Positions 1 to 64,000 of a stretch of DNA of 64,000 bases are shown here, one piece after another. The notes under the pieces are model-generated. The model was not told the origin of the DNA. It saw only the letters and a program-made list of their open reading frames with translations, and did not search any database. The stretch is from a virus. Lineage: Duplodnaviria > Caudoviricetes. The number at the start of each line of letters is the position of its first letter. Within the stretch, counting starts at the first letter, position 1. The stretch is taken from the IMG/VR virus record IMGVR_UViG_651703101_000001, positions 96,001 to 160,000 of that record. The stretch is one strand, 5' to 3'. The position numbers and the translations under genes are program-made.

Positions 1-37
1 CTTCCGTTTCTTTTTTTGACGTAGATTTCTTTTGTTG

Positions 38-1054
38 TCATTTCTTCCATTGATTGAGTAGTAGAGTTGCTGTTAATCCAGAATGGGTACTGTTTTTTAC
101 TAGACTTTTGACATCATATCCAGCTAGATACATGTCATTAATATCTTTATAGTTTTCTGACACAAGTGGTGGCCATATCACAACCGAGTTACCTTCTGCA
201 ATGAGTTTGGACATTCTATCGGTAATTGCTCGATTTCTAGGTTCATTGTCATAAACATAAACACACCTCCTATCATGGAGCTCGACACAATCAGAGATAT
301 CACTGCCTGCCATAGCAATAGCGTTATCAATGAGGAGCGAGTCAAATGGACCTTCTGTAATGTAGATAATTTCATTGAAGTTGACTCTGTTGAGTCCAAA
401 TATTTTTGGTTTTGTGTCATCTAATAGTATAGTGATGTAACGAAGTTCTGTAGTTGAAGACAAAGATCTACCTTGATAGCCGAAGGTTTGTCCTTTAGTA
501 TCAATGAGAGGTATGATGATTCTTGGTTCGTCTACGGAAGTGTCTTCAAAGGTTTCTGGTTTTACAGTGTTGGTCCATTCCTTAAATTGATCTGTATAAT
601 ACAGATCTTCTGTGGGTAACTTCCGGTTGAGCAAATACTCTTTAGCCGGGTGATTGTTATTTAGTTTATCGATTGGGATGAGTTTGTCAAGTACCTCGAC
701 ATCGAATGTGGGTTTCTGAGAGACGATTTTCTTGACTTTCTTTTCACTTATAGTGACCTTGGGTGTATTGTTTTCTGAGAACTTCTCAAATAGATATTCT
801 TTGTACAACTGAGTGTCTAACTTTTCTATCAGATGTGGCAGAGTCATTGACGATCCACAATTATGACACTTATAGACTAGACCAGATCCTCCACCAGATC
901 TCTTCATAGGAAAGACAAATCCCCTGGCCTTGTTCTTATTTGTTTGGGAGTCTCCACAAATAGGACAACGAAAGTTCCACAGATATTCTTTCTTTCTCTT
1001 GAACTTTTCAAGTCTACTTGATAGAAGATTCAGATACTTTATTTCTGTATACAT
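38..1054 (-). CDS. gp61: T4-like DNA primase
   Basis: Zn finger CPICGDS...CHNC, TOPRIM motifs EGPFDS and YDNEPRN, KDINDM. Confidence 0.95.
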   Translation of the reverse strand: MYTEIKYLNLLSSRLEKFKRKKEYLWNFRCPICGDSQTNKNKARGFVFPMKRSGGGSGLVYKCHNCGSSMTLPHLIEKLDTQLYKEYLFEKFSENNTPKVTISEKKVKKIVSQKPTFDVEVLDKLIPIDKLNNNHPAKEYLLNRKLPTEDLYYTDQFKEWTNTVKPETFEDTSVDEPRIIIPLIDTKGQTFGYQGRSLSSTTELRYITILLDDTKPKIFGLNRVNFNEIIYITEGPFDSLLIDNAIAMAGSDISDCVELHDRRCVYVYDNEPRNRAITDRMSKLIAEGNSVVIWPPLVSENYKDINDMYLAGYDVKSLVKNSTHSGLTATLLLNQWKK

Positions 1055-1131
1055 AGAATTCTTCCTAGGTCTAATATCTTAACACAAAAAAGGGAGGACT
1101 ACGCCTCCCATGTGCCAGTTATTTGTCCGGT

Positions 1132-1326
1132 CTATGATCTCTTTTTCTTCAACTTCTTCAGTGCCTTACCCAAGATAGGATCAAAGCCTGCAGTTGGACC
1201 CTTTGCATCCGAGGATCCTTGGAACCCATCGGCTCCCACTTTCATTGCCCCGCCACCAGCTGCACATGCAGCACATTCTTCTATTAGCCTTTCTTTTCTT
1301 TCTTGTAGTGATAAACCTTTAGCCAT
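1132..1326 (-). CDS. small hypothetical protein
   Basis: 64-aa ORF packed between primase and the upstream ORF on the coding strand. Confidence 0.5.
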   Translation of the reverse strand: MAKGLSLQERKERLIEECAACAAGGGAMKVGADGFQGSSDAKGPTAGFDPILGKALKKLKKKRS

Positions 1327-1330
1327 TAAA

Positions 1331-1702
1331 TTAGAAACCCTTTAGCTTGTTACTTATATTTATATCTGTAGGAATATCATGTAGTTGTGTATGTGGATAT
1401 TCTGGTATACGATTTAGATATTCTAAAAAGGTCTTAAGATAGGACCAATAGTCTTGATCGATTTTATAAAATAACATTGGAATTGACGCGTCATTCCAAC
1501 AGTTGAATATGATAATAATATGATTTAATAAAAGATGGCCATTCATATCACCTGTTTCGTGATATTTTTTGAGCCATCGTTTTACATATTTAAATCTCTT
1601 AAGATCTTCCTCAAATTCCTCTCTCGTTGAAGAGAGAGGATTTTCATAATGCTTAATCGCAAACATCAAGAAATTATCTTTATTCAGTTCATCAAATTTC
1701 AT
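1331..1702 (-). CDS. conserved T4-like cyanophage hypothetical protein
   Basis: MKFDELNKDNFLMFAIKHYENP...EFEEDLKRFKYVKR resembles the ORF usually found upstream of cyanophage primase. Confidence 0.7.
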   Translation of the reverse strand: MKFDELNKDNFLMFAIKHYENPLSSTREEFEEDLKRFKYVKRWLKKYHETGDMNGHLLLNHIIIIFNCWNDASIPMLFYKIDQDYWSYLKTFLEYLNRIPEYPHTQLHDIPTDINISNKLKGF

Positions 1703-1720
1703 TATCTAAATTGGACTAAA

Positions 1721-2326
1721 TTAAGCGTCGTCGTTAGTGATTGTACCTGTAGCAGAATTAGGTGTTCCGATTGTATATGCCCCGTTAGGAACGATGGTTA
1801 AAATTACAGTCTCGTTTGGTTCAACGCCCGCATCAGCGATTGGATTAACAACAACAGTAGCCGTAGCTGCACCCTCTGCAAAAGTCACGCTGTTTCCGAT
1901 AGTCTCATAATCTACACCGTTAGTAGCAGTTCCAGTAATATTGTAATTTACAGTCAGAACATTTCTAGAAGATGTGTTTCTACTGAATGTGAACACTAGA
2001 TTAGGAGCACCATCCTCAGCAACAGATCCAGGAGCCACCGCTACAGTTACTTGTCCCCCGAGAACAGGATTATACACTGGATATTGAGGACCAGTGCCTC
2101 CAAGAGGTGCCGTTGCATCGGTGTATACAGATGGTGGAGTCTGGACCTCAAAAGGAACTAATAGTTCATCCCAGAATCTAGTACCTGCTTTGTCTTTCCA
2201 TCTACGGATTGCGATACCAACTGACGAAACATATAGATCGTCTGAATCAGCTACTGGATTGGTTGTTGATAGGGATCCAACATATGGTGCAAAGGCAGCA
2301 CTATTTGGATCAATTGGATATGCCAT
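1721..2326 (-). CDS. Calx-beta domain protein (possible virion component)
   Basis: C-terminal SVAEDG...VNYNITGTATNGVDY...VTFAEG...EPNETVILTI...ATGTITNDD pattern; late-promoter-like TAAATA upstream. Confidence 0.65.
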   Translation of the reverse strand: MAYPIDPNSAAFAPYVGSLSTTNPVADSDDLYVSSVGIAIRRWKDKAGTRFWDELLVPFEVQTPPSVYTDATAPLGGTGPQYPVYNPVLGGQVTVAVAPGSVAEDGAPNLVFTFSRNTSSRNVLTVNYNITGTATNGVDYETIGNSVTFAEGAATATVVVNPIADAGVEPNETVILTIVPNGAYTIGTPNSATGTITNDDA

Positions 2327-2357
2327 AAGTATTTGTTAATTTCTTTTATTTAGTGAA

Positions 2358-2687
2358 TTATGGTGTTGGTGGAGCCGGTACTAGATTGGCGTCCAATTTA
2401 GGAATAACGAAGGTTCTATTTGCTTCAGCCTCTGTATCATCTGTAGGATCATAGACTACACACTTTACATTATACGTTCCTGGGCTAAATGTTCCAGGTG
2501 CAAATACAACAGTTCGGGCCCCCCTCCCACCACGAAATCCAGCTGGAATCGTTGACGTAACTACAGTCCAGTAAATATGAACAGGTCGTCTTGGGTCCGC
2601 AGGGGCCCCAACTGTAGCGTCTAGTGTTACTGTTCTGTTATCTTCTGATCCCACAACAGGAACCGCCAATGATACTGATGCTGCCAT
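2358..2687 (-). CDS. beta-rich hypothetical protein (Ig/PKD-like)
   Basis: PGTYNVKCVVYD strand pattern; late-promoter-like TAAATA upstream. Confidence 0.5.
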   Translation of the reverse strand: MAASVSLAVPVVGSEDNRTVTLDATVGAPADPRRPVHIYWTVVTSTIPAGFRGGRGARTVVFAPGTFSPGTYNVKCVVYDPTDDTEAEANRTFVIPKLDANLVPAPPTP

Positions 2688-2708
2688 ATGTTTTGTGCTT
2701 TCTTTTAT

Positions 2709-3437
2709 TTATAGAGAAAGGGATTTATCGTGAATATCTAGAATATACTTATTCATTCTATCCAATACTCCTCTATTTCTAAGTTCTTTGAATGCCAAAT
2801 TTTCTAGTGACATTTCTCCACCTTTCTGAATTCCTGATGCTCTCATTGCACGGATTCTATTTTTTAGTTTATTGAATGATTCAATATCATCCGATTTTGA
2901 TGCAATCAGTGAATCAATTTCTTTAGTTATTGCTTTTACTTTAGCTTTAACAGTAGTATCATTACGATCTATTCTAACTTTTGTAGGTTTTTGTAACCAC
3001 TTGTGAGAGTTGATAGAATACACTCCTTGACCTTGCTTGAAGGAATCATTTTTATCTTGTGCATATAATTCAACAGGATGTCCCTTGATTGTGATGTTGT
3101 GGGTTTTGGCCCAGAGCTCTTTCTTTGATTGTAGGAAGTCATCTAACAAACCCTCACATTTGATTTTAGACTTATCAACAATAATATGTAGATCTATATC
3201 AGATTGATCTGTATAGTTATAGTTAGCATTACCACCTATAACAATTACATCGACAATAGCAACATGTGGTATCTTTGCAAAGGCAGACCATGCCTTACCA
3301 ATACGATTTAGGTGCAACCAAACATCAGGAAGAAGTTTTTCGTCTTTCCACAATTTAGGATTCAATTGATCATGAGTTTGAAGTGTTAACTTCAATTCTG
3401 ATATCAAATGTTTTGTTCTCGATTCAAGATGCCTCAT
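2709..3437 (-). CDS. Pol-beta superfamily nucleotidyltransferase
   Basis: hGG...SDIDLH motif plus a third acidic residue in HPVELY. Confidence 0.7.
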   Translation of the reverse strand: MRHLESRTKHLISELKLTLQTHDQLNPKLWKDEKLLPDVWLHLNRIGKAWSAFAKIPHVAIVDVIVIGGNANYNYTDQSDIDLHIIVDKSKIKCEGLLDDFLQSKKELWAKTHNITIKGHPVELYAQDKNDSFKQGQGVYSINSHKWLQKPTKVRIDRNDTTVKAKVKAITKEIDSLIASKSDDIESFNKLKNRIRAMRASGIQKGGEMSLENLAFKELRNRGVLDRMNKYILDIHDKSLSL

Positions 3438-3825
3438 TTATATTCTTCTTTCTCTTTTGTAGTTTTCTAGTGTCGGATTCTGTCTCTCCACCTGGCATAA
3501 CATCTACATAAGGATGATCTTTACTATTCTTTTTATCAGGTTCTAGTTCTAGTTCTTCTCTCCAATTTACGCGATTAGCTTCTCTCATGTGAATTAACTG
3601 TTTCTTAAGAAGAAGATCACTAATGTCAAATGAGTTGTATACTATTTCAGACTGGGCGGGAAGTGTCTTTTTAGCTCTATGATATGCTTGTGCATTCTTT
3701 TTGGCAGGACCCTCTACCTGTTTGTTATTATCACCAGAAGCCTTAGCAGAATCACTAGCCATTTGTGCGACTTCGGTAGAATCTTCTTTGATATATTTTG
3801 TTAACTTAAGTTTGCTAAAATTCAT
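3424..3825 (-). CDS. hypothetical protein
   Basis: 133-aa ORF in the late block; TAAATA at 3844-3850 (minus strand). Confidence 0.55.
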   Translation of the reverse strand: MNFSKLKLTKYIKEDSTEVAQMASDSAKASGDNNKQVEGPAKKNAQAYHRAKKTLPAQSEIVYNSFDISDLLLKKQLIHMREANRVNWREELELEPDKKNSKDHPYVDVMPGGETESDTRKLQKRKKNINEAS

Positions 3826-3846
3826 GTCAATATGATTTTTTACTAT

Positions 3847-4704
3847 TTAGAGTAGAACCAAATCGTTAATGAATGATTTAAACATCAGACCATCTTCGGT
3901 TACACATATGACATGATTGGTTCCACATCTTTTTATACTACCAGATAGTCCAGTTGTAAGAGACTCAACATAATCTCCCTCTTCAAACAACTCCCCATTC
4001 AAATACATCTCACGAATATATTCGTGAGATGTATAATGCTCAACCTCCCACGATTCAGCAATACCCATAGAGGCACGAAGAAGATTATAAAGTTCCATTG
4101 CGTCTTGTTTGGTATAACCTTTTCCTTTCACTGCGATTGGAAGGCCCTTAATGAAGTCTTCAAAGTTACCTTCAGATGCATGTTTTCTCATCTTAGAAGC
4201 AGAAAGTGAAGAGATAGGATCGTCTGGGTCTTCTTCGGTTCTATCACCAGCCGAATGGGCATAGATGTTTTTGAAATCATAGAGATTTCCATTGTACTTT
4301 CTCAAGAGATTTTCCATCTCTTGTTGACGATCACCACCACCAACGAAGTGATAGTTTTTATATCCTTGTCTGTGTGCCTTTTTTGCTGTATCTAATACGG
4401 TCTTAATTTCTGGATCTGGATCCCACTTGTCTGCATACTTTGGGAACATTCTTTTGAGGTGATCCAACTTTGCTTCGTATGGAAGGGGATTCTTTTTTGG
4501 ATCCTGCGTACGAGAAGTATAAAGACCTAAATCACCAGGGGCTTTATCACCAATACTAGATGCAATCTTGTCTGCATGATCTAGAGTCTTAAGGTGACCT
4601 AAGTGACCTGGGTTATGCCTACCGAACACTCTTACAGCATCATCCGATATTCTTTTTGGTTGAATGATTTCTGCTTCTTTGAAGAATTGATTGAATAGTT
4701 TCAT
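3847..4704 (-). CDS. cytidyltransferase-like (HIGH-motif) protein
   Basis: FGRHNPGHLGH (HxGH), KNPL, GGDR and SASKMR (KMSKS-like) motifs. Confidence 0.75.
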   Translation of the reverse strand: MKLFNQFFKEAEIIQPKRISDDAVRVFGRHNPGHLGHLKTLDHADKIASSIGDKAPGDLGLYTSRTQDPKKNPLPYEAKLDHLKRMFPKYADKWDPDPEIKTVLDTAKKAHRQGYKNYHFVGGGDRQQEMENLLRKYNGNLYDFKNIYAHSAGDRTEEDPDDPISSLSASKMRKHASEGNFEDFIKGLPIAVKGKGYTKQDAMELYNLLRASMGIAESWEVEHYTSHEYIREMYLNGELFEEGDYVESLTTGLSGSIKRCGTNHVICVTEDGLMFKSFINDLVLL

Positions 4705-5210
4705 TGGTCCTCACATAATTGACTTTCTAGAAACTTAATAATTGCTTCTTGAAATGGTTGTGTTGCAATTTGTTGTTGCTTTTCCTTGGCCATCTGTTCC
4801 TTTTTCTTTTGCATGAATGATGCAAAACCTTGGGGTTCTGTTGCCGGAGTTGGTTCTGGAATCGATTTGATATCTTTTTCAGACTGTGGTTTTGCTGGAG
4901 GAACCACAATCATTCCATTATCAGGATCGATCCATGATGGAGAACTTTGAGTTAATTGTGCACCACCGGAACCATCAGAAACTGCACCACCTGAAGCCTT
5001 GGAATTGTCATAGAAGACCAGTTCGCCGTTCACTGTCCGGGCCACTACTTGACCTGTAGCAGGATCCAAGTAGGACCCATGACCGTCACTCTGCAGACCC
5101 AACTGTGCGGCCCTCTCAGCAGGACTGATCGCACCAGTTCCTGATGGATTTCCGGTATCGGTTGGTAGGGGTGCTGCCTCTTTAATAAAACTGTCAAGTG
5201 ACAGTTTCAC
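4701..5210 (-). CDS. hypothetical protein, probable GTG start at 5210
   Basis: AGGA RBS before GTG-KLSLDSFIKEA; shares an AxxLGL...GxW/Y.P.TG module with the kinase ORF. Confidence 0.55.
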   Translation of the reverse strand: MKLSLDSFIKEAAPLPTDTGNPSGTGAISPAERAAQLGLQSDGHGSYLDPATGQVVARTVNGELVFYDNSKASGGAVSDGSGGAQLTQSSPSWIDPDNGMIVVPPAKPQSEKDIKSIPEPTPATEPQGFASFMQKKKEQMAKEKQQQIATQPFQEAIIKFLESQLCEDQ

Positions 5211-5248
5211 TTCTGTTCCTCTACTCCATTTAGCCCAACGTGATTGTC

Positions 5249-5485
5249 TCATAGGTAAGCAGCAGCCATAATTGCGTTATCGGATACATCACCATCATCG
5301 ACAAGTTTCTCTGCCTTTTCACGAATCTTGTTTGCCTCTTTCCCATCCTTTCGTCTCTTTTGCTTATACTCTTGCATAAGCTTAAGGTAGGCTTCATCAT
5401 CTGCACCAGATTCAGAAGAGATAGGTTTTGGTGTAGCCTTCTTTTGTTCTTCTTTTTCTGTTAAGAATTGATCTAGTTTTTTCAT
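5249..5485 (-). CDS. small hypothetical protein
   Basis: MKKLDQFLTE start; TAAATA at 5499-5505 (minus strand). Confidence 0.55.
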   Translation of the reverse strand: MKKLDQFLTEKEEQKKATPKPISSESGADDEAYLKLMQEYKQKRRKDGKEANKIREKAEKLVDDGDVSDNAIMAAAYL

Positions 5486-5507
5486 AATGTTTTATTAGTA
5501 TTTAGGT

Positions 5508-7973
5508 TTAGTCATCAATTGTCCATGGATCAAAAGATAAATCTAGATTCTTTTTAGGAACGACATTTCTAGGATATGAAATTGGTGGTCTTCCCTTTTC
5601 TTTACGAATGTGATTTGCATTTGCAATAACATTTGTGTCTGCAGATCGTTTATCGTATGCGGTGCTCATTCTCTGTTCAAGTTCACTCTGTTCTTTTGGA
5701 GTTAGACCATCGTAGATTTGAGAAATGTAATCGATAATTTCTTCATCTTTAAGATCATAATTATTTCTTAGTTCTTTAAGATCTTCGTCTGTTAAACGAA
5801 TTCCACCTCTACCGATCTTAGATTCAAAATCATCATTTGCATCCCAATCATCGGGGTCGATTCCCAGTCTTTGTTTAAGACTACTTTTGACCTTTTTAAT
5901 GTTTGTAGCTAAGATATCTTGTATTTCGACAGGAAGATCATCGAATTGAGCACCACCAGCCAATTGATAATCTTCACCCGTATATCCAGCAAGAGCTTCT
6001 TCTAAAGCACTCCATGGATCATCGTTGGCGAGTCCCAAATCTAGAATTGTAGGATTTCCATCGTCATCCATAAACACATTAGATCCATGCATATCATTGT
6101 GTGATATACCAGCCTGGTGGAGAGCTGCTCTTGCTCTCCAAATATTTGCTGCTCTTTCACTAGCAGTAGAAGGATCTAAGTCACGATATGCTCTACTCCA
6201 TGGTCTTCCTTTTGCTTTTGTCATTGCATAGGTTCCCTCGGCGGTGGGCCCTAAACCAAATGGATCAGTAGCATTTGGATAATTTTCTTCACCTGGAGCT
6301 CTTGCAAATCTAGTCTCTGCATTTGGGTTATTTCTTTCACTTGATTGGTGAGAGAATGGACTCTTGAATATGGCGTTAACTAGAGTAGGAAAATAAGGTG
6401 AATCTTTTAGTTTGTGTAAAACTTTGAGTTCTTTAGGTCCAATATGTCCATCTTTAATAACATGATCCCCAGTCTTTGATAGATACGCAGAACCGAAAGC
6501 TCCAGCCCCCAATTGATTTAGGCCCTTTAGGTCACTAATATCAAAGTCGGGATCAGCGAGAAGTTCACGCAATTCTGCGTTCATTTTTTCAACTCTTTCC
6601 TGATCTTTTTTCTTTTGAGGAATAGTGGGAAGTTCTTTGAGTTTATTCCTAAAATCACGCGCATCCCATACTGGACCATCACGGCCAACTTGTAAAGCTT
6701 GATTTTCGATAGAGGCCATTGCATTCTCTCTATCAGTTGTTCCCATCTTGTCAAGGGCAGCAGCTGCAGCCTTTTCTGTTCTTCCGCCAGTTTTATTTTT
6801 AAGATTATTTAATTGTGTATCTACACCAGTGTAACCCTTATCTACCTTAGGCTGCATGAGGGTTGCAAGATCTTTCATGATGCGATCATGATCATCTTCT
6901 TCGTCTGTAAATCCACCACCTAGGACTTTATTCATATCACCTAGCCCTTTTCTTGGTGGTGCACCAATTTCTCTACGATGATTACTGTCAGATCGATCTT
7001 GTTGAATATCTCTATTACGTTTTGCCTGCTTTCTTGCATCGGTAGTACCTACCCCACCTTCTCTATGCCATTCTGTAGCACCAGCATCTAATGGACCACT
7101 ATAATTTTTCGCGTGTTGTTCTCTTCTATTTCTAGCCAGTAGTTGTGCACCGTGAGTATTCAATCCAGAGTTGAGTTCCTTTGCACCTTGAGTTCTTTGG
7201 GATCTACGAACTTCGGTAATATACTCCAACGCCTCATCGACTAACTTATCGAAGGACATATTTTTAAAGTTAGAACCATCTGGTCCTGCAGCCCAGCTGA
7301 AATTGTTATTAGAACCGACGTAAGTATCAGGAGGAATTTCATCTTCCTCTGACTTCTCTTGATCGTTGATCATATTATTTCCATCAGGTCCACCATCCCA
7401 GCCCATTTCATTGGGCATGTTAGCATCTTCTGGTGGTCTTTCCTTTCCAGGTTCAGGTGCACCAAGAATATTACTTCCCGGTGGTGCAGCAACTTGTTGC
7501 TCTGAATCTTTCTGAGCTAGTGGATCTCCCATTGCAATTTCAGAGTCTTCATTATCGAGTTCTGCTTGTTTTTCCGCATTAATCGGAACTAGCTGATCAC
7601 CTTCTGTTTTGTATTCGGTCTTTCCTGTTTGTGGATTTTGCCAATAACCAAATCCACGATATTTCAAGCCCAATTCTTGGGCTTTCTTCTGAGCAGGAGT
7701 TAACTCTTTTTCAGATAAAATTGACTCAAGTTTAAGAGACTTGTTGATATCTTTAACCTGTTTCTTAACAGCAGATGCACCAAACTTAAGAAGATCTCTT
7801 GGATCTTTTACGTGAATAACTGGAGCTTTAGGATCATTAGCATTAAATTCTCCATATCCAGTTTTGGCTGTAGATAATGATTGTTTGAAAACTTTCTTCT
7901 TAAGTTTCTTAATAGATTTAGAATCTAAACGTTCTGACTTCTTTTCTGAAAGAAATTGATCAAATGATATCAT
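5508..7973 (-). CDS. large protein with C-terminal Ser/Thr kinase-like domain
   Basis: LGAGAFGSAY glycine loop, VIK, HNDMHGSNV catalytic loop, DLG. Confidence 0.8.
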   Translation of the reverse strand: MISFDQFLSEKKSERLDSKSIKKLKKKVFKQSLSTAKTGYGEFNANDPKAPVIHVKDPRDLLKFGASAVKKQVKDINKSLKLESILSEKELTPAQKKAQELGLKYRGFGYWQNPQTGKTEYKTEGDQLVPINAEKQAELDNEDSEIAMGDPLAQKDSEQQVAAPPGSNILGAPEPGKERPPEDANMPNEMGWDGGPDGNNMINDQEKSEEDEIPPDTYVGSNNNFSWAAGPDGSNFKNMSFDKLVDEALEYITEVRRSQRTQGAKELNSGLNTHGAQLLARNRREQHAKNYSGPLDAGATEWHREGGVGTTDARKQAKRNRDIQQDRSDSNHRREIGAPPRKGLGDMNKVLGGGFTDEEDDHDRIMKDLATLMQPKVDKGYTGVDTQLNNLKNKTGGRTEKAAAAALDKMGTTDRENAMASIENQALQVGRDGPVWDARDFRNKLKELPTIPQKKKDQERVEKMNAELRELLADPDFDISDLKGLNQLGAGAFGSAYLSKTGDHVIKDGHIGPKELKVLHKLKDSPYFPTLVNAIFKSPFSHQSSERNNPNAETRFARAPGEENYPNATDPFGLGPTAEGTYAMTKAKGRPWSRAYRDLDPSTASERAANIWRARAALHQAGISHNDMHGSNVFMDDDGNPTILDLGLANDDPWSALEEALAGYTGEDYQLAGGAQFDDLPVEIQDILATNIKKVKSSLKQRLGIDPDDWDANDDFESKIGRGGIRLTDEDLKELRNNYDLKDEEIIDYISQIYDGLTPKEQSELEQRMSTAYDKRSADTNVIANANHIRKEKGRPPISYPRNVVPKKNLDLSFDPWTIDD

Positions 7974-8425
7974 TTTTTATCCCTCTTTGGTAGAGCCTGA
8001 GCAAGAACCCACTCCCCACTAGCTTTATCAAATCTTTTATACTGACCTTTCATGAGCTGTTCTTTTGGAGGTTGTCCGGTCTTACCGTACATCATTCTAT
8101 CTTTTTCTTTCTTAAGTCTTTTTTCGTTCTTTTCGTCTTCTTCTTTTGAAGTGTGTGCCATACGTCCTACTGAATAAACTGCTTCCTTAAGTCTTTCTCC
8201 ATCCTCTAAAGCATACCCACCATCCATTCCATTTGATCCGATGACATTGTAACCTTCGATATCAGGTGGAGTTTCGTCTACTTTAGTATCTTTAGTTTTA
8301 GATCCGATTGGAATACAACCTCCAATATTTTTATCCCATCGATATCCTTTTTTGCACTTTGGAGTTTTACCTTCAATTTGGTAGTTGGGATATTCGATTG
8401 CCTCAAGAAACTCAGAGAAATTCAT
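7970..8425 (-). CDS. hypothetical protein
   Basis: MNFSEFLEA start; TAAATA at 8444-8450 (minus strand). Confidence 0.55.
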   Translation of the reverse strand: MNFSEFLEAIEYPNYQIEGKTPKCKKGYRWDKNIGGCIPIGSKTKDTKVDETPPDIEGYNVIGSNGMDGGYALEDGERLKEAVYSVGRMAHTSKEEDEKNEKRLKKEKDRMMYGKTGQPPKEQLMKGQYKRFDKASGEWVLAQALPKRDKK

Positions 8426-8460
8426 GTGTTAAACATTTTATTCTATTTAGTTTCTATACA

Positions 8461-9654
8461 TTACCACTTCTTTTCAAGTGTGAAGTTAAGTCTTGCAAAC
8501 TCTAGACGATCTACAAGTTTACATGCTTTGTCGTTGACAATACCAACAAATCCTTCGGGCGAAGTTGCTTTGTAGTCACCATTTCCCATGTCTGCAAACA
8601 GTTTTAGTTTAGAAACCTTTTTCATTTTGTTCACTAGAATATTTTTACAGTATTGAATATTCATGTAAGAAGCAATAACCATCTTAAGACCTTGATGATT
8701 TTTCTCAATGAACTCGATCATGTTCATGAAATCAGTTACTTTCTTAGATTGAGCTGAAGAAGTAGTTAGTTTTTCGGTAGCTTGACCAAACTTTAAAGCC
8801 ATGTGGCGGAGGAAATCACTGTATGCTTTTTCGACAGAAGGAATTGCTTGACCCTCGCGAACATACTTGTTAAAGAAGATCTTGAATTCGGTATCAATGG
8901 CGAGTGTCTTTTTACCAGTTTGAATTAGATCTAGTGTTCTATTCGCTTGCTTTAGTGAACCCTCTGCACGACGGAGAGCAGCTTCATATTTTCTCTTTTC
9001 GTTTGGATTGAGTTGAGCAATTCCACTGATATCAGTAAACTCAGCTTTCTCCACCCATACTTCAGTTGACTTAGAGAAATCAGAATCGGAAATAGAGAAG
9101 GAAGATTGCATCGACTCAAAATCACTCCCTGTATATTTGGTATGAAATACAATACCTAGATTTGCCCCGTCGATTTCACGACCAAGGGGAGTATGAGGTT
9201 CTACTGCATATGTAATGGTGTTGGGTCTGAAAGTAATATACTCTTTTCCATCAATTCTCTCTTTCTTTTTATCGTTGGTGAACATAAGATCACCCTGTAG
9301 AACACCAGACTTGACAACGTTAGGGAGATACTTAAGCGCTGCAGTCATTTTCTCATTCAGACCACCACTATACAGTTGATTAACTTCTGTTTGAGTCTTG
9401 GCCAGTTTGGGAGTTTTTGCAAAGACACCTTTGGTTCCTACAAAGAACTTACCATCACGGGGATCAATACCACAAATAACAGCTGGGGCTCCGTCCCATT
9501 TAGTTGTGACTTTGACTCCAGGTGCACCGGTACCAGAAAGAAACTGACCCATATACTTCAGAACTTCAATTACTTTCCGGCCGCCATCTTTTCCTAGATT
9601 GATAATATCATCTTCAAGATGTTCAAGGTGAACGTTCTTACCGTCTTTGGCCAT
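8461..9654 (-). CDS. conserved phage protein (DUF6267-like, KxDG ligase-like motif)
   Basis: HLEHLED, TTKWDGAPAV, QGDLMF, PEGFV and KLVDRLEF motifs recall the nucleotidyltransferase/ligase fold. Confidence 0.55.
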   Translation of the reverse strand: MAKDGKNVHLEHLEDDIINLGKDGGRKVIEVLKYMGQFLSGTGAPGVKVTTKWDGAPAVICGIDPRDGKFFVGTKGVFAKTPKLAKTQTEVNQLYSGGLNEKMTAALKYLPNVVKSGVLQGDLMFTNDKKKERIDGKEYITFRPNTITYAVEPHTPLGREIDGANLGIVFHTKYTGSDFESMQSSFSISDSDFSKSTEVWVEKAEFTDISGIAQLNPNEKRKYEAALRRAEGSLKQANRTLDLIQTGKKTLAIDTEFKIFFNKYVREGQAIPSVEKAYSDFLRHMALKFGQATEKLTTSSAQSKKVTDFMNMIEFIEKNHQGLKMVIASYMNIQYCKNILVNKMKKVSKLKLFADMGNGDYKATSPEGFVGIVNDKACKLVDRLEFARLNFTLEKKW

Positions 9655-9685
9655 ACAATGCCTTTTTCTGTATTTATTCTAACAC

Positions 9686-9711
9686 AAAAAAGGGGAGCTT
9701 AAAGCTCCCCC
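9686..9711 (-). terminator. intrinsic terminator
   Basis: GGGGGAGCTTAAAGCTCCCCC hairpin with an A-run on its plus-strand 5' side (U-tail on minus). Confidence 0.7.
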
Positions 9712-9720
9712 GTGACAGTT

Positions 9721-10464
9721 CTAGAACTGTCCTTCTCTGTGGGTTCGTTCTAGTTCTTCACTGAGACATTCAAGGAAGTAGGCATTCATTTCTTTTGTGA
9801 ATCGTTTCTTGTCTTTCTCAGACATTTGGGAGACGATTCTCATCACATCAACACCATCTAGGTCTTTGGGTAGTTCAGTCACTTCTGATCCTCTAGTTTC
9901 TTCTGGTTTGGGAAAGATGCATTCAAATATTTCCATCTTACTCGTACCTCTTTTTGTGTAATAGATCAGTGATAGAAGTTTCTACACTATCCAACGTATC
10001 TACTCTACATTTGTCTAACGCAGCCTCTATCATTGAGTACAGAAACATCGCATGTTGAAAGTCATTCATTTCAACATAGACCTCATCATTGTTATAGGTG
10101 AAAGTGGCAGTGCCCCATTGTTCATCCTGTTCTGCCTTCCATTGAAATTTAATGTAATTTTGTTTCATAGATAACCGTTTTCCTGTAGATAATCTTTATC
10201 AAAGTCTCTCAAATAAGGATCAAATGGATCCGTATTGTAAGTATTTGCAAATAACTTGTTATTCATTTTATACCAACTCACATTTAACATATACCAGAAC
10301 GATGCATTATGACCATCGTACCAACATAGGCCTTCTGAATCATGATTACCAAATATATTAGTGGATGGCCAATCGTCCTGAGAGTTTTGGTTACAAATAA
10401 TACTTTCTACTGGACATACCATATGATATTTCCAGTAATCGAATATCATTTTAGTTAGGTTCAC
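9721..10464 (-). other. three small hypothetical ORFs (9721-9936, 9938-10168, 10165-10464)
   Basis: Tightly packed ORFs on the coding strand; no recognisable motif. Confidence 0.5.
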
Positions 10465-10871
10465 AGATCACCCTCTTCGCGATTCTCGGAATAGTATGGA
10501 TCAAATTCTCCACCTGGGTATCTCTTTTGTAATTTATCGATGTTACCATCTACAGCTTCTTCAAAAGAAATATCAAGTGCAATCAAACACTGAGCAACAT
10601 ACCAAAGTACATCACCCAATTCTCTCTTCAAATGGAACTTGGTTTCATCATTCCAGGGTTTACCTTGAAAGATGAGTTTCTTAACAATTTCTAGTGCCTC
10701 TCCACCTTCTGCACAGATTCCTACAGCACCCGTGAGTAACCTTTCGATGTTTGCACCCTTGGAATCTAGGGCAACCAGTCGGTCAGATAGTGAAATGAAA
10801 TCTTTCGATTCATCTGATGTAACAGCATCAACGAACTGTTGATACTTTGCAAAGTCAATTTTCTTAGTCAT
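10461..10871 (-). CDS. mazG: MazG-like nucleotide pyrophosphohydrolase
   Basis: AEGGEALEIVKK...RELGDVLWY...NIDKLQKRYP; start placed at MTKKIDF. Confidence 0.85.
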   Translation of the reverse strand: MTKKIDFAKYQQFVDAVTSDESKDFISLSDRLVALDSKGANIERLLTGAVGICAEGGEALEIVKKLIFQGKPWNDETKFHLKRELGDVLWYVAQCLIALDISFEEAVDGNIDKLQKRYPGGEFDPYYSENREEGDL

Positions 10872-11191
10872 GATTAATTTAATTAGTAGAGAATATGTAA
10901 CCCTGAGGGCCAGAAGGTTGTTCAGAAACTTCGATCCAGCAGGAACCATTATAACACCAAGTCTTCATGTTCTTAGTGTCATAATATTTGTGCCCTCTTC
11001 TTACATTCATCGGGAATGGCCCATGATCGACTTCCTTGGACCTCACCGTAGTTGGTGGAAGTCCATAAGGATCCATCAACAACTCTGCGTTAGAATCGAT
11101 ACCGAAGACTTCTAGATCTTCCGGCCGGGACAGTTCCAGATAACGTAGAAATTCCCATGTTGATAGGTCTTTTACCCTGATGGGTTTTTGT

Positions 11192-12568
11192 TCAGTCATA
11201 ATCGAAGTCTGTGAACTTGGATGAACCAAAGGTCTTGGTAGGAACTACATCATCAATGATGTCTTCCTGGGCTGACTGTTCAACATCATAGAGCCTCATC
11301 TTAGAATAGTCAACCCCCACAACAAATCTTTTCAGAGTTTGTTTGGTTGCAAAACGATTCTTAAGTTGTTTGACCATCAATTGACCTAGTTGTTCCAGTT
11401 GTTCATCTGTAGTCATAGAGAACATAAAGTCAGCAGTCGCTGGTAGACCGAAAGATTCTGAAGTATTTTCTAGGCCGGGGTCGGATGATGTGAATCCTGT
11501 TCTGTTTGTTTGTGTTGCTGACACAATAGGAACTTTATGCTTTACAGCAAGTCCACGAATTTCTTCAGCAATGCTTTTGACCATAGTATAGCTATTGACA
11601 TTGGCACCAGCACGGTAACGAACACTTGAACATATATTGAGATAATCAATAAAAATAATATCTGGCTTGAAGCTCTTCTTAATTGATAGTTCTTTAAGAA
11701 GTGATTCAAAGTGACCAACGTGAGCAGACGCTGTAGGATATTCTTTGATGAAAAGTTTTCCACAAGTTTTTTGTTTAATCAATTTAATCTTATTTACAAA
11801 GTTTGATTTTGGAACTCCACCAATGTCATCCAATGAGATGTTAATTAGATTGGCGTCAATTCTTTCTGCAATTTTTTCTTCTGCCATTTCCAATGTGATG
11901 TACAGAACGTTATAACCATTCTCTAACATCGATCCAGCAACAGAACACATAAACAAAGACTTACCAACGTTTGTACCAGCCATACAAACTGTTAATGTTT
12001 TCTTTGGAAGTCCACCTTTTGTAATTTTGTCAAAGTAAGTGAGTCCCATAGGGACTCTTTCTTCTGTTGTATGGTAGAACTCATAACGTTGCTCGTAGTC
12101 TTCAAGATAATCATGACCAACATGATCATCGAATCCCACAGATAATGCCTCAGAAAGAAGATCAGGAATCGATTCCGGTCCTTTATCTTTTACATTACCG
12201 TCATGAATTGAGATTGCTTCTAGAAGCGCCAGATAGACTGCTCGTTCTTTGCACCATCGTTCTGTTTCGTCAATAAGCCAGTCTGTGGAATACTCCACAG
12301 AGGACTTGGTAGTAATGGAGGAACATACATCACATATAGCAGAAAATTCTGGTTTTGAATATCCCTTGAGTTGCTCAACTTCAATAGCAAGGACCTCGGC
12401 TGTTGGTAGTTGATCATACTGGCTAAAGTGCTGCTTACAGATATCAAATACTTTGCGTCCTTCGGACGACGTAAAGTAAACGTCCTCAATATATGGTAAT
12501 ACTTTCCTGGTGTAAGTTTCATCATTTAATAGTCCTTTTAGGATGGTAATTTCAAGCTGGGATGTCAT
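11192..12568 (-). CDS. gp41: T4-like replicative helicase
   Basis: AGTNVGKS Walker A, ITLEM, IFIDYL, ATQTNR, SESFGLPATAD, KNR. Confidence 0.95.
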   Translation of the reverse strand: MTSQLEITILKGLLNDETYTRKVLPYIEDVYFTSSEGRKVFDICKQHFSQYDQLPTAEVLAIEVEQLKGYSKPEFSAICDVCSSITTKSSVEYSTDWLIDETERWCKERAVYLALLEAISIHDGNVKDKGPESIPDLLSEALSVGFDDHVGHDYLEDYEQRYEFYHTTEERVPMGLTYFDKITKGGLPKKTLTVCMAGTNVGKSLFMCSVAGSMLENGYNVLYITLEMAEEKIAERIDANLINISLDDIGGVPKSNFVNKIKLIKQKTCGKLFIKEYPTASAHVGHFESLLKELSIKKSFKPDIIFIDYLNICSSVRYRAGANVNSYTMVKSIAEEIRGLAVKHKVPIVSATQTNRTGFTSSDPGLENTSESFGLPATADFMFSMTTDEQLEQLGQLMVKQLKNRFATKQTLKRFVVGVDYSKMRLYDVEQSAQEDIIDDVVPTKTFGSSKFTDFDYD

Positions 12569-12978
12569 ACTTCCGGTGCAAATTTACATAGTCGTGTATC
12601 AATATTACTGGTGTCATATTCTGCCAGATGATATCTAAAGGTTACGTCTAACACTTTGTCGAACTGCAGTTTGTCAAACTCCAACTCATAAATGCTGTGA
12701 TCAAATGCAACCATTTCTCCATTCAATGCACGTTTCCCATGGTAGAAATGGTTATTGCAATAATTGTGTAGACTCATTATGTGTAGTTCATGAATCCCTA
12801 AGTTATGTGCCATTCTAGTGGTAGACTGCCATATGCATGCGGTAGGAACGACATAAATTGAACCCGGTGGTAATGATACTAGGGCCTGGGTTGTCCTTCC
12901 TGTTCTTCTGAGATTAACCGGTTTAGGTTCGGGTTCGGGTTTCAGAATATACTTTCTATAGATTTCTTCTGCGTTCAT
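12565..12978 (-). CDS. hypothetical protein
   Basis: 137-aa ORF overlapping both neighbours by 4 nt. Confidence 0.5.
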   Translation of the reverse strand: MNAEEIYRKYILKPEPEPKPVNLRRTGRTTQALVSLPPGSIYVVPTACIWQSTTRMAHNLGIHELHIMSLHNYCNNHFYHGKRALNGEMVAFDHSIYELEFDKLQFDKVLDVTFRYHLAEYDTSNIDTRLCKFAPEV

Positions 12979-13553
12979 GTGTAATTCAAGTAGGTGGACA
13001 TAATATACTTGGCACCTGAAAGTACAGGACGCCCCCTATGAGGGAACATCCACATAGGGGGGAAGATTAAGACAGATCCTGTTTTTGGTCTGATATCGTA
13101 GATGTCAATGTAGGTGTCAGATGGTTGATCATATTGGACAAAGGTAGTCTCCCCACCATCAAAATCATCATTCAGATAGAAAAGTAAAGACAAGTATCGT
13201 TTGCAAGATGTTAGATCACCAACATCTACGTGAACATCATATCGATCTTCAGATTGTCCCACATAACGTTTGATTCTGAATTCTTCCATTCCCGTTGATT
13301 CTGGAAACCAATGTTGACAGAATGGTTGATCCATATGATATTTAAGAAGACCATAATGGGCAAATTTAACTAGATCAGCAACCAAGGAAGGACAACTTTG
13401 ATTTAGATTCAATTGAGTAAAATTTGGTCTTCCATTATTGGAAACAATTTGTTTATCTGAATCAAATTGCATGAAATTTACAAGATGTTTACAGACATAC
13501 TGGGGAAGTATATTTTCGTAAACTCTAACAAACTCAAGTGGAGGGGTAGCCAT
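12975..13553 (-). CDS. 2OG-Fe(II) oxygenase
   Basis: HVD, YLNDDFDGGET, FPH..R, KY motifs. Confidence 0.9.
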   Translation of the reverse strand: MATPPLEFVRVYENILPQYVCKHLVNFMQFDSDKQIVSNNGRPNFTQLNLNQSCPSLVADLVKFAHYGLLKYHMDQPFCQHWFPESTGMEEFRIKRYVGQSEDRYDVHVDVGDLTSCKRYLSLLFYLNDDFDGGETTFVQYDQPSDTYIDIYDIRPKTGSVLIFPPMWMFPHRGRPVLSGAKYIMSTYLNYT

Positions 13554-14547
13554 AAGAAAATATCACTTTTGCTGCTTCATCAAGTTCTTGCATCACTTCA
13601 TCAGTGAAGTAATTTTCTGGATTTTTATAGATTTCTTTCTCATAAATCTTTTTACCATTCACTTCAATACGGCCGGCGGTCTTGGTCCAGATCCCCGCCT
13701 CGATCGCCAGATCTACAAGACCATAATATTTGTCTAGTCCTCTTTCATCATAGAACAAACGAATCGTTACCTCTTGATTTTCTTTACTCAACCTAGACTT
13801 TGCCGTTTTAGCCTTGATCAGGTTGCCGATGACTTCAGTTCCATCCTTCTCTTTCTTCTTAGAGAGATAGATAATGGTAGATGCAGCGTACTTAAGTCCA
13901 CTACCACCACCCATTTCTTTGGTTGGAACATAAGAACCAATCACATCATAGGTATGATTGGTTACAATCATAGGAATGTTTGCCTTACCCAAAGCCAAAG
14001 TGAGCACACGAAATGCACCTTTGGTTAATTGTGCCTTAGTCATATCGCGGACCTGTTTGTCGTCAAGGATATCTGTTACTTCCTTAGTGGTAGATAACAT
14101 ACCAAGACTATCTAAAACAAACAAAAGGGGAGTTCTTTCACTTTCTGGTTTCTTGGTGTGAATATCACATGCCTTAAGAGCAATATTGCGGAACTCTTCG
14201 ATTGTCGCGACATTTACTATTGCAACCCTAGAAGTATCGATATTTCTATCTTCTAGGAGTGACTTCGTAATGGCAGATTCAGTATCAAAATAAACAATAG
14301 ATCCGTTAGGATGAGTATCCAAAAAGTTTTGCACGACAGCAAGCGCGAAAAAGGTTTTTCCAGTAGAAGACTCCCCAGCGATAGCGGTAATCTTATTCCC
14401 AGATACACCACCAAAGATACTACCAGAAACCAATGCATTGAAAATGTAACTACCTGTGTCAACAAATGTTGAACTGTCTTGTATATTTGATGCAATTGAT
14501 GCATATTCTCCACCAACTTGTTGAACAATTTCATTTAGGATACTCAT
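13534..14547 (-). CDS. uvsX: RecA-like recombinase
   Basis: GESSTGKT, FDTE, LDSLG, MGGGSGLKY. Confidence 0.95.
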   Translation of the reverse strand: MSILNEIVQQVGGEYASIASNIQDSSTFVDTGSYIFNALVSGSIFGGVSGNKITAIAGESSTGKTFFALAVVQNFLDTHPNGSIVYFDTESAITKSLLEDRNIDTSRVAIVNVATIEEFRNIALKACDIHTKKPESERTPLLFVLDSLGMLSTTKEVTDILDDKQVRDMTKAQLTKGAFRVLTLALGKANIPMIVTNHTYDVIGSYVPTKEMGGGSGLKYAASTIIYLSKKKEKDGTEVIGNLIKAKTAKSRLSKENQEVTIRLFYDERGLDKYYGLVDLAIEAGIWTKTAGRIEVNGKKIYEKEIYKNPENYFTDEVMQELDEAAKVIFSYGYPST

Positions 14548-14553
14548 AATAGT

Positions 14554-17067
14554 TTAGGCAAAAAATGATTCTAGGGTTACTTGTTTTTCGGTATGCCATC
14601 CGACGGCATCCATAATGGTCTGCAATGGGTCGATAAATCCCTTCTGATACATCATATCATAGTCAAGATACCGTGTCAACCCCAATTCTGTCGGTAGATC
14701 CTTAGGAAAGGCTATGATATTTTCGTGAGTCGGGTTTGGAATCTTAAGAAAGACAAACTTAACTTTATCACCGTCACGGATATTTGAATAACGGTTTGTA
14801 AGATTCTTCTCTTTGATGAGTTTATTGAATGAAATACTACCCCTTACGTGATACGGAGTAGATTTCTTGTAACCTATAGGTCCACCACAAATGAATTGGC
14901 TGATGTTATTTGCAGTTCTAGGAAATGCAATATCTTCAACCGGAAGGGATTTGAACTCTTTTCTCTTTTCATTAATGTAAGCAATGAGTTGATCTTCAGT
15001 TCCGTTCATGAAGATCTTCAGACAATCTGTAATATACTCACGACAGGGAACCGGAGTAGAGGATTTTACAGCCTCGATTCCCATCATTTTGAGTTTTGCC
15101 TCTTTATACCGAACACCTTCATTGTCCCATACATTCAGAATATAACGTTTCTTGGCACTCCAAATTCCCTTTTCTGCAATCGCTTCTCTCTTCATGACCA
15201 TGGTATTATCATAGGCATTTAGGTACTCTGCCAATTCATCATAAGATGAATCAATAAAGGGAATGAGTTTTGCTTCCGTAAAGGAATCCAACATTTCAAC
15301 AATTTTGTTAGTTGGAAGTGCACTACTATTCGGAATAGACTCGACTAAAGGACCAAGATTTAAGTATACAGAGTCTGTATCAACATAGGCAACATAGTCG
15401 AAACCAGTTGTTTTGAGAACTTTGTTAAGATACTCATTCAACTTTCTCTCGATCCAACGAATTGCAACTTGTCCAGTCACAGTAATTGCCTCAGCATTAT
15501 CCACACGATAATGACGGAAATACTGATTACCGATCGCCCCATAAAGAGAGTTCAATTGAATCTTACGAGCCATTTGGAAGTTACTCCACTTAGCAATCTC
15601 TTTACTTAATTGTTTGGTGGGATTTTGTTCATACTTTCTCTTGGCATCAAGCATGTTATTCTTGTACTGTACACGTTCATCATAGATCTTCTTCACAAGT
15701 TCAGGCATGAACCCGAGAATATCTTTACGGTACATACAACCATTCGCGGCGATGGTTAGGTCCGATGAGGCTGCCTGTAATTTATCTTTCTTCTGAATCA
15801 AGTCTTCCTTATTTACATGAATCTTGGAGTACAAAGTTTCTGGAGAAATATTCAGGAACCGAATCAAAGAAGGATATAGAGAGTTAAGGTCAAAGTTCAC
15901 AATCCAGTTATATGCACCTGGAATGGGTTCTTTAACATATGCACCCTCATACTGATCATTCTTTTCAGATCTTACAACCGGAGAAAGAACAATATTCTTT
16001 TCTTTCAAAAAGTTGTAGATGATGACATCCCAAAGTCTAACTTGACGGAAAGTATCTTCGTAGTTGCAATGAGAATCGTATGAAATCAACATGATCAATT
16101 CGATCAGTTTCATCTTTTCTTCTAACTTGTCAACAAGATTAACATCACGAATATTATACTCTGTGAACTTTTGCCAGTTTTTGGTGTAGAACTCTTGGAA
16201 TGTATCGTACTCGGAGTGATCTAGTTTCTTTTCACCAAGTTCAATTTCGGCGATTGCGTCCAGTTTATAGGAGGCTCTGTTGATAAATGCGAATTTCTTA
16301 TAGGCGGCAAGATAGTCTAGGACAGAAACACCAACAACATCAAATCGTTGTTCTTTTCTGTTATTAACCTCTACTTCTTTCTCCAATACAAACTTCCATG
16401 GAGATAGACTTTTTGCGTCAGTTTCTCCAAGAATTAGATTGATTCTGTTGTAGAGATAAGGAATATCAAAACCTTCAATATTCCATCCAGTTATAACTTC
16501 TGGCTCTTCTTTTCTCCACCAAGTAAGAAATTCATGTAATAGATGTTTTTCATTATTACACTTCAGGTAGTGAATTTTGGAATTATTAGTAATAAATTCA
16601 CCACAACCAAATGTATAGACATCTTTGGTTTGGAAATTCTTAAGAGAAATTAGAAGAATCTCCTGATCCGCAACACGAATATTCGGGAATCCATTTTCTG
16701 CAGTAGTCTCAATATCTAAAGACCAAAGTTTAATCTTTTCAGGTTCGTAATTTACGTCACCACGAAACTCTTCGGATAGAAACTGATACAGAATCTTTTC
16801 CATTCCGTATACAGTTACACCCTCAACATCTTTGTAACGTTGAAGAAAGTCTTTACAATCACGAATAGATCCTGGCTGAACTGGAGCCACAGGAATTCCA
16901 TCTAGAGTTCGATATTCTGTTGGTTTGTCTGTTTTTAGATAGAACGTTGGTTTGAAAGGATACTTGTTGTTGAAGTATCCTTCGGATTCGCTCCAGCCTC
17001 TACAGAGAACGTTGTTTCCATATAGAGTTGCGTAGGTGTAATGTCTCTTCAAAGTTGTCAGTTGCAA
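14554..17067 (-). CDS. gp43: family B DNA polymerase
   Basis: DIET exonuclease I, DLNSLYPS, KIQLNSLYG, YVDTDS; no intein or intron seen. Confidence 0.97.
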   Translation of the reverse strand: MQLTTLKRHYTYATLYGNNVLCRGWSESEGYFNNKYPFKPTFYLKTDKPTEYRTLDGIPVAPVQPGSIRDCKDFLQRYKDVEGVTVYGMEKILYQFLSEEFRGDVNYEPEKIKLWSLDIETTAENGFPNIRVADQEILLISLKNFQTKDVYTFGCGEFITNNSKIHYLKCNNEKHLLHEFLTWWRKEEPEVITGWNIEGFDIPYLYNRINLILGETDAKSLSPWKFVLEKEVEVNNRKEQRFDVVGVSVLDYLAAYKKFAFINRASYKLDAIAEIELGEKKLDHSEYDTFQEFYTKNWQKFTEYNIRDVNLVDKLEEKMKLIELIMLISYDSHCNYEDTFRQVRLWDVIIYNFLKEKNIVLSPVVRSEKNDQYEGAYVKEPIPGAYNWIVNFDLNSLYPSLIRFLNISPETLYSKIHVNKEDLIQKKDKLQAASSDLTIAANGCMYRKDILGFMPELVKKIYDERVQYKNNMLDAKRKYEQNPTKQLSKEIAKWSNFQMARKIQLNSLYGAIGNQYFRHYRVDNAEAITVTGQVAIRWIERKLNEYLNKVLKTTGFDYVAYVDTDSVYLNLGPLVESIPNSSALPTNKIVEMLDSFTEAKLIPFIDSSYDELAEYLNAYDNTMVMKREAIAEKGIWSAKKRYILNVWDNEGVRYKEAKLKMMGIEAVKSSTPVPCREYITDCLKIFMNGTEDQLIAYINEKRKEFKSLPVEDIAFPRTANNISQFICGGPIGYKKSTPYHVRGSISFNKLIKEKNLTNRYSNIRDGDKVKFVFLKIPNPTHENIIAFPKDLPTELGLTRYLDYDMMYQKGFIDPLQTIMDAVGWHTEKQVTLESFFA

Positions 17068-17075
17068 ATGGTAAA

Positions 17076-17462
17076 TTACTCTTCAATATACATCACTTCG
17101 TCGTTTTCATCGACATAGTGATCTCGCTCCTCATAGTCATCAAGGTCTTCGGTAAGAAGTTGTTGAGGGGGATTCAGTTCTTCTAATGTTTTTCCGATTG
17201 TTTCTAGATATTTTGTCAGAACATTTTGACTCGGATCACACATAGTCTTGATATCCCTACTATAAAGTAGAATATCTTCTTCGTCGGTATACCTTGGCCA
17301 CTTCTTAAGAGAGAAAGAAAATGGACTTATTTTTAGTTCTAATTTTTCTAGTTCCTTAATCTCATATGGTTCTCTCAAATGACAACTAGGTTCAATACCT
17401 AGTTGTTCTACTTGAGAAATCAAGTATTCTCCACTATTCAGGAGAATTAACGACACTATCAT
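17076..17462 (-). CDS. conserved hypothetical protein upstream of gp43
   Basis: LILLNSGEYLIS beta-rich start; position typical of cyanomyoviruses. Confidence 0.55.
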   Translation of the reverse strand: MIVSLILLNSGEYLISQVEQLGIEPSCHLREPYEIKELEKLELKISPFSFSLKKWPRYTDEEDILLYSRDIKTMCDPSQNVLTKYLETIGKTLEELNPPQQLLTEDLDDYEERDHYVDENDEVMYIEE

Positions 17463-17784
17463 GATCTTCTATTTCAATTGTTGGTGGGTTCAAGGTATTT
17501 AGATACGACTCTCTGACCCCATCTGTTGGGGTATGTGCAGAGACAATCCAATTGCAATTAAGTGAAAATTCATTATCATCTGTTAGACAACAATATTTCA
17601 TGAAAGATGCCTCAACACCAGGAGGTGAATACACACCACCATGCACGGAGTCATGTATTGGGTGATAATGTACCATCATAGGATCCCTCACCCGCATAAA
17701 ATCAGGATGATCATCTTCTTTTACATGTGCAACAATATGGTGGCCATTTGCAGTCACTAGGACTTTGATTTCGTATTCATTCAT
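17434..17784 (-). CDS. conserved hypothetical protein
   Basis: IKVLVTANGHHIVA beta-rich start, similar in type to the downstream ORF. Confidence 0.55.
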   Translation of the reverse strand: MNEYEIKVLVTANGHHIVAHVKEDDHPDFMRVRDPMMVHYHPIHDSVHGGVYSPPGVEASFMKYCCLTDDNEFSLNCNWIVSAHTPTDGVRESYLNTLNPPTIEIEDHDSVVNSPE

Positions 17785-17786
17785 AA

Positions 17787-17807
17787 TAAAAGACCCCCGA
17801 AGGGGTC
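17787..17807 (-). terminator. intrinsic terminator after hsp20
   Basis: GACCCC-TTCG-GGGGTC-TTTTT on the minus strand. Confidence 0.75.
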
Positions 17808-17815
17808 GGTAGTGT

Positions 17816-18223
17816 TTACTTAATTGGAAGAATCTTTTTCTTTTGATCTTCTGGTACTTCTCTACGAAGATATACCCTTAACATTCCATTATCATGTGTG
17901 ACACAATCTACCTTTACATCATCACCCAGATTCCAGGATTTTGTAAATGATCTTTGTGCAATTCCTTTATATGTATACTCTCTAATATCTTCTTCATTTT
18001 TTCCGCTAACTGTAAGAGTATGTTTTTCGACAGAAACTTCTAGATCATTTTTACGATATCCTGCAAGGGCAATTTCAATAAAATGATTATTTTCGTCTTG
18101 TTTTACAATGTTGTATGGCGGGAAGTTGGATCTGGTGTCATGCATATGGTCTAATCTACGAAAGAAATCTTCTAGTCCAATTCCATATGGAGTATAGGTT
18201 TCCCATTTAGCTAGATTTGTCAT
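17816..18223 (-). CDS. hsp20: small heat-shock protein
   Basis: FPPYNI, IEIALAG, YKGIAQRSF, NGML; GGAG RBS before MTNLAKW. Confidence 0.92.
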   Translation of the reverse strand: MTNLAKWETYTPYGIGLEDFFRRLDHMHDTRSNFPPYNIVKQDENNHFIEIALAGYRKNDLEVSVEKHTLTVSGKNEEDIREYTYKGIAQRSFTKSWNLGDDVKVDCVTHDNGMLRVYLRREVPEDQKKKILPIK

Positions 18224-18314
18224 AGTTCTCCTATTAAAGCAAGTAATGAATAGTGGTCCCCGAAGGCAACCACTCATATTTATAGGACATAATCCTGGAT
18301 TTGTCAAGGGCGGT

Positions 18315-18719
18315 TTACCCTACAATTTTCTTTGATCCGATTTGATACTTGGGCTCAAGAATCCAATCTTTCTTCTCTTTAAAAGGAATGATTTTAATTT
18401 GTGAGACTGGTACCATTTCTTCAATTTTAGTTGAGTCTACGACTTGAACCAGACCCCAATCACTGAGGAGCTTAGTAATTCTATTTCTTCTCTGAATATC
18501 ATTTTCAGAAAGATCTGATGCCTTACCATCTAACAGGAATAGTTCCTTAAAAGAAACAATGTAATACTTTCCCTGTTTATGAAGAATGTGACAGGACTGA
18601 TAAAGTTTATTTTCAGTTCTTGATGCTACTCCAATTCTGGTTAGTGTTTCTCTAACCTTAAGAAAGTCATCGGGTTGATTTAATCTGACCTCAACTAGAT
18701 CATTGGCTGTCCATTCCAT
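18315..18719 (-). CDS. regA: translational repressor RegA
   Basis: DDFLKVRETLTRIGVAS...LYQSCHILHKQGKYYI. Confidence 0.96.
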   Translation of the reverse strand: MEWTANDLVEVRLNQPDDFLKVRETLTRIGVASRTENKLYQSCHILHKQGKYYIVSFKELFLLDGKASDLSENDIQRRNRITKLLSDWGLVQVVDSTKIEEMVPVSQIKIIPFKEKKDWILEPKYQIGSKKIVG

Positions 18720-18753
18720 AATAATAAGAATAATGTTTATTCTTATTTAGGTT

Positions 18754-19083
18754 TTAGTCAACTAACAGTTCATTCAAATCACCATTCCAAAATGGAATAA
18801 ACCACAATGTATTCATATACGCATGTTTACCAGCTAGAGCCATTCTATTCCATGCGGAATTTGGAATAGAATTTGCCTTATGTAGCTTTTCATGCAAGAT
18901 ATTAAGCTCTTGCTTTGTAATAACCGACACAAGTTGTCCATTATAGAAGTCAAGAACTTCTTTCTTTAGTTTTTCACCTTCATAGGTTAGTTCAATTTCA
19001 GGTTTAATATTAGATTCAATTGGTGCACGAGATTCTACCCAAGTCCGTTTAAGACTCTCTAGAACTTTGACAAAATAATTCAT
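18754..19083 (-). CDS. hypothetical protein
   Basis: Overlaps the methyltransferase stop by 4 nt. Confidence 0.5.
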   Translation of the reverse strand: MNYFVKVLESLKRTWVESRAPIESNIKPEIELTYEGEKLKKEVLDFYNGQLVSVITKQELNILHEKLHKANSIPNSAWNRMALAGKHAYMNTLWFIPFWNGDLNELLVD

Positions 19084-20225
19084 TTGAGTTTAGATAATAC
19101 GTTTTTATAGACGGATGAGGCAATTTCTTTCATCATTAATGGAGGAACCATTCTTCCGATTCTTTCTGCCCTCTGTTTCCAGGATCCAGTCAAAACAAAG
19201 TCTTCAGGAAGTGATTGAATTCTCATCATTTCTGGAATGGTGATCTTTCGATTTTCTAAAGGATGAATCACACCACCAAATGTAACATTGGCACAACCCA
19301 TGGCTGTCAGTGTGGGAGAAGGTTGGAACATTGACGCCCTCTTCATGTTGAACGCGTGACCTTTAGGGTGAAAGTCGCATCCATTCAAAACTTTCGGTGG
19401 GTTGTCTGGCATCTTGGACGCAACATTGAGATATAGATTAGACTTCAGCCACTTTTCATTCATTTCTTTGATTTCTAGTGGATCATTGACCAATCCAACC
19501 ATACCCTCACCAAAAGTCATTTTAGTGCCAGATTCTGGTGGAAATAGACTAGAAATATTCAGGAATGTCATTCCTACTTTCTCCGCGATATCTTGACGTA
19601 CCGCAATGAAGATAACTCTTTGTCTATTTTGCGGAACACCATGACGACAGGCATTCATGACTTTAGAGGCAACATAGTATCCGATATTCTCAAATTCCTT
19701 GAGAATACGGTTGTAATAACTGACAGCCTCACCGATTGTAAGACCTTTGACATTCTCACCTACAATGACTTTTGGTTGAATTTCCTCAGCAACCCTTAGG
19801 AATTCAAAGAAAAGATCTTCAATATTGGTCTGTTTGATTCCATCTGAATAGTGCTTGGTCTTTCCCCATCCATCAGAGTGTGTTGCTCCCGCAGAGCGAC
19901 ACATGGAACCTGCTACAGAGAATGCTGAGCACGGTGGGGAACCATCAAGTAAGTCTAACTCACCCGGCTTGAGACCAACTTTATCTAGAAAGTCCTTACC
20001 AGTTAATTGACGAATATCATCAGGAAGAATGATAGTTTCGGGATAATTTTGATGATATGTAATTCTTGCTTCTTCAACAAACTCATTAATTGCAAGAAGT
20101 TTACCACCGGCAAGTCGATAACCGGTCGAAGATCCACCACCCCCAGCAAATGTAGAAATGACTGTAAATAGTGCACGGTCTGATGAATCGTGCACGTCCT
20201 TCATTGTGTATGGTGTGTAAGTCAT
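19080..20225 (-). CDS. C5 DNA-cytosine methyltransferase family (candidate carboxymethyltransferase)
   Basis: FAGGGG motif I, GSPPC motif IV, ENV motif VI, QNRQR motif VIII; motif X reads GRMVPP rather than GN(A/S)V. Confidence 0.9.
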   Translation of the reverse strand: MTYTPYTMKDVHDSSDRALFTVISTFAGGGGSSTGYRLAGGKLLAINEFVEEARITYHQNYPETIILPDDIRQLTGKDFLDKVGLKPGELDLLDGSPPCSAFSVAGSMCRSAGATHSDGWGKTKHYSDGIKQTNIEDLFFEFLRVAEEIQPKVIVGENVKGLTIGEAVSYYNRILKEFENIGYYVASKVMNACRHGVPQNRQRVIFIAVRQDIAEKVGMTFLNISSLFPPESGTKMTFGEGMVGLVNDPLEIKEMNEKWLKSNLYLNVASKMPDNPPKVLNGCDFHPKGHAFNMKRASMFQPSPTLTAMGCANVTFGGVIHPLENRKITIPEMMRIQSLPEDFVLTGSWKQRAERIGRMVPPLMMKEIASSVYKNVLSKLK

Positions 20226-20917
20226 TTTAACGCAATCACACCTACGAACTGATGATTTCTCCAGAAGATTTGTGTTGCGTGAAATCCTGCAGAAAGAACC
20301 ATACGATTTAGTTCACCCCAAGTATTGGGTTTCAACATATCACGAAGTTGCTTTTCTTTATTCATGATTTCTTCTGGAGTGAATGACTTACGTTTGAAGT
20401 CATAATAGTTGAAGGTCAAGAGTTCTTGAAAGAAAGCATCTTCACACATTAGTTTCTCGGCGAAGATAAATGCCCCACCTTCGTTGAGGCCTCCGTAAAT
20501 CCTGTTGATCACTTCCTGTCTGTCAGTCTTGGGCATGAACTGTAGAGTGAAGATAGAGGTGACTAGAGAACAGTTCTTGAAGTCATAATTACGAATATCA
20601 CCACGAACAAACTCAAGAATCGCAGAAGGATGATCTTTACGAACTTCTTTGTATCGATTGTCCATATCGTCATAGAAACTACCTGCAAGTTCCACACCAA
20701 CATACTGTGCGTACTGTCGATTGGGATTCTCCGCAATAATCATTTTGGTGAGTTTACCTGTAGAACAACCAATGTCTACTACTTTGGTATGATCCTCTAC
20801 AAAATAACGGGAGAAGGCAACTGTGTCTTCTAGAAGATTGGAATAACCACGAATAGAGTGGTCGATGTGATTGTCAAACCCTTCCTGAGATTGGGCGAAT
20901 GTGAAATCGTAAGTCAT
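20222..20917 (-). CDS. cmoA: CmoA-like (carboxy-SAM synthase-like) SAM-dependent enzyme
   Basis: DIGCSTG, FTLQF, LNEGGAFIFAEK, DFKR and AGF...ALK parallel E. coli CmoA motifs. Confidence 0.75.
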   Translation of the reverse strand: MTYDFTFAQSQEGFDNHIDHSIRGYSNLLEDTVAFSRYFVEDHTKVVDIGCSTGKLTKMIIAENPNRQYAQYVGVELAGSFYDDMDNRYKEVRKDHPSAILEFVRGDIRNYDFKNCSLVTSIFTLQFMPKTDRQEVINRIYGGLNEGGAFIFAEKLMCEDAFFQELLTFNYYDFKRKSFTPEEIMNKEKQLRDMLKPNTWGELNRMVLSAGFHATQIFWRNHQFVGVIALK

Positions 20918-21492
20918 AATGCATCCTTAATAATACTTTTTGTCATTGGTGTCAGACGACTTATCGCTTCATAAAGGTCTTCTGCAGAAGCATAGTTAAG
21001 ATCGTCTACCAAACTATTTAGCCGACTTTCACAGTCCTCACATTCATATTCAGCCTCTACTATCCCTAATACTACTGGACAATCGTCATCATAGTATTTA
21101 CATCCACACCTTTTGCAACAGTGTGTTGCATGCACACCTATCTTGTCTACTTCTATCATCCTCTTGGTCCTCCCATGTAGGGATAAAGATGTTTCCATGA
21201 CTCATAGGCACCAGCAGTCCATGGGTGAGAATAGGGATTATTCTCCCAGGATTGGATTTGTTCTTTTGTTCCTTTCCATAGAAGGGGATGTTCTTGTTCA
21301 CTCAACATATGTTGACCTCTGTTGGATATCACCCACTCTTCAAATCTTTCTCTCATTCTAATAGTCATTAGATCCACCATTTAGCATCCCAAAAAGTTAT
21401 AACTAGGCAAAGGCCAAGGATGGCCAAAAGACCGACAACGACAATCCCTAATGCCTGTACAAGAGTGATTACCCAAACTGGTATTACGATAG

Positions 21493-21864
21493 TCATTTTC
21501 CACCTTTCTCCATATGTTTACGGATCCATTCTAACTGATCATCGGTCAGGATGTCAAGTGCCTGCTGGGCCTTACGGTCACTGAAACCATAATGATCTTT
21601 TAACATTGCAATGTTTTCTAGTGTATCATTTTTACTCTTTTTCAACCATTTTTCAAATCGGTTTCCCTTCTTTACAGAATGATAATAGAAGTCGAATTGC
21701 ATATCCTTGGGAAGCTCAGGATAACGGTTCAATTCATTGGCCAACAATACAGTGTCAGGAAATGCGGAAAATGAGTGATTAGTGAGATAGGGCACATAAC
21801 CACTCATGTCTTCTACATCAGTTTTCTTTTGGATTGCTTTGATGTAGTCAAATGCGTCAGCCAT
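21493..21864 (-). CDS. gp62: clamp loader small subunit
   Basis: YVPYLTNHSFS.FPDTVLLANELN...QFDFY...KGNRF. Confidence 0.9.
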   Translation of the reverse strand: MADAFDYIKAIQKKTDVEDMSGYVPYLTNHSFSAFPDTVLLANELNRYPELPKDMQFDFYYHSVKKGNRFEKWLKKSKNDTLENIAMLKDHYGFSDRKAQQALDILTDDQLEWIRKHMEKGGK

Positions 21865-22261
21865 TCTTTACATAAGAGATATTGAACTTTGTTCCGTCAG
21901 AAAGTTGAATAGAACCGGTTTGTTCTTTACTCAACATGAACTCATATAGTTGATTGCGCGCAGGTTCGTCTGCGAGGACCTTTTTCATGTTTTCTGAAAC
22001 TGGAATGTGGTTATACATTGAATTAGGGTGTGATAATAAACAAAATAAGAGCAATAATCCAGGCAGTAAGTGCTAAATCTGATGGATATAAAATATCCAC
22101 TATTGCTGTAAAGATAAGAAGAAATGCCTTCATTTAACTAATAGAAAAAATACACCAAATGAAAAGAGCAACAAACATTATAGTTAGTGTCAATTCAGAC
22201 GGATACAGAATATTTGTAAACGCAGTAAGCAATACAATTAGTCCTGTAAAATTGAAATAAC

Positions 22262-23194
22262 TCATTTGTAATCAAGTAACATGAGCTCTACCATCATTGC
22301 CAGAGTGTTGACTTCTTGATCCACAACGAATGCAGACTTGTAAGAATACTCTGCAAATGTAAGAATTGCCTGGGGAATAGAAGCTGGTTGAAGGTTTGAG
22401 GGAAGTTCATCATAAAGGGACCTGACCAAAGATGTAAAATCCTGATCAAGATTTTCAACTACCCATGTTCTAACCTCTTTGAACTTCTTGTTTTTCAGAG
22501 ATTCAATAACTTCCTTGACAGAAACTGTGCAAACTTCAGTAAGAATACCGGTGTCGATAGTCCCACCCTGAGAATAACGTTGAATTTCATTCAACGCACG
22601 GCGGAAGTCTGGAAAGTGTTTATTAACAAATGCGGCGACAACTTTCTGATCATATGTTACTAGATTTTCATCCAGAATATTACACAATCTTTTGAAGAAT
22701 TGACTCGCAAGTGCCGGTTTCTCTTTTGACGGAATCACAAAATCAATCACCGCACATCGAGAATGTAGGGCAGGAATGAGTTTGTTCTTGTAATTACAAG
22801 TCAAAACGAAAGAACAATTGTTCTGTAGTTCTTCCATCGCAGCACGAAGAGCCTTTTGGGCATCTCCTGTTAGATTATCTGCTTCGTCAAGTAAAAGGAC
22901 TTTACGATCCCCAGTTAGAGAAGTTGTAGAACCGAAAGAAAACATCTTATTTCTGACATCATCAATGCCCCGCTCTGAGGAGGCATTCATGAACATCAAA
23001 TCTGCGTTAATTTCATTACACAGAGCTTTCACGGAGGATGTTTTTCCGATACCTGCTCCACCGGAGAGGATAAGATTTGAGACCTTTCCTGTTTTGACAA
23101 ATTCTTGAAAGGTAGTCTTAATTGTCTTCGGGAGAATACAATCATCAATCGTCTGTGGAGCGTAGCGCTCCACCCACAAAAATTGGTCACTCAT
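22262..23194 (-). CDS. gp44: clamp loader ATPase subunit
   Basis: WVERYAP, GAGIGKT, DEAD, SRC, FPDFRR. Confidence 0.95.
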   Translation of the reverse strand: MSDQFLWVERYAPQTIDDCILPKTIKTTFQEFVKTGKVSNLILSGGAGIGKTSSVKALCNEINADLMFMNASSERGIDDVRNKMFSFGSTTSLTGDRKVLLLDEADNLTGDAQKALRAAMEELQNNCSFVLTCNYKNKLIPALHSRCAVIDFVIPSKEKPALASQFFKRLCNILDENLVTYDQKVVAAFVNKHFPDFRRALNEIQRYSQGGTIDTGILTEVCTVSVKEVIESLKNKKFKEVRTWVVENLDQDFTSLVRSLYDELPSNLQPASIPQAILTFAEYSYKSAFVVDQEVNTLAMMVELMLLDYK

Positions 23195-23862
23195 CAGGAG
23201 TTATAGAAAGAATTGGACGGATCGATAGCAATATAATATTTGATATTACTACTTTGGTGAGTAAAGCGAGAGAGCATTGAGGAAGAAATCACAACATCAT
23301 AATCCCCAGAAATGATTTTAAGACTCTCAACCTTGAAGACGAATTCAAACTCAGTATCACACTGTCCAACTTCAATTTGATAACTGTTAGATCCTGAATT
23401 CTTCTTGTCAGAAACGACGATCTTAATAGTCTCACCATCACCTTTCAGAGAAACATCAGGAATTTGAAGAACTGCAGCTGCCTTCTTGACAGTCTCTAGG
23501 TCTTCTTGTTTAAGAACGAAACAAACATCTTCACTAGGAAGAGAGAGTTCTTTATCTGGAGGAGTCTGAATAACAGATGGCTCGGCATATCGATAATTGA
23601 TAGAATTTGAACCATCAGTAATTTGAATATAATCTTCTAGAAGATTGACTTCTGCACCTGGAATTAGGGACAAACAGTTAAGAAACTGAGAAAGATCATA
23701 AATTGGAACATCCCGTTCAAACGTTTCAGTGACAACTGCTTCCCCGAGCAGATCTTTCATTGAAGAAAGAGTACGCAAAGAAGAACCAGCTTTGATCAAA
23801 AGATTTTGATTAATGGTTGCAAAGTTTTTGAGAATTGAATGAGTCTCTTGTGAGATAAACAT
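23194..23862 (-). CDS. gp45: sliding clamp
   Basis: ILKNFATINQ...IYDLSQFL...GDYDV; adjacent to gp44. Confidence 0.93.
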   Translation of the reverse strand: MFISQETHSILKNFATINQNLLIKAGSSLRTLSSMKDLLGEAVVTETFERDVPIYDLSQFLNCLSLIPGAEVNLLEDYIQITDGSNSINYRYAEPSVIQTPPDKELSLPSEDVCFVLKQEDLETVKKAAAVLQIPDVSLKGDGETIKIVVSDKKNSGSNSYQIEVGQCDTEFEFVFKVESLKIISGDYDVVISSSMLSRFTHQSSNIKYYIAIDPSNSFYNS

Positions 23863-23908
23863 AATAAAAAGTAAGGCGGTTGTAGTTTAGTCGAAGTTGG
23901 TCGGGTTG

Positions 23909-24772
23909 TCAAGGGCCACCACAGCTACAGGATTTTGGAAATCTACAGCACTTAGGATCATACCCACCATTTGTACAGTCAGGCCAATTGGCAATGCATT
24001 CTGGATCACGGGGATCACGATGTTCTTCCCATGGATCTTCTAAGGGTTCGGATGGTTTGGGGAATTCAATTCCGTATTGTTTGAGTTTGTATGTTAGAAG
24101 CTTCTCCCATGCCTTAAGAGTCTCTTTATTTTCTCTATCTTGTTCTGGAGTGGTTTCGATCCCGTTATGTTCCAGAAGTTGTTCCAACGAATCGAACCCT
24201 ACATTATTTTTTATTTGACTTCTGCCAACACCTTCACCGGAACAGATAATATTCATCTGGCCAGGCCGAGAACCGACAACACTTGGACCATTATTGATCA
24301 GTGGAGTAGACGGAATTCCGTCTACTCTACATTCATCGGGAGTGAGAGGGCGCCGGTGACCGGCGCGGTATAACGAAAACCATTCCTCTGACGGGGTGTT
24401 TTCGCCGGGTTTATTTTCATAGTCCCATGCATCATCGATAGATCTGGGCCTTTCGCCATAGTCACGGATCACACGTTTGGCAGTTTCAAAATTGACCTCG
24501 TTCTGACGTTCAAGTGCAATGATCAGAAGGATGAAATAACCTGCGAGATCCGGCACCACATCTTCATCAGATGCCAGTAGACCTGCTCCTTTGGAGATTC
24601 GATTGAGTTTGTCGTCAATCCGAACAAGAATTTGTTCAACTGGATTAGCTTTACTCATGATTCGAGCAGGATTTAATGCTGCATCCCCGTACTTTTCATT
24701 CTTAGAAAGAAGAAGTTCTTTAATTCTATCACAAGTTTCTATTATATCTTGTCTAGTTTGGTTGTTACTCAT
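23909..24772 (-). CDS. N-terminal DUF1599/Nmad1-like helical pyrophosphatase domain protein
   Basis: KNEKYGDA...VRIDDKLNRI...DLAGY. Confidence 0.6.
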   Translation of the reverse strand: MSNNQTRQDIIETCDRIKELLLSKNEKYGDAALNPARIMSKANPVEQILVRIDDKLNRISKGAGLLASDEDVVPDLAGYFILLIIALERQNEVNFETAKRVIRDYGERPRSIDDAWDYENKPGENTPSEEWFSLYRAGHRRPLTPDECRVDGIPSTPLINNGPSVVGSRPGQMNIICSGEGVGRSQIKNNVGFDSLEQLLEHNGIETTPEQDRENKETLKAWEKLLTYKLKQYGIEFPKPSEPLEDPWEEHRDPRDPECIANWPDCTNGGYDPKCCRFPKSCSCGGP

Positions 24773-25209
24773 AGAGGTAGTTTAGATGTAGTGGTTGCCT
24801 TAGGAGTTCTTGGTTTCCTAGGAGTAGTGGTTTTAACTTTGGTTGCCGTAGTCTTTTTGGTAGTTGTTTTCTTTGCTGTTTGGGACTTACGTGCAGTTCC
24901 GGTAGATTTTGTTCTTGCTGCAGGAAGATCAACATCAGAAACAACCTGAGTCTCAGGTTTACTTTTATCATTTTTCATTTCATCGATAGAAATGATTTTG
25001 ACTTTGGATGTCCAACCTGTACTGGACACCATTTCATTAAAGTATTTCTTTGTTGCAACAACTGCGCGATTAAGAGTATTTGTTTCTACCCAATGATAGA
25101 ACCAACTTGTATATGCTGGGGTTTCTTTGTCATGTTTATACTCATACGTCACTTCCATAGAAAAGATTCTTTTCTCTGGTTTTACAGGAGTTACAACTTC
25201 AGTTTCCAT
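24769..25209 (-). CDS. hypothetical protein with K/T-rich basic tail
   Basis: Histone-H1-like low-complexity C-terminus. Confidence 0.55.
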   Translation of the reverse strand: METEVVTPVKPEKRIFSMEVTYEYKHDKETPAYTSWFYHWVETNTLNRAVVATKKYFNEMVSSTGWTSKVKIISIDEMKNDKSKPETQVVSDVDLPAARTKSTGTARKSQTAKKTTTKKTTATKVKTTTPRKPRTPKATTTSKLPL

Positions 25210-25398
25210 TTTGTAAATTCAATTGACGAACAATATCTTCACGAAGATATATGAATTGTTGAATGTAATCATCGAGTTTACCATTCACATTAGATTCTTC
25301 TGTTTTGATAATATATGTCTCTATACAGAAAATTACATCTTCTATTTGTTCATCTGTTAAGTTAATAAACTTGCTCATAATCAGAATTCAATCACATC

Positions 25399-25456
25399 AG
25401 AATAACGGATATCCAATATCCTGTCAATAGAATTGTGACAGTCCATGGACTGTCAC
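25399..25456 (-). promoter_or_regulatory. sigma70-type promoter with upstream palindrome
   Basis: GTGACAGT-N6-ACTGTCAC (25435-25456), then TTGACA-N17-TATTCT on the minus strand. Confidence 0.75.
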
Positions 25457-26124
25457 AATAGTCCACTACTTCTGAGTTTATGTTGCCAGACTTGATAACC
25501 AAGGGAATTTAGATGAATCCCATCGTAGGTATACATCAATTTCAATCCATTTCGATCTGAAAGAACTGTATTTACATCCAGATAATCTTCCTTTGGAATT
25601 CTATCCCTTAGGAGTCTGTTTAATTCATTTACTTTATTGAGTGAATCGGATCCACAGAGAGAACGTGTACAAGCAATTGTAGACTGTACTACGACTCTTG
25701 CTCCTGTAGTAACCCTCAGATAGTCACGAATCATTACAATTCTATCACGAATCCCCTGTGGGTCAAATTTCCACCAGAGAATATCGTTAATACCAACCAT
25801 TAAAATATAAGTTTTTGCTCCCGTACTCTGTACTGTAGTTACTCTTGCTGCGACATGATATGTCGTATCACCAGGGACTCCCTGATTTATGGTGATTCTC
25901 TCTGGGAAGGCTGCCTGCCAATTATTAAAAGCAGTGAGAGAATCACCAACAAAAGTAATTGGATCATTTGCTCTTTGTAGAGGCCAACATCCAGGTGGTG
26001 CGACTGCACGAAGTTCGGCAATTAGTTCTGTTTTTTCCCTCTGTGGAACCAAAACACTCCTTTGGATATTTGCTGAAATACTATCTACTTGTGCACAAGT
26101 TAGAAATGGAAATACCGGTAACAT
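25453..26124 (-). CDS. GDSL/SGNH hydrolase
   Basis: GDSL, NQGVPGDT, GIND and DGIH blocks. Confidence 0.88.
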   Translation of the reverse strand: MLPVFPFLTCAQVDSISANIQRSVLVPQREKTELIAELRAVAPPGCWPLQRANDPITFVGDSLTAFNNWQAAFPERITINQGVPGDTTYHVAARVTTVQSTGAKTYILMVGINDILWWKFDPQGIRDRIVMIRDYLRVTTGARVVVQSTIACTRSLCGSDSLNKVNELNRLLRDRIPKEDYLDVNTVLSDRNGLKLMYTYDGIHLNSLGYQVWQHKLRSSGLL

Positions 26125-26128
26125 TTAT

Positions 26129-26773
26129 TTACTCTGCTGATGGTGAAATGAATTCTGAAGCTTCATCATTCCACCAGGCCTCGAACTCTGAACGAAGATA
26201 TTCTGCGTCAATCTTAAAATGTTCATCGCCTGTTTTTTTATAGTCGGCCATGAGTTGTTGCATTTGAAGATTTAAATCGTGAGCTGTAATGTCCATGACA
26301 AGTTTCTTAATGGTAAAGTTTGGATCGTCTAGCCGACTGAAATTAGTATCATTCAAAACATCTATTGTTGTAGAGTTCCATGAGACGAATTTCTTCTTTT
26401 AGAGCCTCTTCATCTTTTTGGGCTTCCCTCCAAGCTTGGGTAGGAAAGTGTGTAGGTGGTCCTACTACATAAACTTCTTCCATTTCTTCACTCAAGAATT
26501 CATCATTATTTAGGAACATATATTTGGTAGGTGTCATTGTTTGTTCTTTTTGAGTTTGTTAGATTGGTCTTCTAAATCTTTAATCAATTTATCAAGTTCA
26601 TCAACATAGATAATACGAGTTCCGTAATCATCTACTGTTACACAGGCATGGATGGCCCCTGCCAGCGCAGAAATTTGCATATCTTCATAGGTCATCCAAC
26701 TTCCATGTGGATAGGATGAGGCCTCCATATTCATATAGGAATTATAGATATCAATTGGGAGTAAGTTAGTCAT
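26129..26773 (-). other. three small hypothetical ORFs (26129-26356, 26349-26537, 26534-26773)
   Basis: Overlapping ORFs on the coding strand. Confidence 0.5.
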
Positions 26774-27200
26774 GAATGGACAGTAACATAGGGACGAATT
26801 CCTGTCAAGTCTGTGTTGAAATTACAACAGACTGTAAAGGGCCTTGACAAGATGCTCCAAATTAATTAGGATGCCGAGTGTTGAGGTGAAAGGGGCTTTA
26901 GATAGCTTAAGTTTTATAGCTACCTAAAGAACTTATATTAGACTGGTGTTAACACAAAGGGGAGCTTTAAGCTCCCCTTTGTCCTTAGAAGTAACAGGAA
27001 AACGTTTCGTTTTCCAGTAGATCTTCTAGTTCGTCATCAACATTGATGCCATAGTATTGTTCGTAGAACACATCAAACTCACTATTCTCAATACCTAGAT
27101 AGCGAGATGCAAAAAGTTCTAGATCGGAAACAGGAAGAAATGGAGTTTTCATGATAATGACCGAAGTGGGTGAGTTTATTTAGTTGAGTTTACGGAAAAC

Positions 27201-27515
27201 TCATTCAATTGTACCGGTTACATCCTCTAAACATCTGAGGGCCGAATTCAAATTCGCATAATCATATGTCCAAATATAAGTATCGGGAGCCTCCATTTCC
27301 CTTTTCATGTCTACTACACGTTTATGATAAGAAACGAGAGAACCAATAAGATATCTTGCAAGATGAAGGTTTAGGTCTGGTTCGTTTACCCGGTTCACCT
27401 CTTTTGCAATCACCTTTGCCCGTTCTTGTGCCGTTAGTTTCTCTAACGGTTTAGGTTGGGGAGGGGGCGTGGAATTCCATTTTAATAGATCGTCAACGGT
27501 GTTAAACTCTTGCAT
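27201..27515 (-). CDS. hypothetical protein, first gene of the leftward unit
   Basis: GAGG RBS before MQEFNT; TATAAT at 27538-27543 (minus strand). Confidence 0.55.
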   Translation of the reverse strand: MQEFNTVDDLLKWNSTPPPQPKPLEKLTAQERAKVIAKEVNRVNEPDLNLHLARYLIGSLVSYHKRVVDMKREMEAPDTYIWTYDYANLNSALRCLEDVTGTIE

Positions 27516-27719
27516 TGGTTTCCTCGTGCGTCTGCATATTATAACGCAGTAAGAGTTCAAAACGTGTGGTGTTGTGCCAGTTTGATGATTGGTACCAACC
27601 GGATACCTTAAGCTAGCGCGCGAGAGGCCCCATTTTTGATAAGCCAATTAAAGGACTGTCTACTGGACAACCTATGGATTTGTCCTTCTGGTATGATATA
27701 TGCATACGAAATAAAACCT

Positions 27720-29861
27720 ATGGCCTTTCTAGAAACTAAAGGAATGCTTGCCCGTCTGTTGGCGACTGAAAACCTTGTCGTCGAACATGATCCCAAGGCA
27801 AAGACTGCGAGCTTCAATGTACAAACTCGCGTCATGACTCTTCCTGTGTGGGAAGTTGAAAGTGAAGAGATTTATAACCTTTTTGTTTCTCACGAAGTTG
27901 GCCATGCCCTTTGGACTCCTACCAACTTTCCTGAAATTCTAGAGAAAGCTGGGGTCAATGCATCTCTTGTGAATATTCTAGAGGATATTCGTATTGAGAA
28001 GATGATCCAAGAGAAATTCCCCGGTCTTCGTCGTGATTATTCGATTGGGTATAAAAAACTATACGAATCTAATATTTTCGGTACTAAAGATAAAGATATC
28101 AAACAATTTGGTTTTGTTGACAGAATTAATCTTCATCATAAGGTTGGTGCGAGCCTTTTGGTTCCGTTCTCCGAACGGGAACTCGATATGGTTCAATACA
28201 TCGAAAAGTGCGATTCATATGAAGATATTGTTGAACTTTCTGAAAAGATCCAAACCTATGTAAAAATGAAGGGAGAAGTGGATCCTTCTTTCTTCGGTGA
28301 TCTTTCAGCTGATACTGTCGTTATTGTTGAAGGTGGCCACCTCCCAAATGCAAAACCCGGTGAAGAATACTCCGGCGCCCTGGGGCAGGGTGCTGGGTTT
28401 GGTTCTATCGATATCAGTGATGAAGAAGTTGAATCGGGCATGCATGAAGACTCTCAAGAATCCGAAGACTCTCAAGAATCCGAAGACTCTCAAGAATCCG
28501 AAGAAATTTCTTCAGAAGATCAACCAGATATCGGTGAGCTTGAGTCCGAAACTCAAGAGTCCCTTGAGCAAGCAATGCTTCGTATGTTGACTGGGGATAC
28601 ACGTAATTATATTTACGTTTATCCTCCCACTGTGGATCCTGATGATTATATCTGGCCTATTTCTGAGCTCAGACGAAACGCTGATGTACTCGGTATCCAA
28701 ATGCTTGAGAGTGAATTTCCGGTAAAGTCTGAATACGAAAAGTTCATGTTGCAAATCCGTCGTGATGTGAATCACATGGTGCAGCAATTTGAAATGAGAA
28801 AGTCCGCCGAACTCTATTCCCGCATCAAAGTCAATAAGACTGGTATGCTGGATACGAGTCGCCTTCATAACTATAGGCTTACTGAGGATATTTTCCTAAC
28901 ACAGGAAACTCGTCCTGATGGTAAGTCTCACGGTATGGTAATGCTTTTGGATTGGTCAGGTTCTATGGATCGAATTGCGTTCGATACGATCAAACAAATC
29001 ATCGTTCTTGTGCAGTTCTGTCGTAAAGTTCAGATTCCTTTTCAGGTTCTGTTGTTTACCACCGGGCGGAATTACAAAGATCTAAACTATAGACAATTTG
29101 TCGGTCAAGCCTATGGCCGTGCTCAAGTTGTTGAGGTCCTAACATCTGCTGTCAATAAGAATCAACTAGATAATGATCTATATCATTTCTATATGATTGG
29201 TTACTCTAAGAGTAAGTCTACCTATGGTAAGGGCTATAGTGTTAATGGCTTGGTTGCAATGGGAGGTACCCCACTGAATAACGTCATGATGGTGGCACCT
29301 AGTTTTCTTGCAAGATTTAAAGAAAGAAATCGAATTGACAAGATTTCTTTTGTGGTCGTCACTGACGGGGATTCTAGTAATTTGGAATATGTTTCACCTA
29401 ATGGTGAATTCAATTCCATTTACTATGGGAATGGAATGATTCGTGGAAGAAATGGCCACGTCTGGCCACTTCCTCTGACCGCATCTAAGGTTCCTGGGTC
29501 TATTGCAAAATGGATTACTCATCAACTTCCTTATGTCAAGTGCACAAATATTTTTCTCGGTAATTACTCCATGAGTAACTGTTACTTTGGAAGACTTACA
29601 AATGAGGATATTGATAGTTCGATTTATCAGTCTATTCCTCGTACAACCTTTAACAAAGAGAAAGGGTATCACTTCACAACTCCTAACAACTGGGAACTTG
29701 TAGCACTAATGAATCCTTCTGCATTTAGTGAAACTGCAGAAGAAATTGAAGTTGGCGATGATGCATCCATGACTCAAGTTAAGAATGCATTCAAGAAATT
29801 TCTAAACAAGAAATCTTGTAGTAAGAAAGTTCTCACTGCCCTAATTGACAGTTTCGCCTAG
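27720..29861 (+). CDS. CobT-like HEXXH peptidase plus VWA domain protein
   Basis: HEVGH, NILEDIRIE, DWSGS MIDAS, GGTPL, TDGD; paired with an AAA+ ATPase. Confidence 0.85.
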   Translation: MAFLETKGMLARLLATENLVVEHDPKAKTASFNVQTRVMTLPVWEVESEEIYNLFVSHEVGHALWTPTNFPEILEKAGVNASLVNILEDIRIEKMIQEKFPGLRRDYSIGYKKLYESNIFGTKDKDIKQFGFVDRINLHHKVGASLLVPFSERELDMVQYIEKCDSYEDIVELSEKIQTYVKMKGEVDPSFFGDLSADTVVIVEGGHLPNAKPGEEYSGALGQGAGFGSIDISDEEVESGMHEDSQESEDSQESEDSQESEEISSEDQPDIGELESETQESLEQAMLRMLTGDTRNYIYVYPPTVDPDDYIWPISELRRNADVLGIQMLESEFPVKSEYEKFMLQIRRDVNHMVQQFEMRKSAELYSRIKVNKTGMLDTSRLHNYRLTEDIFLTQETRPDGKSHGMVMLLDWSGSMDRIAFDTIKQIIVLVQFCRKVQIPFQVLLFTTGRNYKDLNYRQFVGQAYGRAQVVEVLTSAVNKNQLDNDLYHFYMIGYSKSKSTYGKGYSVNGLVAMGGTPLNNVMMVAPSFLARFKERNRIDKISFVVVTDGDSSNLEYVSPNGEFNSIYYGNGMIRGRNGHVWPLPLTASKVPGSIAKWITHQLPYVKCTNIFLGNYSMSNCYFGRLTNEDIDSSIYQSIPRTTFNKEKGYHFTTPNNWELVALMNPSAFSETAEEIEVGDDASMTQVKNAFKKFLNKKSCSKKVLTALIDSFA
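28446..28504 (+). repeat. in-frame 18-bp tandem repeat x3.3 (EDSQES)
   Basis: GAAGACTCTCAAGAATCC repeated exactly three times. Confidence 0.95.
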
Positions 29862-29945
29862 GGAGGTGCCAGTCAAAAAACTGGCACCTTCTTTTCCCAC
29901 AACCCACCAAAATCTGTTAATCTGACTTAAGTAAATTACACAATT

Positions 29946-31211
29946 ATGAAAATTCCTACCACTGACGAACTTCGTCAAACTATTTCTGATGAGTTTGGTA
30001 CTGATGTAACTACCAGGCAAATTCGTCTTTGGGCTGAAGCCAATGATCACACTCCTTCTTCGATTCTGAATCGTCTGAAAGACTATAAATCTGGTCATGG
30101 TAAGTATGACCTCTCAGTGAAAGAGGTGTTGGAACATAGTTTTGATCGACCAGCTGTCAATCCGGTTGGTGAAGTCGCGACTATTGTTCGTGATTATGAT
30201 TCTCTGGTCCCTGAAGCCGATCCGATGTTTGTTCCTTTCGGGAACTACTCTGATCTGGTCAAGATCATTCGTTCCAAAATCTTTTATCCCATTTTCATCA
30301 CTGGTCTTTCCGGCAATGGTAAGACTCACTCCATCTATCAGGCGTGTAATAAACTCAAACGTGATCTGATTCATTGTAGTATCACAATCGAAACTGACCA
30401 AGATGATCTTCTTGGTGGTTTCCGTCTTGTGGATGGTGAAACTGCATGGCATGACGGTCCTGTGATCGAGGCAATGAAACGTGGCGCCGTTCTTCTTCTT
30501 GACGAACTTGACCTTGCATCTAACAAGATTCTCTGTCTGCAATCTGTTCTTGAGGGTCGTGGAGTTTATCTGAAAAAGATTAACAAATGGGTGAATCCAG
30601 CCCCAGGATTCAATGTTATCGCGACTGCGAATACTAAGGGTAAAGGATCCGATAGTGGTAGGTTCATTGGTACTAATATTCTCAACGAAGCGTTTCTGGA
30701 ACGTTTCCCTGTAACTTTCGAGCAAGAATATCCTGCTATAGCCGTCGAGAAAAAGATTCTCACTCGCAATTTTGAGGCACTTAACTATACAAAGGATACC
30801 ACTAAGCTCGTAGAGAATCTGGTCAACTGGGCCGATGTGATTCGTAAAACCTACAATGATGGGGGCGTGGATGATCTTATCTCCACTCGTCGTCTGGTTA
30901 ATATCGTCAGGGCCTATGTGATTTGGGAAAATCCTCTTAAGGCGATTCAGTTCTGTACCAATCGTTTTGATGAAGATACTTCTAAGGTGTTTCGTGATCT
31001 TTATGAGAAAATTTCAGGTGACATTGTTTCTGTTGAAGATGCATCAGAAAGTTCATCTGAACTTTCTGAGGAAGGATATCCAAAGAGCCCCAATTATGGC
31101 GACATTTGGGAGAAAGTAAATGCTGATGGAGATAAGCAACTCTATATCTACTCACCTGCCTCTCCAGAACATAACCGTCCTGCCGATAGTTGGGTTCCCA
31201 TTAACAAATAA
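29946..31211 (+). CDS. cobS: CobS-like MoxR AAA+ ATPase
   Basis: GLSGNGKT, LLLDELD, ATANTKGKG, NEAFLERF, ISTRRL. Confidence 0.9.
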   Translation: MKIPTTDELRQTISDEFGTDVTTRQIRLWAEANDHTPSSILNRLKDYKSGHGKYDLSVKEVLEHSFDRPAVNPVGEVATIVRDYDSLVPEADPMFVPFGNYSDLVKIIRSKIFYPIFITGLSGNGKTHSIYQACNKLKRDLIHCSITIETDQDDLLGGFRLVDGETAWHDGPVIEAMKRGAVLLLDELDLASNKILCLQSVLEGRGVYLKKINKWVNPAPGFNVIATANTKGKGSDSGRFIGTNILNEAFLERFPVTFEQEYPAIAVEKKILTRNFEALNYTKDTTKLVENLVNWADVIRKTYNDGGVDDLISTRRLVNIVRAYVIWENPLKAIQFCTNRFDEDTSKVFRDLYEKISGDIVSVEDASESSSELSEEGYPKSPNYGDIWEKVNADGDKQLYIYSPASPEHNRPADSWVPINK

Positions 31212-31441
31212 ATAGTTGACAACCAAAGATCCCTGTGCACAGGGATCTATTATCTCAACTATTATGAATGCACCTAATTTTTATACCACAGAAGAAGATT
31301 TAAAAGAAATCACAGAACTTATTGAAGACACGGTTGAGCACCTTTGTGACGCAAATACTCTTTCGGGGGAATTCGTTTGGGGAGTTGTTGAGTGTTTGGC
31401 AGCTGCCAAACTAGCACAAATTCAAGGTCTTATCGATTGAT

Positions 31442-31506
31442 GTGCCAGTTGAAAGACTGGCACAAGCCCCTTGACTTCCTCGGTAAGATCGGTTATGCTA
31501 GCTAAG
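31442..31506 (+). promoter_or_regulatory. palindrome plus sigma70-type promoter
   Basis: GTGCCAGT-N6-ACTGGCAC, TTGACT-N17-TATGCT, then AGCTAAG; near-identical copy at 53102-53166. Confidence 0.85.
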
Positions 31507-31546
31507 TTCAAGAAATCAATATTTCATGACTAAATAAAAGAGACAT

Positions 31547-31618
31547 GCGATCGTAGTTCAGCGGTAGAACGCTATCCTTCCAAGTTAGATGTCGCTGGTT
31601 CAAATCCAGTCGGTCGCT
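31547..31618 (+). tRNA. tRNA-Gly(TCC)
   Basis: Cloverleaf, loop CTTCCAA, T loop TTCAAAT. Confidence 0.9.
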
Positions 31619-31622
31619 CTTT

Positions 31623-31697
31623 GCCCTCGTAGTTCAGCCCGGATAGAACACCGCACTTCTAATGCGTTTGTCGTAGGTTCAAATCCTACCGAGGGTG
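31623..31697 (+). tRNA. tRNA-Arg(TCT)
   Basis: Cloverleaf, loop CTTCTAA. Confidence 0.9.
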
Positions 31698-31716
31698 CTT
31701 AAATTCTTTATTTGTT

Positions 31717-31977
31717 ATGGATTTTCCTTCAGCCAAGTCTCTTAAAGATCATTTTAATAAGTCGGATTATAACAATAATCCTGACGAAGTAATGAAGGTC
31801 CTTCTGGAAAAGATTCAATCAGCCATAAAAGCTGGCCCAACGTATAACATCACTACGGCATATGCTCCTTTACCAACAAATCGAGAAACTATCCGATCTG
31901 TTAGACTTAAATTACAAGATCTAGGGTATAGGGTCTGGATCGATCACGATGTCAGGCACATTAGTGTTTCTTGGTGA
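31717..31977 (+). CDS. hypothetical protein
   Basis: 86-aa ORF between tRNAs and late promoters. Confidence 0.5.
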   Translation: MDFPSAKSLKDHFNKSDYNNNPDEVMKVLLEKIQSAIKAGPTYNITTAYAPLPTNRETIRSVRLKLQDLGYRVWIDHDVRHISVSW

Positions 31978-31985
31978 CGAAAAGT

Positions 31986-32036
31986 TACTAAATAAAACAG
32001 TCAAGCTTAAAAGCCTACTAAATAAACTCAGTCAAG
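31986..32036 (+). promoter_or_regulatory. tandem T4-type late promoters
   Basis: Two direct copies of TACTAAATAAA...CAGTCAAG. Confidence 0.6.
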
Positions 32037-32044
32037 ATAAAACA

Positions 32045-32191
32045 ATGACCAAACGTTTTCCTACTAATGAATTCTATCCGATCGCTGATAATAGCGATTG
32101 GGAGGTTCTTTGTGGGAAAATGTAAGGTGTAAAGCACTAAACAGCAAACCACAAAGAACCTCCCAATCGAAAGAAAGGGAGGTTCTTTTTT
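32045..32191 (+). promoter_or_regulatory. leader-peptide transcription attenuator
   Basis: 26-codon ORF 32045-32125; segment 32095-32115 perfectly complementary to 32149-32169, which can alternatively pair with 32177-32188 followed by a T-run. Confidence 0.75.
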
Positions 32192-32205
32192 ACTATGTGA
32201 TCGTT

Positions 32206-32409
32206 ATGAAATCTAAATTTGATCGTTCCAATGTTCGTTGGTTTAGGAATACCGGAATCGCCCGTCGTTATGATGAACAAGAAGACAAATGGTTTTATTA
32301 TCTTAAATCCATCGATGGATTTGATGAAGAAACTGATTACTTCCAGATTCTAGATTGGGGAGCTCATTTCCCCGCTGAAGTCGGAAACCTCCTATTTGAT
32401 AACTACTGA
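32206..32409 (+). CDS. hypothetical protein
   Basis: ATG immediately after the attenuator; abuts the next gene. Confidence 0.55.
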   Translation: MKSKFDRSNVRWFRNTGIARRYDEQEDKWFYYLKSIDGFDEETDYFQILDWGAHFPAEVGNLLFDNY

Positions 32410-32879
32410 TGAAATTCTATCTTGATTGTGAATTTAATAGTTTTGGTGGAGAACTCATCTCCCTGGCCCTAGTGTCAGAAGATGAAGAAATCCGATTCTA
32501 TGAAGTTCTTCCCTTCGATCACATGAAACTTCACCCATGGGTAGAAGAAAACGTGATTCCAGTTCTGTTTAGAAAACCAAAAAGTTGTAAGGAAAAATTT
32601 ACTCACAAGTTAGGTTGTTTTCTTCGGGAAAATGCAGTCAATGGTGAAATTACCATCGTTGCTGACTGGCCTGAAGATGTTAAATACTTCTGTGAATCTC
32701 TAATTATTGGCCCAGGTAGTGCTGTTGATATGCCGAATATCAACTTTACTATAGATAGAGTGAATCTAGTCAGTACGGTTGATTATTCCATGGTTCCTCA
32801 TAATGCTCTGGAAGATGCACTTGCATTGGCCAGAGGTGCCAGTCAAAGAACCGGCACACAAGGCCGACCAACCACCTGA
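32409..32879 (+). CDS. DEDDh 3'-5' exoribonuclease-like protein (Rv2179c-like)
   Basis: FYLDCEF...LISLALV...D...HNALEDA. Confidence 0.75.
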   Translation: MKFYLDCEFNSFGGELISLALVSEDEEIRFYEVLPFDHMKLHPWVEENVIPVLFRKPKSCKEKFTHKLGCFLRENAVNGEITIVADWPEDVKYFCESLIIGPGSAVDMPNINFTIDRVNLVSTVDYSMVPHNALEDALALARGASQRTGTQGRPTT

Positions 32880-32952
32880 TCTTGTGTTATGCTAGCTAAG
32901 TGGTCAAGAGGGACACCGATTCGCATTGGAGGCTCTCTTAACCACAACAAAT

Positions 32953-33025
32953 GGGTTCGTAGCAATGTGGCCAACTGCACCCGGCTTTTAACCGGAGTAT
33001 GTGGGTTCGATTCCCACCGGACCTA
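32953..33025 (+). tRNA. tRNA-Lys(TTT)
   Basis: Cloverleaf, loop CTTTTAA. Confidence 0.85.
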
Positions 33026-33164
33026 TTGACCGAAATCGTCATTAAACTACAAATCCTATGAAGTTTATGGTATCGGCCGGTACCTGTAATGGATTGGTAA
33101 GTCTGTTAGGACTATAATCTAATAGGTGTAGGGTCCCCTTCCTGCAGGAAAAGTAATCCACCAA

Positions 33165-33236
33165 CGGGGTGTGGCTCAGAGGTAGAGCGCTTGTTTTGGG
33201 AACAAGACGTCGCAGGTTCGATCCCTGCCATCCCGA
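33165..33236 (+). tRNA. tRNA-Pro(TGG)
   Basis: Cloverleaf, loop TTTGGGA. Confidence 0.9.
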
Positions 33237-33534
33237 TTAGGATGTTCTGACTAGGGATAGTTAGGACACCAACTGACCTCGATATCCCATCGAGACTCAC
33301 TTGGCAAATCCTATACTCTCATCATAAGGTATGATTCCTTTATGATGGTTCGTTTATACCGATCCATTGTATTTGAATTCAGGTTCGACTCCTGAATGAG
33401 TGTTTTCCTCTTAACGGATCCTATAAAGAGGGAAAGGTGAATGTAGACATTGCAAGGTCCACGCTAACCTAGAACAAAACATCATGGTTCGATTCCTAAG
33501 CTCTGGTGAGTGTGATGCGAGTTCTAAATTTTCT

Positions 33535-33619
33535 GGGTGTATGGCAACTATTGGTATGTTGCGGTTGTCTGTAAAACAACTGTCCCTGACTATTGGAGGT
33601 TCGATTCCTCTTGCGCCCA
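33535..33619 (+). tRNA. tRNA-Tyr(GTA)
   Basis: Loop CTGTAAA, long variable arm. Confidence 0.85.
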
Positions 33620-33675
33620 CTTAGTCCTAAGCATGACTCTAAACTGTTTAACCTTTTGTTATATAATAAGCTCAA

Positions 33676-34203
33676 ATGGCAAAGTTCAAAGTAGGCGACC
33701 ATGTTAGGCGCGGCCGCGGAACTAAACCCGCAGTTGTGACTTCCGTAGGTTACTGTATCTACTGTCGTTATCTTGAATCTCGTAGCACTTTCAGCGCCTA
33801 CGAATCCGATCTCGTCCTTCTAGACGAATATGAAGTAAACTCTCTTAATACTATGAACTCCACTCTCTACACTTTCAAAGAAAATGATGTCGATGTCTAT
33901 GCATCCGTCATTGGTAAGACTGAAGCCGGTCTTCTTGTCCTTGAAGTCCGCGGCGGTGGTGGTATCTTCACCAAGTCACCATCTGATGTGACCGAAGTGG
34001 TTCCTTACACCGTTTCTATTAACTTCAATGGAATCGACTCTCACTATGAAGTCCCTAAGGGTCTTCTCGCCAAAGGTGATGTTCTTCTTCGTGATGATGG
34101 CAAGTTCGGTACTGTTGTAGAACTGGACACTAAGAAGAAGAATGCCAATTCTAAACTGGTTGCCCGTCGTGTTCTGACTGAAGAACTCAGCATCGGCTCC
34201 TGA
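33676..34203 (+). CDS. hypothetical beta-rich protein
   Basis: KFKVGDHV start; 175-aa ORF. Confidence 0.6.
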   Translation: MAKFKVGDHVRRGRGTKPAVVTSVGYCIYCRYLESRSTFSAYESDLVLLDEYEVNSLNTMNSTLYTFKENDVDVYASVIGKTEAGLLVLEVRGGGGIFTKSPSDVTEVVPYTVSINFNGIDSHYEVPKGLLAKGDVLLRDDGKFGTVVELDTKKKNANSKLVARRVLTEELSIGS

Positions 34204-34518
34204 ATTTCTAGGTTAAATAGTAAGTAAAGTTTGGTAAGGAATAGAACTATCTAGCACTGCCAAATACCTAGAATTGGAAGTGGTTGGACAATCAGCTGTG
34301 CACAAGTGATTCAGGTTCGATTCCTGACACTTCCCTGGTCCTGAGTAAAGACCGTAAACTGCTCTAGTGGGGAACTACTATTCAGGCTCTTGCCGGAGTA
34401 ACTGATCCTGGCTCGAAATGGACGGCAATCCATTCTCCCAGATAGTGTCCTATCAGTACCGCCAACAGCGGGCTGATAAATAAGTCTGGTGGGTCGGACT
34501 ATAAAATTCCCACCGCCC

Positions 34519-34590
34519 GCGAATGTAATTCAGTGGTAGAATGTCTGCTTGCCAAGTAGATTGTCGTCGGTTCAAATCCGATCATTCGCT
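34519..34590 (+). tRNA. tRNA-Gly(GCC)
   Basis: Cloverleaf, loop TTGCCAA. Confidence 0.9.
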
Positions 34591-34593
34591 CTT

Positions 34594-34659
34594 GTGACAG
34601 TTGAAAGACTGGCACACACCCGGTTGACCCCCAAAGGAAAATCGGTTATCTTAGCTAAG
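34594..34659 (+). promoter_or_regulatory. palindrome plus sigma70-type promoter
   Basis: GTGACAGT-N6-ACTGGCAC, TTGACC-N17-TATCTT, AGCTAAG. Confidence 0.8.
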
Positions 34660-34856
34660 TGGTCGAGAGGGGAACGGTTGAAGCCCGATTCCCAGACTCC
34701 ACTAACTAAGGACCTAATGGCCCAACCAAAGTTAAAGTTTCTGTGGTAAAGTCGTGAAACCTAGCAAGAGATAATCTCAAATGCGAACCGCCAAAAGTCT
34801 GGAGGCGTTAAAATGAAGGACCTCTTTCCTCGGCATGAAATGAAACTGCCCACAAT

Positions 34857-34930
34857 GGTCCTGTAGCATAGTGGTCTAATGCACTACCCTGTCACGGTAG
34901 GTTACGTCGGTTCAAATCCGATCAGGATCG
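34857..34930 (+). tRNA. tRNA-Asp(GTC)
   Basis: Cloverleaf, loop CTGTCAC. Confidence 0.9.
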
Positions 34931-34984
34931 CTTAGAATAGGTTTCCGTAACCTATTCGCGATGAGACTTAATTCTCATCACTTT

Positions 34985-35055
34985 GCCTAGTTCGTCTAAT
35001 GGTAAGACAAGAGCTTCCAAACCTCTTGACGTGGGTTCGATTCCTACACTGGGTG
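34985..35055 (+). tRNA. tRNA-Trp(CCA)
   Basis: Cloverleaf, loop TTCCAAA. Confidence 0.88.
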
Positions 35056-35083
35056 TTGTCTGCATAGACATTAAACAAGCAAA

Positions 35084-35712
35084 TTGGGATTGTCTCTCCC
35101 CTATAACTGAAAAGGTTATAGAAAATCAGAATCCAATCTACGGGGTCTGAGCTTCTTCGGAAGTATAAGAGAACGAAGGATGGAGAATACGGGTGCATGC
35201 CCTTCCGACTCCACTATGCCTTTATTGGTTAAGACTCCTTGGCGGGAGAAGAAACCATAAGTAACATTTAAGAGTGAGTGCCTCGCCAAAGGTAAATGCT
35301 TCTTATCTGATTGGGGATTACAGTAGTTGTCCCAAAAGTAGTACGGAAATCTCTTAATGGAAATAAGAATCGCCGTGAAAGTAGCGTATGTCGTAGCCTT
35401 CGGGTGGCATATTTGACAAACTGCGATTGGTGAAATCGAAGCCTCTAAGGTCATTTTGGAAACGAAATGATTTCTGTCGAAAGACCTTCTGTTGGTTATG
35501 TTCACGGCATAACAGATGGAAAGATGTGCGAAACTAGAGTCTGATCAATTCAGGGTAGCAAGCATAGAAGGTGGATCCAATTAACCGATTTGCTAGTTAG
35601 AACAAACTAGAGAGGAAGAATCTAAACTCGGATACGACGAGGTGTGCGACTACTGAAAATATCATCAGTAGCATAGATTCAGTGGGACTAGACGACACTA
35701 AAGCCCACAACC
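35084..35712 (+). ncRNA. large ornate structured ncRNA (GOLLD/ROOL-class candidate)
   Basis: ~630 nt without a sense ORF between two tRNAs, dense with hairpins capped by UUCG or GAAA loops. Confidence 0.6.
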
Positions 35713-35715
35713 CAA

Positions 35716-35787
35716 TGGCATGTAGTTCAGCGGTAGAACGCTTGGCTGTTAACCAAGTTGTCGCAGGTTCGATCCCTGCCGTGCCAG
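35716..35787 (+). tRNA. tRNA-Asn(GTT)
   Basis: Cloverleaf, loop CTGTTAA. Confidence 0.92.
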
Positions 35788-35865
35788 TTGGAAGGAAACT
35801 CGGTCTTAGAGACTTCTATTCAATGAAGCCACTCACTGGTAATCAATCCAGTTCCTTCCCTAATT

Positions 35866-35941
35866 GCTCCAGTAGACAAATTGGTAAAGTCGCCTCTCTT
35901 TCAAAGAGGACATTTTGCGAGTTCGAGGCTCGTCTGGAGTT
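35866..35941 (+). tRNA. tRNA-Glu(TTC)
   Basis: Cloverleaf, loop CTTTCAA. Confidence 0.85.
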
Positions 35942-35969
35942 CTTGTCCGAAATGACATTAAACTAATAT

Positions 35970-36040
35970 ATCGTGTTAGCTCAGTGGTAGAGCAGCTTTC
36001 GATAGGAAGCAGACCCAGGTTCGATTCCGGCCACGACCCA
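35970..36040 (+). ncRNA. aberrant tRNA-like RNA (no 7-nt anticodon loop)
   Basis: Intact D arm (TAGCTCAGTGGTAGAGC) and GGTTCGATTCC; anticodon arm folds as GCTTTC-GATA-GGAAGC; ends in CCA. Confidence 0.6.
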
Positions 36041-36042
36041 AT

Positions 36043-36115
36043 ACAGTCATCGACTAGCGGTCTAGGTCGCTACCCTCTCAAGGTGGAAACACCAGTTCAA
36101 ATCTGGTTGGCTGTA
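36043..36115 (+). tRNA. tRNA-Glu(CTC)
   Basis: Cloverleaf, loop CTCTCAA. Confidence 0.85.
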
Positions 36116-36568
36116 TTTGCTATAGAAAGTTCCTGTAACCCAACCTAACCTTAGCGGGGGGTTACCTTCGGGAGAATCCCCGCTGCCACAATTACTTTCC
36201 AGCAAACACTAAAAATAAGTCATAGGAAATTCCTTTGAATACCCAACTTTTGGTCGTGGGTTCGAGCCCCACCATCATAACTTCGGTTATGGTGTAGCTC
36301 AGTTGGTAGAGCGAAAGTCATTCTATTTCCCGACTAAAACTAAAATCTTGTCAAAAGAAGTTCCTGTTTTATACACTTTTAATGTAGCCACTATACTTCT
36401 CGACAACCCTTAAATAAGGCACATGAGGTTCCTTTCAAACCCTTTGTCTGAAACACAAACTCATTACCTCTCGCCTTAAAACCAAAAAGATAAAAGAAGT
36501 TCCTCTTTTCTGTAGGTTCGACTCCTACAGAGCTCATCGAGCTCTGACGGTTAATTTTACTTCTCATC
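36116..36568 (+). ncRNA. array of five Y-RNA-like stem-loop RNAs (36116-36206, 36218-36335, 36348-36406, 36416-36477, 36489-36568)
   Basis: Each unit: outer stem, AHA opposite a single C, 6-bp stem, invariant TCCT, variable insert; stems covary between units. Confidence 0.8.
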
Positions 36569-36579
36569 CCCAATTTATT

Positions 36580-38421
36580 ATGACTATCGATAAGAAATAC
36601 GCCTCACTCAGACTTTTCAACGCAGTTGTCGTTGGAGAGAGAACAAACACTTCGTTGGACTATATGTTCAACTCAGCACGTGGTATTGTCATTGCCCCTT
36701 CTGCAATGCACCGTGTTAATGATATTAAGAAATACGTTAATGACCGTCAGCTTTCGGGTGAAGAGCTCAACGCTACTTTCTATTCCAACTGGGAAAAGGT
36801 AAGAACTGTCTCCCTGGAACAAAGAATGCGTGATCAAATCACCCACTATTTTAGCACCTATGGTCTGGAGGCACTGGGTCTTGATTCTCCTGATTATATC
36901 TATCTGCCAAACCCTGGTGTGAAGGACATTCCAGATAACCTGCAAGTTCTTGTCATCAAAGGTGTCCGTAAGGAAGATCTCCAAGCAGCATGCTTTAAGA
37001 TGCTTGCAAGTGGTGTTGCTCTCAAGCAAGAAACCATTGAAGATATTCTTTATGTTCTAGAGTATGACTGTGGTTATAAGTTCAACGGTACCGAAGTCAT
37101 CAAGAACCGTGAAGCACAAGTGCTTGTCTATGACAAGACTGGTGTATTCCCACGGGATTCCGAATCCGTACTTCGTTACCTTGTCTACAAGGCCACCGGT
37201 GAAACTCTGGTCATCAAGAACAAGTATATGATTGACAAGATCCGTTGTTCTGGTTATGAACTGCCTATGCAACTGAACGTTCGTGAGCTTGCCAAAACCT
37301 TCAACCGTTACAAGCCACTATGGCTAGCATTCAAGAAGGCAAATCGTAAAAACGCCAATACCATCAACCGGATTGCGAAGTTGTCCAAGACACTTCACAC
37401 TCCAATGAAGGTTAATGTTCTTACAAATATCACCTCTCTTCTTCCTAGTGTCGAAGATGTCAAGAAGGCATGTGAGAATGCAAACGGTTTCCAAGTTGCC
37501 CGGGCACTGAATGTAGTTCGTCTGTATAAGGCCAACAACACTTCCCGTATGTATAGTGTACGGAATGGTAAACTGTTCGTGAAGGCCGCAGAGGGTAAGA
37601 CCTTCAATACCAACAAGTACGAAGTTCCTCTGATTAGTGCACTGCAAGGTAAGACTTCCGAGAAGACTTACTATATCCCTGATGAACTGGACTATGCACT
37701 ACCTGTGTCTGAAAAGATGTTCTCTGGTAATGTGCCAACCGGTTCCTCTATCCTGGCTCCAATCGGTGCCGAGCATCTGCTGGTGGGTATCTACTGGGAG
37801 GATGAGGGTTACGGTTCCCGTACTGACCTTGACCTCAGTGCAGTCAACTTGAAGCAAAAGATTGGCTGGAACTCTGCATGGAGAACTGGTGGCTCTGAAC
37901 TGATGTACTCTGGTGATGTTACTTCCGGTCACGGTGGTGCTGCAGAATACATGTACATGAATAATGGACTGAAGGATAGCTACATGCTGACCGTCAATCT
38001 TTATTCCGGTACCGTAGGTAAGCCATTCAAGGTGATTGTTGGTTATGGTTCACTCAAGAGTGGTGGCTATAACAGTAACAGTAATAGTAACTATGTCATC
38101 GATCCTAACAAAGTCATCTTCCAAGCTGACTGTGTAATGAGAAAGAGACAAATGATGATTGGTACCATCGAACCAGTCCCACAGATTGGTGCAGATCCTA
38201 CCGTCAAGTTCACTCTACTTGATCGGGCTGTACAAAACAGTCGGGTCACTCCTTCTGGTCAGAATACCGAAACCCTCGCACTTGATTATATGTTGAGTGC
38301 AAACGCCACCTCACTTCGTCTTCGTGACTTTGTGAAAACTGTGGATAGTCCTCTACTCGCTGATGTAGACCTGAGCATGCAATCCCTCACCAGGGATAGT
38401 GTACTCTCCATCTTTGAGTGA
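36580..38421 (+). CDS. 613-aa protein: helical (TROVE/ROT-like, inferred) region plus C-terminal TerD-like domain
   Basis: C-terminal GIYW...DLDLSAV...GWN...YSGDVTS...AAEY matches TerD-type acidic motifs; N-terminal QITHYFSTYG and basic helical segments. Confidence 0.6.
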   Translation: MTIDKKYASLRLFNAVVVGERTNTSLDYMFNSARGIVIAPSAMHRVNDIKKYVNDRQLSGEELNATFYSNWEKVRTVSLEQRMRDQITHYFSTYGLEALGLDSPDYIYLPNPGVKDIPDNLQVLVIKGVRKEDLQAACFKMLASGVALKQETIEDILYVLEYDCGYKFNGTEVIKNREAQVLVYDKTGVFPRDSESVLRYLVYKATGETLVIKNKYMIDKIRCSGYELPMQLNVRELAKTFNRYKPLWLAFKKANRKNANTINRIAKLSKTLHTPMKVNVLTNITSLLPSVEDVKKACENANGFQVARALNVVRLYKANNTSRMYSVRNGKLFVKAAEGKTFNTNKYEVPLISALQGKTSEKTYYIPDELDYALPVSEKMFSGNVPTGSSILAPIGAEHLLVGIYWEDEGYGSRTDLDLSAVNLKQKIGWNSAWRTGGSELMYSGDVTSGHGGAAEYMYMNNGLKDSYMLTVNLYSGTVGKPFKVIVGYGSLKSGGYNSNSNSNYVIDPNKVIFQADCVMRKRQMMIGTIEPVPQIGADPTVKFTLLDRAVQNSRVTPSGQNTETLALDYMLSANATSLRLRDFVKTVDSPLLADVDLSMQSLTRDSVLSIFE

Positions 38422-38424
38422 GTT

Positions 38425-38484
38425 GTCCATGGCAAAGGAAGTTCCTTTTATACAATTTGGATGTCTTTACTTCCCGCCATGGAC
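38425..38484 (+). ncRNA. sixth Y-RNA-like stem-loop RNA
   Basis: GTCCATGGC-AAA-GGAAGT-TCCT...T-ACTTCC-C-GCCATGGAC, 3 nt after the gene stop. Confidence 0.8.
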
Positions 38485-38673
38485 TAACTAAATAGATGTA
38501 CCAGTTGAGGAACTGGCACACCAGGCATCCCACCGGGGTCAATCGGTGTTATGCTAGCTAAGTGGTCAAGAGAGACCGGCCCGAGATATCGGTAACCGAC
38601 TGTTTCTTGACCACAACATGACCTCCTAAAAGATAACAGTCCATGGTTTTGCGTAGGGTGACACCCTACATCA

Positions 38674-38748
38674 CCGGGTGTAGCTCAGTTTGGCCAGAGC
38701 ATTCCGTTTGGGGCGGAGGGGTCAGAGGTTCAAATCCTCTCACTCGGA
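38674..38748 (+). tRNA. tRNA-Pro(TGG), second copy
   Basis: Cloverleaf, loop TTTGGGG. Confidence 0.85.
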
Positions 38749-38811
38749 TTGATAGTAAGGCATTACTATCAAAGGACTGTCAGTGGTCCTTTAAGACAAG
38801 ATGGTTTAGAT

Positions 38812-38884
38812 TCTGCATTGGGCGAGTCTGGAACTCCGCCGGGCCTGGCGCCCGGAGACGTTGGTTCAAATCCAACATGCAGGT
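38812..38884 (+). ncRNA. atypical tRNA-like RNA (Pro TGG-like, C33)
   Basis: TCTGCAT/ATGCAGG acceptor, CCGGG-CCTGGCG-CCCGG arm, GTTGG-TTCAAAT-CCAAC T arm. Confidence 0.6.
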
Positions 38885-38943
38885 CGTGAACAGTGATTAT
38901 GCCTGATCATGTCGTTCTAATCTGAACCTAGTCACTGACATAT

Positions 38944-39014
38944 GGAGATATAGCTCAACGGCAGAGCAACCGGCCGATTACCGGATGATGAGAGTTCGAC
39001 TCTTTCTATCTCTA
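38944..39014 (+). tRNA. atypical tRNA-Ile(GAT)-like
   Basis: Cloverleaf with unusual loop CCGATTA. Confidence 0.65.
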
Positions 39015-39054
39015 CTTGTGGGTTTTGTCCACCACGTTAAAAACGGGATGTTAT

Positions 39055-39128
39055 AGGAACATAGCATAGTGGCCTAATGCACACGGCTGATAACCGTGAG
39101 ATCGTCAGTTCAAATCTGACTGTTCCTA
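39055..39128 (+). tRNA. tRNA-Ile(GAT)
   Basis: Cloverleaf, loop CTGATAA. Confidence 0.9.
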
Positions 39129-39200
39129 TTGGGAGGCAATTCTAGATTATCCCAACCGTGTGCACCCTACCGGATCTGAATAGATAAAGTGGGTCCAATC

Positions 39201-39274
39201 GGGAACTTAGCTCAGTTGCGTAGAGCACTTGGTTGAAGCCCAAGGTGTCGTCGGTTCGATTCCGTCAGTTCCCA
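39201..39274 (+). tRNA. tRNA-Phe(GAA)
   Basis: Cloverleaf, loop TTGAAGC. Confidence 0.88.
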
Positions 39275-39312
39275 TTTGAGGAAGTCATACCTCATTAAAA
39301 ACATGACACAAT

Positions 39313-39385
39313 GGGGTCTTAGCACAACTGGTAGTGCAATTGCTTTGCAAGCAATAGGTTAGGGGTTCGAGTCCCCTAGATTCCA
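39313..39385 (+). tRNA. tRNA-Ala(TGC)
   Basis: Cloverleaf, loop TTTGCAA, G3-U70. Confidence 0.9.
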
Positions 39386-39440
39386 TTTTCCGGCTTCAAT
39401 GAGTAAACCGGAGGTTGTTAGTTTCCCATAAACTATCATC

Positions 39441-39609
39441 AAACATAAGTGAGTACCCAAACTGGTAAAGGGGGGTGTGGATTCAGCCAATACGGATGGG
39501 ATTGTGAATACTAAAAACAATCTCCTAGCTCATGGTCGAAACTACCTTTCAAGTAACAGCTAGACGTAATCTTGATATGTGGGTTCGACTCCCACCTCAG
39601 ACTGTGTTT
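39441..39609 (+). ncRNA. tRNA-like RNA with ~100-nt structured insert
   Basis: D arm CCC-AAACTGGTAAA-GGG and T arm GTGGG-TTCGACT-CCCAC enclosing two extra hairpins. Confidence 0.6.
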
Positions 39610-39761
39610 ACCCGATTCCTGTAAGTTTGCTAGTGTGTAGCAGAGAATCGTAGCAAGAACTAGAATTGTGATACCTACAATCGCCCACCTCCTTGAGGCA
39701 GAGTTCATAAGTCGTCAGTTCGTAACTCGTAAGTTAACTGTATCGAACGTAGGTTCATCAT

Positions 39762-39833
39762 AGGTCCATAACTCAGCGGCAGAGTGCTACCTCGACACGG
39801 TAGAAGTCGTCAGTTCAATCCTGACTGGACCTA
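39762..39833 (+). tRNA. tRNA-Val(GAC)
   Basis: Cloverleaf, loop TCGACAC. Confidence 0.88.
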
Positions 39834-39858
39834 TTCTCTTTTGTTTATCTTCTTTATA

Positions 39859-40236
39859 ATGAGACGAAAACTTGTAGAGTTTGTGGCATCCCTTCTACAT
39901 GTAGAAGTAACATTCCCTCCAAAGAAAGAGGCATGGGTCGAACCTAAGAATCGTGAGTGTAGATTTGCAAAAGAAGTCATGCATAGTGGAGAAGTATTCT
40001 GGTACGTGGAAGAATACTTCAAATCACGAAGTGAATGTGAATTAAATGTCCCTTCTGTCGCTCATGAATTGTATGAAAAATGTCAAAGTAGAACTAACGG
40101 GAAGTTAGATGATCGTGTTTGGTTTTGGGCCAGACATCCCAAAAGATGCAATTCAATGGAAGATGCAATTGAGTATCTAAATAACAAAATCAAGAAAAAA
40201 GTTCCATTGGAAGTTTCATACATCAAAGTCGAATAA
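39859..40236 (+). CDS. hypothetical protein
   Basis: ATG (MRRKLV) downstream of tRNA-Val. Confidence 0.55.
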   Translation: MRRKLVEFVASLLHVEVTFPPKKEAWVEPKNRECRFAKEVMHSGEVFWYVEEYFKSRSECELNVPSVAHELYEKCQSRTNGKLDDRVWFWARHPKRCNSMEDAIEYLNNKIKKKVPLEVSYIKVE

Positions 40237-40451
40237 TTTATGTTATTTCAACCAAAATACATTAATCCACTTGAAAAACTTTCCGCTGGTTGGTGGTGGG
40301 TCGGTCAAACCATTGAAGAATGGTTCCGAACTATGATGAGTGAAGATGGTGAATTTTTTAACTATCTTAATTCTGATTATGTTGGTTATCTGGAAGAAAT
40401 GAATAGAATGTAATTCTGATAGTCCTCAATATGACTATAAACTGTTGACAT

Positions 40452-40575
40452 ATTCCTTAGTTAAATATAGGAACAAAAACCATGTTCGATTCATGGGATG
40501 ATTGGTATCTGGGCGGTTCGATTCCGTTTTAAGTTATGGTAACTAGGAAGGTTCAAATCCTTCTAACTAGGGAAT
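40452..40575 (+). ncRNA. RNA with three T-arm hairpins in a 12-bp closing stem
   Basis: CATG-TTCGATT-CATG, GGCGG-TTCGATT-CCGTT and GAAGG-TTCAAAT-CCTTC inside ATTCCTTAGTTA/TAACTAGGGAAT. Confidence 0.65.
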
Positions 40576-40578
40576 TTT

Positions 40579-40663
40579 GGAAGTGTGGCAGAGCGGCTAA
40601 TTGCAGTTGTTTGCTAAACAACCGGGCTAATAACCCACACAGGTTCAAATCCTGTCACTTCCG
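40579..40663 (+). tRNA. tRNA-Ser(GCT)
   Basis: Loop TTGCTAA, long variable arm, G73. Confidence 0.88.
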
Positions 40664-40667
40664 CTTT

Positions 40668-40759
40668 GGTGAGTTGTCCGAGAGGCTTATGGTGCGATCT
40701 TGGAAAGATCGTGTGTGAGATTGTATCAAGCACCAGAGGTTCAAATCCTCTACTCACCG
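40668..40759 (+). tRNA. tRNA-Ser(GGA)
   Basis: Loop TTGGAAA, long variable arm, G73. Confidence 0.88.
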
Positions 40760-40778
40760 TTTTAACAATTAAATTATT

Positions 40779-43023
40779 ATGTCAAATAAAGAATGTAATA
40801 ATTGCAGACATGTGATTCTATCATCCAGTAAATGGGACAACAGGCACCACAATAGATGTAGAAAAAATACTTGGTACAATCCAGAAGCTTGTAATTTGAT
40901 TCTAAATCATCCTGATATTTACCATAGTTGTAGCCATGAGAATTATATTCATTGGGGCCCCAAACTCAATCTATGGGAACGAATTAGGAGTAGAAAATGA
41001 TTTTAGAGTCTATGACTCTAGGCACTGGGATCATACAAATAATTGTTGGTTTTAACACTAAAGGACAGTTGAAGAACTGTCCCAAAGGACCCCTCCGGGG
41101 TCCTTTTCTGTGTTACTCTGTAAGAGTAACTAAGGGATTAAGGTCGTGATCATGAGTGTTCCTTCCGCAGGACCAAATTATGTCACTTGGCGAGAATTCT
41201 TCATTAGGTCTCCGTTTGTGACACAAGAAGAAATTGATCAGGTTCAGGAACTAGGTTGGGCTCACGTGGCTAACCTCTACCGACAACATTCTGCTGGCAT
41301 TCAAGCACAACTTCAAGACAATGTATACTGATGACTGAAAAAGACTTACTACTTAGACTAGAACGTATTTGTCAAACATATATTGATATTAATGAAAACT
41401 TTTGGGAAGAAAATGATCTTAGTCGCGACGAGGCGGCTGACTGTTTGGTTTACGTCTCAAGTCTGATTAGTGAACCACAATTCGACCGTGAAGATAAAGA
41501 CCAATGGGATGAATTGAAGAGAATTCTCTATCAACGATTGGAGAATAAATCCCCCCAAACAATGTTTGAACTTTCCTTGGGACTTCCTGAGGATTGTGGC
41601 ACAGTTGTTCTGGATGAAATGGTCTATGGTCGTATGTATCAAGATGATTGTTATCGTATTGGATTGAGGAAATGAACTATTACATTCTATGTGTTGACAA
41701 GGATGACGGAGGACTTGAAATCCTCACTGATGAACAAGGAATGACCAACTGGATCTTCTATAGTCTCACAGAACTGGAAGAAGGTGTGAAAGAGGCGATC
41801 ACGATTCTCAAAGATCGACTGACCTTCGGTCAGTCTTATTCTGATGTCGATCATAAGTTGACTGTGTTGGAGTCTAAGTCTTGTATCAACGGACTTATCA
41901 TCGAAAACTATGTCACTGAGGTTCGATTGAAGATGGAACAGGAAAAGGAAGAAAAGGAAAGACGGCGTAGACTTTATTATCAACTTCGTGCGGAATTCGG
42001 GTGATGGCTAAACTCAATGCAGGTGTACTTAGGGACCAACTCCATCAACGGAATTGGGAACTTCATTGTGCCAAACAACAAATCAAGTTCCAAGAGCTTC
42101 TTCGTCGAATTGAAAACTTGACAGAGTGTAACTTTGAAGAGTTTATTGATCGGGAAGTTGTCGGATTCATTCTTCGGAATGATGGATTCTACTTTCCAGT
42201 CGCGGAAAGTATCACTCAATCCGGTCAAGGTATTGGTAAATTCGCGAGCCAATGGGGATGACTATTACTGACGTTTCAAATCGACTCTTTACCATTCTGA
42301 ACAAATTTCGTCGTACTGATGATTTTGGTGAAGTGTTGGGGAATACTGTTCATGGGGATCTTATGGAATTGATTGGACAGTATGGTAAATCCCAATACAA
42401 ACTGGGATATAAAGAAGGTTGTGAAGATTCCGACCCTACACCTTGGACAAAATAATGACTATTAACAATTTGGATGATGCCGCAAGGGCAACAAATGATC
42501 TTCTTAAATACCATCGCGATTGTGACATGATGGGAGTCGATATCTCCCATCGTCTTTTTAAAGATCTTATAGAAATTATGAAAAAGTACGGAGAATCCCA
42601 GTATAGAGTTGGGTATAAATCCGGTTGTGATGATACAATGGTGTAATTATGCAACTGACTATTAATTGTAACCCTTACACGGGTTTATATGTGTGGTCTA
42701 TCTATGATGGACCTGACGGAGTTGATGAAGGTCATGGCACTGCACGTACTCTTAGTGAGGCCTATGAGCAGGTTATCATCTGGAGGAATAATAACGCCAA
42801 ACAGTATCTATAATAACCCATGCGTAAATGTAAAGTCTGTAATGGCCCTATGAGTGTAGGAGTTGCCTTATCAGATAAAGAGGGGCACTTTTACACTGAA
42901 ATCGGAATCGCCCCCATCGACCAAACATTAACCATAGAATCTATGAGACTTTCAGAAGTCTATAAGTGTGTCGATTGTGGTCATAGTGAACCTTTGGTGG
43001 CCAGAGAATTTTTCTATAAATAG
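40779..43023 (+). other. run of small hypothetical early ORFs
   Basis: Overlapping 60-120 aa ORFs, most of them behind the palindrome promoter at 41063-41082. Confidence 0.55.
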
Positions 43024-43044
43024 AAGGGTAAATAATCCATCCTA

Positions 43045-43440
43045 ATGAAAACCTTTGATGAGTTTCTAACAGAAGGTACACCAAAACCTCACGATGAGGT
43101 AATGAAAACCATCAGTAATAACTGGAATAAGAAGAACAAAGGATCCAACTTCAATGTTCAACATAGACCAGCTACTTCTGATGGTAAGCAAAAGGAACAC
43201 ATCTACCTTGGTTTAATTGATGTTAAACCTGAGGCCAGAGGTAAAGGAATGGGTAAGCGATTCACCAAAGGTGTAACAAAATACGCTGACAAGAATAAAC
43301 TTCCTGTTAGTGTAAAGCCAGGCCCAGAAAAAGGTAGAGAAAAAGACCTAGATAGGTTTTACAGAAATTTCGGATTTAAAGATAATAAAAAGAAAGATAT
43401 CGCACCACATCCGATGATACGAAAGCCAAAGGACAGTTGA
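43045..43440 (+). CDS. GNAT acetyltransferase
   Basis: VKPEARGKGMG acetyl-CoA motif, FYRNFGF; TATAAATA late promoter at 43015-43022. Confidence 0.75.
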   Translation: MKTFDEFLTEGTPKPHDEVMKTISNNWNKKNKGSNFNVQHRPATSDGKQKEHIYLGLIDVKPEARGKGMGKRFTKGVTKYADKNKLPVSVKPGPEKGREKDLDRFYRNFGFKDNKKKDIAPHPMIRKPKDS

Positions 43441-43589
43441 GAGACTGGCACAAACCCCTTGACTTCCCCGGTAAGATCGGTTACTCTTTATAAAGGTTGA
43501 GCTCAACCTTTAGTAATTGAGAGTTCAGAAGTGTCGATTGGTAGGCCACCAGTCACGTACTTCTCTCAACCTACTAAATAAAACACACC

Positions 43590-43660
43590 GGCTCTATAGT
43601 TCAACGGCAGAACAGGAGATTCATACCCTCCATATGGAAGTTCAATTCTTCCTAGAGTCA
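43590..43660 (+). tRNA. tRNA-Met(CAT) (or Ile2)
   Basis: Cloverleaf, loop TTCATAC. Confidence 0.8.
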
Positions 43661-43661
43661 T

Positions 43662-43735
43662 GTGTAGGTAGAATAATTGGTTAATTCACCAGCCTGTGAA
43701 GCTGGTTTATGCGAGTTCAAGTCTCGTCCTACACC
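43662..43735 (+). tRNA. tRNA-His(GTG)
   Basis: Loop CTGTGAA, C73. Confidence 0.88.
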
Positions 43736-43738
43736 CCA

Positions 43739-43810
43739 GCCCGCATAGTTCAGAGGCAGAACGCCAACTTGGTAAGTTGGAAGTCGTGAGTTCAATTCTC
43801 ACTGTGGGCT
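43739..43810 (+). tRNA. tRNA-Thr(GGT)
   Basis: Cloverleaf, loop TTGGTAA. Confidence 0.9.
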
Positions 43811-45064
43811 TTAGTTAGTGAAAACTAACACAACTATTTATTTATTTGTTATGACACGAGGCGTTTATCATTTTTATCAAGACTTCGGCCGCCCTGGCTC
43901 CCTTGATGGTGTCTTTGTCGCCGACATTGAACAAGTCGAAAAGGTATACGGACTCCAGGCTTACTTCGGTGAAGTTCTAGGTAAACATTCCGAAGTCTAT
44001 TGTGAAGTCACACCGGACAACCTGAAACTCATCACGGATGAACCCTCTGATGTTGAGGTGTTCGACCGTTACAACATCAATGTTGGTTATAACCCACTGG
44101 ACTATGTTGACTTCGATGAAGATGATGAGGAATGGGACGAAGAAGATGAAGGTAAAAGTCCATTGGAAATCACAAAGGAAAGTATGGAACTTGTCCTGCG
44201 TTCGATGGTGACAACTCTTCAGAGAACGGACCTTAGTGATTCTAAAGATCCTGTGTGACAGTCCACAAACTGTCACACGTTTTTCCCGTTCGTCAACCAC
44301 GCACCCCATAATAAAAGAACACAAGAGGGAGGGCCCAATGGATTATCAAACCAAAGTCACCCGATTCCCCAATGGATTCGGTTGCCGAATCTTCCTCAAT
44401 GATGTTCTCATTGTGGAGGGCCGATCCCCTTCCAAGGAACTGATTGGTCCTACATTCCGTGACCTGTTCCGAACCCTGGATAAAATGGGTGGAAACAAAC
44501 AGACTTCCGAGATTCGTAAACGGAAGTTCAAGGAAGGAAACCAATGTGTCTCTGTGAAACACATTTGGCACTACAATCCTGGGATCATCTACCCATAACC
44601 TGTGTGCCGGTCAAGGAACTGGCACACAGACTCACCACACGGGTCCAAACCCTGTTAAGCTAGCTAAGTGATCGAGACAGACCAATGAAACTTCAAATCT
44701 TCGTTACAACTCCCCTTGGAGTTGTAACGAGTCTTACTCAAGAGGTGACTCAAGATGAACATGATGGTCTCCATGACCTTCTCAAACGTTCTGATCTTAC
44801 CTATTTCACTTTCAAAGATGAAATGGGTGATGTAGTCCACCTACCGGAGAATGTAGTCAAGAACTCCATTTTCCAACTACGAATCCTCAAATAATGTAAC
44901 ACGCCCGACCATGGGTGGCACCGGGGAGGTTCACTAGATAAAGTAAATCGGGTCGTAGTCAAAGGTCTGAACCCCTGAGACTAGCTGATGGTTGAAACGT
45001 CTTGCCCTATTAGGTGGTTGGATCATTCCCAACTCGGGTATACCTTTAACAATAGAAGATTATC

Positions 45065-45232
45065 TAGGGGAGAGGCGGTGCAATGCTCTCCACCATGAAA
45101 CTAGGTTGTGCCCCGTGGGTCGGACCACGCCCGCAGATCAAAGTCGTGGATAGGAGGAAATAGGTGAGGCCACACCTATGTATGGGAGTCATGACCCAGT
45201 ACGTCGTAGGGTTCAAATCCCTACCTTCCCTA
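45065..45232 (+). ncRNA. tRNA-like-domain RNA with ~130-nt structured insert
   Basis: TAGGGGAG/CTTCCCTA closing stem next to T arm TAGGG-TTCAAAT-CCCTA; internal hairpins. Confidence 0.6.
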
Positions 45233-45267
45233 ATTAGTCCTCTATTGTTTGACTAAATAAAACACAT

Positions 45268-45341
45268 GCTGATGTAGCTCAATCTGGCAGAGCAGGTACC
45301 TTGTAAGTATCAGGTTGCGGGTTCAATTCCTGTCATCAGCT
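45268..45341 (+). tRNA. tRNA-Thr(TGT)
   Basis: Cloverleaf, loop CTTGTAA. Confidence 0.9.
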
Positions 45342-45516
45342 TTTACTGAGAGTAATTAACTCAGTAAATTGGAACGGTTCGCTACCGAGGTGTTCATGAC
45401 ACCTACCCGTTGAGGGATGTCCAATAAAACTAAAGATGGTCCATTTATCGTCAAGGCGATCACAATCAGCTGAGAAGGTTAGACCTCGGTGGACCAACTT
45501 TAAACATAATTTATAA

Positions 45517-45587
45517 TCTGGAGTCGTCTAATGGCAGGACACGGCGCTTTGAACGCTTCAATGTGGGTTCGATCCCTACCTCCAGAA
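45517..45587 (+). tRNA. tRNA-Gln(TTG)
   Basis: Cloverleaf, loop CTTTGAA. Confidence 0.88.
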
Positions 45588-45838
45588 TTGTCCATCCTTT
45601 CTTTATGACTAAGGCTTTTAAAATTGAAGTTCTTGTAGTTGATCTTGAAAACGTTGGTGAAGATGAAATCTGTTCTCTCATTGAGAATGCACGATACATT
45701 TATCCCAATGTTCTAAAAGTACAATCGGTGGATGTTGGGGAATGGTCGGATAATCATCCTCTCAATAAAAGAGATTCTTGGAAAGAAGAAGTCGAAAGAC
45801 TGTTTCCTAAGACCTGAGTAAGTCTATAAACTACGAAT

Positions 45839-45912
45839 GGGTGTGTAACTCAATTAGGCAGAGTAGCTGGCTCTTACCCAGTAAGTTGCAGGTTCGATTC
45901 CTGTCACACCCA
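45839..45912 (+). tRNA. tRNA-Lys(CTT)
   Basis: Cloverleaf, loop CTCTTAC. Confidence 0.9.
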
Positions 45913-46049
45913 TTCAAAATGTGCCCGTTGATCACGGATGGTCTCTGCAGAGCAAGGGTTTGATTCCCAGCACATTTTGATCCTAATGAAGATGGCTCTA
46001 TGGTGGATTGCCGTCTGGATTGCAACCAGATCCCAAGTCTTCATTTTTC

Positions 46050-46123
46050 GTCTCAGTCGCCAAGTGGCCTAAGGCTCTGGATTGCAAACCCAGTATTCGT
46101 CGGTTCAAATCCGACCTGAGACT
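46050..46123 (+). tRNA. tRNA-Cys(GCA)
   Basis: Loop TTGCAAA, U73. Confidence 0.88.
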
Positions 46124-46785
46124 TTTACTTATTTGTTATGAAAAACTTTTACAGTTCCTATCCTTACTGTGATCTTGTCCCATTTGATGTACGGTTGGAA
46201 CGTCAAATTGACACGGAGTTTAGAAAGAAACCAACATGGTCACTTTGGGTGTTTCGGCGTATGTTAAATCAGCCTGATAAGTACGATTCTGATGTGTTGA
46301 ATTTCCTACGACCGTTCGTTGAAGAACACAAACATTTCTTGGAAGAATGACTAAACCTATTTCTATTCTGGTTGAGAACCGTGAGGTCTTCGCCAAACTG
46401 AACTATCTTCGCGACATGGCCTACTGGAATGATACAGGGCCCTGGGATGAAGAAAAAGAACTTTATATGCAAGAAGCTAATTGTGAAGAAGTCTTGAATG
46501 GTTATGTCCTCACTGTTGCCGATATTGATTCTATCCTTTCTTTGGTGCAATGACCACTACCGAACTGATTGAATTCCTGGCAGAGTATCCTGGGGTTCCT
46601 GTTTACATTGAGTCTGGGCCTGCAGCGGGCCCACATCCATTCAAAATGGAGAACATCAGAGTTTGTTACGCGGTCATCTCTACTCTCAACACTAGACCAT
46701 TCTACGGATCTCTACATGAACTGATGTTTGAGTCGGAATTCGAGCGTCACGAAATCACTGACATTATCATTCTTCGAGCTCCCGA

Positions 46786-47667
46786 ATGAAAATTATCAAA
46801 CCTATGTTGGCGGGGAACTTTGATCCTAAGAAGGCTAAGTTCCCCTATTGTGCGACACCGAAGATTGACGGAATTCGATTCCTGATGGTGAACGGTCGTG
46901 CACTTTCCCGAACATTTAAACCAATCAGAAACGAATATATTCAAAAACTACTATCGAAACATCTTCCTGATGGAATTGATGGTGAATTGACATGTGGTGA
47001 CACATTCCAGTCATCAACTTCTGCGATTATGAGAATTGCAGGAGAACCGGACTTCAAGGCCTGGATCTTCGATTATGTCGATCCCGATTCAACTTCGATC
47101 CTTCCATTCATTGAAAGGTTTGATCAGATTAGTGATATCATCTATAATGGCCCTATTCCCTTCAAACATCAAGTTCTGGGTCAGTCTATCCTCTACAACA
47201 TAGATGATCTGAACAGATATGAAGAGGCCTGCCTCAATGAGGGTTATGAAGGTGTGATGTTGAGAGATCCTTACGGAACCTATAAATTCGGTCGTTCTTC
47301 TACAAACGAAGGAATCCTCCTCAAAGTCAAACGGTTTGAAGACGCAGAAGCAACAGTGATCCGAATTGATGAAAAGATGAGTAATCAGAATATCGCCGAG
47401 AAAGACAACTTCGGGCGAACCAAAAGATCGTCATGTCTGGATGGGATGGTCCCGATGGAAACAACCGGAGCCCTATTCGTCAGAAACAGTGATGGTTTGG
47501 AGTTCTCAATCGGATCTGGTCTGAATGACGAAATGAGGGATGAAATCTGGAAAAACAAATCTTCTTACATCGGTAAACTTGTCAAATATAAGTATTTTCC
47601 CCAAGGTGTAAAGGACCTTCCACGTCATCCTGTTTTCCTAGGATTTCGTGATCCCGATGATATGTGA
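46786..47667 (+). CDS. lig: minimal ATP-dependent DNA ligase (Chlorella virus type)
   Basis: TPKIDGIR, DGEL, EGVMLR, LLKVK, PRHPVF. Confidence 0.95.
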   Translation: MKIIKPMLAGNFDPKKAKFPYCATPKIDGIRFLMVNGRALSRTFKPIRNEYIQKLLSKHLPDGIDGELTCGDTFQSSTSAIMRIAGEPDFKAWIFDYVDPDSTSILPFIERFDQISDIIYNGPIPFKHQVLGQSILYNIDDLNRYEEACLNEGYEGVMLRDPYGTYKFGRSSTNEGILLKVKRFEDAEATVIRIDEKMSNQNIAEKDNFGRTKRSSCLDGMVPMETTGALFVRNSDGLEFSIGSGLNDEMRDEIWKNKSSYIGKLVKYKYFPQGVKDLPRHPVFLGFRDPDDM

Positions 47668-49009
47668 CAGTCAAGAAACTGTCACATCGGACTCCACGGA
47701 AGTCCGATCTATGGTAGAGTAGCTTTACTTTCAAAGAAAAAACAATGTTTGACGTGTTTGATGAAGACTATCAAGCCAGAGTTGAACTAACATCTTCGTT
47801 GGGTCATCTTCTCAGACTCGATCTTGAGGCCAAGAGTGTCCTGTTGAAGAAATTCAAGTTGATTGACTCCAATCGAGAACTTGTCAACTCTCTCCCTGAA
47901 ATCTTGGAATCCTATTTCTGATTATGACCACTATTCAACTGAATTGGAGTGATTTTTACGATTTGATGGAAGACATGGAACTTGAGGATGACTATGAAAA
48001 GTTTGAAAAACTTTTAGTGAATATGTTTGAAAACCAGTTTTCCACCAAATTTGAAATTGATTGGATGGACTGATCTGATGAAAAACAAAAACTTTGTTAA
48101 AGGTGTAAACATTATCGCCAATTATTTGAATGGTGACAGTTATGACCTTGCTGCTGAACATGATAAAGTCTTCTTTGGTCTGGTAGACGATGTTACTGAC
48201 CCCGAAGATATTAAAGAACTTGAACGATTGGGTTGGTTTGAAGAATTTGATTCCTGGGCATGTAATGTATGAGACTAACTAACACCGAACAAGCGCAACA
48301 TCTAACTGAATACTTTGAGAATCTTCCCCGTGAGATTCAATCTCGTCTTTTTGTAGTGATGTTCAACCGTCTCCAAGAAATGGAAGAGGTCAACTGTTAT
48401 GTCCGAGACGATGAAGACGATCCTGATTATGGTGAATTTTCGGCATATTGGGCCCATTGTGGTGAAGACCTCAAGGATGGTTTAGACTGATGATTCTTTT
48501 AAAAGATTATGACTGACACACTACACATTTATAGTCAGTATGCCCATCACGACAATGCATATATTGCTGGTGACAAAGGAGCCCTAATTCGACTAAGGGA
48601 TCTTATTGATCTTGCAATTGCAAGTGATGTGGAGGGGATGAACTTCTTCACTAATGATGGTGAAGGATTCACAACTTATGTCTATTGTCTACCGACAGAA
48701 ACTATGGATAAGTTGTCAACTCCATACACTGCAGAATATGCACAAGACTATCGTCAGTTCTATCCTTGGAATGTCAAACTATGAAAAACGCATTACCTCT
48801 CAACACTCTTATTCGTATTAACGATACTGAACCTTTCGGAAATGTTGTAGGTCGTATTGTAGGAGTTGCAACAGAGGATCAACCGGTTATTGGAAGATCG
48901 TACATCATCGAACCTGTGTCTATGGATGAATTTCCTTGTGATGTTTATCCTTATACTCATTTTGTTTCTTTTGCATGTTCATTCAATGTGATCTAAATAG
49001 ATCACACAA

Positions 49010-49084
49010 GCCCGTGTAGCGCAATTGGTAGGAGGCAGCACATTCAAAACGTGCACAGTGTGGGTTCAAATCCCTCCACGGGTA
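49010..49084 (+). tRNA. tRNA-Leu(CAA), short variable arm
   Basis: Loop TTCAAAA, Leu-type D arm, 5-nt variable region. Confidence 0.8.
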
Positions 49085-49140
49085 TTGGTCGTCAGAACAG
49101 GTGTTCAGAAATTACTAAATACTATTTTCTGAACACCTCT

Positions 49141-49599
49141 ATTAATAGGCCAAAATGGACTCAAGAACAATTCGACGAGGCAATTAAAGCGGTAGCTAAT
49201 AATGATAGTTGGTCTAATGTCGCGAAATCTCTAGGGTTGGGTAGATCATCTAATACTAAAATTAAGAAAAGACTACAGCATCTAAATTTAGATACCTCAC
49301 ATTTTAGAATCTCTGGACACAAACCCCAAGACTTAAATGAAATTCTTACGAATACCTCTGACCTCCGCGGAGGCCATAAACTAAAATTAAGACTATTTCG
49401 TGAAGGTGTGTTTGAACCAAAATGTTACAAGTGTGGAATAACCACTTGGAACGATAAACCAGCTCCACTAGAAATAGAACATATCAATGGGATCGGAACG
49501 GACAATCGAATAGAAAATCTTACAATTCTATGTCCTAATTGTCACGCCCAAACCTCAACATATAGAGGAAAGAATAAAGGTAAGAACATGGGGGTATGA
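49141..49599 (+). mobile_element. HNH homing endonuclease between tRNA genes (start uncertain)
   Basis: CYKC...LEIEHING..TDNRIENLTILCPNCHAQT; N-terminal HTH-like segment. Confidence 0.8.
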
Positions 49600-49678
49600 T
49601 GTATGGAGCATCGTGGGGTTTATATTCCCAAGCGCACCCGATTAGTGCCGTGTTAGGGTTCGATTCCCTATACCCCTA
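49590..49678 (+). tRNA. tRNA-Ile(TAT)-like with long variable arm
   Basis: Loop TTTATAT, TAGGG-TTCGATT-CCCTA T arm, atypical D arm. Confidence 0.65.
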
Positions 49679-50892
49679 CTTTACATAATTCTTTCCGCCA
49701 GATTAGCGGCTTTGGCAGGGATCGTTACCCTGGGCGACTACTTAAACAATCTTTATTATGGACAAGAAACTCATTCAAAATATTGACGAATATCGTCAAT
49801 GGGCATGGGATCTTTATATTGAATCGAATGAAAACTATCATGTAGAACAGTGTTTAGGATTAGAACCTATTCATGATTGTTGGGATAGTATTGAGAATGA
49901 AGATGGATCATTCACTGATTTCAATGAAGATGGAAGTGTTATTGTACCAGACACTGCAGAAACAGTAGAACTACAACAGTGGGTTACTGAAATTAAGTTT
50001 CCTTGTATTTTCATCTACCTCTTTGAGGATACTTGGGACCGGTTTGGATCTGTAAAGACCTACATTCTTGATTATATTTCTATAGAAGATTTCACTGTGA
50101 CAACTGAATAACTGGCACACAGGACCCTAAAGGGTCCTTTTTCATGTTATAGTCTTACTATCAAATCAAAGAGGTGGCAAATGCCATGTAACTCTGACTA
50201 CCTAGACGCCAACGGCTGGGAGCAACAAATCAGTAAAGTCGCATGTCTGCATGACGAACTGGATGGTAAACCTCACAACAAATCACATTGGGCTGGGTTT
50301 CATCCTTCCGTTTATTGTAAAGGTCTAACCAGAGAACAAGGTGATGAAATGGTAGCAGATTTGTGTTACCGTCTTCAACACACTGATGTCAGTAAACTCA
50401 GTCTTGAGGCCCAAATGTGGTGGAGAGATCACATGGAGGCTGACAAACGCAGAGTTCTCAATGATATGAAAGTTGCAAGAGAACAAGAAGATAAGAAGGC
50501 ACTTCTTGATAGACTGACACCATACGAAAAACAATTACTGGGTTTGTGAGTCGGAAGCCACAAGTTGAAGTGGCACGGTAAAGTACCGGTACGGCCAGAA
50601 AGGTGGTATGATGTTAACATCGAATCAAGGAACCGGCACTTATGAAAACTTCTACGACAGTTGAAACCATTTTTTCTGTTCATTTGACCACAGAAGAAAC
50701 TCAATATCTAGTTGATGAATGGAGAAAGGTTCGTGGACAACTGGGATCCGATGTTCCGTATATGAAGGAACTAATGGAAAAACTTATTGGTGTTTATCCT
50801 TATTGAAATCATGGCTCCTCTTTTTGTTATGGCCGTCCTCTTTTTTGTTCTTCGGCCTTTCTGAATAAATAGAAGTAAACTCTTTTCTTATC

Positions 50893-51363
50893 ATGGACCA
50901 CATTGAACCGCATTCTACCGTTCTGGTTCTGAATTCAGACTATAATCCTATTAACATTACCACTTGGAAAAGAGCTGTTCTTCTTCTTGTTAAACAGAAG
51001 GCACACATCATTTCTTCTAAGGTAATTCGTCTGGTTCACTACATCAAACTGCCTTACTCAAGGCTGATGGCAAACCACCCAACTCGTGCTCTTATCTACA
51101 AGCGTGACGACTACACTTGTGGTTACTGTGGTGCGAAGGAAGGTCTGACACTTGACCACATCATTCCACAATCCAAAGGTGGCCAAGACACTTGGGAAAA
51201 CTTGGTAACTTGTTGCCTCAAGTGTAACCTCAAGAAAGGTGACAAGATGTTGAGTGAAACTAACATGAAGCTCAACGTTGTTCCGCGAGCACCTTACAAC
51301 AAAATGACCCTGACTCTGAAGAAGTCTGGTGTCAAACAGTGGATCGATTACTGCTACGGGTGA
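50893..51363 (+). CDS. HNH endonuclease (McrA-like)
   Basis: VLVLN..Y.P, RDDYTCGYCG, TLDHIIPQSKGG..TWENLVTCC.KCN.KKG. Confidence 0.9.
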   Translation: MDHIEPHSTVLVLNSDYNPINITTWKRAVLLLVKQKAHIISSKVIRLVHYIKLPYSRLMANHPTRALIYKRDDYTCGYCGAKEGLTLDHIIPQSKGGQDTWENLVTCCLKCNLKKGDKMLSETNMKLNVVPRAPYNKMTLTLKKSGVKQWIDYCYG

Positions 51364-51397
51364 GTCAACTCACCCTTTTCTTTCTCTATTAAATACC

Positions 51398-51652
51398 ATG
51401 CGTCCTATTGTTTTCGTTATTGTTCTCAGTCTTGCCTTTGGTCTGAGTTCTTGCACTCAACCTGATCGAGCATTTTTCACTCTACAAGATCAAGGATATA
51501 CTGAAATTAAAATCGGTGGATATGGATTTCTTCGTTGTAGTGAAGACGACAACTTCGCAACCAACTTCACTGCAGTGAATGCCAATGGATCCCGTGTTTC
51601 TGGAACTGTTTGTTCTGGACTCTTTAAGGGTTCCACTATCCGTTTTGACTGA
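51398..51652 (+). CDS. small lipoprotein
   Basis: Hydrophobic signal with lipobox LSSC. Confidence 0.65.
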   Translation: MRPIVFVIVLSLAFGLSSCTQPDRAFFTLQDQGYTEIKIGGYGFLRCSEDDNFATNFTAVNANGSRVSGTVCSGLFKGSTIRFD

Positions 51653-51929
51653 TATGAATAATCTGTCTATTTTCTGTACGTTACTTGGAAATGACTGAAC
51701 AAATTATTGGTGTAATTCAACCTATTTCTTTTACTATCACTTATGATAAACAAAATATAGATGACTACCTGGAACAGTGTGAAGAAAACAAAGAAACTCC
51801 TACACAGGAAGGATATAATCTCTACGCGCTGAGTAACTTTGAGTGTATGTTGGAAGAATCACCAAAAGCTTCATACTTCAATCGATCCATTGAACAAAAT
51901 GGATATATCGTTACTGATAATAGTATTGA

Positions 51930-52415
51930 ATGAAATTACCTTACGAAATCGTCCCAACAACTATTTTTAGGGAAACGGAATCAGTTTCTTTCTACGATTG
52001 CACAGTTCCAAATACAAATGGATGTGATGTTGTGAGGCATGGAGCATTTGCATCATCCCCACCATTTGATGGGCCATTCCCGCAATTCTACGTTCATTCC
52101 GAACAGGTTGATAACAATCTCTGTGTAAGTGGATTCCGAATCTTTTATCTGATCGATATATATGGTGAGAATCCATATCACATCGTAACTCTATCACCAT
52201 CTGTTGGAAGCCTTCGTATTCCAAAAGGTGTCTACCATCGTTCTATTTCTTTAGAAGAAGGTAGTGTTCTGATTAACCAATCTGAAAGGACTCCAGAGTT
52301 TGATGTGACTAAAGAATTTGTTCCAGTATCTACTGGAAGTAATCTTCTTCTTTATGATATCATTGATCGATATGAACCTATCATCAATGATCTAGCAAAA
52401 ATCTGGAATAAATAA
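51930..52415 (+). CDS. cupin-fold protein
   Basis: FYVH..QVDN...LRIPKGVYHRS. Confidence 0.55.
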   Translation: MKLPYEIVPTTIFRETESVSFYDCTVPNTNGCDVVRHGAFASSPPFDGPFPQFYVHSEQVDNNLCVSGFRIFYLIDIYGENPYHIVTLSPSVGSLRIPKGVYHRSISLEEGSVLINQSERTPEFDVTKEFVPVSTGSNLLLYDIIDRYEPIINDLAKIWNK

Positions 52416-52440
52416 CTCACGAAACAAGAGGCTTTATGAA

Positions 52441-52788
52441 TTGGAAAATGTTATCCTGGGTGTACATGCACTAACTAGAATAGATGGTGCATCTTTCGAT
52501 CAATTAAATAATTTTGGTAAACTACACAAAACATTTATAGATACAGTTAAACTTTATGAATTGAGTTCAATTAGTGAACCTCTTATTCATCAATTTCATC
52601 CATATGGATTGACTGGTATTATTCTTCTAGCAGAATCACACATTTCCATTCATACTTGGCCAGAATTAGGTAAGGCGACTCTTGACGTATTTACCTGTGG
52701 GCAAAGATCATCAGAAGATATTGCAAACTACTTCGCAAGTTGTCTTACTGATGAAGAAAACTTTGATACACAAATTGTTTATCGTTAA
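52441..52788 (+). CDS. speD: S-adenosylmethionine decarboxylase-like proenzyme
   Basis: HQF.PYGLTGIILLAE-SHISIHTWPE...DVFTCG self-cleavage motif. Confidence 0.9.
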   Translation: MENVILGVHALTRIDGASFDQLNNFGKLHKTFIDTVKLYELSSISEPLIHQFHPYGLTGIILLAESHISIHTWPELGKATLDVFTCGQRSSEDIANYFASCLTDEENFDTQIVYR

Positions 52789-53225
52789 TCACAATGAAAA
52801 TCTACCAAACGTATCGTCAATCGGATGAAATCGAAGGGCGAGGACCGATGCTTCCAGATTTGGCATTTAAATATAAAATTCATGCAGAAAGGTATATTGA
52901 TTCCCAACCAGGAATCATGGGTAGAACTGCAGAATGGTCCAAAGAAGTCTATGGAGACTGGACTATCAAAACTGTTGACATTCTCGATTTTGATGTTGTT
53001 GAGGCAGGTGTAGAAAAGGTGAGAACTAAACTCCGCGCCCAGGAAAAGTTTGAATACTTCCTTTCTACTCTCACGGATGAAGAAATCGAATTCCTTGAAC
53101 TGTGACACTCAACCAACTGGCACAAGCCCCTTGACTTCCCCGGTAAGATCGGTTATGCTAGCTAAGTGGTCGGGGTTGAGGGTTCCCTTACTCATTGATT
53201 CCGACCTACTAAATAAAACAGACAA

Positions 53226-53300
53226 GCCCGATTAGCTCAGAGGACAGAGCACTTGGCTACGAACCAAGGTTATGCGTAGGTTCGACTCCTACATCGGGTG
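53226..53300 (+). tRNA. tRNA-Arg(ACG)
   Basis: Cloverleaf, loop CTACGAA. Confidence 0.88.
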
Positions 53301-53327
53301 CTTGATAACTAAATAAGTTATCTAATT

Positions 53328-53412
53328 GGAAGGCCAAGCCGATGGGTGACGGCAACTGTCTTGAAAACAGTCGAGTGTAAAAGCCTTGGGAGTTCGACTC
53401 TCCCGTCTTCCG
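53328..53412 (+). tRNA. tRNA-Ser(TGA)
   Basis: Loop CTTGAAA, long variable arm. Confidence 0.85.
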
Positions 53413-53447
53413 CTTAGTCCTGAATAAGACTATAAACTATTCTATAT

Positions 53448-53521
53448 TGCGGGATAGAGCAGTCTGGTAGCTCATCAGTCTCATAAGCTGAAGATCGGTG
53501 GTTCAAATCCACCTCCCGCCT
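53448..53521 (+). tRNA. tRNA-Met(CAT), initiator-like
   Basis: 1-72 mismatch, TAGAGCAGTCTGGTAGCTC D arm, loop CTCATAA. Confidence 0.85.
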
Positions 53522-53553
53522 TTAGTCCTAGGTAAGACTATAAACTATCTTAA

Positions 53554-53627
53554 GCCGATGTAACCCAACTGGCAGAGGTAGATGTATGAGATGCATCTCA
53601 GTGCAGGTTCAAATCCTGTCATCGGTA
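53554..53627 (+). tRNA. tRNA-Leu(GAG), short variable arm
   Basis: Loop ATGAGAT, Leu-type D arm. Confidence 0.75.
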
Positions 53628-53711
53628 TTAGTAATGGAGGGCATCAAGCTCATTTTCCTGACAAGGGTTTGCGGGGTAGCTTAGACGGAAGAAAGCGTTC
53701 TATTTGATATT

Positions 53712-53783
53712 GGGAGCATAACTCAGTGGTAGAGTTCCTGTTTTACACGCAGGCAGTCGGGGGTTCAAATCCCTCTGCTCCTA
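53712..53783 (+). tRNA. tRNA-Val(TAC)
   Basis: Cloverleaf, loop TTTACAC. Confidence 0.9.
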
Positions 53784-53841
53784 TTGAGTGAGGATATTTC
53801 ATCCAAACAACTCAAAGTCAAATTATTTTTAGTATGTTTTT

Positions 53842-54477
53842 ATGAAGCTTAATTCTTCTATTGTCGTTGCAATTCTTGCATTCGGCGTAATGGTTGGTGG
53901 TCCCGCATTCGCCAGTGGTAGTGATAAGGGAGTGAAGATTGATAATCGTGATAGTAACACCAATCACAATCAAGATCATAATACCAATACCAATAACAAT
54001 CAAGACACCAATAACAACACCAATAACAACAAGGCCTATGGTGGAGCTGGGGGTTCTGCTAAACAAGGTCAGGCTCAAGGTCAAGCACAAGGGCAACTTC
54101 AAGGTCAGGCTCAGGGTCAAGCAATTGTTGGTTCTGGTAACTCTGCTCAAGGTCAAAAACAAAGTGTCAATGGTTCCGGTAACTCTTCCGTAAACAACAC
54201 TGTCGGCGGTCAATCTACTTCTGTCGGTGGCCAATCTAACTCGCAATCAAGCAGTTTCGTTAACAGTAATGTTTATCTTCCTGAGCGTATCAATCCTACC
54301 CCTGTGATCGATTATGCAAACACTGTTATCGGTGGTGTTGCATGTCCTACTCCCGGTCTAGTTGGTGGAGTTTCTTATGCTGATGGAAACTATGGTTTTG
54401 GTGGCTACGGTGCTGGAAGTGATGTAGTTGCAACTCTCGGTATTCAAGTACCGTTTGCAACAAACGGTGTTAAGTGA
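53842..54477 (+). CDS. exported N/Q/G-rich low-complexity protein
   Basis: Signal peptide ending PAFA, NTN and QGQA repeats. Confidence 0.7.
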   Translation: MKLNSSIVVAILAFGVMVGGPAFASGSDKGVKIDNRDSNTNHNQDHNTNTNNNQDTNNNTNNNKAYGGAGGSAKQGQAQGQAQGQLQGQAQGQAIVGSGNSAQGQKQSVNGSGNSSVNNTVGGQSTSVGGQSNSQSSSFVNSNVYLPERINPTPVIDYANTVIGGVACPTPGLVGGVSYADGNYGFGGYGAGSDVVATLGIQVPFATNGVK

Positions 54478-54482
54478 ATCCT

Positions 54483-54503
54483 GGGAGCTTCGGCTCCCTT
54501 TTT
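54483..54503 (+). terminator. intrinsic terminator
   Basis: GGGAGC-TTCG-GCTCCC-TTTTT. Confidence 0.85.
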
Positions 54504-55233
54504 AATTATGACAACGAAAGGAATTAGCGACGAAACCTTTACTAGATTTCTAGAGTTGTGTGAAACCCTACATATCTCTCCACTAGCATCTTCTGCTCTT
54601 GGGGATATGTTATATGAAGTCTATTATGAAGGTTATGATTCGGGTTGTCATGATACAAATCTGAAAAATGATCTTAAACGCGGAATTGAAAGATGGGCTG
54701 ACAAGATCGGGAAACCGATTCAGAAGCCACTTGAGAAACTGGCACAAGAGGGGTTGTGAAGCCCCTCTTTTTTGTGGTATTCTTTAGAAGTGATCGAGGG
54801 ATGACCCAATGAACTGGCGTGAACGTGAGGCCCGGCTGCTGGCAATTTTTGAAGAATATGGCCTTACTGGTTCTCAATATCTTGGTCTTCATGCCGAGAT
54901 CGAAGAACTAATCGAAGAAGTTCGTTCTGATGCATATGACGATGGTGCTTATGACGAACGAGCAGTTCGATATTAGAGTACAGATCTAAATGATCATCTT
55001 CGGTAACTGAAAACGATGAAAACCCGTAAAACTTTCGACGTTAAAGAACTCAAGAATTGGGTGAACGAACGTCTGGCTCTTGATAACTACTCTTGTCAAG
55101 AGAAATATGGCATGATCAACACTCTGGATCATGTTCTCAATGTGACTGGAAACTATCAAGGTTTCTGTTACCTTGATAGTTATGACAGTGAAAACTGGTC
55201 TATGGAAAAGGATGTTCGTCGTAGGTACTACTG

Positions 55234-55688
55234 ATGGCACAATCGATGTTAGACCAGATGATTATTCTGGCAACCAGACTACATAAAGGTCAGGTAGATC
55301 GAGCTGGCCAGCCGTACATTCTTCACCCGCTCCGTGTCATGTCGAATCTTAGGATTAAACATGATGAAGAGCTGAATTGTATTGCCATTGGTCATGATCT
55401 GCTTGAAGATACTTCAGCCAGACGTGATTACTTGAGTGTTTTCTTCACTCAACGTATCGTCAATGGTATTGATGCTCTGACAAAAAGAAAGGTCAGAGTT
55501 ATGAAGAATACCAAGAGCGGGTGATGAGTAATTCGGATGCTGTGATCGTCAAGTTCTCCGACTTGATGGATAACGCAAATCTGAATCGACTCACTGACGT
55601 AGGGATGAATATCAAACCGAACGATATTCTTCGTCAACAAAAATACTTGGCCTTTGCCAAGAAGTTAGATCATCTTATGTCCTCCTAA
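55234..55688 (+). pseudogene. HD-domain hydrolase (SpoT/Mesh1-like), split by a frameshift
   Basis: H.GQ.DR.G.PYI.HP...HDLLEDT in frame 1; GQSYEEY...VKFSDLMDN...KY continues in the -1 frame after CAAAAAGAAAG at 55481-55491. Confidence 0.75.
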
Positions 55689-56306
55689 AGGAAAGAACAA
55701 TGAAAGTTCCTAACTGGCAAAAACACTCCAACAAACAAAAGTCCACAAAGGGAACCTGTAAGGGTGTCATTCGAGCCCGCAAACAAGCTCTCAAGGCATT
55801 GAAACTCAAACTGAATGTGAAATAAACATGTCTTATGAAACTGCCGGTTGGAAATGTTTTGGTGCAATTCTGAATGATGAACTGGTTGCAATCAACCAAA
55901 CATATTCTGGTATCAAAAGTGACATTTACCAATTACTTCTGACGGAAGATTCAAAATATAGTAAAGATCTATTGGATTATAAAATTGTAGAACATGTCGT
56001 ATTAACTCGGAAAATGTTTTCTGAACTTAATCCAAAGTTAAAGTTTATTTTAGATAAAAAGAAGATTGGGATTATAATAAATGATTACTACAAGTGAACA
56101 TAATCGTCTACTTGAACTCTATGAACTTATCAAAGTGAATGGAGTTCAGAATATGAAACAGATTGAGCTTGATGAGTTCTCTGCACTTATGGCACTAAGT
56201 TTAGACGGGTGCGGAGACGGTGCACCAGTTCAGGAAGTGGCACATGATGCCTGGTAGGGGTGGAGCTCCTGTAGTACGATAGCTAAGTAAACAAAGAGAG
56301 ACTAAA

Positions 56307-57089
56307 ATGTTTGTAACTCTCTTCTCGGATTTGCACCTGGAGTTCGATAAAGAAGATAAACGATTTCATCCAGGTGAAGGTGATGTTCTGATTCTCGCAG
56401 GTGATATTTGTACTGCCGCGGATATCAACAAACTTAACCCTCACGGTAGAATCTATCGTGCCTTCTTTGATGAGTGTGTCAAGAACTACAATAAAGTGTT
56501 CTATGTGATGGGGAATCACGAGCACTACGGCTATAACTTCACTTACACTGCAGAGAAACTTCGTCAGAATCTTCCTGAGAGTGTGACACTTCTTGATAAA
56601 CAATCGGTGAAGTATAACGGTTGGAACTTCATGGGTGCTAGTCTGTGGACTAACTTTGCTGGTGGGAATCCTCTTGCAATGCAATTGGCCCAAACCTCAA
56701 TGAATGATTACAAAACCATCCGTTATGGTTCCCAGTATCGTAAACTTCTACCAACAGACATTCTAAGAGAGTTTAGTCAAACTCTCTATTGGATGGAGGG
56801 GGCCCTGCTGGAGGCCGAAGGTCCGGTGTTCATGATTACTCATCATCAACCTTCCTATCAATCCCTGGATACTTCGTATCGGGGAAGCCCACTTAATCCT
56901 TGTTATGCATCCGAACTGAGTAATCTAATTATTGCTCATCCGCAAATCAAGTTTTGGGCTGCAGGGCACACTCACGTTTCACTGGATTATCCAATCGAGC
57001 AATGTCGTGTTCTCGCTAACACTCGCGGATATGAAGGTTACGATCTGAATCCAGACTTCAACAGAGCGTTCAAGGTAGAACTTACCTGA
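56307..57089 (+). CDS. calcineurin-like metallophosphoesterase
   Basis: SDLH, AGD, GNHE, THH and GHTH motifs. Confidence 0.92.
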   Translation: MFVTLFSDLHLEFDKEDKRFHPGEGDVLILAGDICTAADINKLNPHGRIYRAFFDECVKNYNKVFYVMGNHEHYGYNFTYTAEKLRQNLPESVTLLDKQSVKYNGWNFMGASLWTNFAGGNPLAMQLAQTSMNDYKTIRYGSQYRKLLPTDILREFSQTLYWMEGALLEAEGPVFMITHHQPSYQSLDTSYRGSPLNPCYASELSNLIIAHPQIKFWAAGHTHVSLDYPIEQCRVLANTRGYEGYDLNPDFNRAFKVELT

Positions 57090-57120
57090 AAACTCTCTGT
57101 TTTCTTTACTCACTCAAATC

Positions 57121-60100
57121 ATGTTCAATTCTAACAAAGAACCCAGTTGTCTAAACTGCAAATTTAGACGTAAATCACCAGCCGGAAGGGATTTCGACAA
57201 GTGTGAAAAGCATAGAGATACTTCCGGCCATGAGGCCCAGTTTATCAGTATTGTTCTGGAGTACAGTATGTTTTACAACGGATGCACACCAGGCAATTAT
57301 ATTCACTGGGAGAGAAAACCATCCATTCGTGAGAGGATCCGTAATTTTATTCAACGATTTTCTAAATCCAATCAATCATGAAAAACTTTAATCTTGTATC
57401 TGCTATTTGTTTGTTTGGGTGGGTTTCTGGAGTCGTATTATCTCCAACTTGGAACTATAAGTTGGTTGCAGCGATCTTTCCTCCATATTCCTATTATGTT
57501 TTGATGGAACGCGTGATCACTGTCTATGCACCAGATCTTCTAATCAAATGAAAACACACCAACTAGGCACAAAACTTTTGTCCCTTCCTAACATCGAAGT
57601 GATGGTCGAGGATTCTCTTGGACCCATGGACATTAGTTCGGTTCAACTCTACACAATCACCGATCAAGATGCGGAGGATTGTGGAAACTGTGAAGGTAGA
57701 GTTGGTGAAGAAGTTGTTACTATTTACGTTGAGAACTGATTATGGTTTCCTTTGAAAACGCCTTTATTGCTCTGGTCCAAACTATCTGTGTTGGTGGACT
57801 TTGGGTTGGTCTCGTTGTATCTAATGCTGATGAACTGAATAAGGGTAAAAACATGATTCCTGCAGTACTTGCTGCTGTTACATGTACTGCAATCTCTGGT
57901 GTTGCATCTCTTGGTCTGGCCTACCAATCTCAAAACAAAAATCGTAAACCCTACTGATCATGCTTTCCGTAGAACAACGTAACTGTCGAAACTGCAACCA
58001 TTGTGTAGTTCCTTATCCCAATAGTCCTCAGTTAGATAGGTGTCTTCTTTATGGGTCTTATTGTGATATGATTCTTAATACTCATACGAGTAAATTTATT
58101 GTCGGTGGACCTTCTTGTAAACCCGATGATCTTATTTCTTGGACACCTAAACCTCTAAACTTTTGGCAGAGGATTTGCAAATGGTTCAACACAGACTGAT
58201 TCAACTAACTAACAAAAACAAATGACTATCCTTGCAAAGTTTCAATGTGACTGGGCTGATGAACATGATGTTTATGGGCTTAAGGTTTATGATTCTAGGG
58301 AAGAACTGGAGAAGGTCTTCACCTACATGACCGCTTATTGGGAGGAATATCCAGGTAAAGAAGTCGAACTAGGTTTCGGAACAAACGAGTACCTAACCTT
58401 TGACAGCATTAAGAGTTTCCGTGAGTGTTTTACCATCCTAGACATTTCAAATGTAGAGTTTGAAACATTGAAGAAGTTCTTTGCCTGTCGTTGGAATGAA
58501 GATCGTGTCGAATTCGGTTACACCGGATGGGATAAGATTATCGACCAGGAGATTCCTTACGGGGATGATGATAAGAACGAACGACTTGACATTCTAGCCA
58601 AAAAACTTTGGCCACCTAGGAAGTTCTGAAATGGGTGTGCCAGTTGGATTTCTGGCACACCTTCTCCCCAAAGCCACCCGTGGCCTGTCATTATAGCTTC
58701 ACAAGGAAAGGAAACCAATGTCTGACTTCCGAATCTCTCATGGCCCTGATGTGGAATGGGCTGATGACCTCGATGAGGCTCGCGATATTGCCTTTGATTG
58801 GTCTGTCGAAGAGCACGGTGCACGCATCACCATTGAGGATCTGCGAACTGGTAAACTGACTCAGGTGTGGGCATGACCTTTCAACACTATCTGGATTCTG
58901 CCAATCGTTACTATGTGCAGAACAGTAAGGACCTTCGTTATGGTCAAGCCATGATGAACTTCCTTTGTCTTGTGTGTCCTGAACTTGACGCAAAGATCAC
59001 AGGAACTGATGTAGATCCTTTCTACGATGATAATCGTGTTCCTGTGTTCCTAGAATACCTGGGCAATCATTGGGACAATTACTTCACTAATTAACAATGA
59101 ACATTTCAACTTACAACTTCACTGGTGATTTTGTTACCTATCTTGGTTTCATTGGAATTGTCAGTACCGCAATCATTTTGATTGTTGCCTACCGTCGTTA
59201 TTGGACTTCTCCCTACCGAAAATGAGTAAGAAAGATAAAAAGAATAAGACCAAAAAGGTCAGGGTTCGTCCGCCTCTTTCTTACAATATGGAAGAGGTTA
59301 TGGAGACCGCAAGAACGGTCATCACGATCAATCCTCACATGCGGGATCGAACTGCAAAACACATGGCAGAGTCGATCATTTCTTCTGTCAATCGAGCTTT
59401 TGCAGAAAACTCTTGGTTTGTATCAACTGCAGGATGGTTTTGTTTGTTTGATGAATGGGAAGAAAACACATTCGTTGAGTTTTATGTTCAGGTGGACATG
59501 ACTCATAAGGTTCTCAAAGAAATCACAAACTCTGTCTTTGACAAACCAAAAATGGTTGAACAGTCCACTGCATTCAATGAGGTTGTTTCCTCAAAATACA
59601 TTCACTCTAACTAATTTATCATGTTGATGCCTACCGATTTCGTCAAAATTTACGACAAACATCTTTCTCCTTTTACTATGAGAGAGAATGATAATTTCCC
59701 TTTTGCATATATGGATCTTCAGTCTGTTAACCCAGAAGGTAATGTAAATGATCGCGAGTTGTTTGCATATCCTGAGCGAATCACCCCGGAACAATGGGCT
59801 CCCTATTGGGAACGCATTGTTGAAGTATTTTCAGTGATTAAAAGTAATCCATCTAACTTCAAGATGGATACTTGGCACTGTGGAACTTCTCACTGCATCG
59901 CAGGCTGGACTCAGTTTCTCTATACTAAAATCCAAGATTCTGATACTGCAGGATACGTTGGTGAAGATTATCTTTCTCCACTTATGCGTCCTTTCTTTCA
60001 TGTTGTTGAACCTATCTTTGATGATGAAGACAACATTATCGAGACAGCAGAAGATGCTATCATGCAATACCTGATCGATCCGGTCTTGGAAGAGGCTCGT

Positions 60101-61614
60101 AAAGACGGAATGATTCCGATGGATTTGCCCATTCGACAAGCCTGCCTGGCTTCTTGACTCTAATGGAACTTTAAGGGAACCCTAATGGTCCTCTTATGGA
60201 CCCTAGGGCTCCCTTGCCTTATTGTAGCTACATAAGGAAAGGAAAGCCAATGACCGTTCTCGATGCTCCCAGCAAAGTCCAGTTTCAAGTCGAAGGCCTG
60301 ATCGAAGTTCTCAACGAACGATGGAAAGTTGACGCAATTGAGTCTGGTCATATCTACTATCACCAACTGACCTACAGTTCTGGTGGTAAGTTCTACAAAC
60401 TGATCTGCAACTACGGTTGTGGTCATTATGGGAATCAGCGTTCCGTCTACATGTTTGTGGACAAACTGACCGGCAATTGTTACAAAGCCGCATCCTGGAA
60501 TGCTCGTGCTGCTGGTGTTCGTTACACCATGGATCAGCTGATCGAAAATCCTGAGCTCTGCGATCCTTACGGTTCGTTCCTTTATCTTCGTTGAATCATG
60601 AAAAGTCAAATCTTTGAAGTTGTTGTCAACCGTTGTTATGGTGGATTTGGCCTCTCCAATGATGCATGTGACCGTTTAGTGGAACTAGGTTATACTGGTC
60701 TCAAACGTAATCCAAACTATGGGAAACATTCGTGGGAACCAAAATACTATGGGGACACTAACATTGATCGTCATCATCCTCTTCTCGTGCAAGTTGTTCG
60801 TGAGTTGGGAAAGAAAGCAAATGGAGAATGTGCACAATTAGAAATCGATAAAGTCTATGGACTTTATCGTATTAAAGAATACGATGGAATGGAATCCATC
60901 GTAGAATATGGTGAAGACGATTGGGTTAGTCCTGCATTTTACTGAATTAAAATGAAAATGTTTTACCGTGTCATTCTTCTTCGTATCTATGAAGATGGTC
61001 GGATCTCCAATCAGACCAGCATTCATCCTACCGAAGATAATGCATGTCACTATGCGAAAGGGGCACTTCTGACTGGTTCTGCTGATGGATTCGCTGTCAT
61101 CGAAGAATGCAAAGATGATTGGAACGTTGTACTCCAACATCTGGATGTTACCCATTATTGTGTCACGCTCCGTAACGACATGTTCCGAATTGAACGTGCA
61201 CAACAACCTGTTTCTGTATGATTGAAAATAGGGCCAGGATTATATCCTCTTTGATTATCTGTGTTGCGTATATCGTGACCTTTTATCATGATATACAGCT
61301 GGGATCCAGATTGTATCTTGTGGGGAATATTCTGGCACTACCTTATTCCATCAAACATAAATTATGGGATATGGTAGCCCTTCTATCATTTTTTATCATC
61401 TTCGGTATACCTAAAGTAATCGGGTAAAACAATGAACAAAACTGATATCCTTGCATTTGCTGAAGAGTGTCATGCTCGTTCAGTTACTGCCCTGTTGAAT
61501 AACAAAGCACCTGCAGGAGGTGAATTCAAAACTTCCGGTGAACGTTATGCATACATTGCTGGTATGCAAGCAACTGTTATTGAAAAACTGGTAGAGTATA
61601 TCAAAACACACTGA
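57121..61614 (+). other. run of small hypothetical early ORFs
   Basis: Packed plus-strand ORFs of 60-180 aa with no recognisable enzyme motifs. Confidence 0.55.
60160..60235 (+). promoter_or_regulatory. 11-bp-periodic direct-repeat promoter element (copies at 62637-62710 and 63950-64000)
   Basis: TAATGG/TAAGGG/TAATGG/TTATGG at 60161, 60172, 60183, 60194, then GCCTTATTGTAGCTAC. Confidence 0.7.
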
Positions 61615-61824
61615 TTTTCCGTAAATCCAATTCATTTTCCGTAATCAAATGTTTATTTTTCTTTCTTGCATTTACGTCTTTTGTGGTGTTTGTGTTTTCT
61701 GTGGGATGTTTGAGAAACACTTTCCTCTTGCGGAAATTCTTTTCGTATGTTTTTTGTCATTGATCTGGCCGATTACTCTACTCGGAATGACAGTATTTAA
61801 GTTTACTCGTTTTATCAATAGACT

Positions 61825-62376
61825 GTGAATATATTTGTAGTCGATAAAGATCCTATCATTGCTGCACAGTTACTACCAGATAAACATGTAGTAAAGATGC
61901 CATTAGAAACATGTCAGATGGTCTCTGTTGTCTATTCTCACTGGTATTGGAATATCGGTGAAATCTACAAGAAAGATGGCAATCCATACTCTACAAAGAC
62001 TGGTGCATTTCGTAATCATCCATGTACAGTATGGGCAGCTAAAAGTAAAGAAAACATGGCCTGGTTATTAGGTCATGGTCTTTCTTTGTGTCATGAATAC
62101 ATCTGGCGTTACGAAAAAATACATGCATGTCATGACACTCTAAGAGACGCATTCAAGTTATTTAAAGAATATACAGGAAGAAACCCATACGAACTCTGGG
62201 CTGAAGCAGAAAACACATCTTCCTATAAGTTTGTTCGTGCGATGCCAGAAGACATTAAACACAATAAGAATATCGATGACGTGACAGCATATAGAATCTA
62301 TGTTGCATCTAAGCCATGGGTGAAAGACAACTATCTACGTAGGCCTGAAAGAAAACCAAACTGGGTCCCACAATGA
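61825..62376 (+). CDS. pyrimidine-dimer DNA glycosylase (DenV-related) family protein
   Basis: MNIF..D.DP..AAQ.L.DKHVVKM.LE..Q, NHPCT.W, EY..RY.K.H. Confidence 0.75.
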   Translation: MNIFVVDKDPIIAAQLLPDKHVVKMPLETCQMVSVVYSHWYWNIGEIYKKDGNPYSTKTGAFRNHPCTVWAAKSKENMAWLLGHGLSLCHEYIWRYEKIHACHDTLRDAFKLFKEYTGRNPYELWAEAENTSSYKFVRAMPEDIKHNKNIDDVTAYRIYVASKPWVKDNYLRRPERKPNWVPQ

Positions 62377-64000
62377 CCCACAGCACGGTCCTAATCTTGT
62401 CAATGACCTAGGACACAGAAAGAGTTAATAACCCTGCATAGCGACGATCCTACTAGGTCCTAGCAGGTTCTTTATACTTTGAGTTTTATCGGTGATCTGA
62501 GGTGCACCGGCTGACCGATCCTACCCCTGCACCCAAAATCAAAAGTATTTGCAGTTTTGGGTGAGTGCTGGACTGGGATCTCAGTGGGACACTTCCTGAG
62601 ACTGGGACCCAGACCGGCACCGACCGAAAATCGGTTCTAATGGAACTTTAATGTAACTCTAATGGTCCTCTTATGGATCCAAGGTCCATAAGGCCTTATT
62701 GTAGCTACAGAAACGAGAAAGGCATGACTTTTCACTACACCGCAGGACATGACAAACAAGGCCTGTTGCATGTCGTTCCCTATCTGAATGATGCCTGGGT
62801 GTGTATCGCAGATGTCGCAGGCCAGATGATGATCGTCTCCAATCCGCGTGATTTTGACGGTTCTCTCAACTGGGCCCAGAACTTCTGTGGTTCCTTCTGT
62901 CTTCTTCCCTGATTCTTCATCAACATCATGTCTTACGTTGCGATCAAAGATAGTTACCAAACCAATGCTCGTGGTGATGTAAAAGTCATCAAAGCCGGTG
63001 ATACTATCACCCCTGCCCAATATCGGAAACTCAATGAGTTCTCCAAGGCCAAGTTTCAAGAGGTGGTGAAGACTCCCAAGGCACCCAAAGCTTCCAAGGT
63101 CAAAGTGACCAAAGTGGATGAGCTTGAACGTCTTGCCAAACGTATTCTGGCTGAACTTCGTGTTGAGCATCAGCTCGCCACTTCTACTGTAGATTACTCT
63201 CCTTACAGTAACGTTCTTCCCGGCTGGGGAGTTGAAATCACCGATCCCAAGATGCTCTGAATCTAATGATTTACAACGAACAAACTTGGTGTAAGATTCT
63301 CGTCTTACAGGAAATCCAAGCCAGACGTCTTGCTGAGAAGAAGTTATGGTGTGAGCGGGGCTGGGACTATTCGGAAAGCCAACTCATCAAAGACTTAAAC
63401 CAAGTGGAAGAATCCATCAATCAAGGGATTCCATTTCATGCCGATGTTGATATTCATGAAATGTTGGCATTTGTGCAACAGCATGCAAGAATTCCTTTGG
63501 AATTCTTTCAAGAATCTCTCCAATACACCGTATAAATTATGATTACTCCTGTCAAGTTTGTACACTTCACTCGTACCATTGATCCAAAGACTCGGATGCA
63601 TTATCTAGATGCACTTGATGAAAATGGTGTTCATTGGCATGCGGTGATGTCCCCACACATTGAAGAATGGTTGGTCTATACTAAGTTCTGGTACACTGAT
63701 ACTCAACAACCCAACAACTACGGTAACTGAAATGAACTGGCGACCGATTGAATCCCATCCCACTGATGGGAAAATGTTTGCCGTGATCGCAAAAAATGTG
63801 AACATCAAACCAGGCAAAATGGATGGTGTTTATTACACTAGCGATCCCTATTATGTCTTTTGGCGGGAGGCCGAAGGATTTGTGCGATGGCCTCATACGT
63901 TTGAGCCTACGCATTGGCACCCGATGCCTGAGTTTGAATGATGGGTAAACTAATGAAACTTTAAGGTAATCCTAAGGGTCCTCTTATGGTAGAGGACCCT

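Follow-up and report, generated by a model that had tools for sequence, protein, structure and literature searches.

The 64,000-nt stretch of DNA that we analysed (hereafter, the window) comes from a T4-like phage with a 178.6-kb genome, and it holds a locus at which late promoters lead into a 26-codon open reading frame (ORF), three mutually exclusive hairpins, and then nuclease and tRNA genes. We judge it roughly an even chance (about 50%) that two phage late promoters here feed a transcription attenuator of the leader-peptide (ribosome-mediated) type, with the classical four-segment design. If so, transcription would probably run on only when ribosomes read the leader slowly. The evidence lies in the sequences themselves, in three competing helices, in their energies and in their conservation. 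The comparative base comprises one full relative from a metagenome (L028) and partial contigs of others (X1/X3 and X8).

Late promoters and the leader reading frame

Two copies of TACTAAATAAA stand ahead of the leader on the plus strand: P1 at 31986..31996 (core CTAAATA at 31988-31994) and P2 at 32016..32026 (core at 32018-32024). They agree with a sequence-only reading of this DNA, which had pointed to two tandem late promoters here. RNAs are predicted to start near 32000 and near 32030, the latter with a 15-nt 5' untranslated region (UTR); for phage Aeh1, the late-promoter motif is reported to start at -12 (PMC1524935). CTAAATA occurs 49 times genome-wide, with 19 of the 49 sites lying 20-32 nt 5' of the ATG of a co-oriented ORF and 6 lying 15-19 nt 5' of a tRNA cluster. 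The distance from the P2 motif to the leader's ATG, 27 nt, is within the 20-32-nt range of 19 other late genes; the spacing is gene-like, unlike the 15-19 nt found ahead of tRNAs. Both promoters are retained in L028, where P2 lies 28 nt from the ATG. The leader ORF has no Shine-Dalgarno sequence, nor do most of the other late genes that were inspected. No further terminator was found from 31698 to 32153.

The leader ORF (32045..32125, plus strand) consists of 26 codons and a TAA, and would encode the peptide MTKRFPTNEFYPIADNSDWEVLCGKM. As the earlier reading had remarked, this peptide uses 18 distinct amino acids, with only His and Gln absent. Such diversity is unusual (P ~0.003-0.007): at least 18 distinct residues in 26 have P = 0.007 under random draws; of 300 ORF N-termini one is as diverse, and so are 0.28% of the genome's 26-residue windows. 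The L028 leader peptide has 17 distinct amino acids. In codons 2-15 (T K R F P T N E F Y P I A D) no amino-acid-specific run is present: each residue appears at most twice, and never in tandem.

A short ORF with a usable start thus lies between promoter and terminator, and it is kept in L028 with the same start, stop and length despite a 1-nt indel in the UTR and indels 3' of the ORF. An in-frame stop two codons 5' of the ATG excludes a longer ORF in that relative. We rejected a 58-aa ORF that opens at ATG 31949 in the leader's frame: it has no homologue and no family, it is interrupted by an in-frame stop in L028, and all four of the changes seen in X1/X3 fall at first or second codon positions.

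The two halves of the leader have diverged differently. Between the window and L028, codons 1-14 show no amino-acid changes and two synonymous ones, while codons 15-26 show five amino-acid changes. When the X1/X3 relative is added, all six distinct amino-acid changes lie in codons 15-25, outside the zone in which our model (below) places sensing. Over the whole leader ORF there are five amino-acid changes vs. two silent ones, and no overall purifying selection on the peptide. Third positions of codons 1-14 changed in 2 of 14 cases vs. 93 of 224 in two neighbouring genes (P ~0.03, calculated by hand). Because codons 1-14 are conserved even at third positions, a constraint at the RNA level could explain their conservation without translation.

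Competing helices and a ribosome model

Four segments of the plus strand can pair in three ways. Segment A (32053..32087) and segment B (32092..32123) are the 5' and 3' arms of a hairpin with its loop at 32088-32091. The core of B (32095-32115) is also the 5' arm of an antiterminator, being a 21-nt, 100% complement of segment C (32149..32169) with 33 nt between the arms. Within C, 32153-32164 doubles as the 5' arm of a terminator: it pairs perfectly over 12 nt with 32177-32188, the 3' arm in segment D, which with its U-run of six T (32189-32194) occupies 32177..32194. Terminator and antiterminator, with 32153-32164 common to both, are mutually exclusive and overlap the short ORF 3' of the late promoters. 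The sequence-only reading had described the antiterminator repeat, the competing terminator and their overlap with the ORF correctly. Its three segments are present, and its count was short by one: the A:B hairpin, which lies inside the ORF (32053-32123) and makes the segments four, was absent from it.

In the window and in L028 alike, each of the three helices far exceeds shuffled sequence in stability. A:B has -33.8 kcal/mol (z = -7.5) in the window and -24.3 kcal/mol (z = -3.3) in L028; the corresponding values are -47.4 (z = -11.4) and -28.3 (z = -5.8) for B:C, and -21.0 (z = -5.7) and -13.2 (z = -4.3) for C:D. The fold of 32030-32200 as a whole has -60.9 kcal/mol (z = -7.6), and none of 200 shuffles was as good. 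The 12-mer GGGAGGTTCTTT occurs exactly three times in the 64-kb window, all at the leader locus, and a fourth match in the window has one mismatch; the expected number of matches is 0.40.

To place the terminator among its peers, we compared it with the other terminator-like hairpins of the 178.6-kb genome, 26 in all. It is an extreme outlier: the duplex of its 5' arm with an upstream complement is valued at -35.0, vs. -6.3 to -14.6 for the other 25. Across 477 kb (the genome and the fetched loci), 3 of 55 terminator-like hairpins have an upstream complement of at least 9 nt, namely the leader terminator, its L028 homologue and one in L012 with a 9-mer. No second attenuator was found in the 178.6-kb genome. 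The 12-bp stem and T6 have the form of an intrinsic terminator, which ends 11 nt before the ATG of the first structural gene.

In minimum-free-energy folds of the growing transcript, A:B persists up to 32154, B:C takes over at 32160-32178, and A:B with C:D prevails from 32184. The barriers were estimated at 15.5 kcal/mol from A:B to B:C and 10.7 kcal/mol from B:C to A:B plus C:D; with barriers of this height, the switch would be decided kinetically. Ribosome footprints were modelled at equilibrium only. In that model, the probability of the terminator is at most 0.12 when the P site is on codons 5-14 and 0.97 when it is on codons 15-26; for the full-length RNA without a ribosome it is likewise 0.97. 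The modelled geometry is that of an attenuator: a ribosome at the stop codon masks B, and an early-stalled ribosome frees it. The model thus bears out the earlier proposal that a ribosome in the 3' half favours termination and an early stall favours read-through. It contradicts the companion claim that failed initiation leads to read-through. With B tied up in A:B (terminator probability 0.97, barrier 15.5 kcal/mol), failed initiation should terminate, as in trp super-attenuation. The modelled termination of an untranslated leader relies on the A:B helix inside the ORF, a helix without covariation.

From these elements we infer translation of the leader, termination at the U-run, read-through that depends on ribosome position, and a cause that slows the ribosome. 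An RNA begun near 32000 or 32030 would carry the 26-codon ORF, and A and B, both within it, would pair first. Without a ribosome, A:B would stay, C:D would form and transcription would stop at 32153-32194. A ribosome that reached the stop codon would cover B, with the same outcome: C:D formation and termination. A ribosome delayed with its P site at about codons 5-14 would instead open A:B and leave B free; B would then capture the nascent C over 21 bp, D would be left partnerless, and RNA polymerase would continue into the 67-aa gene, the exonuclease gene and, late, the tRNA genes behind. This scheme assumes that translation is coupled to late phage transcription in the host.

The first gene behind the terminator (32206..32409, plus strand; possible alternative start GTG 32197) encodes a conserved protein of 67 aa, 76% identical in L028 and found also in three further metagenome proteins. 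In a close X1 relative, 9 of 12 changes in this gene fall at third codon positions. The protein has no recognisable fold or family: its model reached a pLDDT of 71 and had no PDB match at E <=0.001. It is followed by a gene for a DEDD-type 3'-5' exonuclease (32409..32879, plus strand; PHROG 2259, E = 4e-33), also 76% identical in L028, with no sequence match in the PDB and, for the RNase AS model, a weak score (E = 1e-4) far below the cut-off. A tRNA-Lys(ttt) gene (32952..33026, plus strand) opens a series of nine tRNA genes before the next CTAAATA at 38488. Since the ATG of the 67-aa gene follows the U-run by only 11 nt (32195-32205), that gene needs read-through, and since no CTAAATA intervenes until 38488, so does late expression further downstream. 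At 32886 the tRNA-Lys block has its own promoter-like element. The earlier view that read-through supplies the exonuclease gene and the tRNA region therefore stands in part: the 67-aa ORF comes first, and read-through clearly matters for it and for the exonuclease gene, but only possibly for the tRNAs.

Conservation and alternative explanations

The arrangement recurs in a diverged relative, in keeping with the check proposed in the earlier reading. L028, whose flanking genes have ~76-78% DNA identity to the window, shares both promoters, the 26-codon ORF, all three helices and the order of the tRNA genes downstream. Its identity to the window is 89% over the promoters and UTR, 95% over codons 1-14, 87% over codons 15-27 and 88% in the B-C loop. 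Among the 12 pairs of C:D, five are invariant, two have changed on one side, four are compensatory and one is lost; swapping terminator arms between the window and L028 costs about half of the duplex energy. For B:C, covariation offers weak support, less than it does for the terminator. There is one compensatory pair (32111 T>C with 32153 A>G), and 8 of 21 pairs fail in L028 in the MAFFT column register. Pairing is restored there only in a register with a 2-nt bulge, which gives 18 pairs, three of them G-U. The L028 B arm does about equally well with the window's C arm (-24.1) and with its own (-22.9), and its three substitutions suit its own C arm better than 99.8% of random three-substitution sets. 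In the X1/X3 relative, 32105 G>A leaves B:C with a central A-C mismatch that is not compensated. Of the 29 pairs in A:B, 25 are invariant, one has changed on one side, three are lost and none is compensatory.

In the more distant X8 contigs the leader is kept, as is the late promoter at a spacing of 27 nt, with a loose contig end at 32043; they are without the flanking 86-aa gene, tRNA-Arg and 67-aa gene. In one X8-type contig, 74 unaligned letters stand in place of 32129-32408. Elsewhere the leader was not encountered. It is absent from 22 loci neighbouring CobS (L006-L027), and a search of viral contigs with the exonuclease returned only distant phages without it (L003-L005). Protein genes, and no leader, lie upstream of the exonuclease in L029 (71% identical) and in phages B3 and B23 (64%). 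DNA-pattern searches for the repeat, including one with R at 32105, gave no matches, as did back-translated leader patterns against viral and genome contigs, and tblastn of the 26-aa peptide against phages returned only noise at E = 1. The neighbouring 67-aa and 86-aa proteins had no match in viral contigs; an alignment of the 67-aa protein gave one spurious short match in genome contigs, and neither that protein nor a 175-aa protein had a match in phage records.

How else could such a locus be explained? The foremost alternative, though unlikely in our estimation, is a self-contained small late unit, in which P1 and P2 would yield an RNA of ~165-195 nt whose product is the 26-aa peptide and/or a stable small RNA, with the downstream genes expressed only via leak-through or other promoters. 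Promoter, canonical ATG spacing and strong terminator do make a complete unit, and the most stable fold of the terminated RNA is A:B plus C:D. Nowhere at the locus is the DNA better conserved than in the 5' UTR and the ORF's first 42 nt (89-95%), a pattern that would suit the seed of a small RNA or a functional N-terminal peptide. The T4 tRNA region encodes stable small RNAs. In Sinorhizobium, the trpL leader RNA that ends at the attenuator and the leader peptide reportedly act in trans (PMC7298713, bioRxiv 10.1101/864512). A small unit leaves unexplained, however, why B and C stay complementary across the divergence and why 1 of 26 genomic terminators has such a competitor; the 67-aa gene, moreover, has no separate promoter and begins 11 nt after the U-run, and conservation of the peptide does not extend to its C-terminal half. 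This explanation and the attenuator are not mutually exclusive. Distinctly improbable, we believe, is the same switch with a non-ribosomal trigger: an RNA-binding protein (of phage or host, possibly the 67-aa product acting as feedback), a tRNA or a small RNA would act on A or A:B, and the ORF would be incidental. The nucleotide conservation of codons 1-14 exceeds coding need, the leader has no codon run, and its translation is itself predicted from sequence. Nevertheless, neither T-box nor any other Rfam family gives a match, no fold or family could be recognised for the 67-aa protein, and the ATG spacing, open frame and stop position fit the ribosome model in two diverged sequences.

We hold out little prospect for a constitutive, leaky terminator that closes a tRNA-Gly / tRNA-Arg / 86-aa unit and sets a fixed, lower downstream level, with B:C as an RNase III-type processing site in the read-through RNA. 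The region 31698-32153 is indeed without another terminator, and RNase III substrates are of roughly the same length as a perfect 21-bp helix. Two conserved promoters would, however, be wasted on a constitutive stop 130-165 nt downstream of them; the L028 stem is bulged and rich in G-U pairs; and the mutual exclusivity of stem and terminator would stay unexplained, as would the competing A:B. Finally, the three exact 12-mer copies inside 90 bp (orientations + - +) might be a feature of the DNA, either protein-binding sites or a relic of recombination. This we consider very improbable: the copies in L028 have diverged from each other yet keep RNA-type pairing, the G-U pairs there are meaningless in DNA, and the third copy is followed by a U-run in both sequences.

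Known leaders and what this one might sense

The closest parallels to the proposed attenuator are the leader peptides that control transcription of amino-acid operons in E. coli (trpL, hisL, leuL, thrL, pheL and the ilv leaders). As in these, a short ORF spans segments 1 and 2, the 1:2, 2:3 and 3:4 helices exclude one another, segment 2 is hidden by a ribosome that has reached the stop codon, and an untranslated leader is predicted to terminate. The phage leader differs from them in lacking a run of codons for a single amino acid, in its unusually diverse peptide, in being driven by phage late promoters, and in its unusually long antiterminator of 21 perfect pairs. Behind it, moreover, lie a small protein, an exonuclease and tRNA genes rather than a biosynthetic operon. 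T-box riboswitches, which bind uncharged tRNA directly and need no ORF, are similar in that the choice between terminator and antiterminator is linked to tRNA status. In an Rfam scan of the region with the T-box models included, only tRNAs reached the gathering score; the best non-tRNA match had 28.5 bits vs. a cut-off of 43.

Leader ORFs that sense general translation stress have been described ahead of topAI in E. coli (toiL; PMC12121999) and for vmlR in B. subtilis (PMC9226507). These run-free upstream ORFs reportedly let ribosomes that stall at various points cause a premature terminator to be read through, much as proposed here; they differ in responding to antibiotics and in controlling resistance or toxin genes, and toiL acts through Rho, whereas the terminator of the phage leader is intrinsic. 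By analogy with trpL of Sinorhizobium meliloti, as reported (PMC7298713, bioRxiv 10.1101/864512), the terminated RNA and the peptide could have functions of their own, a possibility that fits the strong conservation of the leader's 5' half. That trpL has Trp codons and controls trpE(G), unlike the phage leader, for which a function in trans is hypothetical. Phage tRNA genes are portrayed in recent work as a means of coping with codon mismatch and of resisting host defences by which tRNAs are cut or withheld (PMC11464382, PMC11555353), and have been considered in the context of cyanobacterial hosts (PMC11726456). Our searches of newer open-access papers turned up no account of this kind of control in the tRNA region of a phage. 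If the attenuator reading is correct, it would be the first control circuit to read ribosome speed at the late-promoter entry to a tRNA/exonuclease block. Leader-peptide attenuation would then reach viruses, tRNA genes and, probably, cyanobacterial hosts. For the tRNA-Phe genes of E. coli, attenuator-like leaders were reportedly discussed in the 1980s; to our knowledge, almost nothing is known of how phage tRNA genes are regulated. The element is small and sharply defined, and thus directly testable.

As to what the leader would sense, the sequence-only reading had proposed a general sensor of tRNA loss or translation shut-off, built on 18 of 20 amino acids. That proposal stays conjectural: L028 uses 17, every amino-acid change seen falls in the half of the peptide where a stall would bring no benefit, and the leader's match to the phage tRNAs is ordinary (below). 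One possible but rather doubtful answer is translation speed as such: it may be a codon-agnostic gauge that switches late transcription into an RNA-processing exonuclease and the phage tRNA block. Slow decoding at any of ~10 diverse codons in the conserved first half would then give read-through, whether caused by depletion of host tRNAs, by cleavage by a defence nuclease or by a mismatch between phage and host codon usage. Such a gauge would match tRNA supply to demand in a feedback loop on the tRNA genes themselves, and it might belong to a widespread class of phage regulators that has yet to be described.

The leader's codons are not enriched for those readable by the phage's 36 tRNAs: 24 of 26 can be read under strict wobble rules and all 26 under liberal ones, and for phage codons overall the share that these tRNAs can read is 88-93% (P = 0.41 and 0.16, respectively). 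Past the initial Met, 13 of 25 codons specify amino acids carried by the nine tRNAs whose genes precede the next late promoter, an observation to which we give no weight; from typical protein composition, ~40% of residues would be expected to be the amino acids of those nine tRNAs.

Promoters, leader ORF and competing helices

The region upstream of the leader carries two copies of TACTAAATAAA, at 31986 (P1) and 32016 (P2), confirming the tandem late promoters proposed in the sequence-only reading. Their core, CTAAATA, is the sequence that was proposed, starting at -12, to serve as late promoter in the T4-like phage Aeh1 (PMC1524935). The genome contains 49 copies of the heptamer, close to the number expected from base composition, and most are oriented in the direction of the genes. 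At 19 of these sites it lies 20–32 nt upstream of the ATG of a co-oriented ORF, and at 6 it lies 15–19 nt upstream of the start of a tRNA cluster. The distance from P2 to ATG 32045 is 27 nt, which matches the protein-gene spacing and not that of the tRNAs. From motif and position, we take P1 and P2 to be real late promoters and the leader ORF to be positioned like a gene; transcription should start near 32030 from P2 and near 32000 from P1.

The leader ORF is as it had been described: it opens at ATG 32045, runs for 26 codons and ends at TAA 32123–32125, and the peptide comprises 18 distinct amino acids, with His and Gln missing. This diversity is statistically unusual, although it was noticed post hoc and is partly owed to the non-conserved half. 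The repeats also proved exact. Segment C (32149–32169) is a perfect 21-nt complement of 32095–32115, the core of segment B, which gives the antiterminator (B:C); segment D (32177–32188) is also perfectly complementary to 32153–32164 and is followed by six T, giving the terminator (C:D). Because exact copies of the repeated 12-mer are found at three sites only in the 64-kb window, all of them here, and because the fold of the region is 7.6 sd better than that of shuffled sequence, the arrangement is not due to chance. Among the 26 terminator-like hairpins of the genome, the leader terminator alone has a 5' arm for which an upstream segment competes strongly (-35.0 kcal/mol vs. -6.3 to -14.6 for the others). 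When 477 kb of genome and retrieved loci were taken together, an upstream complement of at least 9 nt occurred at 3 of 55 such hairpins: the leader terminator, its homologue in the metagenome contig L028, and one 9-mer in L012.

The competition between B:C and C:D in the sequence-only reading stands; that reading had overlooked a further helix within the ORF, A:B, in which 32053–32087 pairs with 32092–32123 (-33.8 kcal/mol, z = -7.5). B:C and C:D have energies of -47.4 and -21.0 kcal/mol, respectively, and the three helices together have the four-segment layout of classical attenuators. In the growing transcript, A:B is the most stable fold up to 32154, followed by B:C at 32160–32178 and by A:B plus C:D from 32184. 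The full region (32040–32200) reaches -60.6 kcal/mol in the last form vs. -53.1 kcal/mol with B:C enforced. Path estimates, which are heuristic upper bounds, place the barrier from A:B to B:C before D exists at 15.5 kcal/mol and that from B:C to A:B plus C:D once D is made at 10.7 kcal/mol. Because of these estimated refolding barriers, the modelling suggests that the outcome is set by the first helix to form.

Ribosome position and termination

To model translation, 27 nt around each P-site codon were blocked as the ribosome footprint. In this model, the antiterminator was dominant with the P site at codons 5–14 (P(terminator) ≤ 0.12); the probability was mixed at codons 1–4 (0.37–0.47) and rose to 0.97 at codons 15–26 or when the ribosome was absent. 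The pattern for L028 was the same, albeit less sharp. An untranslated leader should thus terminate, because the no-ribosome P(terminator) is 0.97; this contradicts the earlier proposal that failed initiation leads to read-through.

The leader contains no run of codons, and the match of its codons to the phage's tRNAs does not exceed that of average phage codons. While the element shares the structural features of trp-type attenuators, it lacks their regulatory codon runs, and it is known from sequence and modelling. In its lack of codon specificity it resembles the leader ORFs toiL (E. coli, ahead of topAI; PMC12121999) and vmlR (B. subtilis; PMC9226507), which are reported to be sensors of general translation stress. 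No Rfam family fits the element, and searches of mainly recent, open-access literature turned up no description of phage tRNA regions controlled by leader-peptide attenuation. Judging from its sequence and conservation, we consider the element to be genuine: a terminator embedded in a conserved RNA switch of three helices. The reading that we hold most likely, at about even odds (0.5), is ribosome-mediated attenuation at the point where the late promoters lead into a small gene, the exonuclease gene and tRNA genes.

Conservation in relatives

L028 (1386 nt) was found with the exonuclease as anchor; most other searches for relatives were empty. It has the window's gene order, namely tRNA-Gly(tcc), tRNA-Arg(tct), two TACTAAATAAA, 26-codon ORF, hairpins, 67-aa gene, exonuclease and tRNA-Lys(ttt), and is missing the 86-aa gene. 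DNA identity between the two is 76–78% in the flanking genes, 89% in the promoters and UTR, 95% in codons 1–14, 87% in codons 15–27, 88% in the B–C loop and 66% from C to D. tRNA-Gly(tcc) and tRNA-Arg(tct) (window 31547–31698, L028 66–235) are 64% and 58% identical, far less conserved than the adjoining leader (87–95%), with anticodons and order kept. The L028 peptide, MTKRFPTNEFYPIAGNSDWDLLRGQM, has 17 distinct residues, and its start, stop and length are as in the window. A 58-aa ORF, possible from 31949 in the window, is excluded by an in-frame stop two codons upstream of the L028 ATG.

The terminator is clearly selected as an RNA helix. Its 12 pairs, compared with L028, comprise 5 invariant, 2 with one-sided and 4 with two-sided changes, and 1 lost; exchanging arms between window and L028 halves the duplex energy. 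For B:C, 10 of the 21 pairs are invariant in the alignment column register, 2 are changed on one side, 8 are lost, and a single pair changed in a compensatory manner, 32111 T>C together with 32153 A>G. When two bases are bulged, 18 pairs are regained in L028 (3 G-U; -28.3 kcal/mol, z = -5.8). The three B substitutions of L028 outperform 99.8% of randomly drawn triple substitutions in their fit to the L028 C arm; the L028 B arm is only 2.9 kcal/mol better on that C arm than the window's. A:B is kept (z = -3.3) with no compensatory changes.

Public runs yielded contigs of partial relatives. X1/X3, a close relative, is ~97% identical to the window. In its leader, 32088 A>G turns the loop ATAA into GTAA and gives D15G, a change common to L028, and 32105 G>A gives V21I and introduces an A-C mismatch, with no compensating change, at the middle of B:C. 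B:C is retained yet tolerant of central defects. Third-position changes account for 6/7 in the 86-aa gene, 9/12 in the 67-aa gene and 0/2 in the leader. The 86-aa ORF (31717–31977), between tRNA-Arg and the promoters, shows purifying selection in this relative and has no homologue among viral contigs. The more distant X8 keeps CTAAATA 27 nt before the ATG as well as 32075–32128, after which 74 unaligned letters precede the exonuclease gene start; it is without the 67-aa gene, the 86-aa gene and tRNA-Arg. By these comparisons, the promoter-leader-terminator unit is retained while neighbouring genes come and go.

All six distinct amino-acid changes in the leader fall within codons 15–25, and both changes in codons 1–14 are silent (Fisher P = 0.048 for the two halves compared, hand calculation). 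It is thus the modelled sensing zone with which the more conserved half coincides. RNA constraint could also cause this conservation, because third positions are conserved there too (2/14 changed vs. 93/224 in neighbouring genes; P ~0.03, hand calculation).

Downstream genes and the tRNA region

Downstream of the U-run, whose last base is 32194, the 67-aa protein gene (32206–32409) starts at 32206 or at GTG 32197. It has four metagenome relatives at 76% identity (P0002–P0005), no family match in Pfam, PHROG or NCBIfam, and a small, beta-rich predicted fold (pLDDT 71) with no PDB match. The overlapping gene encodes a DEDD-type exonuclease (PHROG 2259 match, weak match to the RNase AS model), and neither gene has room for its own promoter.

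The window (bases 96001–160000 of the 178,563-nt record; 39.7% GC) encodes T4-type replication proteins (family B polymerase, clamp loader, DnaB-like helicase) and CobS-like genes; at the DNA level its closest matches, of low identity, are to Synechococcus myoviruses. It holds 34 of the genome's 36 tRNA genes. These 36 span 19 amino acids, Gln being the one without a tRNA, and by wobble rules decode 88–93% of the phage's own codon usage. T4 tRNAs are expressed before replication. The tRNAs behind the six cluster-associated CTAAATA sites (31530, 43574, 45253, 48993, 53209 and 53309) would be transcribed from late promoters and would carry leaders just a few nt long.

The block of nine tRNA genes at 32952–36116 lacks its own CTAAATA; upstream of it, at 32886, is the conserved element GTTATGCTAGCTAAGTGGTC. 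In the copy at 31493, TTGACT stands 17 nt upstream of a TATGCT hexamer, a good sigma-70-type promoter (31471–31499). Since GTTATGCTAGCTAAGTGGTC may be an early promoter for the nine tRNAs, the attenuator may then govern only late tRNA expression. The element recurs across the tRNA region, often just upstream of tRNA clusters (31493–31509, 32886–32910, 34645–34669, 38548–38572, 44661–44673 and 53159–53171; before tRNA-Lys in L028, 1149–1168). Three copies match the 25-mer with at most 3 mismatches, and 8 match the 13-mer vs. 0.95 expected. The copies at 32886, 34645 and 38548 extend into hairpins whose arms differ among copies; GTTATGCTAGCTAAGTGGTC could act as an early promoter, form a structured RNA, or do both. 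The next CTAAATA after P2, at 38488, is followed by ~185 nt (38488–38673) with no called tRNA or ORF at gene spacing, holding one GTTATGCTAGCTAAGTGGTC copy, and then by tRNA-Pro at 38674.

In the non-coding stretch after tRNA-Lys (33027–33135, L028 1273–1386), neither an ORF nor a tRNA nor an Rfam match is present. The stretch looks well conserved by eye between the window and L028, above tRNA-Gly and tRNA-Arg (58–64%), and may be another structured RNA.

Follow-up and report, generated by a model that had tools for sequence, protein, structure and literature searches.

In the repair operon of Salmonella, the Ro60 protein Rsr, which carries a TROVE and a vWA domain, is found together with Y RNAs (YrlA), and the operon also holds rtcB and rtcA. 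Autoregulatory operators and phage protein-hairpin pairs are another known kind of partnership between a protein and an RNA hairpin, exemplified by the leaders of ribosomal-protein genes and by lambda N with boxB, which lies beside the N gene. The phage locus described here resembles both. As in the Ro60-Y RNA system, one protein gene is adjoined on the same strand by at least one small structured RNA, and the pair is linked to RtcB-type RNA repair genes and is present in phages. Each RNA unit, like a Y RNA, combines a conserved bulged-stem handle with a variable module, which is sometimes a permuted tRNA mimic (unit U2). As in autoregulatory operators, a hairpin with a conserved loop lies just upstream of the gene for its presumed binding protein.

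The differences are equally distinct. Unlike Ro60, the 613-amino acid protein of this locus has no detectable TROVE relationship and ends in a TerD fold instead of a vWA domain. Unlike YrlA, the handle of the units has its own invariants (A-N-A, a 6-bp stem, UCCU, and a bulged C) and lacks GNCGAAN0-1G; most units are hairpins of ~60 nt without a tRNA-like domain, and up to seven occur per locus. Autoregulatory operators differ from the locus in its arrays of up to seven units, its downstream units, its tRNA-like inserts, and the conservation of the motif across phages and several bacterial phyla. Numerous phages and RNA-repair operons of bacteria contain the same RNA-protein pair, which therefore looks like a new RNA-protein particle. 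The evidence leans, by a modest degree, toward the locus being a non-homologous, Ro-Y-like RNA-protein module tied to tRNA or RNA repair.

Six RNA units flanking the 613-amino acid protein gene

The window is the whole 64-kb stretch (64,000 nucleotides) of phage DNA that was analyzed. The preliminary description had reported an array of six units with a shared architecture at positions 36116-38484, and direct reading of the sequence bore this out in every detail, positions included. All six units follow a common plan of outer stem, A-N-A bulge, 6-bp stem, UCCU, insert, U, 3' strand, bulged C, and outer stem. In 6 of 6 units, TCCT stands after the 5' strand of the inner stem, T stands before its 3' strand, and a single C stands behind it. 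The features are as follows.

36042..36116, + strand: tRNA-Glu(CUC), found by ARAGORN (Rfam tRNA, 54.7 bits)
36116-36206, + strand: unit U1; outer stem TTTGCT/AGCAAA, bulge ATA, inner stem GAAAGT/ACTTTC, TCCT, bulged C; insert of 59 nt with G+C-rich hairpins
36218-36335, + strand: unit U2; outer stem AGTC/GACT, bulge ATA, inner stem GGAAAT/ATTTCC, TCCT; insert of 90 nt, a permuted tRNA-like module (T-arm, closed acceptor-like hairpin, D-arm)
36348-36406, + strand: unit U3; outer stem TTGTC/GACAA, bulge AAA, inner stem AGAAGT/ACTTCT, TCCT; insert of 29 nt
36416-36477, + strand: unit U4; outer stem AAGGC/GCCTT, bulge ACA, inner stem TGAGGT/ACCTCT with one T-T mismatch, TCCT; insert of 32 nt
36489-36568, + strand: unit U5; outer stem GAT/ATC, bulge AAA, inner stem AGAAGT/ACTTCT, TCCT; insert of 54 nt with a T-arm-like hairpin (found by script) and a second hairpin
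36580..38421, + strand: open reading frame, the gene of the 613-amino acid protein (stop codon 38419-38421)
38425-38484, + strand: unit U6; 9-bp outer stem GTCCATGGC/GCCATGGAC, bulge AAA, inner stem GGAAGT/ACTTCC, TCCT; insert of 22 nt

The first base of U1 is the last base of tRNA-Glu(CUC). Because the 3' end of this tRNA abuts U1, the units prolong the phage tRNA array. The start codon of the gene, an ATG without an obvious Shine-Dalgarno sequence, follows U5 after 11 nt, and U6 begins 3 nt downstream of the stop codon. U6 was also considered as an intrinsic terminator and rejected because no T-run stands behind the hairpin, which is followed by TAACTAAATAG. MFE folding recovered the architecture for U1, U3, U4, U5, and U6, not for U2, and the z values of the six folds ranged from -2.4 to -5.3 (-5.25 for U6).

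For a covariance model, R1, relatives in other genomes were combined with U3 and U6 of the window. In the 64-kb window, R1 recovered U1 (30.7 bits, E 1.1e-5), U3 (38.5 bits), U4 (38.2 bits), U5 (18.4 bits, E 0.028), and U6 (53 bits, E 6.9e-12), missed U2, and gave a single further weak match. Over the whole 178,563-bp phage record, R1 matches at E <= 0.001 were confined to the unit locus. The plain pattern [6-bp stem]TCCT..T[stem]C gave 11 matches on the + strand of the window, five of which are units, and 4 on the - strand.

Conserved handle, recurrence beside homologues, and variable inserts

Covariation of the stems had been proposed from the six units, and an alignment of relatives confirmed it, with both stems covarying strongly. 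The four pairs of the outer stem nearest the bulge are 96-100% paired with two to six pair types each, and the outer stem played no part in choosing the aligned sequences. RNAalifold independently returned the same two helices. The units are real structured RNAs. Their invariant handle begins with the uppermost outer-stem pair, most often C-G, and a 3-nt A-N-A bulge opposite the single bulged C. It continues with a stem whose length is exactly 6 bp and whose closing pairs are G-C and U-A, and beyond it stand UCCU(AUAAA) on the 5' strand and U on the 3' strand. Among 150 matches, A9 was conserved in 150, A11 in 147, UCCU in 150, and the bulged C in 144, and an insertion in the 6-bp stem occurred in only one. 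Rfam searches of window positions 31000-41000 and 36100-36600, eight phage loci, and the S-CBWM1 and phiM12 loci found no family for the hairpin unit, the exceptions being sub-threshold YrlA and tRNA matches to some inserts.

The covariance-model search also verified that the motif co-occurs with homologues of the 613-amino acid protein, as the preliminary description would require. In 80 phage loci encoding a homologue (583 kb, several of the loci being near-duplicates), 186 R1 matches at E <= 0.01 were found in 73, all of them on the strand of the gene and adjoining it. In four of the seven phage loci without a match, the sequence scarcely extends upstream of the gene, if at all. L021 and L077, phage loci whose flanks are complete, had no R1 match, and L011 had only a weak match 1.8 kb away; these observations count against reading the locus as an RNA-protein module. 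In bacteria, each of 21 loci had R1 matches (54 in total), all of which lie immediately upstream of the gene and on its strand. In five whole bacterial genomes (4.1-8.3 Mb), 12 of 12 R1 matches were located at the homologue locus. The motif-protein pair is thus found in many phages, in Bacteroidota, and in cyanobacteria. An origin of the units as repeats or mobile elements was dismissed because the motif was found only beside members of the 613-amino acid gene family.

A conserved handle with a variable insert is the modular design of Y RNAs, and its presence in these units, claimed at the outset, held true. Inserts are usually ~25 nt and A/U-rich, and most are short loops without an obvious effector, which counts against the module reading. 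Some units contain a permuted YrlA-type tRNA mimic and one a whole tRNA; T-arm-like inserts were found in 6 of 138 strictly defined units. Two units of L017 have permuted tRNA-like inserts, and one unit of L056 encloses tRNA-Ile(GAU). In the window, a tRNA-like domain is partial in U5, as a T-arm-like hairpin, and absent from U1, U3, U4, and U6. The agreement with Rfam Y RNA models that had been put forward as a check was divided. U2 matched YrlA RF02553 over the full model (36222-36336, model positions 1-114) with 35.9 bits, below the gathering score of 69, and the order of T-arm, closed acceptor-like stem, and D-arm in U2 is present in the Rfam YrlA alignment. The other five units (U1, U3, U4, U5, and U6) matched no Y RNA family of Rfam at E <= 10. 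Sinorhizobium phage phiM12 has an unannotated YrlA-like RNA that shares 80% identity with the U2 insert over ~71 nt; there, the shared tRNA-like module is carried by a different stem, and a DUF2828-vWA protein is encoded 1.3 kb away. Short low-depth contigs of a close relative were present in four wastewater runs that bear the label RNA-Seq but are probably DNA, and the high depth at tRNA-like parts in these runs came from tRNAs of other organisms.

The placement of the units bears on whether they act as free RNAs. It is unlikely that the hairpins are instead cis-acting parts of the gene's own mRNA, that is, leader operators or trailer stabilizers bound by the protein. Such a role is consistent with the strand of the matches (240 of 240 on that of the gene) and with the position of U5, 11 nt before an ATG without an obvious Shine-Dalgarno sequence. 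Among 66 loci with coordinates, units were found upstream only at 56, downstream only at 8, and on both sides at 2, the window included. The upstream majority and the short distance to the start codon (median gap 20 nt; <=34 nt in 43 of 58 gaps) agree with cis action and also count against an RNA-protein module, but the downstream units mean that the array does not keep a constant position in the 5' UTR beside the start codon, as a cis leader would. Loci carry one to seven units, and arrays as long as the seven differently sequenced units of L042 also argue against a purely cis-acting element. The same is true of the tRNA context, in which U1 abuts a tRNA 3' end and the copy of Synechococcus phage S-CBWM1, like that of the window, lies inside a tRNA array, with a second unit 2.5 kb upstream within the array (units at about 13144-13204 and 15613-15671 of NC_048106). 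Finally, the occurrence of tRNA mimics and of a genuine tRNA-Ile among the inserts suggests stable processed RNAs. Cis-regulatory and free-RNA roles are compatible and do not exclude each other.

RNA-repair neighborhoods and the helical-TerD protein

The preliminary description had named RNA repair as one of several possible roles, and an association with it was borne out for bacteria, in which the pair lies inside RNA-repair operons of Chryseobacterium and Marivirga. The gene order in Chryseobacterium is WYL regulator, HopJ, RtcB, RNAs, homologue, and RlaP. In Marivirga, it is Pnkp, DUF5677, RNAs, homologue, DUF5677, and RlaP. Within 6 kb at 80 bacterial loci, nearly all of one genus, RtcB was found at 73 and RlaP at 65. 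A link to RNA repair was seen at one of six bacterial loci outside Chryseobacterium and at a minority of phage loci. When the two nearest ORFs on either side of the homologue were taken, RNA ligase, RtcB, Tpt1, HAD_SAK_1, or PNK-like AAA_33 was present in 7 of 42 phage loci examined. No RtcB, RlaP, or Rnl2-type ligase was found in the phage studied here. This absence counts against the module reading, as does the concentration of the repair link in one genus.

These neighborhoods are also pertinent to a second alternative, in which the RNAs are decoys or sponges that titrate a host or rival nuclease or a tRNA-targeting defense, with the protein as an accessory of an anti-defense device. This alternative is rather improbable. 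The chromosomal copies of Chryseobacterium lie in RtcB-RlaP operons beside a WYL regulator, which indicates a cellular repair role, and no PADLOC family matches the 613-amino acid protein. The strict conservation of the handle argues for one dedicated partner, the adjacent protein. A decoy would nevertheless fit a family that is common in phages, as judged from 97 relatives in viral contigs and from the ESM Atlas, which returned only unnamed, mostly viral clusters (the nearest reported being 50-91% viral). It would also fit the location of the window array and the S-CBWM1 copy among phage tRNA genes, the multiple copies of the units, and a phage without RNA ligases of its own.

The 613-amino acid protein begins with a mostly helical N-terminal domain that extends to about residue 370, followed by a beta-sandwich of the TerD fold (residues 392-571, nucleotides 37753-38292) and by C-terminal helices. 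Its AlphaFold2 model has a pLDDT of 87.9 and a pTM of 0.87. The protein has no match in Pfam (E <= 1), PHROG, or NCBIfam, and no match with an E value under 0.4 came from a profile search against the sequences of solved structures. Its family, which is large and has no name, comprised 1321 cluster representatives at E <= 0.001. Arg, Lys, Asn, and His are common among the invariant positions of the helical domain (R199, K213, R243, K245, K252, N263, H273, R328, N329, and K379). NCBIfam NF041916 (MXAN_6230/SCO0854 family RING domain-containing protein) is matched in part by the cyanobacterial family member P0031, whose residues 220-445, running through the second half of the helical domain into the beginning of TerD, align with profile positions 375-622 at E 1.2e-7, with 30 bits against a family cut-off of 600. 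NF041916 has a RING, whereas none was detected in the 613-amino acid protein (no Pfam match), which itself misses NF041916.

Structure comparison confirmed the proposed TerD domain. Residues 392-571 aligned in VIA with 2qz7_B (Z 10.1, 142 residues, rmsd 3.0) and 2kxt (Z 9.0), and Foldseek gave a probability of 1.00 for 3ibz, 2kxt, 2qng, and 2qz7. The beta-sandwich fold is the same as in Klebsiella TerD (2kxt) and Streptomyces SCO6318 (2qz7, 3ibz); unlike these TerD proteins, the domain is fused here to a 370-residue helical domain. The invariant D416, D418, D446, and E456 stand at what is presumably the place of the acidic metal-binding motifs of TerD. Pfam TerD PF02342 did not match the 613-amino acid protein at E <= 1 and matched one of 39 family members (E 0.028). 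No ter operon genes were found in the neighborhoods examined. Full-length Foldseek rows for clostridial neurotoxins were rejected as spurious (rmsd ~25-33 A, low probability).

The protein had been interpreted as a Ro-like ring, and this was not supported. Pfam TROVE PF05731 did not match the protein at E <= 1, and hhalign against an 11-sequence TROVE alignment gave probabilities of 0.8% for the N-terminal domain and 0.1% for the full length. The wide VIA search with this domain reached a best Z of 6.9, over residues 278-364 only, and Foldseek against the PDB reached a best E of 0.22; neither gave a match covering the domain, and Ro60 was not among the matches listed in either. When Ro60 was compared directly with the modelled domain, 9l5y_B scored Z 5.0 (60 residues, rmsd 2.7) and 2nvo Z 4.9 (69 residues, rmsd 3.4). 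These alignments cover residues 277-377 only, and their scores tie with those of 14-3-3 and other generic helical repeats. In BFVD, only uncharacterized or 'tellurium resistant like' phage proteins matched the domain at E <= 0.001, and a TROVE protein appeared at E 0.24 with a probability of 0.23. The protein has no VWA Pfam match, its C-terminal domain having a TerD fold. No TROVE gene was found across the 178,563-bp phage record in a search in which control genomes matched. Canonical TROVE proteins are present alongside a family member in 3 of 5 genomes tested, and therefore the family does not simply replace Ro60.

It is accordingly very improbable that the locus is a true, very divergent Ro60/TROVE-Y RNA system with an unrecognizable TROVE ring and TerD replacing vWA: the match of U2 to YrlA, the position of the pair in RtcB operons, which is that of Ro60 and Y RNA in the Salmonella operon, the family 5'-strand consensus GGCAAAG, one position off the YrlA motif GNCGAAN0-1G, and the local alignment between the helices that directly precede the C-terminal domain and the final helices of Ro60 are outweighed by the profile results, by Ro60 scores that extend over 60-69 of 390 residues, by five of six units without a YrlA match, and by the coexistence of TROVE proteins in the same genomes. 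GNCGAAN0-1G itself, proposed in PMC4201824 as the 5'-strand motif for Ro60 recognition, is missing in all six units on direct reading. A fusion of TROVE/ROT-like repeats with TerD, regarded as a known architecture in the preliminary description, is not described in the accessible portion of a paper treating TROVE, TerD, and RtcB together.

A possible RNA-protein particle and its significance

What the analysis establishes is an RNA motif with covarying stems that is co-located exclusively with the gene family, together with the TerD fold of the protein and the RNA-repair neighborhoods. For the favored RNA-protein module, the following course can be hypothesized. The invariant part of the RNA would be the protein-binding handle. 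The RNAs are probably co-transcribed with the gene, in this phage as a prolongation of the tRNA array, and the transcript would be cut into stable small RNAs that are loaded onto the 613-amino acid protein. The resulting particle may work like Ro60-Y RNA, though unrelated to it, as a scaffold in tRNA and RNA damage control. Such a scaffold could present RNA or tRNA-like modules to repair enzymes or to enzymes that act on tRNA, or it could absorb tRNA-cleaving nucleases. The TerD domain may have a nucleotide-like ligand or the end of an RNA as its binding partner, and the unit beside the start codon may let the protein throttle its own translation. A broader and more tentative proposal is that the pair represents a new RNP class, independent of Ro-Y, in which a helical-TerD scaffold uses ~60-nt bulged hairpins with swappable apical cargo and presents, protects, or decoys tRNA-like substrates in RNA-damage conflicts.

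Neither the RNA motif nor a helical-TerD protein with partner RNAs was found in the literature searched; Burroughs and Aravind (NAR 2016) may hold an earlier description. The motifs given in the available part of a 2026 preprint on bacterial tRNA mimics are different ones. The units form a new structured-RNA family, absent from Rfam 15 in the stretches searched. They are paired with a large protein family (the 1321 cluster representatives) that has no Pfam, PHROG, or NCBIfam name and for which the motif suggests a function open to test, RNA binding. The pair can be studied at the bench, since it is present in S-CBWM1 and in cultured Chryseobacterium strains. Its location in RtcB/RlaP/Pnkp operons links it to RNA repair, the field of the Ro60/Y RNA scaffolds. 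If the proposal is true, the 60-nt hairpins would offer a simpler system for learning what such particles do, and a second, unrelated scaffold with shared tRNA-like modules would mean that this modular design evolved more than once.

Hairpin units within the phage tRNA array

The virus record that holds the window is 178,563 bp long (completeness 100%, CheckV) and encodes T4-type clamp and clamp-loader proteins, DNA ligase and HNH endonucleases. The window carries 34 tRNA genes, every one on the + strand, and the RNA units and the 613-aa gene sit within this tRNA array. Five units occupy 36116-36568, the first starting at the final base of tRNA-Glu(CUC), and the sixth begins 3 nt past the ORF stop codon.

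36116-36206, hairpin RNA unit U1
36218-36335, unit U2
36348-36406, unit U3
36416-36477, unit U4
36489-36568, unit U5
36580-38421, + strand, ORF of the 613-aa protein
38425-38484, unit U6

All six units follow a common plan. An outer stem leads into a 3-nt A-H-A bulge (ATA, ATA, AAA, ACA, AAA and AAA in U1 to U6), then a 6-bp stem whose 5' strand has T as its last base, TCCT and an insert of 22-90 nt. Beyond the insert come a T, the 6-mer that pairs back to form the 6-bp stem, one C and finally the 3' side of the outer stem. Direct reading of the sequence bore out every element of the unit given in the preliminary description. Minimum-free-energy folding recovered this plan in five of the six units, with U2 as the exception that folds otherwise.

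Three further observations concern the same region. No Shine-Dalgarno-like sequence stands before the ATG at 36580, and U5 ends 11 nt upstream of it; therefore, initiation may depend on, or be under the control of, this adjoining hairpin. The stretch of 189 nt that separates U6 from the following tRNA-Pro (38485-38673) folds into four hairpins of high stability (-66.2 kcal/mol, z -4.18; 0/200 shuffles fold equally well) and received no assignment from Rfam or the tRNA search; it could be a further structured RNA. Between two tRNA-Glu genes, 35970-36038 is tRNA-like (Rfam tRNA 26 bits against a 29-bit threshold, uncalled by ARAGORN) and might represent a tRNA of degenerate or unusual form.

Co-occurrence of the units with one protein family

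A word-indexed search found at least 360 relatives of the window protein (E <= 0.001) among 8000 candidates scored, and an exhaustive search gave 1321 representatives of 50%-identity clusters. Where any source names these relatives, the name is nearly always 'hypothetical protein'. In 80 retrieved phage loci encoding relatives, some of them near-duplicates, a simple motif pattern matched 217 times on the gene strand versus 68 on the opposite strand, and gene-strand matches clustered directly upstream of the homologue gene.

Alignment A3 joined 79 short units from phage loci with U3 and U6. Its units were selected for inner-stem pairing but not for outer-stem pairing, so inner-stem covariation is not independent evidence. 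Pairing at the four bulge-proximal positions of the outer stem reached 96-100%, each position showing 2 to 6 types of pair, and none of the 500 shuffles and no slid control equalled the whole structure in paired cells or in covariation score. RNAalifold independently predicted the same two helices. The covarying stems first noticed in the six units are upheld across the phage loci.

Searches with R1, the covariance model of the hairpin units
Window: five of six units and one weak further match at 18531-18578
Whole phage record: matches at the RNA-unit locus only (E <= 0.001)
80 phage loci: 186 matches (E <= 0.01) in 73 loci, gene strand throughout
21 bacterial loci: 54 matches in 21/21 loci, all immediately upstream of the gene
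Five whole bacterial genomes (best 150 candidates per genome scored): 12 matches, 12/12 at the homologue locus

These matches support the co-occurrence of units and homologues for which such a model had been proposed as a check. Seven phage loci lack a match: four of these have hardly any sequence, or none, ahead of the gene, in L011 a single weak match stands at a distance of 1.8 kb, and L021 and L077 gave no match at all. Units with long inserts, such as U2, are under-detected by R1. At 18531-18578, the weak match (19.6 bits, E 0.013) shows TTCCT and stem pairing but no A-N-A bulge; it stands 18 kb away from the gene and probably reflects chance.

The invariant bulged-stem part, or handle, was assessed in A6, a set of 150 R1 matches. 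Its invariance is partly built in because the possible matches include 81 sequences used to train R1, and its figures lean towards the search pattern because R1 was trained on pattern-chosen units: bulge A at position 1 in 150/150 and position 3 in 147/150, inner-stem closing pairs G-C in 143 and U-A in 150, UCCU in 150/150 (usually followed by AUAAA), U ahead of the inner-stem 3' strand in 139/139, bulged C in 144/150, and a bulge-adjacent outer-stem pair that is C-G in 131 and U-A in 19. The inner stem is constant at 6 bp, with an insertion in one of 150 rows, and apical parts have a median length of 25 nt. Two invariant single-stranded patches at fixed spacing have the look of a putative binding site measured by a protein.

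Loci carry one to seven units, with seven in L042. In 66 loci with gene coordinates, units lie upstream only (56), downstream only (8) or on both sides (2); upstream units stand a median of 20 nt from the start codon, and those downstream usually begin within about 35 nt of the stop. These positions bear on a rival reading in which the hairpins are operators only.

The TerD fold and the helical domain

The AlphaFold2 model of the window protein, built from a 39-sequence alignment, has a pLDDT of 87.9 and a pTM of 0.87. Residues 392-571 adopt a TerD fold (Foldseek probability 1.00 to four TerD-family structures; VIA Z 10.1 to 2qz7_B over 142 residues at rmsd 3.0, and Z 9.0 to 2kxt), in agreement with the domain first proposed, and this sequence is too divergent for Pfam to reach. 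According to PMC7159879, TerD domains are predicted to recognise specialised nucleotide derivatives; hence, binding of an RNA end or nucleotide signal is a possible role here.

Modelled on their own (pLDDT 81.5), the N-terminal 390 residues are mostly helical, with chiefly basic or polar invariant residues, and gave no significant PDB match. BFVD holds distant phage relatives of the protein, and one cyanobacterial member matches the NCBIfam RING family MXAN_6230/SCO0854 weakly across the helical-TerD junction. Of the 1000 best Foldseek chains that were realigned, two were Ro60 structures; their Z scores of 5.0 and 4.9 over 60-69 residues are on a par with those of 14-3-3 and other repeat proteins. 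Profile-profile comparison with a TROVE alignment made from Bacteroidota genomes gave probabilities of 0.8% and 0.1%. No TROVE gene was found in the whole phage record, and a canonical TROVE protein is encoded elsewhere in three of five homologue-bearing bacterial genomes. The Ro-like ring suggested earlier is therefore unsupported, and the rival reading of the pair as a divergent Ro system fares poorly with it.

Variable inserts, gene neighbourhoods and the predicted pair

The long inserts of the window are atypical for the family. In U2 the insert forms a tRNA-like module with its parts permuted (T-arm, closed acceptor-like hairpin, D-arm), and the unit aligns with Rfam YrlA over its whole length at 35.9 bits, under the curated 69. 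A T-arm-like hairpin is present in U5, two units of L017 carry permuted tRNA-like inserts similar to that of U2, and T-arm-like inserts occur in 6/138 strictly defined units. A unit in L056 (1897-2015) encloses a whole tRNA-Ile(GAU) with encoded CCA (Rfam 59.6 bits, ARAGORN 1920-1996); tRNA excision would leave both handle halves base-paired. A further rival reading takes the hairpin RNAs as decoys.

An unannotated RNA carried by Sinorhizobium phage phiM12 and relatives (L184 2460-2600; NC_027204 ~101640-101780; YrlA 35.2 bits) shares 80% identity with the U2 module over about 71 nt. The phiM12 RNA has a long terminal stem of 15 bp that differs from that of U2 and lacks UCCU; a macro-domain gene adjoins the RNA, and a DUF2828-vWA 'RNA-binding protein' is encoded 1.3 kb downstream. 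This RNA probably represents a so far undescribed canonical Y RNA of the phiM12 group (phiM12, phiM7, phiM19 and phiN3). Near-identical tRNA-like modules are therefore mounted on different handles beside different proteins, a logic known from Y RNAs.

Bacterial neighbourhoods, in gene order
Chryseobacterium sp. L088: WYL-WCX regulator and HopJ (opposite strand), RtcB, three RNA units, homologue, RlaP, unknown ORF, R2K ATP-grasp protein
Marivirga L159: Pnkp (kinase-phosphatase-ligase), DUF5677, two units, homologue, DUF5677, RlaP

Within 6 kb, tblastn found RtcB in 73/80 and RlaP in 65/80 bacterial loci, counts that are not independent because nearly all loci belong to one genus; among six other genera, repair genes occurred in Marivirga only. 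The HopJ-family gene (L088 3799-4131; 71/80 loci) and WYL-WCX regulator (2462-3481; 68/80) are divergent from the adjoining RtcB-RNA-homologue-RlaP cluster, also in L081. Scanning of 150/247 flanking ORFs covered 42 phage loci. In seven of these, one of the two closest ORFs on one side or the other of the gene encodes an RNA ligase (three loci), RtcB, Tpt1 with a phosphoesterase, HAD_SAK_1 or a PNK-like protein. No RtcB, RlaP or Rnl2-type ligase was found in the window phage. The homologue of Synechococcus phage S-CBWM1, gp22 (40% identity), lies within a tRNA array, with one unit directly upstream and a second among the tRNAs. Two 'tRNA-pseudo' features just downstream of gp22-gp23 (L183 5183-5359) score 53.7 and 45.5 bits with Rfam tRNA.

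Taken together, the evidence supports the prediction, made from sequence, that the RNA units and the protein form a dedicated RNA-protein pair. Ro60 with its Y RNAs is the closest functional analogue, sharing small RNAs beside the gene, RtcB operons and a conserved handle with a variable, sometimes tRNA-like, module. Neither the protein comparisons nor three of four RNA comparisons support membership of that family. We therefore lean slightly towards a non-homologous, Ro-Y-like particle that would be tied to tRNA/RNA damage control.

What the first reader, a model, noticed from the sequence alone, without database searches (positions are those of the whole stretch)
36348..36568. Other array units display isolated tRNA parts, including Lys(UUU) and Phe(GAA) anticodon loops
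Seen: unit 3 carries TACA-CTTTTAA-TGTA, the same 7-nt loop as the phage tRNA-Lys at 32953. Unit 4 carries TTTGT-CTGAAAC-ACAAA, a Phe-like loop. Unit 5 carries a T arm (GTAGG-TTCGACT-CCTAC) stacked on AGAGCTC/GAGCTCT. Unit 6 has a weaker ACA-ATTTGGA-TGT. Established: tRNA-Lys(UUU) anticodon loops are targets of anti-phage anticodon nucleases such as PrrC. Inference: the RNP may present interchangeable tRNA-fragment baits that titrate or trap host tRNases or tRNA-binding enzymes.
Basis: partly seen in the sequence, partly recalled or inferred. Interest (0 to 1): 0.8.

Follow-up and report, generated by a model that had tools for sequence, protein, structure and literature searches.

The report
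Scaffolded tRNA-part mimic RNA array
A phage carries six small RNAs that share one conserved stem but display different pieces of tRNA (anticodon arms, T arms, a whole tRNA elbow), and they flank an uncharacterised protein; the same RNA-protein pairing recurs in many phages and in bacterial RNA-repair operons.

Summary
The hairpins are real. Units 3, 4 and 5 lie where stated. Unit 6 exists but lies at 38431-38478, beyond the neighbouring gene.

The units are not loose tRNA debris. Each is a constant scaffold: a 3+ bp outer helix, an A-rich 3-nt bulge, a 6-bp helix, then an invariant UCCU. The scaffold carries a variable head. A covariance model of the scaffold found:
- 5 units in the window and nothing else in 64 kb;
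- 214 units in 75 of 80 related viral loci;
- 60 units in 25 of 25 bacterial loci.

All hits are on the strand of, and next to, homologues of the 613-aa ORF 36580-38421 (helical N-domain plus TerD fold, no Pfam family).

Anticodon-like 7-nt loops occur in 27 of 196 unique heads, against 5.2 expected. Fifteen are letter-identical to a loop of the window's own tRNAs, against 0.31 expected. The Lys(UUU) loop is the commonest.

Unit 2 is a YrlA-like tRNA mimic and unit 5 a reduced one. In Bacteroidota the array sits between RtcB and this protein.

Best reading: a Ro60/Y-RNA-like RNP that presents tRNA parts. The decoy function is plausible but untested. Units 4 and 6 are individually weak.

The parts
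36119..36203 (+). Unit 1: scaffold with a G+C-rich head of unassigned type
   Evidence: Model R1 scores 23.6 bits, E 8.4e-4 over the whole window. This unit was not in the model's seed. The scaffold appears in the unconstrained fold.
36219..36334 (+). Unit 2: scaffold with a permuted tRNA-like head (T arm, capped acceptor stem, D arm); YrlA-like
   Evidence: Rfam YrlA RF02553 matches over its full length at 35.9 bits, below the gathering score of 69, with E 4e-6. The scaffold helices were seen by the pairing scan. R1 missed this unit even with filters off.
36350..36404 (+). Unit 3: scaffold with an anticodon-arm-like hairpin at 36372-36386. Its loop equals that of the window's tRNA-Lys(UUU).
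   Evidence: R1 scores 40.0 bits. The hairpin is in the minimum-energy fold, z -3.20. Loop identity is shown. The same loop on other stems occurs in L034, L039, L054 and L076 and in bacterial L092, L105 and L106.
36418..36475 (+). Unit 4: scaffold with a hairpin at 36443-36459 whose 7-nt loop carries the Phe anticodon
   Evidence: R1 scores 39.4 bits. The 5-bp stem was found by the hairpin scan. The minimum-energy fold prefers a competing hairpin. The loop differs from the window's own tRNA-Phe loop.
36489..36568 (+). Unit 5: scaffold with a reduced tRNA-elbow head: T arm 36512-36528, capped stem 36529-36545, then a single-stranded stretch containing G-G
   Evidence: R1 scores 28.8 bits; this unit was not in the seed. 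Fold. The same head type occurs in bacterial loci L090, L120, L133, L139 and L154.
36580..38421 (+). 613-aa protein P0001: helical N-domain (about residues 1-360) and a C-terminal TerD-fold domain (393-571). It is the presumed protein partner of the units.
   Evidence: No Pfam, PHROG, NCBIfam or PADLOC family matched. AF2 model: pLDDT 85.9, pTM 0.86. TerD fold: Z 11.0, rmsd 3.1, 145 residues aligned to 2qz7_B. The family holds 1322 clusters at 50% identity.
38425..38484 (+). Unit 6 (core 38431-38478) with a 9-bp outer helix; small hairpin at 38452-38464
   Evidence: Best R1 score, 51.7 bits. Fold z -4.86. Sequence.
32952..33026 (+). The phage's tRNA-Lys(UUU), the comparator for the unit-3 loop
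   Evidence: ARAGORN; loop extracted.

Best explanation
Region 36119-36568 plus 38425-38484 encodes six small RNAs built on one plan.

The constant scaffold is: an outer helix; a 5' bulge of three bases beginning with A, opposite a single C; a 6-bp helix ending G-C, U-A; then an invariant single-stranded UCCU. The 3' strand of the 6-bp helix is preceded by an invariant U.

The scaffold holds a variable head. In this window the heads are:
- a full tRNA-elbow mimic (unit 2, YrlA-like);
- a reduced elbow mimic (unit 5);
- two anticodon-arm-like hairpins (unit 3 Lys-type, unit 4 Phe-type);
- two heads of unassigned type (units 1 and 6).

Shown:
- The scaffold is an RNA-level structure with compensatory changes.
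- It is tied in position and strand to one protein family, in phages and in bacteria.
- Heads across the family are enriched for T arms and for true anticodon loops.

Inferred:
- The 613-aa helical+TerD protein binds the scaffold, as Ro60 binds the stem of Y RNAs.
- The heads engage proteins that recognise tRNA parts, so that each RNP couples the protein to a different tRNA-binding enzyme.
- In phages, most of which lack a nearby RtcB, the likeliest targets are host anticodon nucleases. The heads would then act as competitive substrates or inhibitors.
- In Bacteroidota the same RNP works within an RtcB/RlaP repair operon.

My odds: an RNP of scaffold plus this protein, about 0.75. Heads selected as tRNA-part mimics, about 0.75. 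Decoy of anticodon nucleases as the main phage function, about 0.35.
For: Scaffold:
- R1, built from 35 short units, finds 5 units in the window, all on the + strand. No other hit reaches E 10 in 64 kb on either strand. With filters off, the next best hit in 35000-40000 scores 10.1 bits.
- R1 gives 211 hits in 575 kb of 80 viral loci, all on the gene's strand.
- Of the 214 hits lie within 800 nt upstream of the gene, 9 within 600 nt downstream, and 2 elsewhere. 75 of 80 loci have a hit. Three of the five without a hit have no upstream DNA held.
- R1 gives 60 hits in 25 of 25 bacterial loci, all directly upstream of the gene.
- Pairing on sets that gave no seed: 99.1% of 972 cells are paired, 8 of 9 pairs change on both sides, and slid controls pair at 36-56%. 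The bacterial set pairs at 98.1%.
- UCCU, and the U before the 3' strand, are invariant in 196 of 196 unique units.

Heads:
- Anticodon-type loops closed by at least 4 bp, T loops excluded: 27 of 196 against 5.2 +- 2.3, with 0 of 300 shuffles reaching the observed count.
- Loops identical to one of the window's 34 tRNA anticodon loops: 15 against 0.31.
- After dereplication to 86 heads: 12 against 3.1, and 6 against 0.12.
- Lys-type loops sit on at least five different stems.
- The T-loop word is the most enriched 5-mer, in 12 of 85 heads against 1.5.
- Unit 2 matches YrlA over its full length.

Context:
- In bacteria RtcB lies directly upstream in 53 of 80 loci, a WYL regulator in 49 of 80, and RlaP in 34 of 80. 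This mirrors the rsr-yrlBA-rtcBA operon.
- Hughes et al. 2020 (PMC7790460, passages read) propose that the YrlA tRNA-like domain may competitively inhibit an anticodon nuclease.
- In the window, and in cyanophage S-CBWM1, the gene sits inside the tRNA gene cluster.
Against: - No binding, expression or processing data exist. The four runs that hold part of the stretch are probably DNA.
- The protein has no detectable TROVE relation by sequence. By fold there are only weak ties: Ro60 chains at Z 5.4-5.8 among many unrelated helical hits, with a top Z of 6.2.
- Only 27 of 196 unique heads, and 23 of 76 viral arrays, carry an anticodon-type hairpin. Most heads are short A/U-rich loops of unknown meaning.
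- The unit-4 hairpin is not in the minimum-energy fold.
- The unit-6 motif class keeps no fixed loop register.
- The same Lys-type heads occur in bacterial repair operons, so a purely anti-defence reading is too narrow.
- Alignments A3, A4 and A6 are fitted to the model, which favours the pair counts. The seed units were picked by a pairing scan.
- The heads are related by descent, so counts are not independent events even after dereplication.
Confidence: 0.6

Rival explanations
1. RNA-repair platform or sensor rather than decoy. The RNP works with RtcB and RlaP. The heads mimic repair substrates in order to recruit or regulate the ligase and nucleotidyltransferase. Alternatively they are sacrificial reporters: their cleavage yields cyclic-phosphate ends that switch on the WYL-regulated operon. 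Phages would have borrowed the module to repair or monitor their own and host tRNAs.
For: - Bacterial gene order is WYL regulator | RtcB, array, protein, RlaP.
- RtcB is present in 53 of 80 bacterial loci, WYL in 49 of 80 and RlaP in 34 of 80.
- The Salmonella Rtc operon is induced by tRNA halves with cyclic-phosphate ends (PMC7790460, passages read).
- S-CBWM1 has a tRNA nucleotidyltransferase near the cluster.
Against: - The window's complete 178.6-kb genome has no RtcB and only a sub-threshold RlaP-like match at 12.8 bits.
- Only 2 of 80 viral loci have RtcB within the flanks held.
- No data show that the heads are cleaved.
Confidence: 0.3
2. Cis-acting leader elements. The units are operator sites in the 5' untranslated region through which the protein autoregulates its own synthesis, and the heads are incidental.
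For: - 203 of 214 units lie within 800 nt upstream of the gene, on its strand.
- The last unit ends 11 nt before the start codon in the window.
Against: - Unit 6 and the arrays of L035 and L041 lie downstream of the gene.
- S-CBWM1 has a unit 2.5 kb away, among tRNA genes.
- Arrays hold up to 7 units per locus.
- Heads include conserved tRNA-like modules, and anticodon loops occur far above chance. A plain operator would not need these.
Confidence: 0.08
3. Decayed tRNA genes, or processing signals of the tRNA cluster, with no function of their own. Alternatively, DNA-level repeats such as iterons or recombination sites.
For: - The array lies inside a cluster of 34 tRNA genes.
- A sub-threshold tRNA-like stretch lies just upstream at 35970-36038.
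Against: - The scaffold is kept by compensatory changes on both strands of two helices.
- It is strand-specific: 0 hits on the opposite strand in 575 kb.
- It occurs in bacterial loci that have no tRNA cluster.
- Neither ARAGORN nor Rfam calls a tRNA in 36119-36568.
Confidence: 0.03

Closest known systems
Ro60 (Rsr) with Y RNAs, especially YrlA, in the rsr-yrlBA-rtcBA operon (Chen et al. 2014, PMC4201824, passages read; Hughes et al. 2020, PMC7790460, passages read)
   Same: - Small RNAs whose 5' and 3' ends form a bulged stem, carrying a second module that mimics tRNA (T arm, capped acceptor stem, D arm).
- More than one such RNA is encoded beside the protein gene.
- Linkage to RtcB.
- Present in both bacteria and phages.
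- Unit 2 aligns to the YrlA model over its full length, with a 5-nt 5' bulge at the same place.
   Different: - The protein has no TROVE match by sequence and ends in a TerD fold rather than a vWA domain.
- The genome has no TROVE gene.
- The scaffold consensus (invariant UCCU, A-rich bulge) is not that of YrlA. No unit reaches the Rfam threshold.
- The phiM12 YrlA-like element, which lies near a DUF2828 protein, lacks this scaffold.
- Arrays reach 6-7 units.
- Heads include isolated anticodon arms, which are not described in the passages of Chen et al. 2014 that I read.
Phage counter-measures to anticodon nucleases: phage-encoded tRNAs that replace or resist cleavage, and the T4 Pnk/Rnl1 repair of PrrC-cut tRNA-Lys. 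This is recalled knowledge; only a passage in PMC11090510 citing such work was read.
   Same: The element sits in a phage with 34 tRNA genes, inside the tRNA cluster. The commonest head copies the tRNA-Lys(UUU) loop, the classic PrrC target.
   Different: The heads are fragments on a foreign scaffold. They are not functional tRNAs or repair enzymes, and they cannot be aminoacylated as drawn.
RNA decoys that copy a host RNA to sequester its protein, for example phage RNA anti-CRISPRs made of repeat mimics (recalled; no paper read here)
   Same: Tandem small RNAs in a phage that copy part of a cellular RNA recognised by defence proteins.
   Different: Here there is a dedicated protein partner and a shared scaffold, and bacteria carry the same system.
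TerD-domain proteins and the MXAN_6230/SCO0854 RING family (NF041916)
   Same: The C-terminal domain has the TerD fold. The Atlas structure search gives TM 0.74 over residues 3-613 to the RING family. A cyanobacterial homologue matches NF041916 at E 1.2e-7, far below its cut-off.
   Different: There is no RING domain. Pfam TerD is not matched by sequence. I know of no RNA partner reported for these families (recalled).

Membership tests
Y RNA / YrlA (Rfam RF02553) | Reaches the Rfam gathering score | tested here: not met
   Unit 2 scores 35.9 bits against a gathering score of 69. The other units give no match at E up to 10.
Y RNA / YrlA (Rfam RF02553) | tRNA-like domain with T arm, capped acceptor stem and D arm between the strands of a bulged stem | tested here: met
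   Unit 2 aligns over the full length of the model, positions 1-114. Units 3-6 lack this domain.
Y RNA / YrlA (Rfam RF02553) | Encoded beside, and bound by, a Ro60/TROVE protein | tested here: not met
   There is no TROVE match in the 178.6-kb genome; the control search found TROVE in 2 of 14 known genomes. The neighbouring protein has no Pfam family. Binding itself cannot be tested here.
Ro60 / TROVE (for the 613-aa protein) | TROVE domain by sequence | tested here: not met
   Pfam gives 0 families at E 0.01. A profile search against PDB sequences finds no Ro60. hhalign against the phiM12 DUF2828 protein gives probability 0.2.
Ro60 / TROVE (for the 613-aa protein) | Helical-repeat ring fold | tested here: inconclusive
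   Hits to Ro60 chains: 1yvp_A Z 5.8 (63 residues aligned, rmsd 3.0), 9l5y_B Z 5.5, 2nvo_A Z 5.4. All fall on model residues 276-360, among tied unrelated helical hits. The full model gives Z 4.3 over 132 residues.
Ro60 / TROVE (for the 613-aa protein) | C-terminal vWA domain | tested here: not met
   The C-terminal domain has the TerD fold: Z 11.0 to 2qz7_B.
tRNA (RF00005) | Cloverleaf called by ARAGORN or Rfam | tested here: not met
   No tRNA is called in 36119-36568 or in 38425-38484.
Anticodon stem-loop (as a structural mimic) | 7-nt loop with pyrimidine 32, U33 and purine 37, closed by a 5-bp stem | tested here: inconclusive
   - Unit 3: the loop is correct and identical to the tRNA-Lys loop, but the stem is 4 bp.
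- Unit 4: loop and 5-bp stem are correct, but a competing fold is lower in energy.
- Unit 6: 3-bp stem with A at position 32.

The family-level enrichment is met.
TerD (PF02342) | TerD beta-sandwich | tested here: met
   By fold: Foldseek probability 1.00 to 3ibz, 2qng and 2kxt, and Z 11.0 and 9.7. By Pfam sequence model there is no match.

The most novel reading that the evidence does not exclude
This is a widespread, unnamed RNP system: 1322 protein clusters at 50% identity, in phages and in Bacteroidota. A helical+TerD protein is armed by an array of scaffold RNAs. Their exchangeable heads are decoy anticodon arms and tRNA elbows. Each head captures a different tRNA-targeting nuclease or tRNA-binding enzyme. 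The set of heads in a genome tracks the tRNA species under attack in that host, with Lys(UUU) first. This would be an RNA-programmed, multiplexed counter-measure to tRNA-cleaving immunity and toxins.
Probability: 0.3. Interest if true: 0.95.

Novelty: new variant of a known kind. Interest (0 to 1): 0.85.

Why it matters
tRNA cleavage at the anticodon loop is a major theme of bacterial immunity and toxin warfare. The role of Y RNAs and Ro60 in bacterial RNA-repair operons is still open.

This finding offers:
- a second protein-RNA pairing, unrelated or only distantly related to Ro60, that occupies the Ro60/Y-RNA position in RtcB operons;
- a pairing that is common in phages;
- RNAs that display isolated anticodon arms of named tRNAs as well as the tRNA elbow.

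This makes the idea that such RNAs are competitive mimics for tRNA-binding enzymes directly testable. The head sequence predicts the target tRNA. A cultured host-phage pair (Synechococcus phage S-CBWM1) and cultivable Chryseobacterium strains carry the system.

It also defines an RNA motif absent from Rfam 15 and gives a first functional handle on a protein family of more than a thousand clusters.

Tried and rejected
- **Tandem-repeat finder** on 34000-39000 saw no array, because the units are too divergent.
- **First pairing scans** were too permissive. The loose scan gave 750 hits on the gene strand and 807 on the other. A tighter one still gave 82 on the other strand. I replaced both with the covariance model.
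- **Direct search for relatives of the protein in viral contigs** with the single sequence found none. The alignment found 167.
- **Botulinum and tetanus neurotoxin rows in the Foldseek list** have TM 0.05-0.12 and rmsd 24-35. I rejected them as meaningless.
- **Sequencing runs.** No RNA holder is listed. Four wastewater runs labelled RNA-Seq hold about a fifth of the words, look like DNA contigs of a related strain, and tell nothing on expression.
- **Promoter and terminator scan** is at chance: 6 against 6.4, and 4 against 3.4.
- **Pairing of the UCC of the bulge with a G-G-A in unit-6-type heads.** This pairing is in the minimum-energy folds, but the triplet is not enriched over shuffles: 53 of 196 against 63.0. 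I left it unexplained.
- **Profile search of the N-domain over 1.84 billion proteins** lists only the best 150, all close family members. It could not test a distant TROVE link.
- **Burroughs and Aravind 2016** (PMC5062991) is not held. It may describe this protein family or its operon, and I could not check. Supplements of Chen et al. 2014 were not consulted.
- **Searches for prior description:** searches found no paper describing this RNA array or this protein family. This holds only for the library searched.
Full report
**Setting**

The window is part of a complete 178,563-bp virus record. It carries 34 tRNA genes, all on the + strand, between 31547 and 53784. The finding lies in a non-coding stretch between tRNA-Glu(CUC) (36042-36116) and a 613-aa ORF (36580-38421).

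**The observation**

The sequence shows the hairpins as described.

| Unit | Span | Hairpin |
|---|---|---|
| 3 | 36350-36404 | 4 bp + 7-nt loop, 36372-36386 |
| 4 | 36418-36475 | 5 bp + 7-nt loop, 36443-36459 |
| 5 | 36489-36568 | 5-bp T arm with 7-nt T-type loop, 36512-36528; capped 7-bp stem, 36529-36545 |

- The unit-3 loop is identical to the anticodon loop of the window's tRNA-Lys(UUU).
- The unit-4 loop carries the Phe anticodon. It differs at two positions from the window's own tRNA-Phe loop, and a competing hairpin has lower energy in the unconstrained fold.
- The 'unit 6' hairpin lies at 38452-38464, outside the stated coordinates, in a unit placed right after the ORF's stop.

**What the units are**

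All six units share one architecture, which I first saw by eye and then by a pairing scan:
- an outer helix of 3 to 9 bp;
- a three-base 5' bulge that starts with A, opposite a single C;
- a 6-bp helix ending G-C, U-A;
- an unpaired UCCU;
- a variable head;
- a U, and then the 3' strands.

The helices differ in sequence between units while staying complementary.

A bare sequence motif around the bulge is not significant on its own in the window: 17 matches against 8.2 +- 3.3 expected, with 2 of 100 shuffles reaching 17. The structure is significant:
- A covariance model (R1) built from 35 short units of the window and of related loci finds units 6, 3, 4, 5 and 1 at 51.7 to 23.6 bits.
- No other hit reaches E 10 in the whole window on either strand.
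- Units 1 and 5 were not in the seed.
- With filters off, the next best hit in 35000-40000 scores 10.1 bits.
- Unit 2 is missed by R1. It has an A-U in place of the G-C pair and a 91-nt head, but it shows the same helices.

Unconstrained folding recovers the scaffold in units 1, 3, 4, 5 and 6. The z-scores are -2.29, -3.20, -3.24, -1.99 and -4.86.

**Unit 2 is a Y-RNA-like tRNA mimic**

Rfam's YrlA model aligns to 36222-36336 over its full length at 35.9 bits, below the gathering score of 69, with E 4e-6 in the local search. The alignment shows a T arm, a capped acceptor stem and a D arm between the strands of a bulged stem. No other Rfam family matches the other units.

**The protein partner**

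The ORF product (P0001) matches no Pfam, PHROG, NCBIfam or PADLOC family and no PDB sequence.
- An AlphaFold model from a 26-sequence alignment is confident: pLDDT 85.9, pTM 0.86. It shows a helical N-domain and a beta-rich C-domain.
- The C-domain (393-571) has the TerD fold: Foldseek probability 1.00; Z 11.0, rmsd 3.1, 145 residues aligned to 2qz7_B.
- The N-domain gives only weak hits. Three Ro60 structures (Z 5.8, 5.5, 5.4) align to the same 276-360 segment, but they are tied with many unrelated helical proteins and the top Z is 6.2. A TROVE relation is therefore open.
- The genome has no TROVE gene.
- The family is large: 360 hits in the word-indexed search and 1322 clusters at 50% identity with E up to 0.001.
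- It is found mostly in viruses, and also in cyanobacteria and Bacteroidota.
- A RING-fused actinobacterial family (NF041916) is a distant relative.

**The pairing is conserved**

In 80 viral loci that encode a relative, R1 gives 211 hits at E up to 0.01, every one on the gene's strand.
- Of the 214 hits in the two half-searches, 203 lie within 800 nt upstream of the gene, 9 within 600 nt downstream, and 2 elsewhere.
- 75 of 80 loci have at least one hit. Three of the five without a hit have no upstream DNA held.
- Arrays hold 1 to 7 units, most often 2 to 4.
- In 25 bacterial loci sampled from the 80 kept, R1 gives 60 hits in 25 of 25 loci, all directly upstream of the gene.

On sets that contributed no seed:
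- In A4, 99.1% of 972 cells are paired, against 81.7% after shuffling and 36-56% when slid. 8 of 9 pairs show changes on both sides.
- In A6, 98.1% are paired.
- These alignments are fitted to the model, which favours such counts.

UCCU, and the U before the 3' strand, are invariant in 196 of 196 unique units.

The YrlA-like element of Sinorhizobium phage phiM12 lies near a DUF2828 protein and lacks this scaffold. The scaffold therefore goes with this protein family rather than with tRNA-like heads in general.

I took the heads of the 196 unique units (219 R1 hits plus unit 2). I scanned them for 7-nt loops closed by at least 4 bp and compared the counts with dinucleotide-preserving shuffles of each head.

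| Set | Measure | Observed | Shuffles |
|---|---|---|---|
| 196 unique, T loops included | Y-U-N-N-N-R-N loop | 32 | 5.1 +- 2.3 (0 of 200 reach it) |
| 196 unique, T loops excluded | Y-U-N-N-N-R-N loop | 27 | 5.2 +- 2.3 (0 of 300) |
| 196 unique, T loops excluded | loop identical to one of the window's 34 tRNA loops | 15 | 0.31 +- 0.57 |
| 196 unique, stems of 5 bp or more | Y-U-N-N-N-R-N / identical | 15 / 10 | 1.66 / 0.07 |
| 86 heads under 0.7 similarity | Y-U-N-N-N-R-N / identical | 12 / 6 | 3.14 / 0.12 (0 of 300) |

The listed loops comprise 33 hairpins, 5 of them T loops.
- Most frequent is the Lys(UUU) triplet (6). These sit on stems that differ between the window, L034, L039, L054, L076 and L028. 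L004 has a Lys(CUU)-type loop.
- Next come Asn(GUU) (4), a U-G-G class (4), Ser(UGA) (2) and Glu(UUC) (2), then ten single types.
- Loops identical to the window's tRNA loops include those of Lys, Asn, Tyr, Ser(UGA), Ser(GCU), Glu and Pro.
- The Lys-type loop also occurs in bacterial units (L092, L105, L106).

The enrichment is real, but it concerns a minority: 23 of 76 viral arrays and 10 of 25 bacterial arrays have such a head.

The most enriched word in heads is the T-loop word, in 12 of 85 heads against 1.5.

Unit 5's head type (T arm, capped stem, then an unpaired stretch with G-G) recurs in 5 of the 25 bacterial loci. It reads as a reduced tRNA elbow.

**Units that remain unclear**

- Unit 6 belongs to a recurrent class sharing a short U/G motif. 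That four-letter word is modestly enriched: 31 of 147 short heads against 18.5 +- 3.0. The position of the motif relative to flanking pairs shifts between homologues, so I do not read it as an anticodon loop.
- The minimum-energy folds pair part of the unit-6 motif with the UCC of the bulge. The triplet needed is not enriched.
- Unit 1 has a G+C-rich head that I could not assign.
- Unit 4's loop has only approximate relatives.

**Context and mechanism**

In Bacteroidota the order is: a divergently transcribed WYL-WCX regulator, RtcB, the RNA array, the protein, and often RlaP nucleotidyltransferases.

By tblastn:

| Neighbour | Bacterial loci | Viral loci |
|---|---|---|
| RtcB | 53 of 80 | 2 of 80 |
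| WYL regulator | 49 of 80 | 0 of 80 |
| RlaP | 34 of 80 | 2 of 80 |

This is the place that Ro60 and its Y RNAs hold in the Salmonella rsr-yrlBA-rtcBA operon. That operon is induced by tRNA halves cut in the anticodon loop. Its authors suggest that the YrlA tRNA-like domain may act as a competitive inhibitor of the nuclease (PMC7790460, passages read).

The window's phage has no RtcB. It keeps the array and the protein inside its tRNA cluster, as does cyanophage S-CBWM1. In S-CBWM1 the two units are unannotated in the public record.

I therefore read the system as a Ro60/Y-RNA-like RNP whose RNAs present tRNA parts to tRNA-recognising proteins. In phages, anticodon nucleases are the likeliest clients. 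In bacteria, the repair or sensing role is at least as likely. Binding, expression and any effect on nucleases are all inferred.

**Novelty**

The RNA scaffold is absent from Rfam 15. The protein has no family name. Six literature searches found no description. The one paper most likely to mention the operon (Burroughs and Aravind 2016) was not available. The concept of a tRNA-mimicking RNA with a protein partner in RtcB operons is known. The partner, the scaffold, the arrays and the isolated anticodon arms are new.

Noticed in passing
window 38812-38885, 38944-39015, 39761-39834, 53554-53627: Four ARAGORN-called tRNAs (Pro-UGG, Ile-GAU, Val-GAC, Leu-GAG) have anticodon loops without the usual U at position 33 or pyrimidine at position 32. 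They may be loop variants that escape anticodon nucleases, or they may be mis-calls. The Pro one scores only 36.2 bits in Rfam.
   Followed up: no
window 38480-38672: The 193 nt after unit 6 fold far better than shuffles: -69.3 kcal/mol, z -4.13, 0 of 200 shuffles as good. There are three hairpins, and an enclosing helix reuses the 3' strand of unit 6's outer stem. No Rfam match at E up to 1.
   Followed up: partly
window 35970-36038: A sub-threshold tRNA-like stretch (Rfam tRNA 26.0 bits against a gathering score of 29; not called by ARAGORN) lies between the two tRNA-Glu genes. Its anticodon region is irregular.
   Followed up: no
L008 about 2700-2850: Upstream of the homologous gene, the two halves of what looks like a tRNA (D-arm side and T-arm side) are separated by about 50 nt containing a scaffold-like motif. 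It may be a split or interrupted tRNA, or a unit nested in a tRNA.
   Followed up: no
window 27636-31211: A CobT-like protein (phrog_459, E 2.5e-198) and a CobS-like AAA ATPase (phrog_249; Pfam AAA_5) lie just before the tRNA cluster.
   Followed up: no
window 49051-49599: An HNH endonuclease with a Myb-like N-terminus sits inside the tRNA cluster, and its ORF overlaps the 3' part of tRNA-Leu(CAA) at 49010-49084.
   Followed up: no
L163 4150-4200 and 6619-6667 (NC_048106 13149-13199 and 15618-15666): The cultured cyanophage S-CBWM1 carries two scaffold units (51.8 and 37.9 bits) that have no feature in the public annotation. One lies among tRNA genes, 2.5 kb from the homologous gene gp22.
   Followed up: partly
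bacterial loci L082-L154 (A6): In Bacteroidota the unit next to the gene nearly always has the same helices, and its head often carries a five-letter pyrimidine-rich word: 12 of 60 heads against 4.9 +- 1.8 in shuffles. That word is roughly the complement of the U/G motif in the first unit, so the two loops might pair with each other.
   Followed up: partly

Follow-up and report, generated by a model that had tools for sequence, protein, structure and literature searches.

A phage array of bulged-stem RNAs, one with an inside-out tRNA, beside a TerD-domain protein: a candidate Ro60/Y-RNA-like particle

Within a phage tRNA cluster we identified a locus that probably represents an apparently undescribed particle of the Ro60/Y-RNA type. 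It lies in a stretch of 64,000 nucleotides from a Caudoviricetes genome (IMG/VR record IMGVR_UViG_651703101_000001, positions 96,001 to 160,000), which we refer to as the window and number from its first letter. Six paralogous units share a bulged stem, five upstream and one downstream of an open reading frame for a 613-aa protein, and these are the only clean units in the phage's whole genome. One of them, unit 2, displays a tRNA body in circularly permuted order. Its likeness to the bacterial YrlA RNAs is a resemblance in design and not membership of that family.

The array and its permuted tRNA-like unit

The features of the locus are as follows.

36116-36206, + strand: unit 1, scaffold TTTGCT/ATA/GAAAGT/TCCT...ACTTTC/C/AGCAAA (script scans)
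36218-36335, + strand: unit 2, scaffold AGTC/ATA/GGAAAT/TCCTTT...T/ATTTCC/C/GACT (direct reading, Rfam YrlA, script scans)
36246-36318, + strand: permuted tRNA-like core of unit 2 (Rfam YrlA, 35.9 bits; covariation across 16 modules)
36348-36406, + strand: unit 3, short, its insert 33 nt long (script scan, MFE fold)
36415-36478, + strand: unit 4, a short unit (script scan, MFE fold)
36489-36568, + strand: unit 5 (direct reading, script scan, MFE fold)
36580-38421, + strand: open reading frame of 613 aa (P0001), presumed protein partner of the units
38425-38484, + strand: unit 6, minimal, with a closing stem of 9 bp (script scan, MFE)

Direct reading of the + strand found every element that the original prediction had listed for unit 2 in its place. 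The core runs in the order anticodon-stem 3' strand, variable loop, T arm, acceptor hairpin, U8-A9, D arm, anticodon-stem 5' strand. ACTTT (36246-36250) pairs with AAAGT (36314-36318) as the anticodon stem, and between them lie the variable loop TGGTC (36251-36255), the T arm GTGGG/TTCGAGC/CCCAC (36256-36272), an acceptor-like hairpin CATCATAAC-TTCG-GTTATGGTG (36273-36294) of 9 bp (7+2 bp) closed by a UUCG loop (36282-36285), TA (U8-A9, 36295-36296) and the D arm GCTC/AGTTGGTA/GAGC (36297-36312), with G 36313 preceding AAAGT. The reading also bore out the prediction that the acceptor end is sealed and that the anticodon stem continues into the scaffold. There is no anticodon loop in unit 2; the stem runs on into a connector helix (GAAT/ATTC, 36237-36240 with 36320-36323) that joins the module to the scaffold, and the outer limits of the unit, 36218 and 36335, are the exact ends of the basal stem (AGTC...GACT). 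Given the 7+2 bp acceptor hairpin, cleavage of unit 2 by RNase P is conceivable. The nucleotides that make tertiary contacts in tRNAs can be read directly as well, namely U8, A14, G15 with C48, G18G19, G53-C61, T54-T55-C56 and A58. The proposed fold has 37 pairs, every one of them standard; this cloverleaf fold has a free energy of -28.1 kcal/mol as against -33.7 kcal/mol for the MFE structure, an alternative fold without the cloverleaf that is 5.6 kcal/mol more stable.

The topology had been predicted to be that of YrlA. The Rfam YrlA model (RF02553) aligns with unit 2 in register and end to end (model positions 1-114, 35.9 bits, E 4e-6 in 701 nt searched), and the order of elements is that given in the available part of Chen et al. 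2014 (PMC4201824); the predicted topology was borne out, with a score below the 69-bit cut-off of the family. In a YrlA scan of the whole 178.5-kb genome unit 2 was the top match, with the runner-up at 19.2 bits. Neither ARAGORN nor the Rfam tRNA model calls unit 2 a tRNA, as expected from the permuted order. Our own model R1 gives it 75.6 bits, a value obtained with the unit 2 sequence as a training row. Junctions of two adjacent tRNAs do produce artefacts of this kind, reaching 59 bits with R1; this origin was rejected for unit 2, the acceptor of which is closed by a 4-nt loop.

Of 80 viral loci that encode a homologue of the 613-aa protein, 17 contain the same permuted module within the same scaffold, so that the T and D arms are conserved in homologous loci, as had been anticipated, and the acceptor and anticodon stems covary. 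When 16 permuted modules were aligned, 93.3% of cells paired and 18 of 21 pairs had changed on both sides; the covariation score was 0.722 as against 0.180 for shuffled alignments (0 of 500 shuffles reached 0.722) and at most 0.144 with the partners slid. The covarying pairs include all seven of the acceptor stem and all five of the anticodon stem, and modules had been selected on their T and D arms only, not on these two stems. RNAalifold recovered the permuted cloverleaf from the alignment unaided. No full permuted module was found in 80 flavobacterial and 20 metagenome loci, where two weak matches of 31-32 bits were obtained. Because full modules are limited to 17 of 80 viral loci, tRNA mimicry appears to be an optional part of the system.

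These data bear on the idea that unit 2 is a permuted tRNA gene that matures to a working tRNA, or else a functionless, decaying relic of tRNA rearrangement. Permuted tRNA genes exist in algae, a dense tRNA cluster surrounds unit 2, and a degenerate tRNA-like element (35970-36038, 26 bits) lies 180 nt upstream. However, unit 2 lacks the features of a canonical tRNA gene, having no 7-nt anticodon loop and no free acceptor ends, and its anticodon stem leads into the connector helix and scaffold. No close parent was found among the 34 tRNAs of the window (best combined local score 30 over 65 nt), and compensatory changes across 17 of 80 distant loci are unlike a relic. We therefore consider this origin extremely unlikely.

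The scaffold stem and its protein neighbour

All six units share a scaffold made of a closing helix, an AWA bulge, a 6-bp helix ending in GU and an invariant UCCU, followed on the 3' side of the insert by U-AC, the 3' strand of the helix and a bulged C. The stem is present in hundreds of units at other loci. Across 73 short units, 10 of 11 scaffold pairs had changed on both sides, and the covariation score was 0.785 compared with 0.274 for shuffled sets and at most 0.2 with partners slid; the percentage of paired cells in the short units is true by construction, since the sets were chosen by a pairing-based script. Little or no variation is seen at G13, T14, TCCT, T-A-C and the bulged C. No Rfam family matched the scaffold at E ≤10 in the window locus, or at E ≤1 in Phass-1, L111, L164, L063 and L042.

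What the stem presents is variable. Most inserts are 20-60 nt long and hold no tRNA. The 63-nt insert of unit 1 includes a G+C-rich hairpin, and both scaffold helices of this unit are recovered in its MFE fold. Unit 4 has a helix (GAGGT/ACCTC) that covaries with other units. The insert of unit 5, a T arm (CTGTAGG-TTCGACT-CCTACAG) followed by a hairpin and GACGGTTAA, is a reduced tRNA-elbow mimic, and inserts of this type are also present in loci L051 and L052. Unit 6 starts 4 nt past the stop codon and has an MFE z-score of -5.59. The scaffold model R2 scores units 4 (38.1 bits, E 8.7e-10) and 5 (19.4 bits, E 0.002), neither of them a training row, and gives 40.1 and 51.7 bits to units 3 and 6, both of which are training rows.

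In form the units are imperfect inverted repeats in tandem whose extrahelical bases are conserved, and they could also be DNA elements, such as folded single-strand recombination sites or replication signals that do not act as RNA. Folded recombination sites are similar in form to such repeats. Yet the + strand tolerates G-U pairs, with 24 G-U cells in the short units that fit an RNA read off this strand, and the inserts keep T and D loops and tRNA tertiary contacts that are relevant only in RNA. No recombinase was found among the conserved neighbours either, and of all the readings weighed here we hold this one to be the least probable.

Homologues of the 613-aa protein have the scaffold beside them in 74 of 80 loci from viruses, 80 of 80 from Flavobacteriia and 32 of 38 from metagenomes, and this co-occurrence is exclusive. 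In the viral loci a strict script scan counted 209 units on the strand of the gene, whereas the opposite strand gave 4 and shuffled sequence 1; the corresponding gene-strand and opposite-strand counts were 231 and 16 in the flavobacterial loci, and 67 and 6 in the metagenome loci. In S-CBWM1, a phage of Synechococcus sp. CBW1002 in which the family member is gp22, units lie at 1449-1503 and 3918-3970 of L001; an arrangement of Chryseobacterium, with three units ahead of the gene, is seen in L111 (2814-2983). Among other protein-coding genes, none is a conserved neighbour in the viral loci; the most frequent one is present in 7 of 80.

The protein family is large, with 1342 representative clusters at 50% identity, and the best 150 of these profile matches all have the same architecture, at roughly 580-700 aa. 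Proteins 71-81% identical to P0001 exist. Among metagenomes, a first scan for close phage relatives returned none and a second only homologues of at most 36% identity, with the exception of one 45-residue fragment at 44%. At the level of sequence families, P0001 matched nothing in Pfam, PHROGs, PADLOC, NCBIfam or PDB sequences. An ESM Atlas search found only unnamed viral clusters, one of them auto-named 'TerD family' at 0.84. The C-terminal domain (about residues 392-571) has a TerD fold (2qz7_B, Z 10.1, rmsd 2.9 over 140 residues; 2kxt, Z 9.3; 3ibz by Foldseek, E 4.4e-6, with a Foldseek probability of 1.00 for the fold) and retains the motifs DLDLS and SGD.T..G.GA.E. The Pfam TerD threshold (PF02342) was not reached by P0001, and one of 38 relatives matched at E 0.028. 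The N-terminal domain of about 390 aa matched no known fold, including known RNA-binding folds: searched alone with Foldseek and VIA-align it gave nothing above noise (best Z 5.5, E 0.076), and its best match in whole-model searches (Z 6.4) was still within noise. Matches to botulinum-toxin structures were rejected as spurious (TM below 0.12).

A proposed particle and its tRNA setting

In the particle that we propose, unit 2 would be a small non-coding RNA gene, transcribed like the other units as a discrete RNA, whose variable part is a tRNA body (elbow and acceptor arm) mounted through its anticodon stem onto the conserved bulged stem. As their co-occurrence suggests, that stem may be the binding site of the adjacent TerD-domain protein. 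Protein and units would then form a ribonucleoprotein following the logic of Ro60 and Y RNAs, with the stem as the handle gripped by the protein and the variable module as the working part. The tRNA-like module might engage proteins that recognize the elbow and acceptor, such as RNase P or modification or repair enzymes; alternatively, it might act as an uncleavable decoy for tRNA-directed nucleases. The benefit would be that a phage bringing 34 tRNA genes of its own is able to maintain a functional tRNA pool. Through the unit next to the start of its gene, the protein probably also restrains its own translation.

The setting of the locus is consistent with such a role. ARAGORN finds 34 tRNA genes in the window, and the locus lies inside a same-strand tRNA cluster; free-standing same-strand tRNA genes also occur in 24 of 60 viral loci examined. 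In Flavobacteriia, 76 of 80 loci have RtcB as a same-strand neighbour, a linkage that comes down in essence to two lineages, one being the Chryseobacterium clade and the other Aquimarina, where the gene order differs. The linkage adds further backing to the Y-RNA analogy drawn in the original prediction, as rsr and yrlBA adjoin the RtcB genes in the rsr-yrlBA-rtcBA operon of Salmonella, according to the available part of Hughes et al. 2020 (PMC7790460), in which a decoy role for the domain of YrlA that resembles a tRNA is also proposed. None of the 80 viral loci has RtcB, nor does the 178.5-kb phage genome, in which searches for RNA ligase, a CCA-adding enzyme and TROVE found none either; RNA ligase and HAD_SAK_2 RNA-repair genes are neighbours in a few viral loci. 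The only runs that contain this stretch are four wastewater runs labelled as RNA-Seq, in which low-depth contigs, 95-99% alike, cover parts of the array; these runs were judged to be probably DNA, and where their depth is high, over the T and D arms, it stems from tRNAs of other organisms.

The same layout could be explained by processing or cis-regulation, the stems being cleavage or operator sites within a long tRNA-cluster transcript from which the 613-aa protein, or a host RNase, releases the tRNAs and tRNA-like pieces that the stems enclose, or through which the protein represses its own mRNA. Unit 5 ends at 36568, 12 nt before the start codon at 36580, and the last unit is similarly close in S-CBWM1 (L001, 3969 versus 3983) and in Flavobacteriia, a placement that is also compatible with a role in cis alone. 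In three loci the same stem surrounds ordinary tRNAs whose CCA is encoded, and between the units of the same-strand cluster no promoter or terminator signal exceeded shuffled expectation. On the other hand, a locus may have up to 7 units, some of them downstream of the gene (unit 6 here, and units in Phass-1, L040 and L071), most inserts offer no tRNA to release, and no nuclease fold or motif was recognized in the protein. We therefore regard this alternative as unlikely. Autoregulation through a single unit is compatible with the proposed particle and does not replace it.

One may extend the proposal to an undescribed and widespread class of ribonucleoproteins, in which a protein of about 600 aa (a new N-terminal domain plus a TerD fold) is paired with tandem arrays of 'display-stem' RNAs, whose strictly conserved bulged stem would present exchangeable modules, namely full tRNAs, inside-out tRNAs, bare T arms or short conserved loops. 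The likeness of such a class to Ro60 and Y RNAs, the partnership with RtcB included, would be a product of convergence, and phages could employ these particles to safeguard or police the tRNAs that they bring, for example as uncleavable decoys against host anticodon nucleases. We find this wider view plausible, though somewhat short of probable.

To our knowledge, Ro60 has until now been the one protein linked with tRNA mimicry by Y RNAs. An inside-out tRNA on an unrelated stem beside an unrelated protein suggests that evolution arrived twice at the display of a tRNA body on a protein-held stem, and therefore that this design has an important function. Although compact, comprising one gene and 1-7 small RNAs, the system is a large one, with its 1342 protein clusters in phages and in nearly every Chryseobacterium examined. 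Since natural variants with and without the tRNA module exist, the role of tRNA-like Y RNAs becomes directly testable. The system is also a candidate player in the contest between phage tRNA arrays and the tRNA-cleaving defences of their hosts, and hundreds of structured RNAs, together with a large family of 'hypothetical' proteins, could be given names in annotation.

Comparison with known systems

We found no account in the literature of the scaffold, or of a TerD protein paired with tRNA-like RNAs or RtcB; a mention in Burroughs and Aravind 2016 (NAR), in Sim et al. 2020 (Annu Rev Microbiol) or in the supplements of Chen et al. 2014 is possible.

The closest parallel is YrlA with Ro60. The part of Chen et al. 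(PMC4201824) available to us describes YrlA as a variable region, T arm, acceptor-position stem-loop and D arm on a protein-binding stem, with the conserved stem motif GNCGAAN0-1G as the Ro60-binding module, and reports YrlA RNAs in phages. Both systems have a permuted tRNA-like domain joined by its anticodon-stem side to a long protein-binding stem (the binding being putative here), several paralogous RNAs beside a single protein gene, a link to RtcB in bacteria, and an occurrence in phages. They differ in that the basal stem of our units has the AWA bulge, GU/UCCU and bulged C, and in that a tRNA-like unit is found in a minority of loci, whereas the same part of Chen et al. (PMC4201824) gives at least one per species.

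It could still be argued that unit 2 is a divergent but genuine YrlA whose Ro60 orthologue is supplied by the host or has diverged too far to be recognized. YrlA is the only Rfam family that matches, over its full length, and three Ro60 structures are among the weak helical matches to residues 278-362 (Z 4.2-4.3). However, the score of unit 2 is half of the 69-bit cut-off and is contributed by the tRNA-like core. No unit has GNCGAA on the + strand (36116-36568 and 38425-38484), the sole nearby match to the motif being on the minus strand in the T loop of unit 5. That the neighbouring protein is not a classical Ro60 had already been suspected, and this view held: Pfam TROVE matches neither P0001 nor its 38 relatives and was not found in the genome, and where Ro60 has a C-terminal von Willebrand A domain P0001 has a TerD fold. 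No vWA-fused form of the N-terminal domain occurs among the best 150 of the 1342 profile matches. The Ro60 chains in the structure searches, run with the whole model and with the N-terminal domain by itself (Z 4.2-4.7 over 55-67 residues; Foldseek E 0.58), are tied with dozens of unrelated helical proteins. Moreover, two of five flavobacterial genomes carry a separate canonical TROVE gene elsewhere, and hence the two systems coexist. Of four defining features of YrlA that could be tested here, the one present is the order of variable region, T arm, closed acceptor-position stem-loop and D arm; a score at the cut-off, the GNCGAA motif and a TROVE neighbour are lacking. A divergent YrlA is thus very unlikely and disfavoured, and unit 2 is not a member of the YrlA family, as there is no TROVE or Ro60 gene, no Ro60-binding motif and a different basal stem.

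The reduced units have a counterpart too. The available part of Chen et al. 2014 (PMC4201824) presents YrlB of Mycobacterium smegmatis and Salmonella as a companion RNA in which the T arm alone is kept. Unit 5 (T arm, hairpin and GGUUAA) and units in L039, L051, L052 and L069 resemble it in this, with a different scaffold and protein partner; the likeness is one of description.

An unannotated YrlA-like element in the Sinorhizobium phages phiM12, phiM7, phiM19 and phiN3 is 80% identical to window positions 36245-36319, has the same permuted order and scores 35.2 bits with Rfam YrlA. It differs in standing on a perfect stem of 11-12 bp, in which R2 finds nothing, and in its neighbours, a macro-domain protein and a DUF2828/DUF7788/vWA protein. 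The DUF2828/vWA protein of phiM12 was rejected as a relative of P0001 (hhalign probability 0.3).

In the permuted tRNA genes of red and green algae, as in unit 2, the sequence for the 3' half of the tRNA comes ahead of that for the 5' half. These genes keep their anticodon loop and mature to working tRNAs via a circular intermediate, whereas in unit 2 a scaffold helix replaces the anticodon loop and the acceptor is sealed.

Known TerD proteins are stand-alone stress-response proteins of about 190 aa. The C-terminal domain of the 613-aa protein superposes on members of this family (PF02342; PDB 2qz7, 2kxt, 3ibz) and keeps their motifs, but here it follows a 390-aa N-terminal domain and travels with structured RNAs.

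The tRNA-like core of unit 2

The window comes from a complete phage record of 178.5 kb, a distant relative of Synechococcus phage S-CBWM1, and contains 34 tRNA genes. An ORF-free stretch of 465 nt separates a tRNA-Glu gene (end 36116) from the ORF encoding P0001, the presumed protein partner of the RNA units. Five of the six units lie upstream of this ORF and the sixth begins 4 nt past its stop codon.

Features of the window
29946-31211 (+): 421-aa ORF bordering the tRNA cluster, 5 kb upstream; encodes an AAA_5 ATPase domain, MoxR/dynein-type (E 5.5e-16), and gives a weak C-terminal match to CbbQ
35861-35966: tRNA-Glu(TTC) region, 106 nt
35970-36038 (+): degenerate tRNA-like element flanked by two tRNA-Glu genes
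36116-36568 (+): units 1 to 5
36218-36335 (+): unit 2, with its permuted tRNA-like core at 36246-36318
36580-38421 (+): ORF of P0001 (613 aa)
38425-38484 (+): unit 6

Direct reading of the sequence bears out exactly the order of elements originally described for unit 2. ACTTT is followed by the variable loop TGGTC and a T arm (GTGGG-TTCGAGC-CCCAC), then by a 9-bp hairpin (CATCATAAC-TTCG-GTTATGGTG) and TA, and finally by a D arm (GCTC-AGTTGGTA-GAGC), a G and AAAGT. In tRNA register, the seven innermost hairpin pairs make up the acceptor stem, with U8-A9 immediately after it, and all nucleotides that build the elbow are retained (G18G19, T54-T55-C56, A58, G53-C61, and G15 with C48). No anticodon loop closes the ACTTT/AAAGT helix, which leads instead through a 4-bp connector (GAAT/ATTC) into the basal stem. 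All 37 pairs of the proposed fold are standard, with the caveat that the minimum free energy (MFE) structure is a different one, more stable by 5.6 kcal/mol. MFE structures that differ from the cloverleaf are common among tRNA-like RNAs.

The predicted YrlA-type arrangement is likewise supported, as the Rfam model of this bacterial Y RNA (RF02553) aligns with unit 2 over its full length (positions 1-114; 35.9 bits; E 4e-6 over the searched stretch). No other YrlA match in the genome scores as high, the runner-up reaching 19.2 bits; the score amounts to half the Rfam cut-off of 69 bits. Neither ARAGORN nor the Rfam tRNA model calls unit 2. Junctions between adjacent tRNAs can mimic the permuted pattern, one of them scoring 23.8 bits with the Rfam YrlA model and others up to 59 bits with R1, our own permuted-tRNA covariance model. 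We reject such an artefact for unit 2, because the "acceptors" of junctions are open and that of unit 2 is closed by a tetraloop.

The neighbouring degenerate element at 35970-36038 scores 26 bits with the Rfam tRNA model (cut-off 29) and receives no ARAGORN call; its anticodon loop is 6 nt long and its T stem imperfect. The adjacent tRNA-Glu(TTC) region is 99.1% identical to S-CBWM1 12314-12419, and homologous proteins of the two phages are only ~40% identical; this near-identity suggests that this tRNA was either recently exchanged or is under strong constraint.

A constant scaffold with interchangeable inserts

The 5' side of the scaffold starts with a 3-9-bp closing helix, followed by a bulge (ATA, AAA or ACA(T)), a 5-6-bp helix ending in GT, and TCCT. 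After the variable insert, the 3' side runs from T-AC into the second helix strand, then to a bulged C (TC in unit 4), and ends with the closing helix. The helices vary among units by compensatory changes (GAAAGT/ACTTTC, GGAAAT/ATTTCC, AGAAGT/ACTTCT, GAGGT/ACCTC, GGAAGT/ACTTCC), and the scaffold is reproduced by the MFE folds of units 1, 3, 4 and 6, with helix 2 alone recovered in unit 5. Clean instances on both strands of the genome are limited to these six, and the scaffold matches no Rfam family.

Eighty viral loci with P0001 homologues were fetched and scanned by script. To count, a unit had to contain TCCT after a helix of 5 or more bp, an A-rich bulge (3-4 nt), a 3' bulge with C as its last nucleotide, and a closing helix no shorter than 3 bp. 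Flavobacterial loci (mostly Chryseobacterium, with Aquimarina, Tenacibaculum, Soonwooa and Mesonia) and metagenome loci also contained units.

Scaffold units at loci encoding P0001 homologues
Viral: 74 of 80 loci; 209 units on the gene strand, 4 on the opposite strand, 1 in shuffled sequence
Flavobacterial: 80 of 80 loci; 231 on the gene strand, 16 on the opposite strand
Metagenome: 32 of 38 loci; 67 on the gene strand, 6 on the opposite strand

Viral loci carry 0-7 units (mode 3); several of those without units end at the gene itself, and the six unit-free metagenome loci include partial matches. Aligned with one another, 73 short units show two-sided changes in 10 of 11 pairs, and their covariation score of 0.785 exceeds those of shuffled controls (0.274) and of slid partners (no more than 0.2). 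Little or no variation is seen in G-T|TCCT, T-A-C or the bulged C. The 100% pairing in this set follows from its selection, and the real evidence is the covariation, together with the controls by strand and by shuffling. R2, our covariance model of the scaffold, built from these units, further recovers units outside its training set, namely window units 4 and 5, the second S-CBWM1 unit and six units of phage Phass-1, and has no match in Sinorhizobium phage phiM12.

The published S-CBWM1 genome holds two unannotated units (L001), one at 1449-1503 within the tRNA cluster (R2 49.3 bits) and one at 3918-3970, which ends 13-14 nt ahead of gp22, the P0001 homologue. In Phass-1 (L003, code 15 clade; 6190-6653 and 6662-7100) the six units lie downstream of the homologous gene and run directly into a tmRNA gene; in L025 (4235-4489) a tmRNA begins directly after the homologous gene. 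Sub-threshold matches to the wcaG RNA motif (cut-off 42 bits) occur near the module in two unrelated phages (L003 6858-6943, 37 bits; L042 5777-5874, 30.4 bits). Many short units share a YTTGGAT loop (L016, L018, L023, L028, L034, L067, L073 and window 38453-38461); units therefore seem to form conserved types, which argues for a distinct function of each.

The T arm precedes the D arm in 22 of 184 distinct inserts from viral loci. Sixteen permuted modules (the window, phiM12 and 14 modules of 13 viral loci) align as a permuted cloverleaf, with 93.3% of cells paired and 18 of 21 pairs changed on both sides. Covariation is 0.722; shuffled controls give 0.180 (0 of 500 reach the observed value) and slid ones no more than 0.144. 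Covarying pairs make up the whole of the acceptor stem (7/7) and the anticodon stem (5/5), neither of which was used in selection. RNAalifold gives the same permuted cloverleaf unaided. Conservation of the T and D arms at homologous loci, as originally anticipated, holds in a subset of the viral loci: R1, built from this alignment, matches with 54 bits or more within a scaffold unit in 17 of 80. Of these, 13 contributed training rows, two (L067, L068) are new, and two (L074, L088) are duplicates of L073 and L087. Searches of 80 flavobacterial and 20 metagenome loci gave no strong match.

Three viral loci enclose within the scaffold an ordinary tRNA with encoded CCA, called by ARAGORN as tRNA-Ile(GAT), tRNA-Ile(AAT) or, in L055, as a tRNA whose 8-nt loop contains an anticodon of four bases (ctat).

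Scaffold-enclosed tRNAs, all in ordinary order
L055: 2123-2240
L057 (= L061): 1392-1518
L063: 1558-1709

Several other viral loci carry a T arm alone, and the insert of unit 5 (T arm, hairpin and GACGGTTAA) mimics the elbow in reduced form. What stays constant is the scaffold, and the tRNA-like body is one among several interchangeable modules.

The protein and its genomic neighbourhood

P0001 has no match in Pfam, PHROGs, PADLOC, NCBIfam or PDB sequences. Relatives number 360 among the candidates scored, and a profile of its N-terminal domain matched 1342 representative clusters (50% identity), 1008 of them with E <= 1e-30; the best 150 of the 1342 share an architecture of ~580-700 aa. The AlphaFold model is confident (pLDDT 86.7, pTM 0.85), and residues 392-571 adopt a TerD fold (2qz7_B, Z 10.1, rmsd 2.9, 140 aligned residues; 2kxt, Z 9.3; Foldseek probability 1.00). 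The first 390 residues are largely helical with a small sheet, and structure searches with the whole model or with this domain folded alone returned nothing convincing (VIA-align top Z 6.4 and 5.5, respectively, each over <70 residues; lowest Foldseek E-value 0.076). Ro60 structures reach Z 4.2-4.7 over 55-67 residues, on par with unrelated helical proteins, and P0001 is therefore not recognisably Ro60. With a C-terminal domain of TerD rather than vWA fold, it agrees with the original statement that the adjoining protein is not recognisable as a classical Ro60.

No protein-coding neighbour is conserved across viral loci, the most frequent occurring in 7 of 80, and protein and units therefore move together as a two-part module. 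Free-standing tRNA genes lie on the same strand within 2.5 kb in 24 of 60 viral loci examined, and the window module sits within a same-strand tRNA cluster. Genes for RNA ligase or HAD_SAK_2 RNA-repair proteins neighbour the module in a few viral loci; in the phage genome itself no TROVE, RtcB, RNA ligase or CCA-adding enzyme was found. A same-strand RtcB gene adjoins the module in 76 of 80 flavobacterial loci (75 upstream, Aquimarina downstream), equivalent to about two independent observations, since the loci are largely of one genus. This linkage parallels the Salmonella rsr-yrlBA-rtcBA operon, for which it was suggested that the domain of YrlA that resembles a tRNA might competitively inhibit an anticodon nuclease (PMC7790460). 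In Chryseobacterium L111 a strong hairpin (AAACCTAACGGGTTT...AAACCCGTTAGGTTT; 2700-2760) separates rtcB from the first unit, and rtcB and the module may therefore be separate transcription units. A canonical TROVE gene exists elsewhere in two of five flavobacterial genomes, so that the new module is not simply a Ro60 substitute.

A putative particle and its nearest known counterparts

The structure, covariation and co-occurrence of units and protein are observed; their transcription, binding and function we infer. Our favoured model, which we consider probable, is that transcription of the units together with the tRNA cluster yields small RNAs, which accumulate and are bound by P0001 at their common bulged stem, with the variable modules conferring the specificity of the particle. 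The tRNA body of unit 2, lacking an anticodon loop, could be bound by tRNA-recognising proteins and would then act as recruiter or decoy. Such a particle might function in tRNA or RNA quality control, together with RtcB in bacteria and, in the window phage, in aid of the phage's own tRNA economy. According to the main rival, which we regard as unlikely, the stems are processing or operator sites and not handles of stable RNAs. The gene-proximal unit ends ~12-14 nt ahead of the start codon in the window, S-CBWM1 and Flavobacteriia, a position that suggests autoregulation, and for this unit the rival overlaps with the stable-RNA model.

Full-text literature searches turned up neither this scaffold nor any TerD-domain protein associated with RtcB or tRNA-like RNAs; an earlier mention may exist elsewhere. 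The nearest sequence relative of the unit 2 core, at 80% identity, is an unannotated element of Sinorhizobium phages phiM12, phiM7, phiM19 and phiN3. It differs in standing on another stem, beside a DUF2828/vWA protein unrelated to P0001. In phiM12 (L002) the element (4002-4070; Rfam YrlA 35.2 bits; stem of 11-12 bp) is flanked by a hypothetical gene and a macro-domain gene, with the DUF2828/DUF7788/vWA gene 1.3 kb downstream, and, together with the vWA protein, may represent a Y-RNA-like system in its own right. R1 gives another, weaker match in this phage at 2753-2826 (39.3 bits).

By design, the nearest known system is Ro60 with YrlA and YrlB. Unit 2 shares with YrlA the permuted tRNA-like domain, but it stays below the Rfam threshold and has neither the GNCGAA Ro60-binding motif nor a TROVE neighbour. 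We regard unit 2 as a Y-RNA-like mimic of tRNA whose scaffold and protein are both new, and the system as a whole as possibly a new class.
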